Below, piece by piece: positions 1-52,976 of a stretch of 52,976 nt of DNA. Position 1 is the first letter of the stretch. Each line of letters begins with the position of its first letter. This DNA comes from a virus. Taxonomy: Duplodnaviria; Caudoviricetes. The notes beneath the pieces were generated by a model. It saw only the letters and a program-made list of their open reading frames with translations, ran no database searches and was not told the DNA's origin. The stretch spans positions 1-52,976 of the IMG/VR virus record IMGVR_UViG_3300032523_001138. One strand, written 5' to 3'. Position numbers and translations under genes: made by a program.

Positions 1-8303: not shown

Positions 8304-8500
8304 CGGTAGTGCTCTTTGGGTAGTGGTGGTCGGCGAGCGGAGGCTAAGCCTCTCAGCATGAGTGGGACAAGTAGGGTTCGGGTAAGGCGTAGTTTCCTCA
8401 AATGAATTTTCATCTCATTGTGGCCTGTGTAGTCAACGACTCCGTTTTAATGCGCCTTTCTACCGAGGGGCTATCCTAACAGGAGTGAATCGGTTGATTC

Positions 8501-8737
8501 ATGGGAACTACAGGAGCAACAGTGGCTTTTTTCAAGTACCTCGGCGAACCCCCTCGTCCCACCCTCGTCGACAGCTACGGACCCACGAAAGAAGTTACCG
8601 TTCCGAAGCTGGACGGAACCCGCACGACGTTGACCAACCCCGCAGGATTCCCTGTAGGGGGCACCATCCCCTTCGATTTCGTGGACGCGCTCTCCCTTAT
8701 CGTCCTTGACGCGGATTCGCGTTTCGGGCGCGTCTAG
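8501..8737 (+). CDS. Hypothetical protein, possibly virion-associated
   Basis: Protein-like ORF heading a co-oriented structural-looking cluster. Confidence 0.55.
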   Translation: MGTTGATVAFFKYLGEPPRPTLVDSYGPTKEVTVPKLDGTRTTLTNPAGFPVGGTIPFDFVDALSLIVLDADSRFGRV

Positions 8738-8789
8738 TCTCTTTTTCTCTCTTTTCTCTCTTTCTCACTACTGAACTCTGAGGTTTCCC

Positions 8790-10610
8790 ATGGCGAGTCT
8801 TTCTTCTCTTGTTATCAGTGCAGGCAGTCAGCGTCAGATCCTGGCGGAAGACACTCTGCTTGTCGGCGTAGGCATCGACCCGACTGCTGCAGGGGCACTG
8901 TCAATCGGTGTCGCGACCGCGACCTCGATTGTGATCGGTGCAGGCGGCATCACCACCTCGTTCCCCGGCCCCGTGGAGTTGCTGGGCGGTATCACCACCG
9001 TTGGCGGCACGACCTTCACTACCGATGCGGTCTTTGAGGGCAACGTCACCTTCGGTAACGCAGACACCGACACTGTGTCCTTCACGTCGCAAATTGCGAC
9101 CGAGATGACCTACGACGGCATTGGGGCTCCTGCATTGTCCCCCGCAGGGCATGGGCGTATCTACTTTGACAGCGGCTCCAACACCTTCATGGTGTCCGAG
9201 GACGGCGGTGCATACTTCGATTTGACTGCTGCTCCGGGTGGCAGCGACGGTTCAGTCCAGTTCAATGACGATGGCATCCTCGGAGGCGACGCCAGTCTGA
9301 CCTATGACTCAGCCACCTTCATCCTGAGCCTCAAGGGCATCTCGCAGGCTGAAGGCGCAGTCTCACTCAGCGCGAACGGAGCATCGAGCTTCACCACCAG
9401 TGCTGGAGCATTGACCCTCACTGCTGCTGCGGCGTCCACTTGGTCAACTGCGGCGGGTGACTTGAGCCTCACTGCTGCGGCAGGTTCAGTCATCATCGAC
9501 GGCGCCGAAGCAGCAGCGGATGCGGTTCGGATCGTGTCCAGCGGTGGTGCAGGCGGCATCGACATTGACAGCGGTAGTGCAGGCATCACGCTTGACTCGA
9601 CGGGCACCTTCTCGATCGACTCCGCATGGGGCGCCTCGAACGTGTCCGCGACATTCGGCGACCTGACGTTGTCGACCATAACAAATGGTCATGTCAACAT
9701 CACCTCGGCGTGGTCGGTCCTTGTCGCGGCGAGCGGGGAAAATCCCAACGCTATTGAACTCGCAACGGCGGCTGGCGGGATGCAGCTGTCCGCAGGTCAA
9801 GACATTACTATTGTCTCAGCAGAAACCCTTACCCTCAACGGTGTAGGTAACTGTTCATGGCAGGCGGAAAGTGGCAACCTGACGCTCGCAACGGCCACGT
9901 CTGGTGACGTGATCGTGAACACCCCAAGTGCCAACAACGCACTTGTCGTCAAAGCGACGACTGGCAAGGTTGGTCTGGGAACCGCTTCTCCGACCCAGCT
10001 CCTGTCGGTAGGTGCTGCCAGCGAGTTTGCGGTGTCTTCGGATGGCGTGCTCAAGTCATACGACGGAGCAGCGCCGACCGACGGTCAACTGTTGATCGGG
10101 GACACTGCGGGCGAAGCCTTCGTCGCTGCAACCTTGACTGCGGGTGCTGGCCTCAGCGTCACGAACGGCGCAGGCACGATCACGATTGCGTCTACTGGTG
10201 AAGCGGCTGCGGCAGCGGTCGATATCACCACGACTGCGATGGAAGCCTTGGCGGCTGGCGACTTGGTGTGCTTTATCAACGACGGCGGCGTCCCTCGGGT
10301 GCAGCCGTCCGACTCAAACGACGTGGCTCGTCAGGGTCCTGTAGGCTTCGCTGTGGCAGCAGCCGCAGCCCAAGGCGACGCCGTGCTGGTGCGGATTGCT
10401 GGCGAGGCAGCGGTCCCGGCGGCTCGCTTTGACGCGGCTCCTGCCGCTAGTGATGTTGGCAAGCGCGTGTTCCTGTCGGTGACCCCCGGCAAGGTCACGC
10501 TCACTGCGCCTACCGCAAACGGCGACGTCGTACAGCGCGTCGGCATCCTCACCAACGGCAGCGGAAACCCGAAGATTCTTGTTCAAGTCGGCGAATCCAT
10601 CACGCTCTGA
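8790..10610 (+). CDS. Virion fibre/decoration-like protein
   Basis: A/G/T/S-rich beta repeats; APGGSDGSVQFND motif seen in fibre proteins; GAGG RBS. Confidence 0.65.
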   Translation: MASLSSLVISAGSQRQILAEDTLLVGVGIDPTAAGALSIGVATATSIVIGAGGITTSFPGPVELLGGITTVGGTTFTTDAVFEGNVTFGNADTDTVSFTSQIATEMTYDGIGAPALSPAGHGRIYFDSGSNTFMVSEDGGAYFDLTAAPGGSDGSVQFNDDGILGGDASLTYDSATFILSLKGISQAEGAVSLSANGASSFTTSAGALTLTAAAASTWSTAAGDLSLTAAAGSVIIDGAEAAADAVRIVSSGGAGGIDIDSGSAGITLDSTGTFSIDSAWGASNVSATFGDLTLSTITNGHVNITSAWSVLVAASGENPNAIELATAAGGMQLSAGQDITIVSAETLTLNGVGNCSWQAESGNLTLATATSGDVIVNTPSANNALVVKATTGKVGLGTASPTQLLSVGAASEFAVSSDGVLKSYDGAAPTDGQLLIGDTAGEAFVAATLTAGAGLSVTNGAGTITIASTGEAAAAAVDITTTAMEALAAGDLVCFINDGGVPRVQPSDSNDVARQGPVGFAVAAAAAQGDAVLVRIAGEAAVPAARFDAAPAASDVGKRVFLSVTPGKVTLTAPTANGDVVQRVGILTNGSGNPKILVQVGESITL

Positions 10611-10649
10611 CAACTACTTGCGTAGATCAATCCGTTTAGTAAAATGGTG

Positions 10650-10680
10650 AAAGAGGGCGCTCCGTGGGGCGCCCTCTTTT
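10650..10680 (+). terminator. Rho-independent terminator
   Basis: AAAGAGGGCGC...GCGCCCTCTTTT. Confidence 0.85.
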
Positions 10681-10694
10681 AATAGGAGTTTGAA

Positions 10695-11486
10695 ATGGCT
10701 CGCGCTGGCTGGATTGGTAGTTTTCGGGCATCGGCTCGACCGGGACCCCAGCCAGGAACCTTAGCCCCGCCGGGTACTCCTGAGTTTTGGTTCGACGGCA
10801 ACGACATTGACGGTAGCCAGAACAGTTCTCTGGGTGTCGGGGTCGGTGTTGGCAGTTGGTTGAACAAGGGCGTGAACGTCGTTCCAGCAGTGCTTCAGGC
10901 GACGCCCTCAAAGAAGCCGACCTACTACGTCGACGGTGCCTTTCAGGGCTTGAGCTTTAACAACGCTTTGTTTCAGCACATCAGGGCGTTGTGTGTGCCA
11001 CACTACCCTTCAATCGTCGGCCCGAATAGGTCATCTTGGTTCCTATCTGTGATAGCGCGGAACATACCGGGAAGTTCTCATACCGCAGTCTGCTCTGAGG
11101 TGCAGAATGCCTGTATCAGCGCGGTATCCTTCCCCTCCTATTGGAGTGGCTACGGTGGCAACGCGCCTGGGCTTGGAGTTCTCACTACCACCAATACGAC
11201 TGTTAATGTCGCGTCGTTTTGGGCGAACGGAAACCTGTCACAGGTTCACGTCGACTCCGTAGCACCTACAATCGGAGACGCTGGTTGGCTTCCGTGGGAG
11301 GGGCCTTTGATTGGCGACTTCTCACAGGGTACCGACAGCGGCTTCGGATGGGATGGGCAGATTTACCAAGTGCTTGTGTACTACGGCTTGCTGTCCACAA
11401 TCCCCTCGAACATCGTTCCCACCCACGCGGATATTTTGACGTGGGCTAACACAGTCTACGGTGGAACAGCGCCCTACACGCCATAA
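10695..11486 (+). CDS. LamG/concanavalin-like domain protein, likely virion-associated
   Basis: FWFDGNDI, QATPSKKPTY and GWDGQIYQVLVY motifs; AGGAG RBS. Confidence 0.65.
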   Translation: MARAGWIGSFRASARPGPQPGTLAPPGTPEFWFDGNDIDGSQNSSLGVGVGVGSWLNKGVNVVPAVLQATPSKKPTYYVDGAFQGLSFNNALFQHIRALCVPHYPSIVGPNRSSWFLSVIARNIPGSSHTAVCSEVQNACISAVSFPSYWSGYGGNAPGLGVLTTTNTTVNVASFWANGNLSQVHVDSVAPTIGDAGWLPWEGPLIGDFSQGTDSGFGWDGQIYQVLVYYGLLSTIPSNIVPTHADILTWANTVYGGTAPYTP

Positions 11487-11499
11487 TGTTGCGAGGCCG

Positions 11500-11506
11500 T
11501 GTTACT
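11500..11506 (+). promoter_or_regulatory. TGTTACT motif (putative phage promoter)
   Basis: Intergenic, upstream of the AGGAG RBS and ATG 11528. Confidence 0.65.
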
Positions 11507-11527
11507 CCGGTTTCAACAGGAGAACAC

Positions 11528-11833
11528 ATGGCAAACAACGACACTCGCAAGGTCAAGATCGAAAAAAAGCTCCGCAAGAAGGTGTCCGACGTTGTCGTCG
11601 ACGCCATCCTTGGAAGCAACCAGCAGGAGCTGGAGGACCGCCTCACGCGGCTTGCTTCCCACGAGACGGACACCGAGGAGGCTCTGGAGGAAGACAAGGT
11701 GGTGACTGACCTGAAGGAGCGCCTCGCCCAAGCAAAGGGTCCGTACACGGACACCCTGAAGGGCATCAAGCTGCAGCGCAACTTCATCGCCATTACGCTC
11801 GCTGAGCGGGGGAAGACCCTCAGCGTCATCTGA
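11528..11833 (+). CDS. Coiled-coil hypothetical protein
   Basis: AGGAG RBS; GC3-rich codon usage. Confidence 0.8.
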   Translation: MANNDTRKVKIEKKLRKKVSDVVVDAILGSNQQELEDRLTRLASHETDTEEALEEDKVVTDLKERLAQAKGPYTDTLKGIKLQRNFIAITLAERGKTLSVI

Positions 11834-11902
11834 CCCTGCCTCTTCTATCGGGAATGTTCGCCTCCCTCTCACTCGTGTGTGAAGATACAGGGGGAGGCGA
11901 AA

Positions 11903-12160
11903 ATGCAGAATCTCGAACATATTCTTGCGATTGTCGGTGTACTGGTTCCGCTCATCTCGATGGTGGCTAGTTTGCTCAACACAGCCATCCGCAACCTCTT
12001 GATAGAGGGGCGTGAGGTACCGAAAAGGCTCGCTGCTGCAGGCGCAGTCGTAAACGCTCTCGCTATCAACCTCGACAAGGCGTCGGCCTTTATCTCGGCT
12101 GCCAGAGGGAAACCCTTGATCTCAGGGACCGCTGCATCGTCGAAACGATCTGCGCGGTAA
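11903..12160 (+). CDS. Small membrane protein, holin-like
   Basis: Hydrophobic N-terminal helix, second apolar segment, basic C-terminus; GGAGG RBS. Confidence 0.5.
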   Translation: MQNLEHILAIVGVLVPLISMVASLLNTAIRNLLIEGREVPKRLAAAGAVVNALAINLDKASAFISAARGKPLISGTAASSKRSAR

Positions 12161-12198
12161 GTCTGCGCGGTAAGTCTGCGCGGTAAGTCTGCGCGGTA
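12149..12198. repeat. 13-bp tandem repeat, about 3.8 copies
   Basis: Unit TCTGCGCGGTAAG; the first copy holds the stop codon of the holin-like gene. Confidence 0.92.
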
Positions 12199-12204
12199 GA
12201 ATGG

Positions 12205-12636
12205 CTATTGAGCAGCAGGAACGCCAGCCGCGATGGAGAGCGTCTGCGCCTCATCGTAGCGAACCATCCAACGTCTGCGGGATTCAATACAAACCCGAAT
12301 GCGCTTCGCAAGTGTGTCCAGTGCTTGGTAGCGAGCATCTTGTTTCGTTCCTGCGCTGCCAATGAAGTCCTGATGCGTGCCGTCGTCGTCAGCGCCGAAA
12401 CTTGCAGTCCAACGCCATGAACCCGCAGAGAGGATTGATCGAGACACAGTGAAGCGGCACTTGAGCCACTGGTTAAAAAGACAGCCGAATTCTATGCCAG
12501 CCACGCGAGACTCTTCGAGGCTAAGATTCAGATGGGTGTTTAAGCACAGAGGTACAGCAGGAGACAACGCAGGACTGAGCAGCGGATCGGAGGGGCGCGG
12601 CTGAACAAAACGGCAGGTCGACTTCGCCACAAACAT
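12205..12636 (-). CDS. Hypothetical protein
   Basis: Fills the gap; protein-like C-terminal half; start uncertain. Confidence 0.4.
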   Translation of the reverse strand: MFVAKSTCRFVQPRPSDPLLSPALSPAVPLCLNTHLNLSLEESRVAGIEFGCLFNQWLKCRFTVSRSILSAGSWRWTASFGADDDGTHQDFIGSAGTKQDARYQALDTLAKRIRVCIESRRRWMVRYDEAQTLSIAAGVPAAQ

Positions 12637-12726
12637 TTCCAGATTCAGGATGACGGAATGTTGACTAACAGGTGCTATGGGTAGATGACTACTGCGAGGA
12701 GTCCTGCGTGCGGGTTGGTGAGGCAG

Positions 12727-12733
12727 TGTTACT
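12727..12733 (+). promoter_or_regulatory. TGTTACT motif (putative phage promoter)
   Basis: Upstream of the GAGGT RBS and ATG 12746. Confidence 0.65.
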
Positions 12734-12745
12734 GCGAGGTGTAGC

Positions 12746-12967
12746 ATGAGTTTTCGCGAATTCCTCTCGACGGTCGAGTTTCGGGAAACGAAGTCTCCGG
12801 TTGAGGAGGCTGAATATCAACACATCTTTGAGTGCCAGTACAGGCGCGGGGTGTCGGGGTGTGGCGAGTGCAACAATTACGACTCTTGCGTGCTGATCAA
12901 GAACAGCCTTCGCGCAAAGGTTGGCTTGCCTCCGCTTGGCGATGGTGTTTTGAAAGACGACGGATGA
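12746..12967 (+). CDS. Small Cys-rich hypothetical protein
   Basis: C...CxxC...C pattern; GAGGT RBS. Confidence 0.7.
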   Translation: MSFREFLSTVEFRETKSPVEEAEYQHIFECQYRRGVSGCGECNNYDSCVLIKNSLRAKVGLPPLGDGVLKDDG

Positions 12968-13407
12968 CACTGATGGCAAAGAAAAAAATAATTACTGTCT
13001 CGGTTTCGCATGCCGAGCTTGAAGAGTTTACCCTTGCTGCCAAGACCGAAGGAGTCTCACTGGCTGAGTGGGCGCGCAGGCGTCTGCGGGGCGACCTCCG
13101 ACCATCTCCTGATGTGATGGAAGAGGCGTTCAGGAAGCTCGACGTGAGCGACCGGCAACGCGAGTTTTCGGGGCCTCCGGTCCCTCCCCAGGTGCTCCCT
13201 CTCCAGCCGAAGCTTGTCGAGATCGGGGTGCGGCAGCCCACCAACCACGTCTGCCAGCACTTCGCGCACTTGGATCGACCGGATGGAGGACCGCCGATGA
13301 TCTGCACGTCCGCGTCTCAACATGGGCGACCCTGCTACTTCTCGTCATCAGGCGCTGCGGACTGCCCTGTCTTTGCCCCTCGGACACGCGGATTTTCAGG
13401 GATATGA
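12964..13407 (+). CDS. Ribbon-helix-helix-like DNA-binding protein
   Basis: IITVSVSHAELEEFTLAAKTEGVSLAEWARR; Cys/His-rich C-terminus; ATGA overlap. Confidence 0.6.
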   Translation: MTLMAKKKIITVSVSHAELEEFTLAAKTEGVSLAEWARRRLRGDLRPSPDVMEEAFRKLDVSDRQREFSGPPVPPQVLPLQPKLVEIGVRQPTNHVCQHFAHLDRPDGGPPMICTSASQHGRPCYFSSSGAADCPVFAPRTRGFSGI

Positions 13408-13452
13408 CACTGCATTCGGTAGAGTCAGAACAGGTGAATCGCTGAAAAGCGG

Positions 13453-13459
13453 TGTTACT
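13453..13459 (+). promoter_or_regulatory. TGTTACT motif (putative phage promoter)
   Basis: Intergenic, upstream of GGAGG and ATG 13497. Confidence 0.65.
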
Positions 13460-13496
13460 GCTCCAGCACGCGGGACGGTTCCCGTTGGAGGCTCCC

Positions 13497-14030
13497 ATGA
13501 CAGACAAGACACCCAGCATCGCTGCCATCGTCCACGTCCTCACGCACAGAGACGAGTACGCCAAGCCTGCGACGGACCTCACCCTCGCCGAGCAAGTCGA
13601 AGCCTACGCCGCGATTCACTTCGTCGAGGAGGTCTCCAAGGGTCGGCGCGAAGCCATCCGCGAAACCCTCCTCGTCGAAGCTGAGAAGGGCGAGGTGACG
13701 GAGAAGGGGGGCTACAGGCTCCCCGTCGGCAACCACACCGTGATCAAAGAGAAGCGGGTCGCATCCGCCCCCGACGAGAAGGCGCTAATGGCGCTTCTTG
13801 AGTCGAAGAAGCTCGACGTCACCAATGCGTTCGACAAGGTCAGCGTGCTCGTCCCGAATCCAAGCAAAGTTGCGCTCCTCGTCGAGAACGGGCAGCTGAC
13901 CGAGGCTGAGGGGAAGGCGCTCTACAAGGTGACGTGGGCGCTCGTGGTCAAGCCCTCAGGGGATCTGGAAAGCCTGCTCGAAAGCAGCGTCCCGCCCGGA
14001 GTGGTCCCCGCGAAAAAATTGCGTCGCTGA
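13497..14030 (+). CDS. Phage hypothetical protein
   Basis: GGAGG RBS; GC3-rich codon usage. Confidence 0.8.
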   Translation: MTDKTPSIAAIVHVLTHRDEYAKPATDLTLAEQVEAYAAIHFVEEVSKGRREAIRETLLVEAEKGEVTEKGGYRLPVGNHTVIKEKRVASAPDEKALMALLESKKLDVTNAFDKVSVLVPNPSKVALLVENGQLTEAEGKALYKVTWALVVKPSGDLESLLESSVPPGVVPAKKLRR

Positions 14031-14053
14031 TCCGTTCACCTCCCATCACGCCA

Positions 14054-14059
14054 GTTACT
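14054..14059 (+). promoter_or_regulatory. GTTACT motif (putative phage promoter)
   Basis: AGTTACT variant upstream of AGGAG and ATG 14079. Confidence 0.55.
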
Positions 14060-14078
14060 CATCTGTCAGGAGCAAGAC

Positions 14079-14921
14079 ATGACCTCAATTGAACGACTCC
14101 CGTCTGCAACGTATGCCGCTCGCACCGACCTCCCCTACGCCGACGTCTGGGGCTTGCACGGGCTCTTCGACGGGCTCGCCTTCAAGTCGAACCTCGTGCT
14201 CGTCGGCCCCAAGGGCATCGGCAAGACGATGTCCTTCCAAAGTTACGCGGCGAAGGCGAAGACGCCGATCGTCACCTTCGACTGCAGCGAGGACGTGCGC
14301 CGAGCCAACCTCCTCGGTATGTACGTCCTCAAGGGGAACGAGACGCCGTTCATCCTCGGTCCGATCACGACGGCGTTCGAGGTCGCCAACGAGGTCGGAT
14401 CCTGCATCCTCGTCCTCGAAGAGACCAACGGTCTCTCGCCCCAGATGCAGAAGGTGCTCAACCCAATCGCCGACTTCCGACGACGCATTGAGGTGCCTGA
14501 GTGCAACAGGGTCTTCGAGCTGAAGAAGGACGCGAAGCTCTGGGTGGTGGGCACGATGAATACCTCGGCCTACGGGGGCGTGTACGCTCTCAACGAAGAC
14601 CTCAAGAGCCGGTTCCGCATGCTCTCGCTGGGCTACCCCCAGCCCGAGGAGGAGGCCAAGATCATCGCCGCGCACTTCGCTGGCAAGGTCGACCCGGTCG
14701 CCATGAAAAAAGTGATGCTCCTCGCGCAAGAGACTCGGCAGAAGTCCCTTGAATACGCGCTCAGCCCCCGCGACGTCGTTCAGATCCTTGAGGACGGCAC
14801 CAACGTCGGCATGGAACGCGCGCTGCGGATCGTCCTCGGCAAGTTCGAGGGCGAAGATCAGACGATGGTGAAGGCGCGAGTGTCCTCGATCTTCGGTTAC
14901 ACCCTGACCGAGAAGGTGTGA
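14079..14921 (+). CDS. MoxR-family AAA+ ATPase (CbbQ/NorQ/CobS-like)
   Basis: Walker A GPKGIGKT, Walker B LVLEE, GTMN sensor, LNEDLKSRF arginine finger, SPR. Confidence 0.9.
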   Translation: MTSIERLPSATYAARTDLPYADVWGLHGLFDGLAFKSNLVLVGPKGIGKTMSFQSYAAKAKTPIVTFDCSEDVRRANLLGMYVLKGNETPFILGPITTAFEVANEVGSCILVLEETNGLSPQMQKVLNPIADFRRRIEVPECNRVFELKKDAKLWVVGTMNTSAYGGVYALNEDLKSRFRMLSLGYPQPEEEAKIIAAHFAGKVDPVAMKKVMLLAQETRQKSLEYALSPRDVVQILEDGTNVGMERALRIVLGKFEGEDQTMVKARVSSIFGYTLTEKV

Positions 14922-17071
14922 ACATGACCACGAATGCCGTCAAAAATATCACGCTCGATTCCGAACTTGCGCTGGTCAACGACCTCGCCAGCCTCGAACT
15001 CTACGGGCAGCTGCTCGCGCAAGCCTCCGACGAGACGATTCAGCGGGACCGACTCGTCGCGGCGATGAAAACGGTGTCGACCTTCAGCAACCTGCTGGGT
15101 CGAAAGATGCACCTCAAGGCGGCGAAGTTCGCGTACACAGACGGCACGGAGATCGGTGCGCCCGTCGACCACGACTACTTCTACGAATTTGTCGAGCACG
15201 AGATCTCGCACAACCTATTCAAGTCGAACTTCGAGGCGAAGAAGACCTTCTGCGACCAGTACGTCTTGCAGGTGTCGAAGGCCCTCGCCGCCTTCGGGTC
15301 CATCATGTCGAACGACGACCGGAACTACTTGGCGGGCATGGTGGGCACGATCCTCAACATCATTGAAGACCACCGCGTCAACAGCCTCTGGGCGATGCTC
15401 TACCCTGGCAGCTACAGGCGGCTCGAAGAGTTCAGCCGCTCCGTCGTCGAGAAGAAGAAGGCAACGGCGCACGGCGACATCGTCAGCTTCTTCCTCTGCG
15501 TGGCCTACAACGCGAAAATGCCTGCGGGCGTGTTCGACCGATTCGAGAGCGCGATGGTCGCGTCGCTCAAGAAGGTCGAGCGCAAAGGACCGGGCGCGAC
15601 GTTCGTCGTCGGCAAGTGGTTGATGACCCAGATCGTCACCGAGATGATTCGGATCACGAAGGGTCTCCCTCCGCCGCCCAAGGCGGGCAAGTCGACGATG
15701 AAGACCGACCTCGACGACATGAGCGACAACCCCTGCGGAGACGCTGGTGACGACGCTGGTGACGACGCGCCTCCCCCCACTGGCAAGCAGGGGGACGATC
15801 CGGGGAAGCCCTCAGGTGGCGGCAAGGACCAGCAACCCGACGACACCGCGCAGTCCAGCTCGAAGCCGCAGCCGTCAGCCACCAAGGGCGACGGAAACGG
15901 GAGCGGCGCAAAGGGCGCGGATTGGGAGCCACCCAAGGTCGACACTGCTCCTGAGGAGCGGATCGACGCCTTCAAGAAGCTCCTCGACGCTGCCCGCACG
16001 ATGGGGCAGTCGCAAAAGTCGCCGATGCAGGCAGCGCTGGCGCGAGTGAACAACGACAAGCCACCGGCGGTGAAGCGTCACGGCGAGGAGACGGAGGCGC
16101 GGAAGCTCGTCGCTGACGCCTACAGCACCGACGTCACGAACAAGGCTCTTTTCGACGCCTTCCTCGACAAGTCCGAGGGCGACATGACGAAGGTCTTGGA
16201 CGCGATCCAAGACGCGCTCGAACAGGTGGCGGCTCCTTCGGAGCGGGCATGGAGCACGCGCAACGTGGGGGCCAAGGTCGTTTTTCGGGACATTTCCGCC
16301 AGCACCTACAACCCGCCTCCCCTCATCGACGAGGACCGGCGCACGGTGGCGCGCATGAAAGAGGTCTTTCATCGAGTGAAGAACCGGACGGCGAAGACGC
16401 TGGCCGAGGACGGTGTGGAGATCGACGTGCAAGCCCTCATCGCGCACAAGGTATCCGGCCAAGTCGGTCCGGTGTTCCGCACCGACGTCTCAGGGCGCGG
16501 GTTCAAGGTACTGGTCCTGACCGACCGATCCTCCTCGATGGAGGGGCCACCATCGGACGCGGTCGAGCGCGCAGCCCGCATCCTGCGAGGCTCGCTGAAG
16601 ATACAGAACGTCGACTTGCACTCGTGGGGCTTCCATGGGTTCAATGGGAAGGTCTACCTCTCGCGGATCGCGCCCAACCTCGACGTCGCGGACAGCCACG
16701 AAATGCCTGCGACCGGAACGACGCCGATGGCGACAGCAATCCGAGTCGCGGTAAATTGGCTGAGCACCGGCTATGAGAAGAAGCACCTCATTCTGCTCAC
16801 CGACGGGGAGCCAGATCACGATGACGTCCTCGATGGGAGCACAAGCCCCCACTTTGCGGTTCAGAGGGAGCTAAAGCGGGCCTCGAAGATGGGTATCGAC
16901 GCGACTACTCTAGTGATCGGAGACGGTATAGACGACGCGAGCTGCCGCATGATGTTCGGGCATGACCGACACTGGAAGCGAGTCAGATCGGCTAAGAAAT
17001 TTTCAGCGCTGACGAAAACGCTGGTGGATATGGTCTCCAGCTCCTTCGTACGCCACCTCAAGAGCGGATGA
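14918..17071 (+). CDS. vWA-domain protein with N-terminal HExxH motif (CobT/NorD-like partner)
   Basis: HEISH, NIIEDHRVN, low-complexity linker, MIDAS DRSSSM...TP...LTDGEP. Confidence 0.88.
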   Translation: MNMTTNAVKNITLDSELALVNDLASLELYGQLLAQASDETIQRDRLVAAMKTVSTFSNLLGRKMHLKAAKFAYTDGTEIGAPVDHDYFYEFVEHEISHNLFKSNFEAKKTFCDQYVLQVSKALAAFGSIMSNDDRNYLAGMVGTILNIIEDHRVNSLWAMLYPGSYRRLEEFSRSVVEKKKATAHGDIVSFFLCVAYNAKMPAGVFDRFESAMVASLKKVERKGPGATFVVGKWLMTQIVTEMIRITKGLPPPPKAGKSTMKTDLDDMSDNPCGDAGDDAGDDAPPPTGKQGDDPGKPSGGGKDQQPDDTAQSSSKPQPSATKGDGNGSGAKGADWEPPKVDTAPEERIDAFKKLLDAARTMGQSQKSPMQAALARVNNDKPPAVKRHGEETEARKLVADAYSTDVTNKALFDAFLDKSEGDMTKVLDAIQDALEQVAAPSERAWSTRNVGAKVVFRDISASTYNPPPLIDEDRRTVARMKEVFHRVKNRTAKTLAEDGVEIDVQALIAHKVSGQVGPVFRTDVSGRGFKVLVLTDRSSSMEGPPSDAVERAARILRGSLKIQNVDLHSWGFHGFNGKVYLSRIAPNLDVADSHEMPATGTTPMATAIRVAVNWLSTGYEKKHLILLTDGEPDHDDVLDGSTSPHFAVQRELKRASKMGIDATTLVIGDGIDDASCRMMFGHDRHWKRVRSAKKFSALTKTLVDMVSSSFVRHLKSG

Positions 17072-17177
17072 GTTCAGTGTCCTGAGGGGCGATCCGAAAA
17101 ATGCAGTTGCAATACCCCTCCCGATGGGCGCAGAACGGTCTCGTCAGATCCCAAGCCTGCACATCCGAGGAAGCCTC

Positions 17178-19487
17178 ATGCCTCAGCCCTCCTTGATTCT
17201 CCTCCCTCCTAGTGGCTACTCCGCGCAGGGAGTAGTTCCAAAGAAGATCAAGATAAGCCCCAGGGAGGCTCCTCAGCGCAAGGTTCGCCACTACACAAGG
17301 GATACGCCTCGGAAGACAATCATTCCCAGAGGGTTCGACATGGTCTCGACCATCAGGCACCGGATGGACCTGCCCACTCTGCTCGGCATCAAACTACTGG
17401 CCGTCTACGACACCCTTCGGAGTCTTATCTGGCGGAAGACTGAGAGCGGCAACCCTTTCCTGCGTGAGGCCATCACCGTCGGAGTTCTTGCCGCGAAAGG
17501 TTCAGAGCGCGAGATTGCGCGCCACTCCGGCGTGACCGCTACCAAAGTGAAAGAATGCCTGAAGCGGTTGCAGGCGATGGGCTGGATCACTCCCTATGTG
17601 CCGGGCGTAGACGCCAGCCGGTACGAGCTGCCAAATGGGGTGAGGGTGTGGGAGCTGGGCTCCCGTGCGAAGCAAGGGGGAAAGTGGCAGGAGCAGATGC
17701 ACTCGTCGTCCGTCCAAGATGCTTGGTACGAAGCCATGGACCTCAAGTCTCTAGCGTATTGGGGTCTTGACTACCGCAAAACCTCCCCTGCTACACAGCT
17801 TGAAACCGCGACAGACGTTTTGATCGACATCAATGTGATCAAGCCCCCCAAAGCACCCAGACCCCGACAGAAGTCCGCTGCGGGGATACCGATGGCCCTC
17901 GATACCATGCTCGCATATGCGGAGTCCTTCGCGGGACTGCGGGTCGACCCCCGCGTATACGGACCCCAGGCTGACTACGAGAACTCTGATGCGTGGTTCT
18001 GCGCTCCACAGTGGTTTGAAGCTAGAATCGAAGAACTGGGCGAATCAGGGGAATCAGGGGAATCAGAAGAAATCACGGATCACATGTTCAGTGACGCTGC
18101 GGAGGAAGCAACCTCGCAAGCGGCGACGTCAAGGACCATATGGTCCGAAAATGAGCCGAAAAAGGCGCAAAAAACCCGAATTCCGCTTGAAAAAACATGC
18201 GTAGTATCAAGTAGTTGCGACGGCACTGTAGCACATGCATCTGGCCCAAATCAAAGCACCGAATGCCTTGATTCACAGCGTTTCGAGCCTCTTGAGATTC
18301 GCACAATAACTAGCGAAATCAAGAACTTAGCGCGGATCGAAACCGCCCCCATACACAACAACCATAGCAGTACTTTTCCTACGGAAAAGTCAATTCATAC
18401 TTCGTATGAATTTCCTTTTCCTTCTGAAAAGTACTCTGGCCCCTCGCATCCGAAAAATGCCAAAGCGGAAGCGGTGCAGCCCAGAGCGGCTGCACGCATT
18501 CAGCCATCGCCAGTTTTCGGACGCTTTCGGGGCCGGAACGAGAATTTCAGAAATAACTCTCAAGCTACGATGGGAAGCCCATCGCAATCCCAGAGGGGTT
18601 TCTTGTCGACGCCTTATGACGAATTCCCCCAAACCCCCACCCCCAAACCCCTAGCGCCGCCGTCCCCCCTTTCCCCCAAATCGGAATCGGAAAACGAAAA
18701 CTCCGCGATCTTGGTTACTGCCCATCAGACACCGCATCAGACCCCGCATCGGGCCGTGCCCCTGCTTCTTTCCCCGGAGAAACCGCGCGTGATGCCCCCA
18801 GAACGCCCAAGAGCCTCAAACCCCTCCCAGCCCCCAGCCCAACAGCGAATCGCCCCTGTGGAGGCATCTCGCGGGGCAGGAGAGGCACTTCCAGTGACGC
18901 CTCCGAACCTCACGGCGATTCTCGATGTGATCGAGCAGTCCAAGGCTCGCAGTCGTGCGGCCATCGAAGCGAGGTTTCAGAAGGCTCGGACCAAGGAGCG
19001 CAAGAAAGAGAACCTGACCAGCGACAAGGCGTACCGAAGCCAGAAGCCTGGGGCGCTACGGATTGAACAAGCTTGGCGCGAGGAGATGGCCATCGCATTT
19101 CCCGATCTGCCCCAGATTGCATGGTTCAAGCGCGAGCAGGGGAAGCTCCTCGCCCGCAAGGAGGGGAAGCTGATCGCTGACCTGATCGATGGCTACGCCG
19201 GTGACGAGGCTGCCGTCGAGAACCTTGTCAGAGGGTTCGTGGTGCATTGGGACACGTTCGGGCCGATGCTGACGAAGACCAAGGACGGCACTCCGACTAT
19301 TGGCCTCCTCTACGCTTGCCACGCCTCGGTGATGGTAGAGCTGCGAAGGGTCGCGAAATCCCCTACCAAGGCAACTCACACTGAGTACGCGGACTGGCTG
19401 GCATCCGTAGGGAAGGACCCCTTCGCATCCCCACCCCCCGAAATGCTGGCGATGCACAAGGCATCAAGGGCCAAGAATCCAAAATGA
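17178..19487 (+). CDS. Putative replication initiator with winged HTH
   Basis: SEREIARHSGVTATKVKECLKRLQAMGWI; long disordered middle; directly upstream of DnaC-like and DnaB genes. Confidence 0.6.
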   Translation: MPQPSLILLPPSGYSAQGVVPKKIKISPREAPQRKVRHYTRDTPRKTIIPRGFDMVSTIRHRMDLPTLLGIKLLAVYDTLRSLIWRKTESGNPFLREAITVGVLAAKGSEREIARHSGVTATKVKECLKRLQAMGWITPYVPGVDASRYELPNGVRVWELGSRAKQGGKWQEQMHSSSVQDAWYEAMDLKSLAYWGLDYRKTSPATQLETATDVLIDINVIKPPKAPRPRQKSAAGIPMALDTMLAYAESFAGLRVDPRVYGPQADYENSDAWFCAPQWFEARIEELGESGESGESEEITDHMFSDAAEEATSQAATSRTIWSENEPKKAQKTRIPLEKTCVVSSSCDGTVAHASGPNQSTECLDSQRFEPLEIRTITSEIKNLARIETAPIHNNHSSTFPTEKSIHTSYEFPFPSEKYSGPSHPKNAKAEAVQPRAAARIQPSPVFGRFRGRNENFRNNSQATMGSPSQSQRGFLSTPYDEFPQTPTPKPLAPPSPLSPKSESENENSAILVTAHQTPHQTPHRAVPLLLSPEKPRVMPPERPRASNPSQPPAQQRIAPVEASRGAGEALPVTPPNLTAILDVIEQSKARSRAAIEARFQKARTKERKKENLTSDKAYRSQKPGALRIEQAWREEMAIAFPDLPQIAWFKREQGKLLARKEGKLIADLIDGYAGDEAAVENLVRGFVVHWDTFGPMLTKTKDGTPTIGLLYACHASVMVELRRVAKSPTKATHTEYADWLASVGKDPFASPPPEMLAMHKASRAKNPK

Positions 19488-20110
19488 ATGAAACCTCGGC
19501 ACCTCCCCAGCCTGCGCTGATGGTGTGTGACGATTGGGTCCTTCTGCGCATGAACGTCCCCGAGCGTCTGTGGGGCGCGAGCTACCAATTTATGACTAAG
19601 GATCTGAAGCGTCCGATACTCCGCTACGTCGGCAGTATTCGTCAGATGCTCCAACGAGGCGTCGGCTTCTGGTTGTTCGGCGGAGCCAGCACTGGGAAGA
19701 CTTGTGCTGGCATCGTGCTGCTCAAAGCAGGATGGGAACGGGGCTACGTCGGTTACTACACCACCGTGAAGGAGCTACGGCAGTCCCTCAAGGAGAATGC
19801 AGACTTCGACTCCTCGGAGTCTGTCATGTCGCGTGTCCGTGCGGTCGACATCCTCGTGATCGATGACCTCGCGGAAGACGACTACAAAAACTTCACCTTT
19901 GGCATTAGCGACGTCGAGCACTTGCTGAAGTCCCGTTCGTCTCGTGGGAAGACCACCGTGCTTTCGACCCGACTCGGTCCCAGTGACCTCTCGGTCGACT
20001 ACCCTTCCATACTTCGTTCCATGCGTGGAACCTTCCATGCGGTCTCCTGTGAGGGAACCGAGCGGCAAGACTCTGCGTCGGAACAACTCCGAAAAGACTT
20101 AGGGGGCTAA
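19484..20110 (+). CDS. DnaC/IstB-like helicase loader ATPase
   Basis: Walker A GGASTGKT, Walker B ILVIDDL; position before DnaB. Confidence 0.85.
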   Translation: MNETSAPPQPALMVCDDWVLLRMNVPERLWGASYQFMTKDLKRPILRYVGSIRQMLQRGVGFWLFGGASTGKTCAGIVLLKAGWERGYVGYYTTVKELRQSLKENADFDSSESVMSRVRAVDILVIDDLAEDDYKNFTFGISDVEHLLKSRSSRGKTTVLSTRLGPSDLSVDYPSILRSMRGTFHAVSCEGTERQDSASEQLRKDLGG

Positions 20111-22660
20111 GTGGCTGACCTCGACCTGTCTCTCGCTGCTGCACTACTGGCAGGCGGAATGCCCAGCGTGCGCTTCCTTTCAGAGAACGGCTTTCGCGCC
20201 GAGCTGCTCGAAGGGGACGGCAGGATTGTCTACGACTTTACGTTCGACTTTCTCAAGACTTACAACACGTTTCCGTCGACGTCGATTGTCGAGCGTGAAA
20301 CTGGTGTGCTCGTCCCCGCTCCGACTGACCCGCTCCCATATCTTGTCGACGCCGCCTACGACCGGAAACTCCACGGGCTCCTTCACGCTGGAGTGAAAGA
20401 CCTCATCGGAATCCTCGACAAAGGAGAGCCTGCGAAAGGCCGAGCAGCGGTCGAAGACCTGCTGCGTACGATGCGGAAGCTCGACACTCGCTCCGCTCTC
20501 GTCGAGAGCATGCCCGCCCTCGGCGACAAGGTCATCGCCTACTACGAGAAGATCAAGCGCGGCGAGCGCGGCATCCAGACCCCGTGGCCGACTATTAACG
20601 ACTCGACGCTGGGGCTCTGGCCGGAAGACTTGGTGCTGCTCGTCGCCCGCATGGGCATCGGCAAGTGTCTGGTTCGCACTTCGACGTGCATTGATCCTGT
20701 GACCGGGATGGAACACACTATCGAGGATATCTACTCGAACGACGGGGTACAGTTCACACCTTCGTGGAGCAAAGAAGACGGAATACATCCGCGCAAGCTC
20801 GTGGCCAAGATCAACACAGGTCGCAAGCCGTGCAGACGAATCACGTTTTCGTCGGGGCGGACGCTAGATGCAGGGCTTGAGCACCCCTTGTTGACGGTGG
20901 AAGGTTGGAACCGAATCGAGAACATGCGCGTGGGGATGACCGCTGCGCTCGCGTCGCGCATGCCCTTCCCCTCACAGCCTGTTCACCTCCCGCCGGAGGA
21001 GGTTTTCATTCTCTCCCTGCTGTTGGCTGAGGGTTCTTACACCGGCCACCACACAGGGTTCACGTCGTCAGACGACACCATCGTCCACAGGGCGAAAGAG
21101 GCGGCGACGCTCTACGACACGCATCTGAAGTTTCAGGGCAAGTACGCCTACGACTTCATCCGAAACAATCCGTCAGGATCGAATGGAGTGCTCGCGCTGC
21201 TACGCAAGCACGGGATCGAGAACACTCTCGCGAAACACAAGAGCATCCCTTCCGCGATATACCAGCTCTCGGCACCGCAGCTCTCTGACTTCTTGTCGAC
21301 CTTCTGGATGAGCGACGGCTACGTCGACGGCACCGGCCCTTGTATGGTGCTGGCGTCAGAACGTATGCTCCGACAGATACAGCACCTGCTGCTTCGCTTC
21401 GGCATCCAGTCTTCAATTGATCCGAAACCAAGCAAGCTGAACGGCAAGGTGTTCGATGCTTGGAGGCTCCGTGTGTACGCCCAAGATTGGGAGACGTTTC
21501 AAGGTGCCATCCCGCTGTGGTCCGAGAAGGCTAAACGTCTGCAAGAGCTGACCGCGAAGGGTCGCAATCCCAACATCGGATTTCCTCGCGTCTCTGACGC
21601 ATTCGTGCAGGAGATGCGCGCAGTGGTCGCGTCGAACCCGAAGCAGCTTTGTCGGGTCGGCGACCTCTTGGGTCGCAGCAGTCCGTTCCAATTCAAAAAT
21701 ATCTTCGGGCAAAGCGGTACCGGCTCCCTGATCACGCGGCCCTTTCAGGCTTTCTGCGAAGTTCATGGAGTTGCCGACAAGTACCGCTGGATATGGGACT
21801 CCAACATTTTCTGGGACGTCATCGAACGAATCGACGACATCGGCGAGCAAGACACCTACGACTTCACCGTAGACACGACCGAGTGCTTCGTGGCGGACGA
21901 CGTCATCGTTCACAACAGCTGGACGGCGATCCTCCTCGCTGGCACCGCGTGGGAGCAAGGCAAGAAGGTTCTGGTGGCGACGACCGAGATGTCGAAGGAG
22001 ACAATGGTCCAGCGCTACCTCGCCACGAAGTTCCGCCTACCCTACGGCGACTTCCGCAAAGGCAAGCTCGACTCGTTCACCGAGAAGCGGTTCCGCGACG
22101 GCGTCGCCTCGATTGCCAACAGTCCGAACCTGAACATCGTTGGCGGAGACTTCGACTTCAGCATGGACACGTTCGCAGGCATCTGCATGGACGAGAAACC
22201 CGACCTCGTCATCGTCGACGGTGCGTACCTGCTCAAGGTTCCTGGCATCACGCGCACTGAACGCGCGGCCAACGTCTTCGACGAGCTGAAGCGCATCGCG
22301 AAACGAAGCAAGGCTGCTGTCGTTGCGACGATGCAGTTCAACCGTGAGGTGAAGGTCAACCAAGCCAAGACGGTGCAGGCGGACAGCATCGCAATGACCG
22401 ACGTCGCAGGGTGGAACGCCGATCTCATCTTCGGGCTCATCCAGACCGAGGAGATGAAAAAGAACCGCCGCATGACTTTCAAGCCTCTCAAGGTGCGAGA
22501 AGGCGAGAGCGAAGAGATCGAGTGCAATTGGGACTTCGAGCGGATGGACTTTTCCGAGATACCGAAGGCAAACTTCGGCAACAACCCCGCCTTCTCCCCG
22601 TCAGGTGTTCCGAGTGGCCCCGACGCGGCTGCCGACGATTTCATCGGCGATTTGTTCTAG
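20111..22660 (+). CDS. dnaB: DnaB-like replicative helicase with intein (432 aa spliced)
   Basis: GIQTPW, spliced Walker A ARMGIGK|S, TEM, VIVDG, QFNR. Confidence 0.92.
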   Translation: MADLDLSLAAALLAGGMPSVRFLSENGFRAELLEGDGRIVYDFTFDFLKTYNTFPSTSIVERETGVLVPAPTDPLPYLVDAAYDRKLHGLLHAGVKDLIGILDKGEPAKGRAAVEDLLRTMRKLDTRSALVESMPALGDKVIAYYEKIKRGERGIQTPWPTINDSTLGLWPEDLVLLVARMGIGKCLVRTSTCIDPVTGMEHTIEDIYSNDGVQFTPSWSKEDGIHPRKLVAKINTGRKPCRRITFSSGRTLDAGLEHPLLTVEGWNRIENMRVGMTAALASRMPFPSQPVHLPPEEVFILSLLLAEGSYTGHHTGFTSSDDTIVHRAKEAATLYDTHLKFQGKYAYDFIRNNPSGSNGVLALLRKHGIENTLAKHKSIPSAIYQLSAPQLSDFLSTFWMSDGYVDGTGPCMVLASERMLRQIQHLLLRFGIQSSIDPKPSKLNGKVFDAWRLRVYAQDWETFQGAIPLWSEKAKRLQELTAKGRNPNIGFPRVSDAFVQEMRAVVASNPKQLCRVGDLLGRSSPFQFKNIFGQSGTGSLITRPFQAFCEVHGVADKYRWIWDSNIFWDVIERIDDIGEQDTYDFTVDTTECFVADDVIVHNSWTAILLAGTAWEQGKKVLVATTEMSKETMVQRYLATKFRLPYGDFRKGKLDSFTEKRFRDGVASIANSPNLNIVGGDFDFSMDTFAGICMDEKPDLVIVDGAYLLKVPGITRTERAANVFDELKRIAKRSKAAVVATMQFNREVKVNQAKTVQADSIAMTDVAGWNADLIFGLIQTEEMKKNRRMTFKPLKVREGESEEIECNWDFERMDFSEIPKANFGNNPAFSPSGVPSGPDAAADDFIGDLF
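20666..21916 (+). mobile_element. Intein in DnaB, 417 aa, LAGLIDADG endonuclease
   Basis: CLV...VIVHN|S; LSLLLAEGS and FLSTFWMSDG motifs. Confidence 0.95.
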
Positions 22661-22669
22661 GAGGTCACT

Positions 22670-23065
22670 GTGGCTGACGACGGCTTTGAGGTTCCGAACT
22701 ACCCCATCATCTTTCGGCACATGGTGCTTGCCATCTTCCTGAACGCGGACTTGCCTCGGGCGCGTCCAGCGAACAGCCGGAACAAGATTCCGGTGAAGTC
22801 GTCGCCGAACAAAGACAACTTCGACCCCACCAAGTTCAACGCAGCAATGGACATCGCCCTCGCCCAGCTCAAGAAGTACCGTATGGTCCCTGAGTCGAGC
22901 AGCCGAGAAGCCATCACGCTCACATCTTACGGGAGGGAGGCGGACTCGAAGCACCGCCGAGAGCAGGGCGGAGCCACGAAAACTAAACGATTCGACAAGT
23001 TCTACGTTCAGCTGCTCGTCGAAGAGCGGAAGCACGTCAACAAGTCGATCATCGCCGTCACCTGA
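22670..23065 (+). CDS. Hypothetical protein
   Basis: AGGAGG RBS before GTG. Confidence 0.75.
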   Translation: MADDGFEVPNYPIIFRHMVLAIFLNADLPRARPANSRNKIPVKSSPNKDNFDPTKFNAAMDIALAQLKKYRMVPESSSREAITLTSYGREADSKHRREQGGATKTKRFDKFYVQLLVEERKHVNKSIIAVT

Positions 23066-23069
23066 TCGG

Positions 23070-23076
23070 TGTTACT
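23070..23076 (+). promoter_or_regulatory. TGTTACT motif (putative phage promoter)
   Basis: In the 19-bp gap before the primase ATG 23085. Confidence 0.65.
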
Positions 23077-23084
23077 GAGGCTCC

Positions 23085-24143
23085 ATGCAATCGGAGGACA
23101 TCACGGACCTGCTGGACAAAATCGGGTGCAACCGCATTCGGCAGAATATGTCCGGCTGGGTGAACGCTTCCTGTCCGTTCGCCCCCTTCACGAAGCTGCA
23201 CAAGACGCGAGAGGACAAAAGCTCGTCCTTCGGCATCCGCATCGACGACGGTCCCAGCCACTACCGCTGCTTCACCTGCAATGCGAAAGGGTCCGTCACT
23301 GAACTGCTGACAAGGCTGCGAGCCTTGATGGTGGCGGGAGGCCACGACACCGCCGCGTTCTCCGACATCTTCCAGTGGGTGCTGGCGAAGGATCGAGACT
23401 CGCTGTCCTCGACCGACCTGCTGAAAGCCGCTTTGGAGCGGGCAGAGAAGCGCCCAACGGGTCCGATGGAAGTGGGAGGCATCCGGCTCTCCGCGAAGAC
23501 CGCACAGGCGGCGCTTGGCTACGCCTACGACGTGCCGGAGACTGTGCTGGCCGAGTCGGACCTGTCTGATTTTTCTGAGCTAGACGGGGATTCGTTCGAC
23601 TACCTCAAGTCACGCGGGCTCGACGAGAAGTCGATTGCAGATTGGGAGTTCCGCTGGCATCGGATGGCCCGGCGAATCGCCATCCCCATCCGCGACTGCA
23701 AAAAAAGACTCGTGGGCATATCGGGTCGTTCACTTGAAGGGGAGAGCAAACGAAAGTTTTTGCATTCCCTCGGGTTCCAGCGCGACCGCTATCTCTACGG
23801 GGAGGTCCGTCTGAAGGAGGGCGGCGAGGGGACAGGCGTGGTCGTCGAGGGCTTCTTCGACGCGATTCACCTCTGGCAGCACGGCTACCAAGGCGTCGCC
23901 ATCATGGGAACGCACGTCAGCCGCATTCAGATTGAGAAGCTCGTTCGCTTCTTCAAGAACCTTGTGATCCTCCCCGACGGTGACGCCCCTGGACTGGAGG
24001 CTGCAGACCGTATGAAGGACGTCCTGCTCACGCGCATCCCCACGCGCATCGCGAAGATTCCGATGAACCGCGACCCGGACGAACTGTCTGCTCTGGAGTT
24101 GGCCGAGACCCTTGGATCACCAAACTCGGTTGGAATTCACTGA
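23085..24143 (+). CDS. dnaG: DNA primase (Zn finger plus Toprim)
   Basis: CPF..H...CFTC Zn finger; ISGR; VVEGFFDAI; PDGDAPG. Confidence 0.92.
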   Translation: MQSEDITDLLDKIGCNRIRQNMSGWVNASCPFAPFTKLHKTREDKSSSFGIRIDDGPSHYRCFTCNAKGSVTELLTRLRALMVAGGHDTAAFSDIFQWVLAKDRDSLSSTDLLKAALERAEKRPTGPMEVGGIRLSAKTAQAALGYAYDVPETVLAESDLSDFSELDGDSFDYLKSRGLDEKSIADWEFRWHRMARRIAIPIRDCKKRLVGISGRSLEGESKRKFLHSLGFQRDRYLYGEVRLKEGGEGTGVVVEGFFDAIHLWQHGYQGVAIMGTHVSRIQIEKLVRFFKNLVILPDGDAPGLEAADRMKDVLLTRIPTRIAKIPMNRDPDELSALELAETLGSPNSVGIH

Positions 24144-24148
24144 GACCC

Positions 24149-24155
24149 TGTTACT
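24149..24155 (+). promoter_or_regulatory. TGTTACT motif (putative phage promoter)
   Basis: Immediately after the primase stop, upstream of the SSB-like gene. Confidence 0.6.
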
Positions 24156-24236
24156 GCTCCGATGCTCGGGTGTCCCGACGAGCACTCAACCAAGGGACAT
24201 AGGCAAGTGCTTCCCAGACGGAAGCCGAAGGAAAAA

Positions 24237-25058
24237 ATGACAGGAAAAAGCTGGTACACGACCGGATTCTCCAAGGACTCCGGCAATGGCAAGAGCGATA
24301 TGTTCTCGTGGGATCCGGATAGGGTCTGGATGCCCGCAAAGGATTCGCGTGACTTCGTTTTCGTCGACGACGCGCCTTTTACGTTTGAGGAGCACGGGCT
24401 GAAGCTGAATGGTAGCTGGAAGAACTGGATCACCTGCCTCGCGCCGGTGATCGAAGACGGCGAGCCATGTTGCTGTCAGATTGCAGGGAAGGACACTCGC
24501 TACCGCGTCTCGATGCTGACCATCGTCGACACGTCGAAGTGGACCGACAAAAAAGGGCAGGTTCGGCAGTACGAAATCAAAGTGCTTCCCGCGAAGTACA
24601 AGACTGCCCAGAAGCTCGATAGGAAGATGGTCGACCTTGCCAAAGAGGGGAAGTCGATCATCGGGCGGCTCTATAAGGTCACGCGAGAGACTGACAAGAG
24701 TCCTGCCGTCGGCGACGACTACGAGTTCTCCCGCGAAGTGGACATGGTGAAGCTGTTCGACCTTGTGAACTACAAGGGGAAGAAACTGTCTGACCTCTAC
24801 ACGGCGGCAGACGAGAGTGCAGTGAACTACGCGAAGCTGGCGAGGATATTTGCCATCAGCAAGGGCGCTGACGGCAAGATTGTACGGAAGGTCGTTCCCT
24901 TCCGTTATGACGCCATCTACCAACCGAAGACCCCAAAAGAGGTCAAGGACATGCTCGGAGGCTTCGACGCATCCGAGAACGGCCACGACAGCCGAGGCAA
25001 CGGGAGCAGCAAAGAAAGCCACTCGACTGCCGCTGTTGACGACGAAATTCCCTTTTAG
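24237..25058 (+). CDS. Phage single-stranded DNA-binding protein (gp32-like)
   Basis: H...C...CC metal ligands, acidic DDEIPF tail, position after primase; AAGGA RBS. Confidence 0.7.
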   Translation: MTGKSWYTTGFSKDSGNGKSDMFSWDPDRVWMPAKDSRDFVFVDDAPFTFEEHGLKLNGSWKNWITCLAPVIEDGEPCCCQIAGKDTRYRVSMLTIVDTSKWTDKKGQVRQYEIKVLPAKYKTAQKLDRKMVDLAKEGKSIIGRLYKVTRETDKSPAVGDDYEFSREVDMVKLFDLVNYKGKKLSDLYTAADESAVNYAKLARIFAISKGADGKIVRKVVPFRYDAIYQPKTPKEVKDMLGGFDASENGHDSRGNGSSKESHSTAAVDDEIPF

Positions 25059-25100
25059 AATGGAATTTGTCGCCGAGCGTAAAGCGGTTATGTTTGAAGA

Positions 25101-25538
25101 ATGACGCTCGAAAAAATCTGCTTCAAGTGCCATGTCCTCAAACCGATTGACGCTTACTACACGCACCCCCGGATGGCCGATGGCCATCTGGGGAAGTGCA
25201 AGGAGTGTACGAAACGAGATGCTCGCGCCCGTTTTGAGGAGGAGCGCCCGTACATTGCTCGATACGAGCGTGAGCGCGCCCAGACTCCTGAACGCAAACT
25301 GAAAATGGCTGAGTACCAACGACGGCGACGTGAACGCGACCCTGAAAAGTACAAGGCACGGACGGCCCTCGGAAACGCTCTGCGCGACGGTCGAGTCATC
25401 CGAGGTCCATGTGGGGTCTGCGGGACGACGTTGCGGGTGCAAGGACACCACCACGACTACTCCAAGGCGCTCGACGTCCGCTGGCTCTGTTTCAAGCATC
25501 ATCGAGAGGACGAGCATGGTCAGATCACCAACCCGTAG
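25101..25538 (+). CDS. Free-standing HNH-type endonuclease
   Basis: CxxC...CKEC N-terminus; CGVCG...GHHHDYSKALDVRWLCFKHH. Confidence 0.8.
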   Translation: MTLEKICFKCHVLKPIDAYYTHPRMADGHLGKCKECTKRDARARFEEERPYIARYERERAQTPERKLKMAEYQRRRRERDPEKYKARTALGNALRDGRVIRGPCGVCGTTLRVQGHHHDYSKALDVRWLCFKHHREDEHGQITNP

Positions 25539-25544
25539 AGACTC

Positions 25545-25784
25545 ATGCGAGTGATTGCTGTCCGTCTCCATCGCGGCCTGAACAAGATGGACGTGCTCGT
25601 TGAGTTTTCCGGTGGGCACCTCCGCATCCCCATCTCGTGGATGACCCGCCTTCCCACCGACCTGCCTCCGGCGGACTGGTACGCGTCCGTCCGTCGCGAG
25701 GTCGAGTTACACCGTGAGCGGACCTCAGCGTCGCAAGCCTCTGTGCGAGCACTGAACAACTTTATGGCGGGTCGACTGAAATGA
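25545..25784 (+). CDS. Hypothetical protein
   Basis: ATGA overlap with the helicase start. Confidence 0.6.
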   Translation: MRVIAVRLHRGLNKMDVLVEFSGGHLRIPISWMTRLPTDLPPADWYASVRREVELHRERTSASQASVRALNNFMAGRLK

Positions 25785-28228
25785 AGATTGTCGTGGACGC
25801 CTACGCATGGCTCCCTGTGTCCGAGCTGACTCACATGCAGCGAAGCGCGCTCAAGGCAACCCTCACCGTCACGCCCCGAGCCTTCCCTGGGTTCCCGGGC
25901 CCTCCTCCGTCGCCGATCCATCTCTACGCCGAGAAGCCCGACTTCCTCGGTGTACCTCGGTCGTTCTTCATGACGCACAAGAAGGACCATCACGAGATTA
26001 TCGACATGACGACGTCGGGGCGTGCGGACCTGTGGGATGGACCATTCACTTTTACAGGTGATCTGCGACCCTCACAACAAGCTGCAATCGACAAGCTCAA
26101 AACCACCTTCAAACTACCATTCAACGGTGGTATTATAAAAGCGGCCCCTGGGTGGGGTAAAACGATATGTTCATGTGCCGCTATGGCACTACTAAATGTA
26201 CCAACGTTGGTTGTGGTTCATAAAGAGTTTTTGCTCAATCAATGGCGTGACCGCATCACACAGTTCCTCCCGGGCGCGAAGGTCGGCATCGTCCAGCAGG
26301 AACGATGTGAGTTTCGAGGCTACTCCGTTGCTATCGCAATGGTACACAGCTTGGTTGGCGACCGTGACTACGGTACAGACTTTTGGGAGTGGCCCGGACT
26401 GGTTGTTGTAGACGAGTGTTTCCCTGCCGGAACAAAGATTGCGTTGGCAGATGGGGCCTCAAAACCGATTGATCAGGTTGTCGTGGGGGACTCCGTCCTC
26501 AGTGCTTATGGCGAAGACACCGTGACGGATGTGATGCGTCGAGATATTCCGGTGGCGCGTATGCGCTTGGTTCGTTTCTCAGACGGTTCGGAGCAAGTCT
26601 GCACGCAAGACCATCCTTTCCTGTGCGTGGATCACGGCTGGACCCCTGCTCAAGACCTGATGGGCAAACTGGTGTTGACTGCGGCGGGTTGCTTCGATAC
26701 CATGTCTTCACATGGCACCAAAGTACAAGACTCCTCTGACGTGCGAGATATGCCTCAAACCGTCCTCAGTCCGAACAGGGCGTCGATATTGCTCTCAAGC
26801 CTGTACGGGGGAGTCCAAGCGGCGGTTGGGTCCTTATCCTCTGTGCGAGTGGTGTGGGAAGGCTCCGGTGAAGCGAGCCAGATCTCTTTTTTGCGGAGCT
26901 GTTTGTCGAGTGAATGCCGCAACGGTCCAAGCTCAACTGCGGGGTCCGGAGATGTCTCTTCGGGTTCAGGAGTGGCACAGGCTGAACCCGAACATCGCTT
27001 TGGAGGCTTCGGAGCGAATGCGTGCGCGCAACCCTATGCACTCGGAGACAACCCGGAAGAAGGTGTCCATAACGCTCCGTGCTCTGGGACATCGACCTCC
27101 AGTCCAAGGGGGGAACGGTCGCGGGCTGACCGTCCCGCAGCAGATTTTGCGGGAACGCTTAGGATCCGCGTGGGTGACCGAGTTTGTAATTCCAACACAC
27201 CAGCCTCGGAACAACCCTGCTCGGCTCCCGGGTCACTACAAGATCGACCTGGCTCAGCCGAATCACCTCCTTGCGGTGGAGCTGGACGGCACGAGTCACG
27301 GATCGATGCTGGGGCAGGAACGGGATCGCAAGAAAGACAACTGGCTGCACTCTTGCGGGTGGACCGTGTTTCGATTCCCGAACAAGCGGATCTTGACCGA
27401 CTTGGAATCAGTGTGCGCTCAGATACAGGGGAAGTTGCAGTCTTCAACCTCTCCGTGAAGAAGCACCCCTCCTACATTCTGCACGCTTCAAAAGCTGTGG
27501 TGCATAATTGTCATCGGCTGGGTGCAGAATCGTGGGGTAAAGCAGCTACTAAGTTCAATGCTAGATGGCGGTTGGGTGTCAGTGCAACACCACGTCGCAA
27601 AGATGGTGCGGAGCCTGTGTTCTTCCACCAGATCGGCCCGGTGATCTACCAGTCCGAAGAACAGCGTCTGAAGCCAAAGGTGCGCCGCGTGTGGACGGAC
27701 TTCAAGCTCGTTCAGACCCCGACGCTCAACCCAGAAATCATCTCGAAGAACGTCCTCCTCAAGTTCATGTGCGGCAACACCGCCCGCAACAAGCTGATCG
27801 TCGAGCAGATTGTGCTCGCTGTCGTCGCAGGGCGAAAGCCCATCGTCCTCTCTGAACGCCTCAACCATCTTGACCTGATGGAGGCTCTCTTCAAGCAGCA
27901 GTGGAAGACAGGGCAAACAGTTCCGGTCCCGTCGACGGGCTTCTACGTCGGCGGCATGAAGGAGGAGGAGCTAGAGGCCGCAGCGGAAGCGCAGGTGATA
28001 TTCGCGACTCGCCAGTTTGCCGAAGAGGGCCTCGACATCCCTGCTCTGGACACCATCTTCCTGACGGTGCCTTTCTCGGACGTAGACCAAGCCGTCGGGC
28101 GCATTCTGCGACCGTTTGACGGCAAGAAAGACCCTGTGGTGGTGGACATCATCGACCCGAAAGTCAGCCTATGTGTCAAGTCGGCGACCTACCGAGATCG
28201 GTTCTACAAAACGAAAGGGTGGGAGTGA
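25781..28228 (+). CDS. SF2 DExH helicase with intein (451 aa spliced)
   Basis: LRPSQ, APGWGKT, spliced DE|CH, SATPRRKDG, EGLDIP, QAVGRILR. Confidence 0.93.
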   Translation: MKIVVDAYAWLPVSELTHMQRSALKATLTVTPRAFPGFPGPPPSPIHLYAEKPDFLGVPRSFFMTHKKDHHEIIDMTTSGRADLWDGPFTFTGDLRPSQQAAIDKLKTTFKLPFNGGIIKAAPGWGKTICSCAAMALLNVPTLVVVHKEFLLNQWRDRITQFLPGAKVGIVQQERCEFRGYSVAIAMVHSLVGDRDYGTDFWEWPGLVVVDECFPAGTKIALADGASKPIDQVVVGDSVLSAYGEDTVTDVMRRDIPVARMRLVRFSDGSEQVCTQDHPFLCVDHGWTPAQDLMGKLVLTAAGCFDTMSSHGTKVQDSSDVRDMPQTVLSPNRASILLSSLYGGVQAAVGSLSSVRVVWEGSGEASQISFLRSCLSSECRNGPSSTAGSGDVSSGSGVAQAEPEHRFGGFGANACAQPYALGDNPEEGVHNAPCSGTSTSSPRGERSRADRPAADFAGTLRIRVGDRVCNSNTPASEQPCSAPGSLQDRPGSAESPPCGGAGRHESRIDAGAGTGSQERQLAALLRVDRVSIPEQADLDRLGISVRSDTGEVAVFNLSVKKHPSYILHASKAVVHNCHRLGAESWGKAATKFNARWRLGVSATPRRKDGAEPVFFHQIGPVIYQSEEQRLKPKVRRVWTDFKLVQTPTLNPEIISKNVLLKFMCGNTARNKLIVEQIVLAVVAGRKPIVLSERLNHLDLMEALFKQQWKTGQTVPVPSTGFYVGGMKEEELEAAAEAQVIFATRQFAEEGLDIPALDTIFLTVPFSDVDQAVGRILRPFDGKKDPVVVDIIDPKVSLCVKSATYRDRFYKTKGWE
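26675..26703 (+). promoter_or_regulatory. Sigma70-type promoter inside the intein
   Basis: TTGACT (26675-80), 17-nt spacer, TACCAT (26698-703); ATG of the nested ORF 8 nt downstream. Confidence 0.6.
26712..27458 (+). CDS. Nested +1-frame endonuclease: Zn-finger repeats plus DUF559/Vsr-like domain
   Basis: CEIC...YCSQAC, CEWC...FCGAVC, NPMHSETTRKKVS; YKIDLA...AVELDGTSH...RDRKKDNWL...GWTVFRF. Confidence 0.88.
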   Translation: MAPKYKTPLTCEICLKPSSVRTGRRYCSQACTGESKRRLGPYPLCEWCGKAPVKRARSLFCGAVCRVNAATVQAQLRGPEMSLRVQEWHRLNPNIALEASERMRARNPMHSETTRKKVSITLRALGHRPPVQGGNGRGLTVPQQILRERLGSAWVTEFVIPTHQPRNNPARLPGHYKIDLAQPNHLLAVELDGTSHGSMLGQERDRKKDNWLHSCGWTVFRFPNKRILTDLESVCAQIQGKLQSSTSP

Positions 28229-28283
28229 GCGGCTGGAAGTCCTGTTACGTCGGTGGAAGCGCAACGATCACCCGGAGTCCCAT

Positions 28284-29030
28284 ATGGTCCCAGCCCCTTC
28301 CCCCCTCGCTGTTCCCGCTGCCATCGATAGCGCAGTGGACGCCGCCGTCGCCGACATCATCGCCGCCATCGCAGCCGTCAACGCGCAGGTGGCTGCCGCC
28401 GAAGCGGATCTGCAAAAAGCTCCCCCGGCTCCCCCTCCTCCGGAGGAACCCGTCGCGCAGCTCCCCCTCATCCCCTTCACCGTCAAGGGTGTCCTCGTGA
28501 CCACTGAGACGCACCTCTTCGAGAACGGCGTCCCCCTACTGACGCCGACAGGGCGTGCGCGGCTCAAGCCGGAAGCGCGCAAGGCCAAAAAGACATCGCA
28601 GAAAGCCGCGCCTGCCGCGCCTGCCAAGGACATCGCCACCGTAGCGGAAGCATCTCAGCAGGTGTCGATTCAGCCGGTTGTCGTTGGGACGCAGGCTCCT
28701 CCGGTCATCAAGGAGACCGTGAAGTCGATGACGGCTACGGTGACCACGGTCTACGGGAATATCGGTCTCCCCGCGTCCAAGGACGAGGAGATCGCCGTCC
28801 GCACCTTCGTCACCAACCCCGCGATGGTCGAGATCGGCTACGGCTTGACGCTCAACATCGGGAACTACGAGAGCGCTCGCATCGACGTCCGCGTCTCGCT
28901 GCCCTGCTACGTCGAGGAGACCGACCAAGCCTTCGCCTTCGCGAAGAAGTGGACCGAAGAGCGCATCCAGACCGAGGTCAAGGAGATCCGCAAGATCGCC
29001 TCTGGCACCAAAACCCACACACCGTTCTGA
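28284..29030 (+). CDS. Phage hypothetical protein with Pro/Ala-rich N-terminus
   Basis: GGAG RBS; C-terminal TLNIGNYESARIDV domain; TGTTACG variant at 28243. Confidence 0.75.
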   Translation: MVPAPSPLAVPAAIDSAVDAAVADIIAAIAAVNAQVAAAEADLQKAPPAPPPPEEPVAQLPLIPFTVKGVLVTTETHLFENGVPLLTPTGRARLKPEARKAKKTSQKAAPAAPAKDIATVAEASQQVSIQPVVVGTQAPPVIKETVKSMTATVTTVYGNIGLPASKDEEIAVRTFVTNPAMVEIGYGLTLNIGNYESARIDVRVSLPCYVEETDQAFAFAKKWTEERIQTEVKEIRKIASGTKTHTPF

Positions 29031-29042
29031 ACAGAGGCATAC

Positions 29043-31331
29043 ATGGCATCGAAGAAGAAAAAGCCCGACGACGAAGTACCCGCTCCTGCGGACGCAACTT
29101 CTACGGCTGTCGACGAGGCTGTGCCCGAAACGACTGCGGACGTGATCTCAACTCGTATCAAGTCCGGCTACGACTCCAAGTCGCAGATGGGCGCGCTGCT
29201 CTCCTCAGACATCATTGCGGCGACCCTGAAAACTTACGGGAAGAAAAGTCTCATCCAAGGCTCCGAGATCAAGGCACGCAAGGTCCGCCGCATCCCGACA
29301 GGCATCTTCCCTCTTGACTACGCGCTAGAGGGTGGGTGGGCGCAAGGCGGTGTCCACACCCTGATAGGTCACAAAAGTAGCTGCAAGACCACCGTCCTCT
29401 ACAAGACTATCGGCGAGGCGCAGAAAATGTGCGCTGAGTGCTGGCAGTACATGGACCGCTGCATCTGCAAGCGCCCACGAGAGGCGGTCACCGCGTACAT
29501 CGACGTCGAAGGCGCGCTCGACTCCGCATGGGCAAGTCGCTTCTGTGACCTCGACAAAGTCGTAATCTCCGTCCCTGAGTACGCAGAGCAGACGCTGTCG
29601 ATCGGCGAGGCGCTGCTGCGCTCTGGCAAGGTCGACATGCTGATGATCGACTCCATCGCATTCCTCACCCCTGCCAAGGAGATTGAGGAAGCCATCGAGA
29701 AAGACCTGATGGGCCAGCAGGCGCGTGTGCTCGGCAAGGGCGTGCGGAAGTTCACCGCCGCGCTCAACGCCGTGATGACCGACACCGGCAAGAGACCGAC
29801 GGTCTTCTTCACCAACCAGATACGGATGAAGATCGGCGTTATGTTTGGTTGCTTCCACTATGACACGCGGGTGACTTTGGCAGACGGGGGTTCTGAGAAA
29901 ATCGGGAAGATCGTGAATCAGAAACTTCCAGTTGAAGTGCTATCGGTTGATCCGGCAACGGGTGTATGTGCTCCTGCACGGGTGACTGGTTGGCACAACA
30001 ATGGCCCCGCAGATTATTTTTTGCAGTTTGTTGTGGATGGTGTGGGCGGCAACGGACGCGCTTCCTTTGGGGTCACGCCGAACCACCACGTTTTTGTACC
30101 TGCCGGTACGGGCTGGGTAGAGCGCGAAGCAGGCACACTGTCTCCCGGAGACCTTGTCGGTCACAAGGCTTTGATCCAGTTCAGCCATGTGCAGCGACAG
30201 ATTGCCTTGGGATCCATCCTTGGGGATGGATCCCTTCGCAGAGCAGGGCGACACTATTCCCAACTACGGTTTGGTCAAGGAAAGGACCAACTAGATTATG
30301 CTCGCTGGAAAAGATCTTTGATGGGGGATTGTGTGTCTTGGGAAGGACCAGTCGGAAACAACGGTTGGGGTTTTGACTGCCGACCTTCTGCGGACATGAC
30401 CGCTGTTCTTCATGAGGCGTACTCTACCGACTCAGAATCGGGGAGGATTTTATCTAAAACAGTGCTGAACGAGCTTACTTTGTTTGGGTTAGCGGTGTGG
30501 TACATGGATGATGGTTGCTTTTCAGGTTCATACGAGCGCTGGGGGCACGGGAAAGTTGAAATCAGCGTGAAGTCGTACTCGAATGACGAGATAGCACTGC
30601 TTGCGGATTGTTTGGAACATCTGGGTGTTGGTCGGCCAACTATCACGACACAGAAATGTCTTTTGTGGTCAGGGGAACGCACGCAACATCTCCACAGACA
30701 GATCGCTAAATATATCCCTCCGTGCATGGAGCACAAACTACACCCCCGACTGCGAGGACAATTCTGCGAGCCCGAAAGCGCTCACCAAGACGACCGCTTT
30801 GTGTTGGTTCCTGTGACCGTGCAAGCGATTTACGAGAAACCTCAGTCCGGCCACCAAGATCGCTACGATCTAACTGTGGACGGGCACCATACTTACCTTG
30901 TGGATGGTGTGGCGGTTCACAACTCGCCCGAAACGGCACCCGGCGGGCTGGCCCCCGGCTTTATGTCGTGGACCGAAATGAAAATGAAGACCGGCAAGTT
31001 CAAGATGGACGACCTCGGTGAGCGCCCGCTGTACGCTGACTTTGGTTTCTCGCTCGACAAATCCAAGTCAAGCACGGCGAAAGTCGGTTACGACTACCGC
31101 ATGATGTTGTCGGACGCAGAGAGCAAGTCTCTGGGCGACTTCTACGACGAGGACTTCATACTCGATCACGCAGAGCGTAGCGGGCTCGTTACTGGTGGAG
31201 GAACGTCATGGAAGATTCTCGGGGAGACCTTCGGCAAGAAGTCGGATATCGAAAAACGGCTGGTGGCGGACCCGATCTTCAAGCGGATGTTGACGGACAT
31301 TCTGCTGAAGTCGGTCCAACAGGGAGCCTGA
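29043..31331 (+). CDS. recA: RecA/UvsX-like recombinase with intein (404 aa spliced)
   Basis: IPTGIFPLDYAL, DVEGALD, IDSIA, NQIRMKIGVMFG|SPETAPGG. Confidence 0.93.
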   Translation: MASKKKKPDDEVPAPADATSTAVDEAVPETTADVISTRIKSGYDSKSQMGALLSSDIIAATLKTYGKKSLIQGSEIKARKVRRIPTGIFPLDYALEGGWAQGGVHTLIGHKSSCKTTVLYKTIGEAQKMCAECWQYMDRCICKRPREAVTAYIDVEGALDSAWASRFCDLDKVVISVPEYAEQTLSIGEALLRSGKVDMLMIDSIAFLTPAKEIEEAIEKDLMGQQARVLGKGVRKFTAALNAVMTDTGKRPTVFFTNQIRMKIGVMFGCFHYDTRVTLADGGSEKIGKIVNQKLPVEVLSVDPATGVCAPARVTGWHNNGPADYFLQFVVDGVGGNGRASFGVTPNHHVFVPAGTGWVEREAGTLSPGDLVGHKALIQFSHVQRQIALGSILGDGSLRRAGRHYSQLRFGQGKDQLDYARWKRSLMGDCVSWEGPVGNNGWGFDCRPSADMTAVLHEAYSTDSESGRILSKTVLNELTLFGLAVWYMDDGCFSGSYERWGHGKVEISVKSYSNDEIALLADCLEHLGVGRPTITTQKCLLWSGERTQHLHRQIAKYIPPCMEHKLHPRLRGQFCEPESAHQDDRFVLVPVTVQAIYEKPQSGHQDRYDLTVDGHHTYLVDGVAVHNSPETAPGGLAPGFMSWTEMKMKTGKFKMDDLGERPLYADFGFSLDKSKSSTAKVGYDYRMMLSDAESKSLGDFYDEDFILDHAERSGLVTGGGTSWKILGETFGKKSDIEKRLVADPIFKRMLTDILLKSVQQGA
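29850..30923 (+). mobile_element. Intein in RecA, 358 aa, LAGLIDADG endonuclease
   Basis: CFHYDTRVTLADG...VAVHN|S; LGSILGDGS and LAVWYMDDG motifs. Confidence 0.95.
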
Positions 31332-31369
31332 CAGACGATCAGGGCGATGACTCTGACGACGACGGAGGC

Positions 31370-31615
31370 ATGGCGGCGGTTCTCCGCACCATGCTCGCCC
31401 CCCAAGTCGTGCTCGATCAGGAGGCCACCGACGCCGTCAAGGCGGCGATGAAGACGGACGACAACGACGTTGCACCGATCCCCGACGTCGACGAGTGCCC
31501 CAATTGCAGCATGTCGTTTGTGTCTGTCGAGCAAGGCGTGGGGCTGACCTTCCCATTCAAGGTCATCTGCACCTGCCGGACCTGTTCCCACGTCTGGGAA
31601 CGCAGCGATGAGTGA
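31370..31615 (+). CDS. Small Zn-ribbon protein
   Basis: CPNC...CRTCSHVW; start uncertain. Confidence 0.6.
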   Translation: MAAVLRTMLAPQVVLDQEATDAVKAAMKTDDNDVAPIPDVDECPNCSMSFVSVEQGVGLTFPFKVICTCRTCSHVWERSDE

Positions 31616-32054
31616 GGATCCGCCTCCCGAAAAACGCGCACTCCCGAAGTGGCTGGACCCGAACTACGACCGCTTCAAGAGGTCGCAGAAGCACGAGACC
31701 CGCCTTGCGGACAAGTTTGGCGGGAAGCGCCTGCCGCAATCTGGAGCCAAGCGGCTCTCGAAGCACGCCATCCGCGCTCAGACAGGCGACGAGAAGCCGG
31801 AAACCATCACTCTACGAGGCGACCTCACGATTGGGGACTTCTGGATCGAGCACAAGCGCACCGAGACGGCGACCATGTCCATCAAGCGCGAGTGGTGGCT
31901 TCAGGTCGTCGACGGGGCTCGCGCCGCAGGCCAAGACCCCGCACTGTTCATCACCTTCGAGAAGCACCACAGCCCGTCGTCGAAGCCGGTCGATCTCGTC
32001 GTCCTCCCGCTTGAGGTATTCGAGCGGATGCGAAAACTCGCCTCCGGCGACTGA
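31608..32054 (+). CDS. PD-(D/E)XK Holliday junction resolvase-like protein
   Basis: HETRLA..FGGKR.PQSGA, GDL, IEHKRT. Confidence 0.75.
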   Translation: MSEDPPPEKRALPKWLDPNYDRFKRSQKHETRLADKFGGKRLPQSGAKRLSKHAIRAQTGDEKPETITLRGDLTIGDFWIEHKRTETATMSIKREWWLQVVDGARAAGQDPALFITFEKHHSPSSKPVDLVVLPLEVFERMRKLASGD

Positions 32055-32083
32055 GCAGGCTTCAGGGAAAGGTCGACTGCGCC

Positions 32084-32090
32084 TGTTACT
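32084..32090 (+). promoter_or_regulatory. TGTTACT motif (putative phage promoter)
   Basis: 9 nt upstream of ATG 32100, which has no clear SD. Confidence 0.65.
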
Positions 32091-32099
32091 CCAGCAGAC

Positions 32100-32939
32100 A
32101 TGAGTCTTGCCAACGTACTGCGCGGTGAAACCGGACACGGTTCTCTCCTCCGCATCATCTCTGAAAAGTTCGTTCGCGACGAGCCAAAGGCACCGCTCGA
32201 CCCTGTCGCCAGCTATCTGCGGGCGTCGGGGATTCCGTCGCTCTGCGCTCGCGAGGAGGTGCTCTGCACGGTCAACAAGATCGTCCGCAGAGACAAGGTC
32301 GACGTCGGCCTCAACCTCACGTTCCTGCACGGCACCTCGCTTCATTGGGGCGTTCAGAACGAGCTGCTCGGTCCCGCAGGCGTCCTCTACGGGACGTGGA
32401 AGTGCCTCAGCTGCCTGAAGCTCTACGGGGAGCACATCGCTGGTGCGCGTCCGGAGGATTGGTCCCAGCCTCAACCGAAAATCTGCCTCCAGTGCGAGGG
32501 CACTTCTTTCCTCTTCGTCGAGCACAAGTTCGTGGACCATGCACTCCGGCTTACAGGGCACAGCGATGGCTTCCTCGTCCTCCCAGGCTTGTCAGGCATG
32601 GGCATTCTCGAAGTCAAAAGCATCGGCGAGCGTGGGGGGCGAGAGATCAAGCAAGCGCCGCAGATCGCGCACATCGTGCAGACCCACATCTACATGATGT
32701 TCACCGGCTTCAAGTGGGGGAAGATACTCTACTGGCAGAAGGCCGAGAGCGGACTGAACTGCCTCGTCGAACACCACATCGACCGCGACGAGGACACCAT
32801 CGACCTTGTTCGCAACCTCATTAGGTCCGTATGGTCCGGCATGGAATCCAAGACGCTGCCAAGCCGAATTTGTGCGTCGAGTGCCTGCGCTCGCGCCAAG
32901 TCTTGCGCGGTCACCAAAGAATGCTTTGAGGGAACCTGA
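32100..32939 (+). CDS. Cas4-like PD-(D/E)XK exonuclease
   Basis: N-terminal Cys, GTSLH, GHSDG, LEVKS, QTHIY, C-terminal Cys cluster; no CRISPR context. Confidence 0.82.
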   Translation: MSLANVLRGETGHGSLLRIISEKFVRDEPKAPLDPVASYLRASGIPSLCAREEVLCTVNKIVRRDKVDVGLNLTFLHGTSLHWGVQNELLGPAGVLYGTWKCLSCLKLYGEHIAGARPEDWSQPQPKICLQCEGTSFLFVEHKFVDHALRLTGHSDGFLVLPGLSGMGILEVKSIGERGGREIKQAPQIAHIVQTHIYMMFTGFKWGKILYWQKAESGLNCLVEHHIDRDEDTIDLVRNLIRSVWSGMESKTLPSRICASSACARAKSCAVTKECFEGT

Positions 32940-32940
32940 G

Positions 32941-33285
32941 ATGCGCGCCGATCCTCTTTCATCCCTGAGTCTCCTTAACCCTCTGCCCCAGAAGCTGTGG
33001 GGCGCGTGCTGCGCCAAGTGCGACAAGCCACAAGCCCGCTGGGGGATTACTCTGGATAGACAAACTCCCGTGTTCATCTGCGGTGCGTGTGTGCTCTACG
33101 AGAGCACTTGGGGGAAGTCGCAGAGCCCCCTCATACCGATGACGATTGCTTCAATTGAACGCAACTCCAACCGTCGTTTCGCCTTTATCGAAGGGCGGCT
33201 GTCCGTCAAAGACGCAGACGACGTCCTTGGGGTGGTTATCCTCACAGAGCGGACCGCTGCTCGCATCCCACAGAGTCGCCAATGA
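32941..33285 (+). CDS. Zn-finger hypothetical protein
   Basis: CAKC...CGAC; ATGA overlap with ruvC. Confidence 0.65.
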   Translation: MRADPLSSLSLLNPLPQKLWGACCAKCDKPQARWGITLDRQTPVFICGACVLYESTWGKSQSPLIPMTIASIERNSNRRFAFIEGRLSVKDADDVLGVVILTERTAARIPQSRQ

Positions 33286-33941
33286 ACGATTACCCCCTTG
33301 CACCGCTAGGGTCGTTCGTACCCTTGTACGTCCTTGGGATCGACCCCGGCTTCGCCTCCATCGGGCTTGCCGTCGTCGCAATCGGGCCGAACCCCCAAGA
33401 CGATCGCCCTGTGAAGCTTGCGCTGCTTCGCACTCAGAAATCGTCCGCGAAGCGGCAGGTCAGGGCATCGGATGACAACCTTGAACGCGCCAAGGAAATC
33501 GCTGTGTGGCTCCAAGCGATGGTGGTCCGCTACGACATAAAACTCATCTGCGCGGAGACCATGTCCTTCCCCCGAAGCGCGTCGGTGGCGGCAAAGATGG
33601 CTATGTGCTGGGGTGTGATTGCTGCTATTTCAACTCGCGGAAAAATCCCCGTGACTCAGGCGTCGCCTCAAGAAATTAAAAAGATGCTGTGCCAGAACAA
33701 GTCGGCATCAAAAGAGGACGTGCAAGCGTCGCTCAACCTTCTTTTCCGGTCCGACCTTGTGGGACCGAAGTCACTTGTGGCGGTTGAGCGTATCCCTAGA
33801 AGTCAGATCGAACATCCATACGATGCCTTAGCAGCGGTGGTAGCCTGCCGTGAGAGCGAGGTGGTCTTGCTTCTGCGAAGGATGCTTGAATGCGTGGACT
33901 CAACCGGATCATCTTTGCGGGGCACGTCGCCGATCGCATAA
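33282..33941 (+). CDS. ruvC: RuvC-like Holliday junction resolvase
   Basis: VLGIDPG, conserved Glu (CAET), ASKEDV, HPYDALA. Confidence 0.88.
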   Translation: MNDYPLAPLGSFVPLYVLGIDPGFASIGLAVVAIGPNPQDDRPVKLALLRTQKSSAKRQVRASDDNLERAKEIAVWLQAMVVRYDIKLICAETMSFPRSASVAAKMAMCWGVIAAISTRGKIPVTQASPQEIKKMLCQNKSASKEDVQASLNLLFRSDLVGPKSLVAVERIPRSQIEHPYDALAAVVACRESEVVLLLRRMLECVDSTGSSLRGTSPIA

Positions 33942-34264
33942 ACTACGGGCAGACCACTCGCGGGGCTAATGTCTGTACGTTCGTTCTTGCGTCTGAGCGT
34001 GCCCTGAGCAGGGGAACTATGACCACCTGTGTCAAAATCAACGTCTACATCGAGGCGTTGGTCGAGGCGTGTCAAGGAAAACTAGAGAAAGGCAGTTACG
34101 TCGTTGTTGAGGGCGAACTAATGAACCGAGACTCTCCCACCGGACGTGTAACTGAGGTACGAGCGTGGGAGCTATCTTTCTTCGGACCGCCTCAACCCAT
34201 CAGTGGAGGAACCTTTGACGAACCTGCTTGCAACTCTGCCCGCGACCCAGAACCTTCCCGATGA
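33890..34264 (+). CDS. ssb: Bacterial-type SSB (OB fold)
   Basis: LNRIIFAGHV...FVLA...LEKGSYVVVEGEL; overlaps the ruvC 3' end. Confidence 0.8.
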   Translation: MRGLNRIIFAGHVADRINYGQTTRGANVCTFVLASERALSRGTMTTCVKINVYIEALVEACQGKLEKGSYVVVEGELMNRDSPTGRVTEVRAWELSFFGPPQPISGGTFDEPACNSARDPEPSR

Positions 34265-35288
34265 AGAACGCAAGAACTACCGCGTAGATGTGGACGTGGG
34301 GTCCAAGTCATGGGCGGGGCGTATCCGGCACCGCGCTAGAGTCCTCGCGGAGCAGGTCGAGACCGGCTACCTCGAACTCGGGGAGATCCTCTATCGCATC
34401 TACGACGCGCCCGTGGACGGCGACCCGAAAAACGGCTCTGTGCTGGCGAAGTGGGGCTACAGCAACATCGGGGAATTCGCAGAGAAGGAGCTGTCCCTTC
34501 ACTACAAAAAGGCGCAGCGGCTGGTCCGCATTTTCTACCGCGTAGAGGTTGAACTGAACGGCCTCGGTCAGAACCCTGAGCTGAAGAGGCGCTTCATTCG
34601 TCTGGGGTGGTCCAAGGCCCGCGAGTTGGTCCGCGTCCTCACAACTGAGAACATGGTGGCTTGGATCGACCGAGCCGAGACGGTTAATTACACGACGCTG
34701 GTTGAAGTCATCAAGCGCGCAGTAGCGATAGACCAAGCCCGACAAATTCAGTCGGACCTTGCACGCCAACCCGACCCGATTGAGTTATCCAACGCGGTTC
34801 CTGCTGGTCTGCTCCCCGTCGAGACCTTGCACGAAGACCACGGCACAAGCCTTCAGGACAGTGCAAGCCCCTCGGCAGTGCGTCCCAGCACGCGCCCAGT
34901 CGGTGACTACGCAGACACTACCAGTGAAACCTTTGTGGACCGGAAGTGGGTCAGCAAGGTGTTCCAGCTGGAATCAGGGCAGGCCGAAACCGTGAACCTC
35001 GCACTCAAGCGTGCTCAGGAACTGATTGGTCAACACTCCAAAGCCCCTTCCACGCTCATCTCGCTCATTTGCCTTGAGTTCTTGTCTGGGGCGGATTGGA
35101 GCGGCACTTCCGTCGAACAGCGTCTTCGCTTCCTTGCCAAGATCGAGAAGTCGATTGGGCTTCGACTGGTGGTGGTCGACGATGATGACGAGGTGGTGTA
35201 CGGGCTGGGGGCACTCGCCGCCGCCGCTAAAGCAGCCCGAGTTCCCGCGACTGAAATTGTTGTATCCGAGAACAAGGCGGCAGAATGA
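34215..35288 (+). CDS. Phage hypothetical protein
   Basis: GGAGG before TTG 34215; protein-like throughout. Confidence 0.75.
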   Translation: MTNLLATLPATQNLPDEERKNYRVDVDVGSKSWAGRIRHRARVLAEQVETGYLELGEILYRIYDAPVDGDPKNGSVLAKWGYSNIGEFAEKELSLHYKKAQRLVRIFYRVEVELNGLGQNPELKRRFIRLGWSKARELVRVLTTENMVAWIDRAETVNYTTLVEVIKRAVAIDQARQIQSDLARQPDPIELSNAVPAGLLPVETLHEDHGTSLQDSASPSAVRPSTRPVGDYADTTSETFVDRKWVSKVFQLESGQAETVNLALKRAQELIGQHSKAPSTLISLICLEFLSGADWSGTSVEQRLRFLAKIEKSIGLRLVVVDDDDEVVYGLGALAAAAKAARVPATEIVVSENKAAE

Positions 35289-35506
35289 ACAATCCTTGGC
35301 CCATCACAGCCGACCTTCTCGCAGGGGAACTCAACCTGCTGCAATCCATCGTGGAGCGCTGGCGTGACCGATTCACGGACGAGAAGTGGCTACAGGATCT
35401 GGACGCCGAGCCAGAAGCGGAGCGCGACCAACTTTTCCATCAGTTTACCAACGAGATGAAGGTGGTCGCGTCTAAGAGCGCCACCCTCGTCGAAGTCATC
35501 CAGTAG
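35285..35506 (+). CDS. Hypothetical protein
   Basis: ATGA overlap with the upstream gene. Confidence 0.7.
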   Translation: MNNPWPITADLLAGELNLLQSIVERWRDRFTDEKWLQDLDAEPEAERDQLFHQFTNEMKVVASKSATLVEVIQ

Positions 35507-35514
35507 GACGCTCT

Positions 35515-37677
35515 GTGAATTCACCAGACACCAAGCCAGGTCGCATCGATCTCCGGCACATCCCGATTGACCTCATCCACCCCAACGCATGGAATCCCCA
35601 GGCGCAGGACGAGATCACCTTCCAGCGGCTCGTCGATGAGATTCGCGACGTGGGGTTCATTGACCCGCTCGAAGTGGTCCCGATGGACGACGGCACCTAC
35701 CGCATCATCGGCGGGGAGCACCGCTGGCAGGCTGCCAAGATCGTCGGTTTGGATGAGCTGCCCTGCGCAGTCCTCTCAGATGCCAAGTGGCAAGACGAAG
35801 ATCTGTGCTTCCCTGCCGGAACTCGTATTGAGACCCCTCAAGGTGGAGTCTCGATCGAGGTGGTGGAACCCGGTACTGAAGTTTTTGCAGCGGACGGAAC
35901 GGTGACGAGGTCAGTCGGCCTCATCGCACGAGAGTATGAAGGCGAGATGGTGGCGATCTACGCTGAGGGGCAAATCCAGCCTCTGGTTGCGACGTCCGAC
36001 CACCCTGTGTTTGTTCGACGCGGAGGCGAGATCATCATTGTCCGTGCCACCGACATTCAAGATTCTGATGCCTTGGTGGCTCCAACACTCCCGTGTCTTC
36101 TCGACGGATCTCTCCAAGGGAACCTGTCTGAAAAGGCACCATACGCATCGCCTTCAGTCCGTAGTCATGCGCTTGATGATGCCCAAGGAGACTGTAGTGT
36201 CCGAGGGTGCGCCAACTCTGACGTGTATGCTCACGGCATCTGTCGTCGCTGTTACGGGCGGTGGTACTATCGGTCCAAGATATCAAAGAGGGAGAACTTC
36301 CCCGACATTGCAAGTGGGACGCTGCTCTACAACGGCGTCGCCAGGGAGGTCTGCTCAATCGAGAGTTGCGCGAATCTTGTGCATGGAGACAAACTGTGCG
36401 GTAAGCACTATGGGGCTCGTCGACGACTCGGCTCCGAGTGGGAGCGACTCCATCGCGAAAGATTTCCCGGAGTTCCGGACACAGAGATCACACCCGATGT
36501 CGCGTGGGCGATTGGCTTCATGGTCGCCGAGGCACACGCCGGAGAGGCCGACGTGTCTGTTGTTCAGGTGGGAGCACGTCACCGTCTAGAACGTCTTCAA
36601 CGCTTCTGGGAACGACAAGGCGCACGAACCACGATCTACGATCGAGAGTCCCACTCCGAATTCGTCGCTTTCGGCATCGCAGCCAGCGAGTGGTTGTCAT
36701 CGACAATTGGGCACAGGTGTGCAGAGAAACGCTTTCCCCTCCAGATTCTTTTTCACAAAAATATGGAGATTCGTAAGCAAGCCCTCCGAGGATACTGCGA
36801 GGGGGACGGCCACAACATTCCGAAAGACACAACCAAGGAAAACTTCCACGAATCTTGGTGTGCCGCCACAACGTCAGAAGAGTTGGCAAACCAGCTGGGG
36901 TGGCTCCTCTACTCGTTGGGATACAGCTACGGTGTGGGTCATAAATCGCCGGAAGGAAACCGAAACCGCGTCTGGTCGTTGAGCTGGACTGCGTCGATTC
37001 CGGAACAGCGAGGTCCAGCAACGCAGCGCGCCAGCGGACATACTTGGTGGAAGCGTGTGAAGCACGTCGAGCGGTGGAATGATCATCTGACCGTTTACAA
37101 TCTTCAGACGGAACCAGCAGGGACTTTCGTTGCGAACGGTGTTGCGGTCCACAACTGCAAGTTCGTCACCGTTCGATTGAACGTGTTGAAGGGGAAAATG
37201 GACCCCGAAAAGTTCGCCAAGCTCTACGGGGAGATGGCGGAGAAGTACGGCGCCGAGGCTCTCCAGCAGCTGATGGGCTACGCCGACACGAAGGGTTTCC
37301 AGAAGATCGTCGGCGACGTGAAGCGCGGGCTGAAGAAGTCGCTGCCCAAGGAGCTGCAGGACGAGTTCGATGAGAAGGCGAAGGAGGCCAAGACGATCGA
37401 AGACCTCTCCAACATCCTCCAGCACCTGTTCGCCAAGCACGGGGACACGGTCAATCTGTCGTTCATGGTATTCTCGTTCGGGAAGCAAGAGCACGTCTAT
37501 TGTCAGATGAATCGCAATACCAAGAAGGCGCTCGACAAGGTGCTGGCCTATTGCAAGCACACCAATGAGGACATCAATGACTTTCTCGGACCCATCATCG
37601 AGGAGGCTGGCAAGCAGGCGCTGAGTGCTCTGGACAAATCAAAAGTGGCTGCTGCGAAAGTATCGCTAGACTCTTGA
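35515..37677 (+). CDS. ParB/Srx N-terminal domain protein with intein (270 aa spliced)
   Basis: IHPNAWNP, GFIDPL, IIGGEHRWQAA. Confidence 0.88.
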   Translation: MNSPDTKPGRIDLRHIPIDLIHPNAWNPQAQDEITFQRLVDEIRDVGFIDPLEVVPMDDGTYRIIGGEHRWQAAKIVGLDELPCAVLSDAKWQDEDLCFPAGTRIETPQGGVSIEVVEPGTEVFAADGTVTRSVGLIAREYEGEMVAIYAEGQIQPLVATSDHPVFVRRGGEIIIVRATDIQDSDALVAPTLPCLLDGSLQGNLSEKAPYASPSVRSHALDDAQGDCSVRGCANSDVYAHGICRRCYGRWYYRSKISKRENFPDIASGTLLYNGVAREVCSIESCANLVHGDKLCGKHYGARRRLGSEWERLHRERFPGVPDTEITPDVAWAIGFMVAEAHAGEADVSVVQVGARHRLERLQRFWERQGARTTIYDRESHSEFVAFGIAASEWLSSTIGHRCAEKRFPLQILFHKNMEIRKQALRGYCEGDGHNIPKDTTKENFHESWCAATTSEELANQLGWLLYSLGYSYGVGHKSPEGNRNRVWSLSWTASIPEQRGPATQRASGHTWWKRVKHVERWNDHLTVYNLQTEPAGTFVANGVAVHNCKFVTVRLNVLKGKMDPEKFAKLYGEMAEKYGAEALQQLMGYADTKGFQKIVGDVKRGLKKSLPKELQDEFDEKAKEAKTIEDLSNILQHLFAKHGDTVNLSFMVFSFGKQEHVYCQMNRNTKKALDKVLAYCKHTNEDINDFLGPIIEEAGKQALSALDKSKVAAAKVSLDS
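35806..37155 (+). mobile_element. Intein in ParB-like protein, 450 aa, LAGLIDADG plus two Zn-finger repeats
   Basis: CFPAGT...TSDHPV...VYNL...VAVHN|C; IGFMVAEAH and LRGYCEGDG motifs. Confidence 0.93.
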
Positions 37678-37726
37678 GGATGCGCTGGCGCTGGGATACG
37701 GTCGGCGTCTCAACACAGGAGTCCTG

Positions 37727-38497
37727 ATGCAAAGCCTCTCCGTTCTTGCCGCCCGAACCCGCGCACTCCTCGCAGAAGCCGCCAAATCCAAGGGGGTCAA
37801 GGATGCCTCCCCGAGCGAAGACATTGCTGGGGATGCACTCAAGGCGGCGAACGGTTTCCGTGAGGCAGTGAAAAGCGGGGACGACCTGGAAGAAGCCGCT
37901 ACGAATGTCGCAAAGTTTTCTGAAGCGACCGCAAGCGCTGACAACGATCTGGACTCCAAGCGGGGCGCACTGGACACCGAGTCCGCTTGCTTGAAGATGA
38001 AACACGCGGTTGACGGTATTTACAGTCCCTTTGCACAGGCACGCCAAGCTTTCTACTCACTCGCTCTGGCATGGGACCTCTACGAGAAAAACCCTTCAGG
38101 CGCGAAGAAATCCATCAGCACCGACATCAAGTCCGCGTCAGACAAGGACATCGCTGCTGGAATCGGCCATTCCGCCAAGAGTCTTGGGTTGTCGGTAAAA
38201 GACTTTCTGAACAAAGCCGCTCGCGCTCAGAAGCTCTTACGCGATGCAGCCAAAAAAGTGGGACTGGAAAAAGGCGAATTAACTGACTCTGAAAAGAAAG
38301 CAATTGTCGATGCGTGCTTCGATGCTCGCGACTCGGCCAATCCTCTCTTCGGTAAAACGCAAGGCATCAATCGTCGCGCTGTCGAGCTGATCGCTCGTGC
38401 TCGCGCCAAGGAAAAGTACGAAGCCAAGTCGAAGGGTGTCGAGATCGCCCTGTCTTGCGAAGATGACCCCGAATTCGGTGGTTACGAGATAGCTTGA
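37727..38497 (+). CDS. Ala/Lys-rich helical hypothetical protein
   Basis: AGGAG RBS; first gene of the cluster with the kinase genes. Confidence 0.75.
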   Translation: MQSLSVLAARTRALLAEAAKSKGVKDASPSEDIAGDALKAANGFREAVKSGDDLEEAATNVAKFSEATASADNDLDSKRGALDTESACLKMKHAVDGIYSPFAQARQAFYSLALAWDLYEKNPSGAKKSISTDIKSASDKDIAAGIGHSAKSLGLSVKDFLNKAARAQKLLRDAAKKVGLEKGELTDSEKKAIVDACFDARDSANPLFGKTQGINRRAVELIARARAKEKYEAKSKGVEIALSCEDDPEFGGYEIA

Positions 38498-38539
38498 GTG
38501 CCATATGGTCCGACTGGATATCGATCCTCTGAGGTATTC

Positions 38540-41500
38540 ATGCCGGATTCAGACTTTACGATCCCCTTGACCTTAGAGGGGGTGCTCTCCGTGACGGAGG
38601 CATCCGCCTTTCGGATCACGCCGACGTATCTCTATGCCTTCAAGTACAAGGGCGGGAACAAGAGCCTCGGCCTCGTTCCCGTCCACATCAAGCACCCGAA
38701 TGTCTCGAAGCACATCTTCGACCTCGTCGATCCTGAGCCAGGAACGCCTCTGGCCAACACGGTCATTGGTGAGATTCCGAAGCACTACAAGGCAGCCTCC
38801 GACCTCGTCCTGAAAGACACAACCAAGACACTGAAGGACGTGCTGACGAAGGACGGGGCGTCGGACGACGCGGAGCTGCTGCATCACCCGAAGTCGGCAC
38901 CTGCGCTCGTCCCACCCCCCGCCAACGCGGGTCTCGGGGGCGCACAAGCAGTGCCTCTGGATACATATCTCGGAGCAGTAGGCTTCGGCGTCTCAGCCGC
39001 AGCCATCATGCAGAACACGCAGATTACTTCCGTTCTGCTGAAGGTCTACGGAGCAAACTGGAAAGAGAAGGCCGCAGCGCTCGGCTTCGCTGTTCCCGGT
39101 CTGAATCCGGTTCCCCCGGAGGTGGCGAACGCGGCGAAGATACTCAAGTTCCCGCCGGGGTCGGAAGAGTTCAAGGCACTGGCTGCACTGCATGAGTTCG
39201 GGAACATGGTTGACGCTGTGGCGGAGGTGATCGGCGAAGATGCATTTGAGGAGGTCTTCGACAAGAAATACATGACCTTCGAGAAGGTCATCGCTCTCAT
39301 CAAGAAGGCAAAGCTTGCCACAGCGAACGAGGACGACGACGGCAACGTCACCGTGAAGTTCAAGCCGATGGCTGCATCGCCGATGCTTGTTCCGGCTCCG
39401 ACTCCTCCTGTGACTTCGGTTCCGCCACCCCCCGTCACCTCGGCCCCAGCCTCTGTTGCGCCACTGTCTGTGGCTGACCAATTCAGCGCCCACTGGAAGG
39501 CGGGGGCGCAGGCCAAAGACGCCCCTCAAAAGCTCACCGTCGGTTCGCCGCCCGTAGCTCCAGTCCCCCTTCCGACTTCCCCTCCGGCAGCCCCTCCCGC
39601 TCCCGCTCCAGCCTCACCGACGCCGACCGCAACACAGACCGCACCCATCACTTCGGGAGGTCTGGGCTTGCCTGCGATCCCTCCGTTGGCAACGCTTTCC
39701 TTTGCAGGTGACGCAAAGGGTACATTGAAAGGGTATCACCCGAAGTCCTTCCTCAAGGACGGAGCAGGAAACACTTTCTTGTTCAAACCCGAGAGCGTGT
39801 CGGCGGCGGCGGCGGCATCCGCACACGCGAACATCGCTGTGAAGGTTTTCGGTGCAGACAACGCAGTCCCCGTCGTCGCGGGTACCGTCGCAGGTGTCGG
39901 TACAGGATCGATCCAACCGATGATCCCGAACGTCAAGACCGACCTCAGCCAAGTCGATCTGACGACACTGACTCAGCCTCAGCTTGCTCGACTGATGCAG
40001 GAGCGCGTTCTCGATTGGGCCCTCGCCAGTCACGACACGAAGGCTGCGAACTTCCTGCTCACCACCGACGGCAACGTCGTCGGCATTGACAAGGACCAAT
40101 CCCTCAAATTCCTCGGCAAAGACAGCCTTGATACGACGTACAAGCCAAATCCGACGCCTCAGATTTATGGCGCGCTGTTCGACCTCTTCAAGAAGAAGAA
40201 GGTCGATCTGCCCGTCGGAGCCATGCTCCCAGCGATCAAGAAAATCGAGGCCATGTCCGACGATGGATGGTTGGCCAACTTCAGTTCCTACATTGACGCC
40301 GCTGCAAGCACACCGGCGCAGCGGACCAAGCTCAAGAAGGACATCCTCGTACGCAAAAAGAGCGTGCGGACAGACTTGGAAGCCTTCATCACTGGAGTCT
40401 TCCAAGCGCGCGGCGACATCGGCATGACCGACACGTTCGAGTTCGAGTCGGGTGTGGTTCACCCAAAGAAGAAGAAAGATCTCAGCGGCATCTCGACCCC
40501 TCCGATGGGGAGCATCCTGTCTCCTGCGAGTTTGCCTGCGCTGGGCACGCTCACCCCCGGCGGATCAGCTGGAGAGCTGGGAGGCGCAGGCGAGAAGTTC
40601 TTCTTCACAGGCCCGGACGGTAAGTACCTCGTCAAGCTCGCGCGCTCAAAAGACAAAACCATGATTCAGCCGACGCGGATCGCCGCTCAAGAAATCTTCT
40701 CGCAGCTCTCCAACGTCGTCCGGCCCGGGAAGTCGATTCCAATTGCGGACGTGCCCGGCGGCTACAAAGGGATCCCCGCAACGATCCAGCCTCTGCTTGC
40801 TCTCGGGAAGCCCAAGGATCTGAAAGGCACGACTCCCAGCTCCCTGAGCCTCTCGGAGAAAAAGGACGTCGCCGAGGAGCACGTTCTGGATTGGCTGACG
40901 TCCCAGCACGACACGCACGCCGCCAACCTTATGCGCCGCGCCGATGGAACCATTCTCTCCGTCGACAAAGAGCAGGGCTTCAAGTTCTTCATGCCGAACA
41001 CGAAGTGGTCGAAGACGGGCGATCAACTCGACGTCGACTACCACCCGAACGCAGCTTCGGGGGAGAATCCCCCGTTCTACAACGGCTTCTGGAAGGCGTT
41101 CGCCGACGGCTCGATGGACTTTGACCCCACCCAGATGAAGGACGTCGTCGACCGCGTCGAGGGGATCAAAGACTCCGACTACATCGCCCTGCTGTCGAAG
41201 TACGTTGAGAAGGCCGAGCTGAAAGACGACCCCCAGCAGGTCGCGGCTTTCATCGATCGCGCGCTCACGCGGAAGAAGAACATCCGCAAGGACTTCGAGG
41301 TTTTCATCGGTGGGCTCTACGCGAAGCGCCTGAAGAAGAAGAAAGGCACGTTCTCGTTTGCCGGTGGATGGAGCGACGGCACGAGCGTCTCTGCGTCTAT
41401 TGTGCCCCCTCCTGCCGTGTTGACCGGCCCCCAACCCTTGAAGGTGGTCGACCCGAACCAGACCGGAAAACTCGGGATGACCGGAGTGGAAATGGTCTCC

Positions 41501-43222
41501 TCCTCCTCCCCTCCGATCCCCCCTCCAGTCGCACCCCCGACTCCTCCCGGTTTCCCCGATCCGACTCCCGGCAACCAGTGGCAAGTCTCGTCTGCTGCAG
41601 CGATGTTCGGCCCCAACAGCCCCAACTTCTACAAAGTGAAGCCACCGAAGAATCTTGCGGACGAGACACCAGACCTGACCTCGGACAAAGTCGTCGTGAA
41701 GATGAAGGGCCTGACTCCTGAAAAGCTCGCGCAGGCTTTTGAGAAAACTGGGGTCACCCTCGCATCCGCGCCTGTGCAGAAAGACTCCTACACCTTGGCT
41801 GTGCTTCCAAAAACAGATTGGGAGAAGGCCAAGACCTCGAAGGAGATGATCGGGATTCAGGTTCCTCTTCCGACTCCTCCAGCCCCGAAGAATGGCATTG
41901 CGTCAATTCCGAAACCGGGTCAGCTGAAGAACCCGGTCCTCGAACGGTCCATCACCGAGGTCGATTTCCGCAAAGAGAAGATGACCTACGGGCAACCTGT
42001 GAAGGCTGATGGCGGGGGTGTCGAGGGACAGACCATCATGGTTCAGCGCCACACAGACAAGAAAGGGAAGAACTTCTACAGGTACCTGTTCAAGGTCCGG
42101 GCTCCATTCCTGAGCGGGTCCAAGAAGATTTTCACCGGCGGCACCCCTGGGTCTTTTGAGTTCACTCGGACGTCGTACGATCCGGCAACAGACTCCCTGA
42201 AGTGGACAGGGCCCGCCCAAGGGAAGACCGACCGGATCGGCGACACCTCGCAGTGGAAACAGGGGGACAGTGTCCTGAACGTGGCCAACCCGAAAGATGA
42301 CCGCTGGGCGCTCCGTGGTCGTGTGTGGGCGGATGTTTATCCGAAGGAAGGGGAAGACCCGAACGAAGCCTTCAAGAGCCTGCTGGACACCGCAGGCCCG
42401 AAAGTGGCGTCGACGATTCTGAAGCCGCCGACGGAAGCAGAGGCGCGTGTGATGAAGATGTCCGCGCTGCTCTGGAGCGCTTCGCCTCAAGAGGCGGACG
42501 GCTTGGCCGAAAGCAGCCGCACGGAGACCGAGCTGACCGCCCGCCTCAACAAACTCGGCTACTCGAAAGAAGACATTGACTCGATCCGTATGGAGCAGGT
42601 CGGACATGGAACCGCAGTTCCAGTACTGCCCGGACGCCACAAAAAGATCCTCGCCAACAACCCGAACCTCGCCTACGTCGCACACGGCTTCAGCAGTCCG
42701 GCGAATCTAGTGAAGATGCTCCGCACAGGCCCTGCTGGAATCATGGCTCGGCAGGAGATTGGGCTTCAGCCCAAAGGCACGTCGACATCCCCAGACTACT
42801 CCCCTGATCAAAACAGCGGCGGCGGCGACTACTTGTTCTTGAAGCCTGTGACTAAGTCGGAGGCGGGGGCTTTTGAGTGGGGCCAGCTTGAAGTGATTAT
42901 GGACCCCTCAGAATTGGATCGTCTTGATTTGTTTCGTGGAAACGCAAACGACCCGTATGGGAACGTCCACGAAACGTCTTTCGTTACACGAAAAACCTTG
43001 GAGAGCAGCAGCACAGCGACGACCGCAGAGATCGTCGCCAAACAGGGCTTCTCCCCGAACAAAATCCTAAAGATCCGGGCGGGATCTGAGTCGATGCGTC
43101 AAGACGCGTTGACCGCGCTGAAGGCGGCAGGGATTCAAGAGTTCAACGGTATGCCGATCGAAGACCTTGTGGTCCACACACCCGACTTCTACAAGAAACA
43201 GCTCGCTCCGGCAGGGTACTAA
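38540..43222 (+). CDS. Large multidomain protein: two HipA/PI3K-like kinase domains plus putative ART-like C-terminus
   Basis: LDWALASHDTKAANFL..GNVVGIDK and LDWLTSQHDTHAANLM..GTILSVDK; Pro-rich linkers; C-terminal YVAHG...GGGDYLF; GAGGT RBS (alternative GTG start 38498). Confidence 0.75.
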   Translation: MPDSDFTIPLTLEGVLSVTEASAFRITPTYLYAFKYKGGNKSLGLVPVHIKHPNVSKHIFDLVDPEPGTPLANTVIGEIPKHYKAASDLVLKDTTKTLKDVLTKDGASDDAELLHHPKSAPALVPPPANAGLGGAQAVPLDTYLGAVGFGVSAAAIMQNTQITSVLLKVYGANWKEKAAALGFAVPGLNPVPPEVANAAKILKFPPGSEEFKALAALHEFGNMVDAVAEVIGEDAFEEVFDKKYMTFEKVIALIKKAKLATANEDDDGNVTVKFKPMAASPMLVPAPTPPVTSVPPPPVTSAPASVAPLSVADQFSAHWKAGAQAKDAPQKLTVGSPPVAPVPLPTSPPAAPPAPAPASPTPTATQTAPITSGGLGLPAIPPLATLSFAGDAKGTLKGYHPKSFLKDGAGNTFLFKPESVSAAAAASAHANIAVKVFGADNAVPVVAGTVAGVGTGSIQPMIPNVKTDLSQVDLTTLTQPQLARLMQERVLDWALASHDTKAANFLLTTDGNVVGIDKDQSLKFLGKDSLDTTYKPNPTPQIYGALFDLFKKKKVDLPVGAMLPAIKKIEAMSDDGWLANFSSYIDAAASTPAQRTKLKKDILVRKKSVRTDLEAFITGVFQARGDIGMTDTFEFESGVVHPKKKKDLSGISTPPMGSILSPASLPALGTLTPGGSAGELGGAGEKFFFTGPDGKYLVKLARSKDKTMIQPTRIAAQEIFSQLSNVVRPGKSIPIADVPGGYKGIPATIQPLLALGKPKDLKGTTPSSLSLSEKKDVAEEHVLDWLTSQHDTHAANLMRRADGTILSVDKEQGFKFFMPNTKWSKTGDQLDVDYHPNAASGENPPFYNGFWKAFADGSMDFDPTQMKDVVDRVEGIKDSDYIALLSKYVEKAELKDDPQQVAAFIDRALTRKKNIRKDFEVFIGGLYAKRLKKKKGTFSFAGGWSDGTSVSASIVPPPAVLTGPQPLKVVDPNQTGKLGMTGVEMVSSSSPPIPPPVAPPTPPGFPDPTPGNQWQVSSAAAMFGPNSPNFYKVKPPKNLADETPDLTSDKVVVKMKGLTPEKLAQAFEKTGVTLASAPVQKDSYTLAVLPKTDWEKAKTSKEMIGIQVPLPTPPAPKNGIASIPKPGQLKNPVLERSITEVDFRKEKMTYGQPVKADGGGVEGQTIMVQRHTDKKGKNFYRYLFKVRAPFLSGSKKIFTGGTPGSFEFTRTSYDPATDSLKWTGPAQGKTDRIGDTSQWKQGDSVLNVANPKDDRWALRGRVWADVYPKEGEDPNEAFKSLLDTAGPKVASTILKPPTEAEARVMKMSALLWSASPQEADGLAESSRTETELTARLNKLGYSKEDIDSIRMEQVGHGTAVPVLPGRHKKILANNPNLAYVAHGFSSPANLVKMLRTGPAGIMARQEIGLQPKGTSTSPDYSPDQNSGGGDYLFLKPVTKSEAGAFEWGQLEVIMDPSELDRLDLFRGNANDPYGNVHETSFVTRKTLESSSTATTAEIVAKQGFSPNKILKIRAGSESMRQDALTALKAAGIQEFNGMPIEDLVVHTPDFYKKQLAPAGY

Positions 43223-43223
43223 A

Positions 43224-44663
43224 ATGCCTCTCAACTACAGCGGTGTTTACGGTGTCTCCAGTCCCGGCAGCGTGCTGGACGGAGCCCTTCTACGAGCGCC
43301 CTCCAAACAGCCTGAAGGCTGGGTGTTCTTCACCAGCGAGGACGCCCCCAAACCTGTGATCAGTCTGAACCTGTCCAACATCAAAGACGTCGCTGGTGGT
43401 GTTCAGGCGATCTGGGATCACACAGGCGAGACGCTGACCTTTCAGCCTATTTCCGTCGAGCACGCCCGAGAAAACGCGGAGTGGCTTGGGATCCCTTCCG
43501 ACGCAGTCGCTAGTTTGAAGTCGCCTGGGGATGTGTACATCTGGTTGCATCAGATGGTGGTGCCGGAATGGTACGAGGAGAGGTACGACCCAGCCTCGGC
43601 AACAGAGAGCATCGACGCTTTTGCTGTTGTCATTGAAGCGCGAGGCGAGGACGCTCCTGTCGGCACCGTTCATTTCTGGCCTTCAAAGGACGCTTGGTTC
43701 AAGAAAATGCCAGACAGTTCATGGTTCCACCTCAGCAGCGGCGCGGAATGGAGAGACTCGAACCCCGACCTGCCGACGGACACCCTCAAAGCGCACACCA
43801 CGCCGGACGGTGTGCTGTCGCCCGAGCGCCAGCGTCTCCACAAGACGATTTTGGATGGTGTCTTTCAAGGGAAGAAGCGCGTGCGGAACCCTGTAGCGAT
43901 CATCACAATGGGGCTCCCAGCCAGCGGGAAGAGCACATTGGCTCGCTATCTTACAGAAAATCCAAACGAGCTTGCCGTCCTCGATGCGGACGAACATCGG
44001 AAGCACATTCCAGAGTTCAAAGCGGCGGTAGACACGAAGGCTCGCAATGGGGCCATCATCACGCACAACGAGGTGTCGAACATCAACGACAGCGCCATCG
44101 ACCATGCGATGTCGGACGATCCTGAACACCCGGGCGAGTACTATCCCTTCCTGCTCGACGGTGTGGGCACCTCGACGGACTACTACCTCGGCGTCGTCCG
44201 AGAGGCGGTCAGGAAGGGCTACAACGTCAAAACCGTGCTGGCTCACGTTCGCGACACAGACCAGATGTCCGCCCTCGACACAGTCAGGATTCGCGCTGAG
44301 GACCGAGGGGTGCGCTTCGGACGATTCGTGAAGGCGGAAATCTTTGCATCTGCTCGCCCAAAACTTCCAGCGTCTTTCGCTACGGTGGCTCCTGAGGGAT
44401 CCTCGGCAGTCGTCTTCGATGTGACCGACCCGTCCGCGCCAAGGCAGATGATGGCGCAGGTCGGAACTACGAAGATTGGCAACCCAAACTGGATGGAAGA
44501 GGCGAGGAAGGAACAAATGACAACTGACGAGCTGGTCGCCCTATACACTGCTGCCACCAAGTGGGAAGCCGAACAGCTGGCGAAAACTCCGATCACGTTC
44601 AAGCCCGGCGAAGGCACTGAAGACCCAGGCATCGACGCGGTACCTGAAGCAAAGAGAAGCTGA
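43224..44663 (+). CDS. Zeta toxin-like P-loop kinase with N-terminal extension
   Basis: GLPASGKS, LDADEHRKHIPEF, HNEVS, LLDG, R..RFGRFV. Confidence 0.8.
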   Translation: MPLNYSGVYGVSSPGSVLDGALLRAPSKQPEGWVFFTSEDAPKPVISLNLSNIKDVAGGVQAIWDHTGETLTFQPISVEHARENAEWLGIPSDAVASLKSPGDVYIWLHQMVVPEWYEERYDPASATESIDAFAVVIEARGEDAPVGTVHFWPSKDAWFKKMPDSSWFHLSSGAEWRDSNPDLPTDTLKAHTTPDGVLSPERQRLHKTILDGVFQGKKRVRNPVAIITMGLPASGKSTLARYLTENPNELAVLDADEHRKHIPEFKAAVDTKARNGAIITHNEVSNINDSAIDHAMSDDPEHPGEYYPFLLDGVGTSTDYYLGVVREAVRKGYNVKTVLAHVRDTDQMSALDTVRIRAEDRGVRFGRFVKAEIFASARPKLPASFATVAPEGSSAVVFDVTDPSAPRQMMAQVGTTKIGNPNWMEEARKEQMTTDELVALYTAATKWEAEQLAKTPITFKPGEGTEDPGIDAVPEAKRS

Positions 44664-44677
44664 GGTCCGGCAGATTG

Positions 44678-44684
44678 TGTTACT
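44678..44684 (+). promoter_or_regulatory. TGTTACT motif (putative phage promoter)
   Basis: Intergenic, upstream of GGAG and the TTG start of the polymerase. Confidence 0.65.
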
Positions 44685-44716
44685 GACGGCGCAGTGCCCT
44701 TTCATGGGAGAACAAC

Positions 44717-47335
44717 TTGCGCCAGTACACCGTCGTCACCGACGAGCACTTGCTCGCCGGTATTGCTCGCGAAATTGAGAGTGCCGACGTCATCGGGATC
44801 GACCTTGAGACAGCGAAGATCGGCGGAGGCGGCAGCTTCGACCCCCTGACGGGCCGTGTGCGCCTCTGCTCGGTGAACACAGGGCAGGCTCTCTACATCA
44901 TCGACCTCTACAAGACGCAGACGCTGGGGCCAGTTGTGGACGCTTTCAGGCGCACAAAGGGGGTGGTCGTCGGCCAGAACATGAAGTTCGACCAGAAGTG
45001 GCTGCTCTGGCACTTCGACCTTGAGCTGGTGAAGCTGTTCGACACCTTCCGCGCGTCGAGCATCATCTACGCGGGCCTCCCTGGGTTGAAGCACGACCTG
45101 TGGAGCCTCTACAAGCGCGAGCTGGGCGAAGCAGCGGCTGTCGAAGACCTCGGCGGCTCCGATTGGGACGGGACACTGACGCAGAAGCAGCTCGACTACG
45201 CAGCGGACGACATCGACAAGCTCCCGCGCCTCCGCGACGTGCTCAAGCCAAAGATCGTTCAGGCAGGGCTGGTGAAGATCGCTCAGCTGGAGTTCAACGC
45301 GGTCCTCCCCGAAGCCTGCATGGAGCTGAACGGCTTCTTCCTCGACAAAGAAATGTGGCTCACACGAACGGCGTCAGACAGGGCGCAGATGGAACGGCTG
45401 CGAGCGAGTTTGCTCGCCAAGCTTCCGAACCCGTCGAACCAGCTGGGGCTCTTCGGGAGTGCGCCCTTCAATCTCGAATCCCCCGACCAGATTCTCACGT
45501 CGCTCTGCATGTTGGGCGTGAAGCAGAAGTGGAAAGACCCTGAAACAGGGCTGACGAAGACGGTTCCCATCATGGACACCAAGGAGATGACGCTGGCGAT
45601 GGAGGCCGACCGCTGGCCCATCCTCAAGGAGTTCATCGAGTACCGAGGGTACGCGCAGGCGGTGAAGTCATTCGGCGAGGAGTACCTGAAACACATCCAC
45701 GCGACGTCGGGACGCGTCCACTCGTCGTACTTCCCGTTCACGGACACGGGACGGTATGCTAATCGTTCGCCAAACCTACAACAAGTCCCTCGCGGGAGCG
45801 CGTTTCGGGATTGCTTTAGGGCCGCTGAAGGTCGCTCTCTGGCCATCGCGGACTGGAGCAACATCGAGATGCGGATCGTTGCTGAGGTCTCCAAAGACCC
45901 CGTCCTCATCAAGGTATTCCAAGACGACCGCGATGCCCACTACGCGACGGCTTCCCTCGTCACTGGTAAACCTGAGAGTGAAGTGATAAAAGCCGAAAGA
46001 CAGCAAGCAAAGCCAGTGAACTTCGGGTTCTGCATCGCAGAAGGTCAGCGCGTGTTGACACAGGAAGGGTTGGTCCCGATCGAGTCGGTTCGAGATTGGC
46101 ACGTCGTATGGGATGGAGTAGAATGGGTGACCCACGACGGTCTGATCTACCGAGGGCTGCAGCCTGTTCAGACCCACGATGGCCTGACCACTACGCCCGA
46201 CCACGAGGTCTTCACTGATGACGGACACCGGATTTCAATGCGGGAAGCAGCATCCCCGCTTCGTCCCAGACGCCTTGCTGTTGGCGCAATTGGCATTGAT
46301 CCCGTTGGGTACATTGCGTTTGACCGGCAAGGTCGAACAGCGGCTCCGCAGCCGGAGGTACGTCGAGGCGACCTGCGACTGCTGCAACCAAGCCCGCTGG
46401 ATTCTGGTCGACAACATACGGGCGCGGAAGACGACCAACTGCACCTGCCACGGAAAGTACAACGATCCCCGATCCGAGACCTTGGGCGAACGCTTCGACT
46501 CTATGGTGCAGCGTTGTCGTCGGGATACGCACGTCTCGTCGCACAACTACAAGGGACGAGGGATTCAGGTCTTGTTCCTGTCGAGGGAGCAGTTCATTCG
46601 TTGGGCTCTGGAGACCTACCCGGACTCCGACTTCAAAGGGCTGGACTTCGACCGAACGAACAACGACGGGCACTACGAGCCATCGAACCTTCGGCTGGTG
46701 ACGCGCTCGGAAAACTTGAAGAACCGCTCCCGCTCGCCCACGTCTACGACCTCCTGAACGCGGGCCCCCGGCATCGCTTCACAGTGGAGGGGAAGGTCGT
46801 GAGCAACTGCTACGGGATGCAAGCGGCTCGCATGGTCCTCTACGCGAAGCAGGGCTATGGCGTGAACATGACGGAGGCGACGGCGCGAACCTTCCGCAGA
46901 AAATTCTTCGAGGCATACGAGGGGATTGCCAGCTGGCACCGAGGGGCACTGGACTCAGGGAAGCGTCAACGTGAGACCCGCACCGTCTGGGGACGCAGAC
47001 GCATCATCAAGGATGAGAAGGCGCACAACGAGTTCTTAAATTCCCCAATTCAGGGCACAGGCGCTGACGGCCTCAAGGTCGCCATCCGCAACGTCTACGA
47101 CCGTCTGAAAAAGCTCGCGGGCCGGACGCCCCTTCTCGGCAAGGGGGCGAAGTGCGCGCCGGTCCATATGGTCCACGACGAGATCATCGTCGAACACGAC
47201 GATGATCCTGAGCTGGAAATTCACGTTCGGCGGGAGCTGCACGATGGGATGATCGAGGGCATTGCCCCAATGCTCCCATCCGTTCCGACCCGTGCAGAGG
47301 TAGCGGGAGGGAAAAGCTGGGGAAGCAAAACCTGA
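44717..47335 (+). CDS. polA: Family A DNA polymerase with 3'-5' exonuclease and intein (613 aa spliced)
   Basis: DLET, YAADD, TGR...PNLQQVP, DWSNIEMR, KPVNFGF|CYG, IQGTGAD, VHDE. Confidence 0.95.
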   Translation: MRQYTVVTDEHLLAGIAREIESADVIGIDLETAKIGGGGSFDPLTGRVRLCSVNTGQALYIIDLYKTQTLGPVVDAFRRTKGVVVGQNMKFDQKWLLWHFDLELVKLFDTFRASSIIYAGLPGLKHDLWSLYKRELGEAAAVEDLGGSDWDGTLTQKQLDYAADDIDKLPRLRDVLKPKIVQAGLVKIAQLEFNAVLPEACMELNGFFLDKEMWLTRTASDRAQMERLRASLLAKLPNPSNQLGLFGSAPFNLESPDQILTSLCMLGVKQKWKDPETGLTKTVPIMDTKEMTLAMEADRWPILKEFIEYRGYAQAVKSFGEEYLKHIHATSGRVHSSYFPFTDTGRYANRSPNLQQVPRGSAFRDCFRAAEGRSLAIADWSNIEMRIVAEVSKDPVLIKVFQDDRDAHYATASLVTGKPESEVIKAERQQAKPVNFGFCIAEGQRVLTQEGLVPIESVRDWHVVWDGVEWVTHDGLIYRGLQPVQTHDGLTTTPDHEVFTDDGHRISMREAASPLRPRRLAVGAIGIDPVGYIAFDRQGRTAAPQPEVRRGDLRLLQPSPLDSGRQHTGAEDDQLHLPRKVQRSPIRDLGRTLRLYGAALSSGYARLVAQLQGTRDSGLVPVEGAVHSLGSGDLPGLRLQRAGLRPNEQRRALRAIEPSAGDALGKLEEPLPLAHVYDLLNAGPRHRFTVEGKVVSNCYGMQAARMVLYAKQGYGVNMTEATARTFRRKFFEAYEGIASWHRGALDSGKRQRETRTVWGRRRIIKDEKAHNEFLNSPIQGTGADGLKVAIRNVYDRLKKLAGRTPLLGKGAKCAPVHMVHDEIIVEHDDDPELEIHVRRELHDGMIEGIAPMLPSVPTRAEVAGGKSWGSKT
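46031..46807 (+). mobile_element. Intein in PolA motif B, 259 aa, HNH endonuclease in +1 frame
   Basis: CIAEGQRV...TPDHEV...VYDLLNAGPRHRF...VVSN|C. Confidence 0.93.
46218..46757 (+). CDS. Nested +1-frame HNH endonuclease
   Basis: CDCC...NCTC, SMVQRC, YKGRGI, DRTNNDGHYEPSNLRLVTRSENLKN; GAGGT SD 8 nt before the ATG. Confidence 0.88.
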   Translation: MTDTGFQCGKQHPRFVPDALLLAQLALIPLGTLRLTGKVEQRLRSRRYVEATCDCCNQARWILVDNIRARKTTNCTCHGKYNDPRSETLGERFDSMVQRCRRDTHVSSHNYKGRGIQVLFLSREQFIRWALETYPDSDFKGLDFDRTNNDGHYEPSNLRLVTRSENLKNRSRSPTSTTS

Positions 47336-47394
47336 GCGCCTGTCAATGCAGGTTGTCGTTGTTGACATCGCCCCTATGCTGTTAGGCTGAGAGC

Positions 47395-48144
47395 ATGGCT
47401 GAGTCTGGAAAGAATACCGCACTGCCCAAGAAAGGCGGACACATACGCCCAGTGAGCCGGTCGACTAATTTCGCGTCAGTGCGGAACCTCAAGTGCTTCA
47501 AGGAGCTACACAAAAAGCTTGTGGAAGAGGGTGTTTCGGGACGGATTGTGGCCGAGTGGGTGCAGAACGAGCGCAACGAGATGACCCACATGACGCCTGC
47601 GTCTCTGGTCAACCTCCTCACGGAGTACCGCATGTCCATCCCTGCGGCGAAACGCGCTGGACCCCTGAATATCGTCTTCGAGAAGGCTGTAGCCGAGGTG
47701 AAAATAGGGATCAGCGAGCTGGATGAGTTACACAGACTCTACAAAATCCAGATGGACCGAATTAACATCGACTTCACCACTGAGAAAAACATCAAGAAAC
47801 TGTTGCCGTCCGTGACTCAAGAGATCCGAGCTGCGCGGGAGATACTATCTTCAGCGGCGCAGCTGAAGATGGACCTCGGCATCAACGACCGAAAACTTGG
47901 TTCCGTCTCAGTAGAAGCGACCCTAATGGCCGACGTCGCCTCCCGCTACGCCGACAACCCAGGGGTGGTCAAGGTGCTCGACAGTTCGGAGTCCCGTCGC
48001 AAGGTGCTCGCCATCGCCGAGCGGCTGCTGTCCATTGCGGAGCGATCTGACCGCAACCCGGAGTTCGCAGGGGAGCTGGATGCTCTGTCAGACGACGCCA
48101 CGCCCGGCGACCTCATCGACATGCCTCCAGAGTCGAAGGGCTGA
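47395..48144 (+). CDS. Putative terminase small subunit
   Basis: Helical protein immediately upstream of TerL; positional inference only. Confidence 0.5.
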   Translation: MAESGKNTALPKKGGHIRPVSRSTNFASVRNLKCFKELHKKLVEEGVSGRIVAEWVQNERNEMTHMTPASLVNLLTEYRMSIPAAKRAGPLNIVFEKAVAEVKIGISELDELHRLYKIQMDRINIDFTTEKNIKKLLPSVTQEIRAAREILSSAAQLKMDLGINDRKLGSVSVEATLMADVASRYADNPGVVKVLDSSESRRKVLAIAERLLSIAERSDRNPEFAGELDALSDDATPGDLIDMPPESKG

Positions 48145-48147
48145 CCC

Positions 48148-51100
48148 ATGCTTGTCACCCGCGAAGGCCGCACGATCAGCGTCCGCACTGCCTCGGAGCT
48201 GGACGAGTCTTTGAAGAAGGAGATGTCGACGCTCTCCCCAGAGGAGCGCGAGGCCCTGCGAATTATTCTGCAGGACTTCCACCATCAGCCTCTGACCGGA
48301 CCCGCAGCGACGCAGTTCGCACAGCCCAACCTGCTCGCGGCTCTTTCGGCTGCCGAGTACAAGACTCCGCCAGTCGACATGCGGACCTTCATCAAAGACC
48401 CTGAGTTCCTCGGGAACACTTGCGACTCCCTCTACCCGAAGTTCCTCGACGACCTCGTGGACCTGTTCTCGGGCGGCTACAACGAGTGTGTGTTCTGCCT
48501 GCACCCAGACACGCCTGTGCCGTTGCTCGATGGGACGGCACCAACCATCAAAGCTCTCGCAGAGCGGTTCGCTGTCGACCAGACTCCATTCTGGGTCTAC
48601 GGGGTCGAGGAGTCTGGGAAAGTTGTTCCTGCTCAAGCCGAGAACCCCCGCAAGACAGGGGAGGACGACTACTACGAGGTCACACTGGACGACGGCTCTG
48701 TGTTCACCGGGAACGCGCGCCATCAGATGATCCTGCGTGACGGGTCGAAGAGAATGATCCGCGACATGCGGGCTGGCGACAGTCTGATGCCTTTCGACAC
48801 GAAGGTATCCTCCCGAGGCGAGGGCCGCAGAATTCATGGCTACGAGATGGTTCGTACGCTCGACACCGAAAACTTCCGATACACGCACGCGCTCGTCGAG
48901 GAGGACAAGGCAGGCCCCATCGACTCAAAGGCAGTCACGGTCCACCACCGGAACTTCAAAAAGCTCGACAACACCCCAAAAAACCTAGAGCGCTTGACTT
49001 GGCGAGCGCACACCGCCCTCCACCACCAACACCGCATGGAGTATCTCGAAGCCAACCCAGTCGTTCACACTGCCCTGCGGGATCGCGCGACCAAGAATGC
49101 GACTGACCCAGAGTCGCCGCTCCGCAAAGGGCATCGCGAATTCATGCGCTCCGCCAAGGGACGGGCACTATCTCGAAAAAATCTGGCACAAGCCGAGGTG
49201 CCAACCGATGCGCTTCGCGCTCGCGGTGCGAAAGGCTCTCGCTCTCGGTGGTGTGGTGAGGGGAGTGAAAATCAGAAGTCCGCAGCATCCGATCGACTGA
49301 GCGCCCGAAATAGAGACGGCAACAGCGTCAGCGCTCTTCGGGCGCGTTGGAAAGACCCCGTCCAGAGGGAAGCAGCTCGTCTACGCATGGCTGCTCGCAA
49401 CAAGGCCAACGCAGGGAAAGCGCTGCGTTCAGATATCACCGCAGAAGCCGTAAAAGCCGCAGTCACTGAAGGTGCTTCAACTCTGAAGGCGGCCTCAGTG
49501 GCTTTGGGCTGCTCCACAACCCGAGTCAGACGCGCTTTGGTGGACGCTGGGATTGATCCTAAAACCGTCTTCGCGCGTCGACGAAATCATCACGTCGTCA
49601 GCATCGAGAAGGTCGGCCACGGTCCGGTCTACTGCATGACCGTTCCTCGCACGACGAACTTTGCGATCTGCACAGGTCGCTCCGATGGAAGCCACTCCCG
49701 AAGCGGCGTATTCTCGTCGAATACAGGCGCGATCGGCATCGGCAAATGCCTAGTCGGTGAAACGGAGATCTACGACACACAGACCGGACGTCGCCGCACG
49801 GTCGACGAGCCCGGTGTGCTCGCAGTGCCGTCCAAAACCGACAGCGGTCTTCTTTCCAGCATGCCTGCAGTGTCGATTCCGTCGGGTGTGAAGCCGTGTG
49901 TGCGCGTCACGCTGTCTGCGGGACAATCCGTAGTGCCATCGACTGACCACGCTATCTTCACGGCACGGGGCTGGGTCGAAGCGGCCAGCCTGACGACCGA
50001 CGATCTTGTTGCAACGCCACGAAGCCTTCCTGCGCCGATCACCAGCAAGTCCTTCAGTGACAACGAGGTGAAACTCATTGCCTACCTCTTGGCTGACGGT
50101 GGCATGACGACGCTGTCGACGACGTTCACAAACGGAAAGCGAGTTTTGCTCGACGAATTCAAGGCGCTGGTGGAGTCGGAAGGTGACTGCTCGACCTACC
50201 AAAACTGGCACAAGGACTCAGCACCTGGCATCAAAGAGAAGACTTCACTGAGCAAAGCCACGGAGTTTTCCGTTACGGGTCTCGCGCACAAGGTTCGCGG
50301 CTGGGGGATCAACAGCCACTCGCGGGACAAGCGAGTGCCTTCGGACTTCTACGGTCTTCCTGCGCGCCAGATCGCGCTCTTCCTTTCTCGCTTCTGGTCT
50401 TGCGATGGCTACATCAACCCCGGCAAGTGCCCTCAGATCGACGTGACCCTCGCATCACAAGGCTTGGTCGACGACCTACGCCACATGATGCTTCGCCTTG
50501 GAATCCCGTCCCGCAAGAGCTTCAAATGGGCGACCATAAAACAACAGGACGGCTCCAAGAAGAAGTACCCCGCGTGGCGTCTCCTTGTGACAGGAGCACC
50601 TGCAGTACGAAACTTCATCGAGACGGTGGGGCCTGTGCTCGGTAAGGAAGCCTTCTGCGCCGAAGCCATTGCATCCTGCGACCGAGTCAAAGCCCCCAAC
50701 CCGAACGTCGACTTGGTGCCCATCCGCATCCATGAGCTGAGAGAGATTCGTAAGGAGCTTGGGTGGTCAGAACGCAAGATGCGGAGTCGGTTCTCCTTGG
50801 CGGCAGGTTCGTGCATGAGCCGCTCACGCTTCGAGCGACTTTGCGCGGAGACCGGCTACAAGGGGCGCTACGCTTGGTTAGCCTCTTCCGATCTGGTGTG
50901 GGACTTAGTGGAGCGCGTGGAGCCCGTGGGAGATCGGGAGGTTTACGACCTCTCAGTGCCGGGAACCCACAACTTTGTGGCCAACCAGATCGTCGTTCAC
51001 AACACCTTCGTGTGTACGATTGGAATTGCGAGAGTCCTGTATGAAATATCATGCCTGAAAGACCCTCACAAGACGTTCGGCCTTGCCAAAGACACGAACA

Positions 51101-52976
51101 TCACGCTCGCTTGCTTCAGCGGCGACACCGAGTTTTACGACGGCTTCACTGGCCAACGTCACACGATGGCGCAAGCCGCAGCCTTATCCCTGCCCCACGG
51201 GGTTGTAGGTTTTGGAGGGCGCTCCCTGACGGCGTCGAGATCGCTAGGTGCGCGAAAAACAGGAACCAAAGAAGTCTTCGCCCTCAAGACATCAACCGGA
51301 AGGACCATCCGAGCGTCTGCAGAGCACAAGTTTTTATCCTTGACGCGTGGGCCGGTAACTTTGGGTCAGCTCGCGGTCGGAGAAGCCGTCGCCGTATCAG
51401 CATTCACCCCTGAGCCAACGGTGCCAGACACGACACTATCTGACGCCGAGATACGCTTGCTTGCGTATCTCATCGCTGAAGGCAACACGATGACTCCGCA
51501 CGTCGCCTTTGGAAACACCGATGAGCGTCTGGTGGCTGAGTTCGTACAGGACGCCAAGGCGATTGGTTGCTTCGACGTCACTGTGACGAGGCACCGCCCG
51601 AAAAACAAAAAGACCTACTGCACAGTGCGAGAGCGATCTGGGAAGCAAGGCCAGCGGAATGTTCGCTATGCGCTGTGGGACTTATCCTCCCGCTTCGGGC
51701 TGGCGGGGACGAATTCGCAGGCCAAGCGGATACCTCCTGAGATTTTCCGATTGCCGAACGCGAAGATCGCTTTGTTTCTGAACCGGCTGTTTGCAGGTGA
51801 CGGCTCCTGTTACTTCGCAGAGCGACCGCCCGAGAAGAGTGCGACGCAAAACTGGCGCACCTACCAGCTACGCTATGCCACAACGTCACCCCTATTGGCT
51901 AGGGACGTGGCGGACGCCCTGACTCGCTTCGGCATCTACGCATCCATCCGGAGTCAGCCGGTGAAGGCCAGCCGCCCTCACACCGTCTACCACGTCGACT
52001 TTTCGCGGAAGGAGTACGTCCACAAGTTCATCTCTGCGATTGGAATTTTTGGTCGGGAGTACCAGTACGACCGGGCAGCGTGGCGGGGGTTCTCGGTCAC
52101 TTCGGGAGACATCTGCTGGGACGAGGTGGTGTCAATCGTCCCGAGCGGCATAGAAGATGTCTACTGTGTCGTCGATGTGGAGCCGAGTCCTTGGTTCGTC
52201 GCGCAGCAGTTCATCGTACACAACTGCTTTTCGGTCAACGAAGAACTTGCTACAAAAGTTGTGTTCGAGAACATCAAGACGAAGATCACGGCGTCGCCGT
52301 ACTTCATGCGGAACTTCCCCTTCTCGGCGACGAAGAAGGAGCTGCGGTTCCCTCACAACGTGTGGGTCGCGCCGCGTGCAACCACTGACACGTCTGCCCT
52401 CGGCTTGAACGTCATCAGCGCCTTCATGGACGAAGGTAACTTTCTTCCGAAGCGCGGGAAGTACAGCGCAGCCGCAGGGGTCGTCGACCACGCCGACCTC
52501 ATCTACTCCTCGCTCAAGCGACGTATGAAGTCTCGCTTCGAGAAGGCAGGGAAGCTCCCTGGCATCCTCTTCATCGCGTCATCAAAGACGACCCACGAAG
52601 ACTTCGTCAGCCGTCGCCTGAAGGAAGCGCGCGACGACCCCACGCTGTTCGTGCGCGACTACGCGCTCTGGGAGATCAAGCCGGAGGACTACTACTCGGC
52701 GGAGAAGTTTCAGGTGCTCGTCGGCAACGAGACGATCCCATCCAAGATACTCGACCCCGGCGAAGCAGACCGTCTCCGACCGGGTCTCCCCGACGGCACG
52801 CTGATCATCAACGTCCCCGAGGACTTCCGCATCGATTTTGAGCGCGACCTTGAGGGGTGTTTCACGGGGGACACGAAGGTATCTCTGCTGGACGGACGCG
52901 AAGTCGCGCTTGGTGACTTGAAGCCCGACGACGTTTTCTGGGTCTACTCCTTCGGCCCCGACGGACGGATGTATCC
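48148..52976 (+). CDS. terL: Terminase large subunit, 3'-partial, with at least four inteins (absent from the ORF track)
   Basis: Translated by hand with no stop to the window end; spliced ECVF|TGAIGIGK|TF Walker A, LGLNVISAFMDE Walker B, FIASS motif III. Confidence 0.9.
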   Translation, partial: MLVTREGRTISVRTASELDESLKKEMSTLSPEEREALRIILQDFHHQPLTGPAATQFAQPNLLAALSAAEYKTPPVDMRTFIKDPEFLGNTCDSLYPKFLDDLVDLFSGGYNECVFCLHPDTPVPLLDGTAPTIKALAERFAVDQTPFWVYGVEESGKVVPAQAENPRKTGEDDYYEVTLDDGSVFTGNARHQMILRDGSKRMIRDMRAGDSLMPFDTKVSSRGEGRRIHGYEMVRTLDTENFRYTHALVEEDKAGPIDSKAVTVHHRNFKKLDNTPKNLERLTWRAHTALHHQHRMEYLEANPVVHTALRDRATKNATDPESPLRKGHREFMRSAKGRALSRKNLAQAEVPTDALRARGAKGSRSRWCGEGSENQKSAASDRLSARNRDGNSVSALRARWKDPVQREAARLRMAARNKANAGKALRSDITAEAVKAAVTEGASTLKAASVALGCSTTRVRRALVDAGIDPKTVFARRRNHHVVSIEKVGHGPVYCMTVPRTTNFAICTGRSDGSHSRSGVFSSNTGAIGIGKCLVGETEIYDTQTGRRRTVDEPGVLAVPSKTDSGLLSSMPAVSIPSGVKPCVRVTLSAGQSVVPSTDHAIFTARGWVEAASLTTDDLVATPRSLPAPITSKSFSDNEVKLIAYLLADGGMTTLSTTFTNGKRVLLDEFKALVESEGDCSTYQNWHKDSAPGIKEKTSLSKATEFSVTGLAHKVRGWGINSHSRDKRVPSDFYGLPARQIALFLSRFWSCDGYINPGKCPQIDVTLASQGLVDDLRHMMLRLGIPSRKSFKWATIKQQDGSKKKYPAWRLLVTGAPAVRNFIETVGPVLGKEAFCAEAIASCDRVKAPNPNVDLVPIRIHELREIRKELGWSERKMRSRFSLAAGSCMSRSRFERLCAETGYKGRYAWLASSDLVWDLVERVEPVGDREVYDLSVPGTHNFVANQIVVHNTFVCTIGIARVLYEISCLKDPHKTFGLAKDTNITLACFSGDTEFYDGFTGQRHTMAQAAALSLPHGVVGFGGRSLTASRSLGARKTGTKEVFALKTSTGRTIRASAEHKFLSLTRGPVTLGQLAVGEAVAVSAFTPEPTVPDTTLSDAEIRLLAYLIAEGNTMTPHVAFGNTDERLVAEFVQDAKAIGCFDVTVTRHRPKNKKTYCTVRERSGKQGQRNVRYALWDLSSRFGLAGTNSQAKRIPPEIFRLPNAKIALFLNRLFAGDGSCYFAERPPEKSATQNWRTYQLRYATTSPLLARDVADALTRFGIYASIRSQPVKASRPHTVYHVDFSRKEYVHKFISAIGIFGREYQYDRAAWRGFSVTSGDICWDEVVSIVPSGIEDVYCVVDVEPSPWFVAQQFIVHNCFSVNEELATKVVFENIKTKITASPYFMRNFPFSATKKELRFPHNVWVAPRATTDTSALGLNVISAFMDEGNFLPKRGKYSAAAGVVDHADLIYSSLKRRMKSRFEKAGKLPGILFIASSKTTHEDFVSRRLKEARDDPTLFVRDYALWEIKPEDYYSAEKFQVLVGNETIPSKILDPGEADRLRPGLPDGTLIINVPEDFRIDFERDLEGCFTGDTKVSLLDGREVALGDLKPDDVFWVYSFGPDGRMY
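48496..49722 (+). mobile_element. TerL intein 1, 409 aa, in-frame HNH endonuclease
   Basis: CLHPDT...VHHRNFKKLDNTPKNL...VYCMTV...FSSN|T. Confidence 0.9.
49747..51003 (+). mobile_element. TerL intein 2, 419 aa, LAGLIDADG endonuclease
   Basis: CLVGET...IAYLLADGG...FLSRFWSCDG...IVVHN|T. Confidence 0.93.
51112..52224 (+). mobile_element. TerL intein 3, 371 aa, LAGLIDADG endonuclease
   Basis: CFSGDT...LAYLIAEGN...FLNRLFAGDG...FIVHN|C. Confidence 0.92.
52858..52976 (+). mobile_element. TerL intein 4, N-terminal part only
   Basis: CFTGDTKVSLLDG...FWVYS block A, similar to the start of intein 1. Confidence 0.85.

Follow-up and report, generated by a model that had tools for sequence, protein, structure and literature searches.

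An HNH-like endonuclease homologue encoded in the +1 frame of the intein of a phage family A DNA polymerase

In the window analyzed here, that is, the whole stretch of 52,976 nucleotides of Caudoviricetes DNA (IMG/VR record IMGVR_UViG_3300032523_001138), an ORF of 872 codons at 44717–47335 encodes the precursor of a family A DNA polymerase (PolA) with a 3'-5' exonuclease domain. This gene, its intein and all elements within them lie on the + strand. In Pfam, the ORF matches DNA_pol_A (1.1e-59, in two stretches) and DNA_pol_A_exo1 (2.2e-19), and the first DNA_pol_A stretch stops at residue 449 (HMM position 228), exactly at the insertion of an intein of 259 codons (46031–46807). The intein lies between NFGF and CYG, flanks that we take to be polymerase motif B. 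Cys1 of the intein (TGC, 46031–46033) directly follows NFGF, and the C-terminal Asn259 (AAC, 46805–46807) is followed by TGC-TAC-GGG (CYG), with Cys as the +1 residue. Frame 0 of PolA is uninterrupted across 44717–47335, and the host gene is thus not split into two ORFs; this continuity rules out a split intein or fractured gene. A blastn search of 45600–47335 against GenBank phages gave no match.

The N-terminal splicing (Hint) domain occupies 46031–46290 in frame 0 and contains block A (CIAEGQRVLT), WDGVEW and block B (TTPDH, that is, T-P-D-H in the T-x-x-H pattern), whose His codon is 46202–46204. Frame-0 conservation of this domain extends to approximately residue 86. The C-terminal splicing blocks F and G occupy 46742–46807 in the same frame (VYDLLNAGPRHRFTVEGKVVSN) and contain the stop codon of the nested ORF described below. 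In the alignment of relatives, Cys1, T55 and H58 are invariant in all 38 intein N-terminal domains. The intein has Ser in place of His as its penultimate residue; S, H, A or L is found there in relatives, whose inteins end in N followed by C, S or T. Inteins without a penultimate His exist. As the sequence-only reading had stated for the interior of the splicing frame, no domain was recognized by Pfam, in which the 259-residue frame-0 intein matches no family at E <= 1. Hint_2 matches 12 of the 38 N-domains, in every case under the cut-off. The N-domain profile matched seven PDB sequences weakly (best 7qil, E 0.0023), of which one is named 'DnaE intein' and six are DNA polymerase III alpha constructs, presumably also DnaE inteins. 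The putative Hint membership of the intein rests on these motifs and weak profile matches. Finally, an AF2 model of the frame-0 intein from the single sequence without an alignment had a pLDDT of 33.5 throughout; since this includes the Hint parts, the model is uninformative on disorder of the interior.

Inside the intein, the +1 frame of PolA contains an ORF of 179 codons plus TGA (46218–46757) that encodes a homologue of HNH-like (beta-beta-alpha-metal) endonucleases. It spans ATG 46218 to TGA 46755–46757. A Shine-Dalgarno (SD)-like GAGGT (46205–46209) is located 8 nt 5' of the ATG, inside the Glu-Val codons after block B, and the TGA is formed by the last two bases of a Leu codon (CTG) and the first base of an Asn codon (AAC) in block F, VYDLLN. 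The coordinates that the sequence-only reading had given for the intein and the nested ORF all hold, and its placement of the start just after block B behind GAGGT and of the stop in block F was confirmed. In the N-terminal overlap (46218–46290), conservation extends to both frames, of which frame 0 encodes ...ISMREAASPLRPRRLAV (Hint) and frame +1 encodes MTDTGFQCGKQHPRF, and P13 of the +1 product is almost invariant across the HNH family. In the intein interior (46291–46741), the +1 frame encodes the nuclease homologue, and frame 0 is a stop-free linker with no recognizable domain. Of 520 sliding windows spanning 179 codons in the window's ordinary genes, 1 has an open +1 frame.

Two ORFs that overlap on the same strand could also yield the nuclease as a fusion, through programmed +1 ribosomal frameshifting from the polymerase/Hint frame, and in some relatives (e.g., L111 and L098) the +1 frame is open far upstream of a good start. 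However, a TGA at 46185–46187 closes the +1 frame upstream of the nested ORF, which leaves 10 open codons (46188–46217) before ATG 46218 and confines any shift to them. Moreover, the window and most relatives have an ATG accompanied by an SD-like motif, and folding of the RNA around the start (46170–46260) gave no stable structure (z 0.48). A frameshift product can hardly be credited on these grounds.

To compare the constraint on the two frames, the same aligned nucleotides were read in both. In 17 loci, identity is 51–69% in the HNH frame versus 22–44% in the host frame, and the differences track the HNH codon phase, being fewest at position 2, more frequent at position 1 and most frequent at position 3. 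A frame-specific dN/dS comparison, which the sequence-only reading had proposed as a check, bore out the dual coding: in the interior, the median NG86 omega is ~0.19 in the HNH (+1) frame versus ~1.65 in the host (splicing) frame, and the HNH omega is the lower one in 38/38 computable pairs out of 66, the HNH-frame dS being saturated in the remaining 28. As a control, Hint codons 0–60, where the constraint is on frame 0, have a frame-0 dN of 0.19–0.47 and stops in the +1 frame; their frame-0 dS is saturated (undefined in 9 of 12 pairs and 1.3–5.0 in the other three). Collectively, the +1 frame is under purifying selection in the interior, and the splicing frame is relaxed there.

Frame 0 of the interior is nevertheless maintained stop-free. 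Synonymous permutation of the window's HNH codons left frame 0 open in 2.2% of trials (P = 0.022), with 3.2 stops expected, and permutation with the window's own codon usage left it open in 0.08% (P = 0.0008), with 7.25 stops expected. Of 54 nested loci, whose GC contents range from 36 to 68%, 53 showed stop avoidance in frame 0 at P < 0.05, although the 54 loci were picked for an open host frame and are biased in this respect, the unbiased figure being the 32 nested loci among the 35 closest ones. One locus of fewer than 100 codons (L125) was excluded from the test.

The nested layout, defined as an HNH ORF within an intein-bearing ORF on the same strand, is shared by these 32 loci out of the 35 closest (E <= 7e-36; L103 was counted after reading its sequence) and in 59 of 163 related loci overall. 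Two GenBank phages, Streptococcus phage PhiSdyV1524 and Salmonella phage vB_SenS-Ent1, are also nested. A crude rule, by which another frame had to cover the match, flagged 73 of 166 entries, and the requirement for intein motifs reduced these to 62; the 11 entries dropped (e.g., L079, L130, L136, L155, L162, L163, L006 and L116) were chance open frames in GC-rich sequence or short pieces. The host ORFs of nested units are family A polymerases in 46 of 54 cases; the others are two helicases and six ORFs without a Pfam match, three of which (L018, L020 and L025) have non-polymerase junctions. At least five types of junction, in or near polymerase motif B, harbor homologous inteins. The +1 offset is shared by dozens of independent contigs, down to ~30% identity, and a related lineage (L001, L060, L061 and L172) has the nested ORF in the other frame. 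Free-standing HNH relatives occur at 55–60% identity (L094, L168 and L169). In one further locus, L114, the polymerase ORF stops at motif B, and the HNH gene that comes after it lacks Hint flanks. As judged from these comparisons, the intein with its nested HNH ORF appears to be an old, mobile and widespread family, residing mostly in family A polymerases. With such a distribution, the layout was presumably inherited or acquired as a unit by this phage and was not born here.

Canonical inteins whose HNH domain is in frame are known, including one in the terminase ORF of the window (48148-) and one at L136, and the offset might be an artefact or a recent accident in which two compensating indels, arising in sequencing, in assembly or by genuine mutation, displaced such a domain. 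The sequence-only reading had named sequencing indels as one of the causes that would undo its claim. However, contigs from two other samples (X2 and X3) and from another study (X5) span the nested ORF's two ends without insertions or deletions, with a one-base difference each in X3 and X5 and none in X2. Together with an offset common to so many independent contigs, an SD-like motif, ATG and stop of the nested ORF's own, and a frame 0 held open by codon choice, this leaves an indel accident with scarcely any probability. In addition, one metatranscriptome contig (X19), 94% identical, covers 46109–46378; because the X19 metatranscriptome contigs are all less than 95% alike and cover parts of the stretch only, they are no evidence for transcription of this phage or for initiation at 46218.

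The start of the window's ORF differs from that of many relatives. In 18 of 42 relatives, the ATG lies at -26 nt from the block-B His codon, and an SD-like motif accompanies 16 of those 18. In the window, the +1 frame reads ATG-GCC-TGA at 46179–46187, 3 nt from the HNH ORF start of many relatives. With the usual start closed off by the TGA at 46185, the nested ORF of the window begins downstream of where most relatives begin theirs; the window, L008 and L012 have an alternative ATG at +13 or +16, following GAGG. The late-starting nested ORF could be a weakened copy. It might even be a decaying remnant, with the family architecture real, the normal start lost and this copy unexpressed and heading to a mini-intein. 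The TGA right after ATG 46179, near the start used by the 18 relatives, fits such decay, as do the resulting loss of ~14 N-terminal residues and the lack of an intein-less allele or joint in X2, X3, X5 and X19, although in contigs this absence means little. In contrast, all family-invariant columns are intact in the window copy and its conserved part is full length, a relative with 93% identity (P0001) likewise has 179 residues, the replacement start (ATG and GAGG) is common to L008 and L012, and frame 0 is still stop-free, against the expectation from the codon permutations. We therefore consider a remnant very improbable.

Several searches connect the +1 product with HNH endonucleases. PHROG yielded phrog_374 'HNH endonuclease' (1.6e-23) and another family annotated as HNH endonuclease (5.4e-17), BFVD yielded 85 matches at E <= 1e-3, the top ones of which are named HNH endonuclease, and tblastn matched 664 phage records. 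The Pfam match to HNH_3 is weak (E 0.024, 14.7 bits versus a cut-off of 24.8) and covers only the second half of the model. The alignment of 45 sequences has 16 invariant columns, and the AF2 model built from it has a pLDDT of 87.8. A four-cysteine motif (C53, C56, C75 and C77; 46374–46448), invariant in the 45 sequences, is presumed to be a zinc ribbon. Residues 142–169 (46641–46724; LDFDRTNNDGHYEPSNLRLVTRSENLKN) form the predicted beta-beta-alpha core, with strands 142–146 and 158–162 and helix 163–168 at a pLDDT of about 90, and include D145, R146, N149, G151, Y153, N157 and N169. D145 is present in 165/165 loci, N157 in 164/165 and N169 in 149/156 aligned loci, counts from a sample biased by the inclusion of 'DR' in one search pattern. 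We take these three residues to be the metal-ligand and structural-Asn positions (cf. the I-HmuI and Cas9 HNH sites). The canonical first His, the general base at the end of strand 1, is replaced by Arg146 in 165/165 loci of that biased sample and in 45/45 sequences; the equation of Arg146 with the catalytic His is our assumption from motif spacing, not from structural superposition. In the VIA structural comparison, the best PDB match of the model is the HNH restriction enzyme PacI (3m7k; Z 6.5, rmsd 2.8 over 84 residues), and Gme HNH (4h9d) gives Z 2.8. Foldseek returned nothing from the PDB at E <= 1e-3, and its top rows (TUT1 and Hsp70) were rejected as noise. The profile of the HNH alignment had no significant match among PDB sequences, the only matches being to a GATA-type zinc finger at E 0.022 and to a cytochrome at E 0.25.

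Since an invariant Arg stands at the canonical catalytic His, cleavage of DNA by the +1 product is inferred. A conserved and translated protein that is not a stand-alone nuclease would agree with this Arg, with the partial Pfam match under the cut-off, with the lack of a significant PDB match by sequence or Foldseek, and with the resemblance of the four-cysteine motif to a DNA-binding zinc finger. Such a protein might be a sequence-specific DNA-binding factor, a nickase acting via a different residue (e.g., Y153 or H105), or a helper that recruits another nuclease or a recombination function. However, the conserved D145, N157 and N169, the core predicted at high confidence, the restriction enzyme as the top structural match, and the behavior of a homing element, free-standing in many phages and carried by inteins at several insertion sites, all point to a nuclease, and we consider a role other than that of a stand-alone nuclease unlikely.

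Taken together, these results favor the following explanation, which we hold to be probable. The element would be a class-1-type intein in motif B that splices, and its homing endonuclease would be encoded not as a domain of the intein polypeptide but as a separate, internally initiated gene that the central region of the intein carries in its +1 frame. During translation of polA, ribosomes would stay in frame 0 and produce a precursor consisting of the Hint N-half, a linker of ~150 residues and the Hint C-half, the linker having to be stop-free and being otherwise unconstrained. Protein splicing would then restore the polymerase. A minority of ribosomes would initiate at the internal ATG 46218, guided by the GAGG in the Hint-coding sequence, and yield a 179-residue zinc-ribbon and HNH-like protein. 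This protein might cut or nick intein-less polymerase alleles at NFGF|CYG and thereby promote homing of the whole unit.

A comparable layout in the window's helicase gene had led the sequence-only reading further. There, an ORF at 26712–27458, in +1 relative to the ResIII helicase ORF (25781–28228), matches DUF559 (2e-13) and stops inside block F of that intein (VFNLSVKK), so that the comparison itself, with a different nuclease family, the same offset and a stop in block F, is correct. However, its conclusion that the architecture arose twice independently in one genome is not supported, given that the PolA intein and its HNH ORF belong to the widespread family described above. Neither of the shared properties can be taken as a sign of convergence: the +1 offset is a family trait, from which four loci of the related lineage depart, and a stop in or after block F is expected once the +1 frame exits the region kept open. 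Block F holds the nested stop 2–6 codons in at 37 of 52 distinct loci. The novelty of the general route by which inteins were said to gain endonucleases is not supported either. The free-standing HNH relatives are compatible with the invasion of mini-inteins by free-standing endonuclease genes, but such a route is already in print, having been proposed, according to the available text, by Dassa 2009 (as cited) and in a preprint by Gosselin et al.

We tentatively suggest, at somewhat less than an even chance, that the out-of-frame state is selected for and stable as an end point, and not a transient step between the entry of a free-standing gene into a mini-intein and an in-frame endonuclease domain. 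With the ribosome-binding site, start and stop written inside conserved splicing blocks, neither partner could be deleted or decay without damage to the other. If so, the Hint/HNH unit would have persisted while the nuclease diverged to ~30% identity, would have relocated between several motif-B sites of polymerases and also to helicases, and would tie nuclease synthesis to the polymerase mRNA. Many 'mini' or 'endonuclease-less' inteins, such as the annotated Jerseyvirus polymerase intein, would then be active homing elements, and natural sequence entanglement would prolong the life cycle of a selfish element.

These observations bear on how inteins are surveyed. The GenBank annotation of the Ent1 polymerase intein mentions 'encoding splicing domains' only, and scans of the intein frame by length or domain misclassify such elements. 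The layout is common and old in phage family A polymerases, including those of cultivable Salmonella and Streptococcus phages, and cultivable carriers make translation of the hidden nucleases directly testable. Moreover, the close free-standing relatives are concrete material for the model in which splicing comes first and an endonuclease invades later, and the start and stop signals that overlap splicing blocks are a natural gene entanglement.

Dual coding at this locus is real and represents a known kind of layout, the out-of-frame intein endonuclease. Gorbalenya is said to have been the first, in 1998, to propose such a LAGLIDADG endonuclease in the dnaX intein. Out-of-frame intein endonucleases appear in preprints of 2025–26, whose available text cites Gorbalenya 1998. 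The HNH version is new to the literature searched, in which no out-of-frame HNH inside an intein was found, preprint supplements lying outside the search; with it, an HNH-like nuclease joins the few endonuclease families that have been found out of frame in inteins.

In the accessible part of a preprint survey, the endonuclease gene likewise sits between the splicing blocks, on the same strand but in a different frame; the splicing frame is open without a recognizable fold, and the layout is proposed to have arisen when a free-standing endonuclease gene invaded a mini-intein. In contrast, the endonuclease there is endonuclease VII-like and in 'frame 3', whereas the HNH-like ORF is in +1 here; HNH is given as in-frame only in that part, and the supplementary tables might list out-of-frame cases. 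The nested ORF described here overlaps blocks B and F, and in relatives its SD and ATG do so too. A dnaX intein of cyanobacteria that has a LAGLIDADG endonuclease in the +2 frame (Phillips, DeSimone and Gogarten, bioRxiv 10.64898/2026.09.14.751524) is similar, as far as its available text goes, in its overlapping ORF with a putative SD, in a low omega in the endonuclease frame and a raised one in the intein frame, and in a low-confidence interior in the intein frame, with secondary invasion favored as the origin. It differs in nuclease family, in offset and in its location in a bacterial chromosomal gene, as opposed to HNH-like nucleases in phage polymerases.

The ShiLan domain of mycobacteriophage DNA methylases (Arsenault et al., Genes 2025, PMC11855218), as described in the accessible text, is also a hidden out-of-frame HNH with zinc fingers, whose insertion adds no stop to the host gene and whose stop lies at the very end of the insertion. 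However, that text reports no detectable splicing domains, hence no intein, and no ribosome-binding site, proposing leaderless GTG initiation, whereas here the ORF has clear Hint blocks on either side and starts with an ATG behind an SD-like motif. Fractured genes, with split inteins and a free-standing endonuclease gene (Dassa et al., NAR 2009, PMC2677866), share the same evolutionary model in the sections available; they involve two host ORFs and trans-splicing, whereas here frame 0 is contiguous and cis-splicing is predicted. Finally, the canonical inteins, with HNH in frame (Dalgaard et al. 1997, as cited), likewise pair an intein and a nuclease of the HNH type in a replication or packaging gene of a phage, but, on the account accessible to us, their nuclease is a domain of the intein with the canonical His, whereas here it would be a separate product with Arg in that place.

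The polymerase gene lies on an IMG/VR virus contig of 52,976 bases with an estimated completeness of 32%. Its product is a family A DNA polymerase that includes a 3'-5' exonuclease domain (44717-47335; DNA_pol_A matched in two stretches, E 1.1e-59). Within this ORF, 259 extra codons (46031-46807) are inserted between NFGF and CYG, a site that we take to be polymerase motif B. The insert starts with Cys, contains T-P-D-H (His codon 46202-46204) and has the C-terminal end VYDLLNAGPRHRFTVEGKVVSN, followed by Cys. Judged from these motifs, it is built like a class-1 intein located in polymerase motif B. Pfam matched no family over all 259 residues. Among 38 aligned N-domains, 12 matched Hint_2, every time under the cut-off. 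A profile of the 38 matched seven PDB sequences (best 7qil, E 0.0023). One of the seven bears the name 'DnaE intein', and six are constructs of DNA polymerase III alpha, presumably DnaE inteins as well. This weak, specific profile evidence is consistent with a Hint fold.

Inside the intein, a 179-codon ORF runs in the +1 frame relative to the splicing frame (frame 0), from ATG 46218 to a TGA at 46755-46757. The upstream stop of this frame is the TGA at 46185-46187. Past block B, GAGGT (46205-46209) is part of the Glu and Val codons, 8 nt 5' of the nested ATG, and the nested TGA combines the terminal TG of a Leu codon with the initial A of the block F Asn codon. The sequence-only reading had placed an HNH ORF here, with GAGGT as its ribosome-binding signal and a stop in block F; the coordinates, the motif and the stop are borne out. 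Across ordinary genes of the window, 1 of 520 sliding windows of 179 codons has an open +1 frame. The offset could have come from sequencing indels. A contig set from another sample of the same study, however, covers both ends of the nested ORF with 0 base differences and 0 indels, and two more (one from a further sample of that study, one from a different study) cover both ends with one base different each and 0 indels. Because contigs from elsewhere lack indels and many independent records share the layout, the nested arrangement is no artefact.

Scanning viral and metagenome contigs yielded 163 related loci, and a script called nested those with the HNH ORF within a longer same-strand ORF bearing intein motifs. 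This gave 62 nested entries, including the window and two GenBank phages (55 non-redundant). The host ORFs of the nested loci (n = 54) are 46 family A polymerases, 2 helicases and 6 ORFs without a Pfam match. Junctions (slash) occur at several neighbouring motif B positions, namely NFG[FL]/[CST]YG, AK[AGPT]/CNFG, AELA/CGY and others, as well as at unrelated sites. In Streptococcus phage PhiSdyV1524, a homologous intein (CIAEGELVLT...TPDH...NAGPHHRFTV...HN/C) carries a 195-codon +1 ORF. In Salmonella phage vB_SenS-Ent1 (L001, NC_019539), a 247-codon HNH homologue is nested at 2300-3043 in the other non-zero frame, an offset common to loci L060, L061 and L172; the GenBank record annotates this DNA polymerase intein solely as 'encoding splicing domains'. 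Free-standing genes in L094 and in two Micavibrio MAGs (L168, L169) are 55-60% identical to the nested HNH, and a long ORF overlapping the HNH gene is absent from all three. Other free-standing relatives (locus L116 and the collection proteins P0057 and P0066) have C-terminal extensions.

Of the 35 loci closest to the window, 32 are nested, including L103, which is truncated at a contig end and was called nested from reading; the exceptions are L094, L114 and L116. In L114 (approximately 1-1925), a polymerase-like ORF stops a few codons past the motif-B lysine/asparagine (…GKIGN…). Next comes, in the same frame, an HNH homologue (45% identity) without Hint flanks, and then a restriction-enzyme-like gene. 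Possible explanations are insertion of an endonuclease gene in the absence of an intein, and gene truncation.

To assess the openness of frame 0, synonymous codons of the window HNH ORF were permuted or drawn from window codon usage. Frame 0 was stop-free in 2.2% of the permutations (3.2 stops expected) and in 0.08% of the draws (7.25 expected). Applied to 54 nested loci with GC of 36-68%, the test gave P < 0.05 for 53, the mean expectation being 7.2 stops; because these loci were picked for an open host frame, the fair figure is the 32 of 35. Among close relatives, a splicing frame whose openness is rarely given by synonymous choice alone is the rule.

To compare the frames over the intein interior, the window was aligned pairwise with 17 relatives by HNH sequence, and codons were threaded on these alignments. 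For the same nucleotides, identity is 51-69% in the HNH frame versus 22-44% in the splicing frame, and nucleotide differences track HNH codon phase (27%, 22% and 50% at positions 1, 2 and 3 in locus L087). Nei-Gojobori estimates over 66 pairs from the 12 closest loci were computable in 38, HNH-frame dS being saturated in the other 28. Frame-specific dN/dS had been proposed as a check, and it shows the +1 frame to be constrained: median omega is 0.19 in the HNH frame versus 1.65 in the splicing frame, and the former is lower in 38/38 computable pairs. As a control, the first 60 intein codons show constraint in frame 0 (dN 0.19-0.47) and stops in the +1 frame; frame-0 dS is saturated there, 9 of 12 pairs giving no defined value and the remaining 3 giving 1.3-5.0. 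Since constraint lies in frame 0 over these codons but in the +1 frame over the interior, selection switches frame within the intein. The stretch of approximately 24 codons that follows the nested ATG shows conservation in both frames (...REAAS...RLA in frame 0, ...HPR... in frame +1).

The start signals follow a pattern among relatives. In 18 of 42, an ATG made by the Hint-motif Tyr and Asp/Gly codons lies 26 nt 5' of the block B His codon, with an SD-like motif upstream in 16 of the 18. The window and loci L008 and L012 instead have an ATG 13-16 nt past the His codon, preceded by GAGG; the window ATG at 46179 is 3 nt off the common position, in the same frame, with a TGA directly after. A 270-nt freshwater-sediment metatranscriptome contig, approximately 94% identical without gaps to 46109-46378, spans block B and the nested start, and its T>C at 46180 abolishes ATG 46179. 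A sigma-70-like promoter match (46096-46124, + strand; TTGGCA, 17 nt, TAGAAT; 10/12) lies within the Hint-coding WDGVEW region, approximately 94 nt 5' of the nested ATG (one site versus 0.2 expected in shuffles).

The nested product matches Pfam HNH_3 weakly (E 0.024, under the cut-off) and PHROG families annotated HNH endonuclease at 1.6e-23 and 5.4e-17. With it, tblastn matched 664 GenBank phage records, and a large protein collection yielded 76 proteins, 93% to 40% identical. An alignment of 45 of these sequences has 16 invariant columns, including C53, C56, C75, C77, R99-C100 and R114-G115, and an invariant core D-R-x-[DN]-N-x-G-x-Y-x3-N...N. The AlphaFold2 model built with this alignment (pLDDT 87.8) places two strands and one helix at residues 142-168. 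In a BFVD structure search, 85 entries matched at E <= 1e-3, and those ranked highest carry the name HNH endonuclease. The best solved-structure match is a middling one to the HNH restriction enzyme PacI (Z 6.5, rmsd 2.8, 84 residues), and Foldseek against the PDB returned nothing significant. The chief caveat concerns Arg146: where HNH enzymes carry the general-base His, 165/165 loci have this Arg, in a sample that is biased, one search pattern having held 'DR'. The preceding Asp and two Asn of the HNH core are kept in the family. The family may comprise a variant nuclease or nickase, or no nuclease.

A second nested ORF occurs in the window. The ResIII helicase ORF (25781-28228, + strand) contains an intein (VVVDE/CFPAGT...AVVHN/C) with a 248-codon +1 ORF at 26712-27458, which matches DUF559 (2e-13) and also REase_MTES_1575; a PHROG search gave no match. 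It has several CxxC pairs, starts approximately 30 codons past block B (TQDH) and stops within block F (VFNLSVKK). One genome thus holds two inteins with out-of-frame nuclease ORFs of different families, HNH-like in PolA and DUF559 in the helicase, as the sequence-only reading held. Its point that both stop at the same position is true, but marks a family trait rather than a sign of convergence: the nested stop of 37 among 52 distinct loci falls 2-6 codons into block F, whereas 12 loci have it between that block and the splice junction and 3 have it ahead of the block. A stop there is the general outcome once the +1 frame exits the region where it is kept open.

The contig is unusually intein-rich (20111-22660, 29043-31331, 35515-37677 and 48148-52974): its DnaB-like helicase, RecA and ParB-N protein have one in-frame LAGLIDADG intein each, and intein-like inserts number at least three or four in the terminase-like ORF from 48148, where one of them has a canonical HNH motif in frame. 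The polymerases of loci L101 and L167 have an extra upstream intein with an in-frame HNH_3/NUMOD4-type endonuclease, so in-frame and out-of-frame HNH inteins occur in one gene. In locus L005, a second, unrelated intein (CVHGDTLIRC...SHN/S) of the same polymerase ORF (1-4149) contains a 183-codon +1 ORF (1010-1561) with a canonical HNH motif (HHID...N...H), by its motifs a further independent out-of-frame case.

Collectively, good comparative evidence indicates that the PolA-intein arrangement is real, a reading well supported across the sequences compared. From the observed architecture and selection, we infer how translation, splicing and cleavage might proceed. In the reading with the best support, frame-0 translation of the full-length polymerase ORF would give a splicing-competent precursor with a linker, and internal initiation would give a separate HNH-like protein, which would target intein-less alleles. 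An origin of the PolA unit in this genome, as first suggested, does not hold; the unit belongs instead to an old, mobile family. A general route of endonuclease gain had also been suggested. Three observations support the view that free-standing endonuclease genes have joined inteins more than once: a related lineage (L001, L060, L061 and L172) carries its HNH in the other frame, the free-standing relatives remain 55-60% identical, and a different, canonical HNH sits in the +1 frame of another L005 intein. The idea itself is already published.

Out-of-frame or antisense endonuclease genes in inteins are likewise known. The Gosselin et al. preprint describes antisense genes of LAGLIDADG and VSR-like type and 'frame 3' endonuclease VII-like genes within inteins, gives HNH as in-frame only and proposes an invasion model. 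The out-of-frame HNH insertion described by Arsenault et al. 2025 (PMC11855218) is not an intein. In the literature searched, with preprint supplements and Gorbalenya 1998 outside its scope, an out-of-frame HNH inside an intein was not found. Phillips et al. (bioRxiv 10.64898/2026.09.14.751524) report a +2 LAGLIDADG gene in a cyanobacterial dnaX intein and credit Gorbalenya 1998; the frame-specific omega pattern described there is the same as that of the PolA intein.
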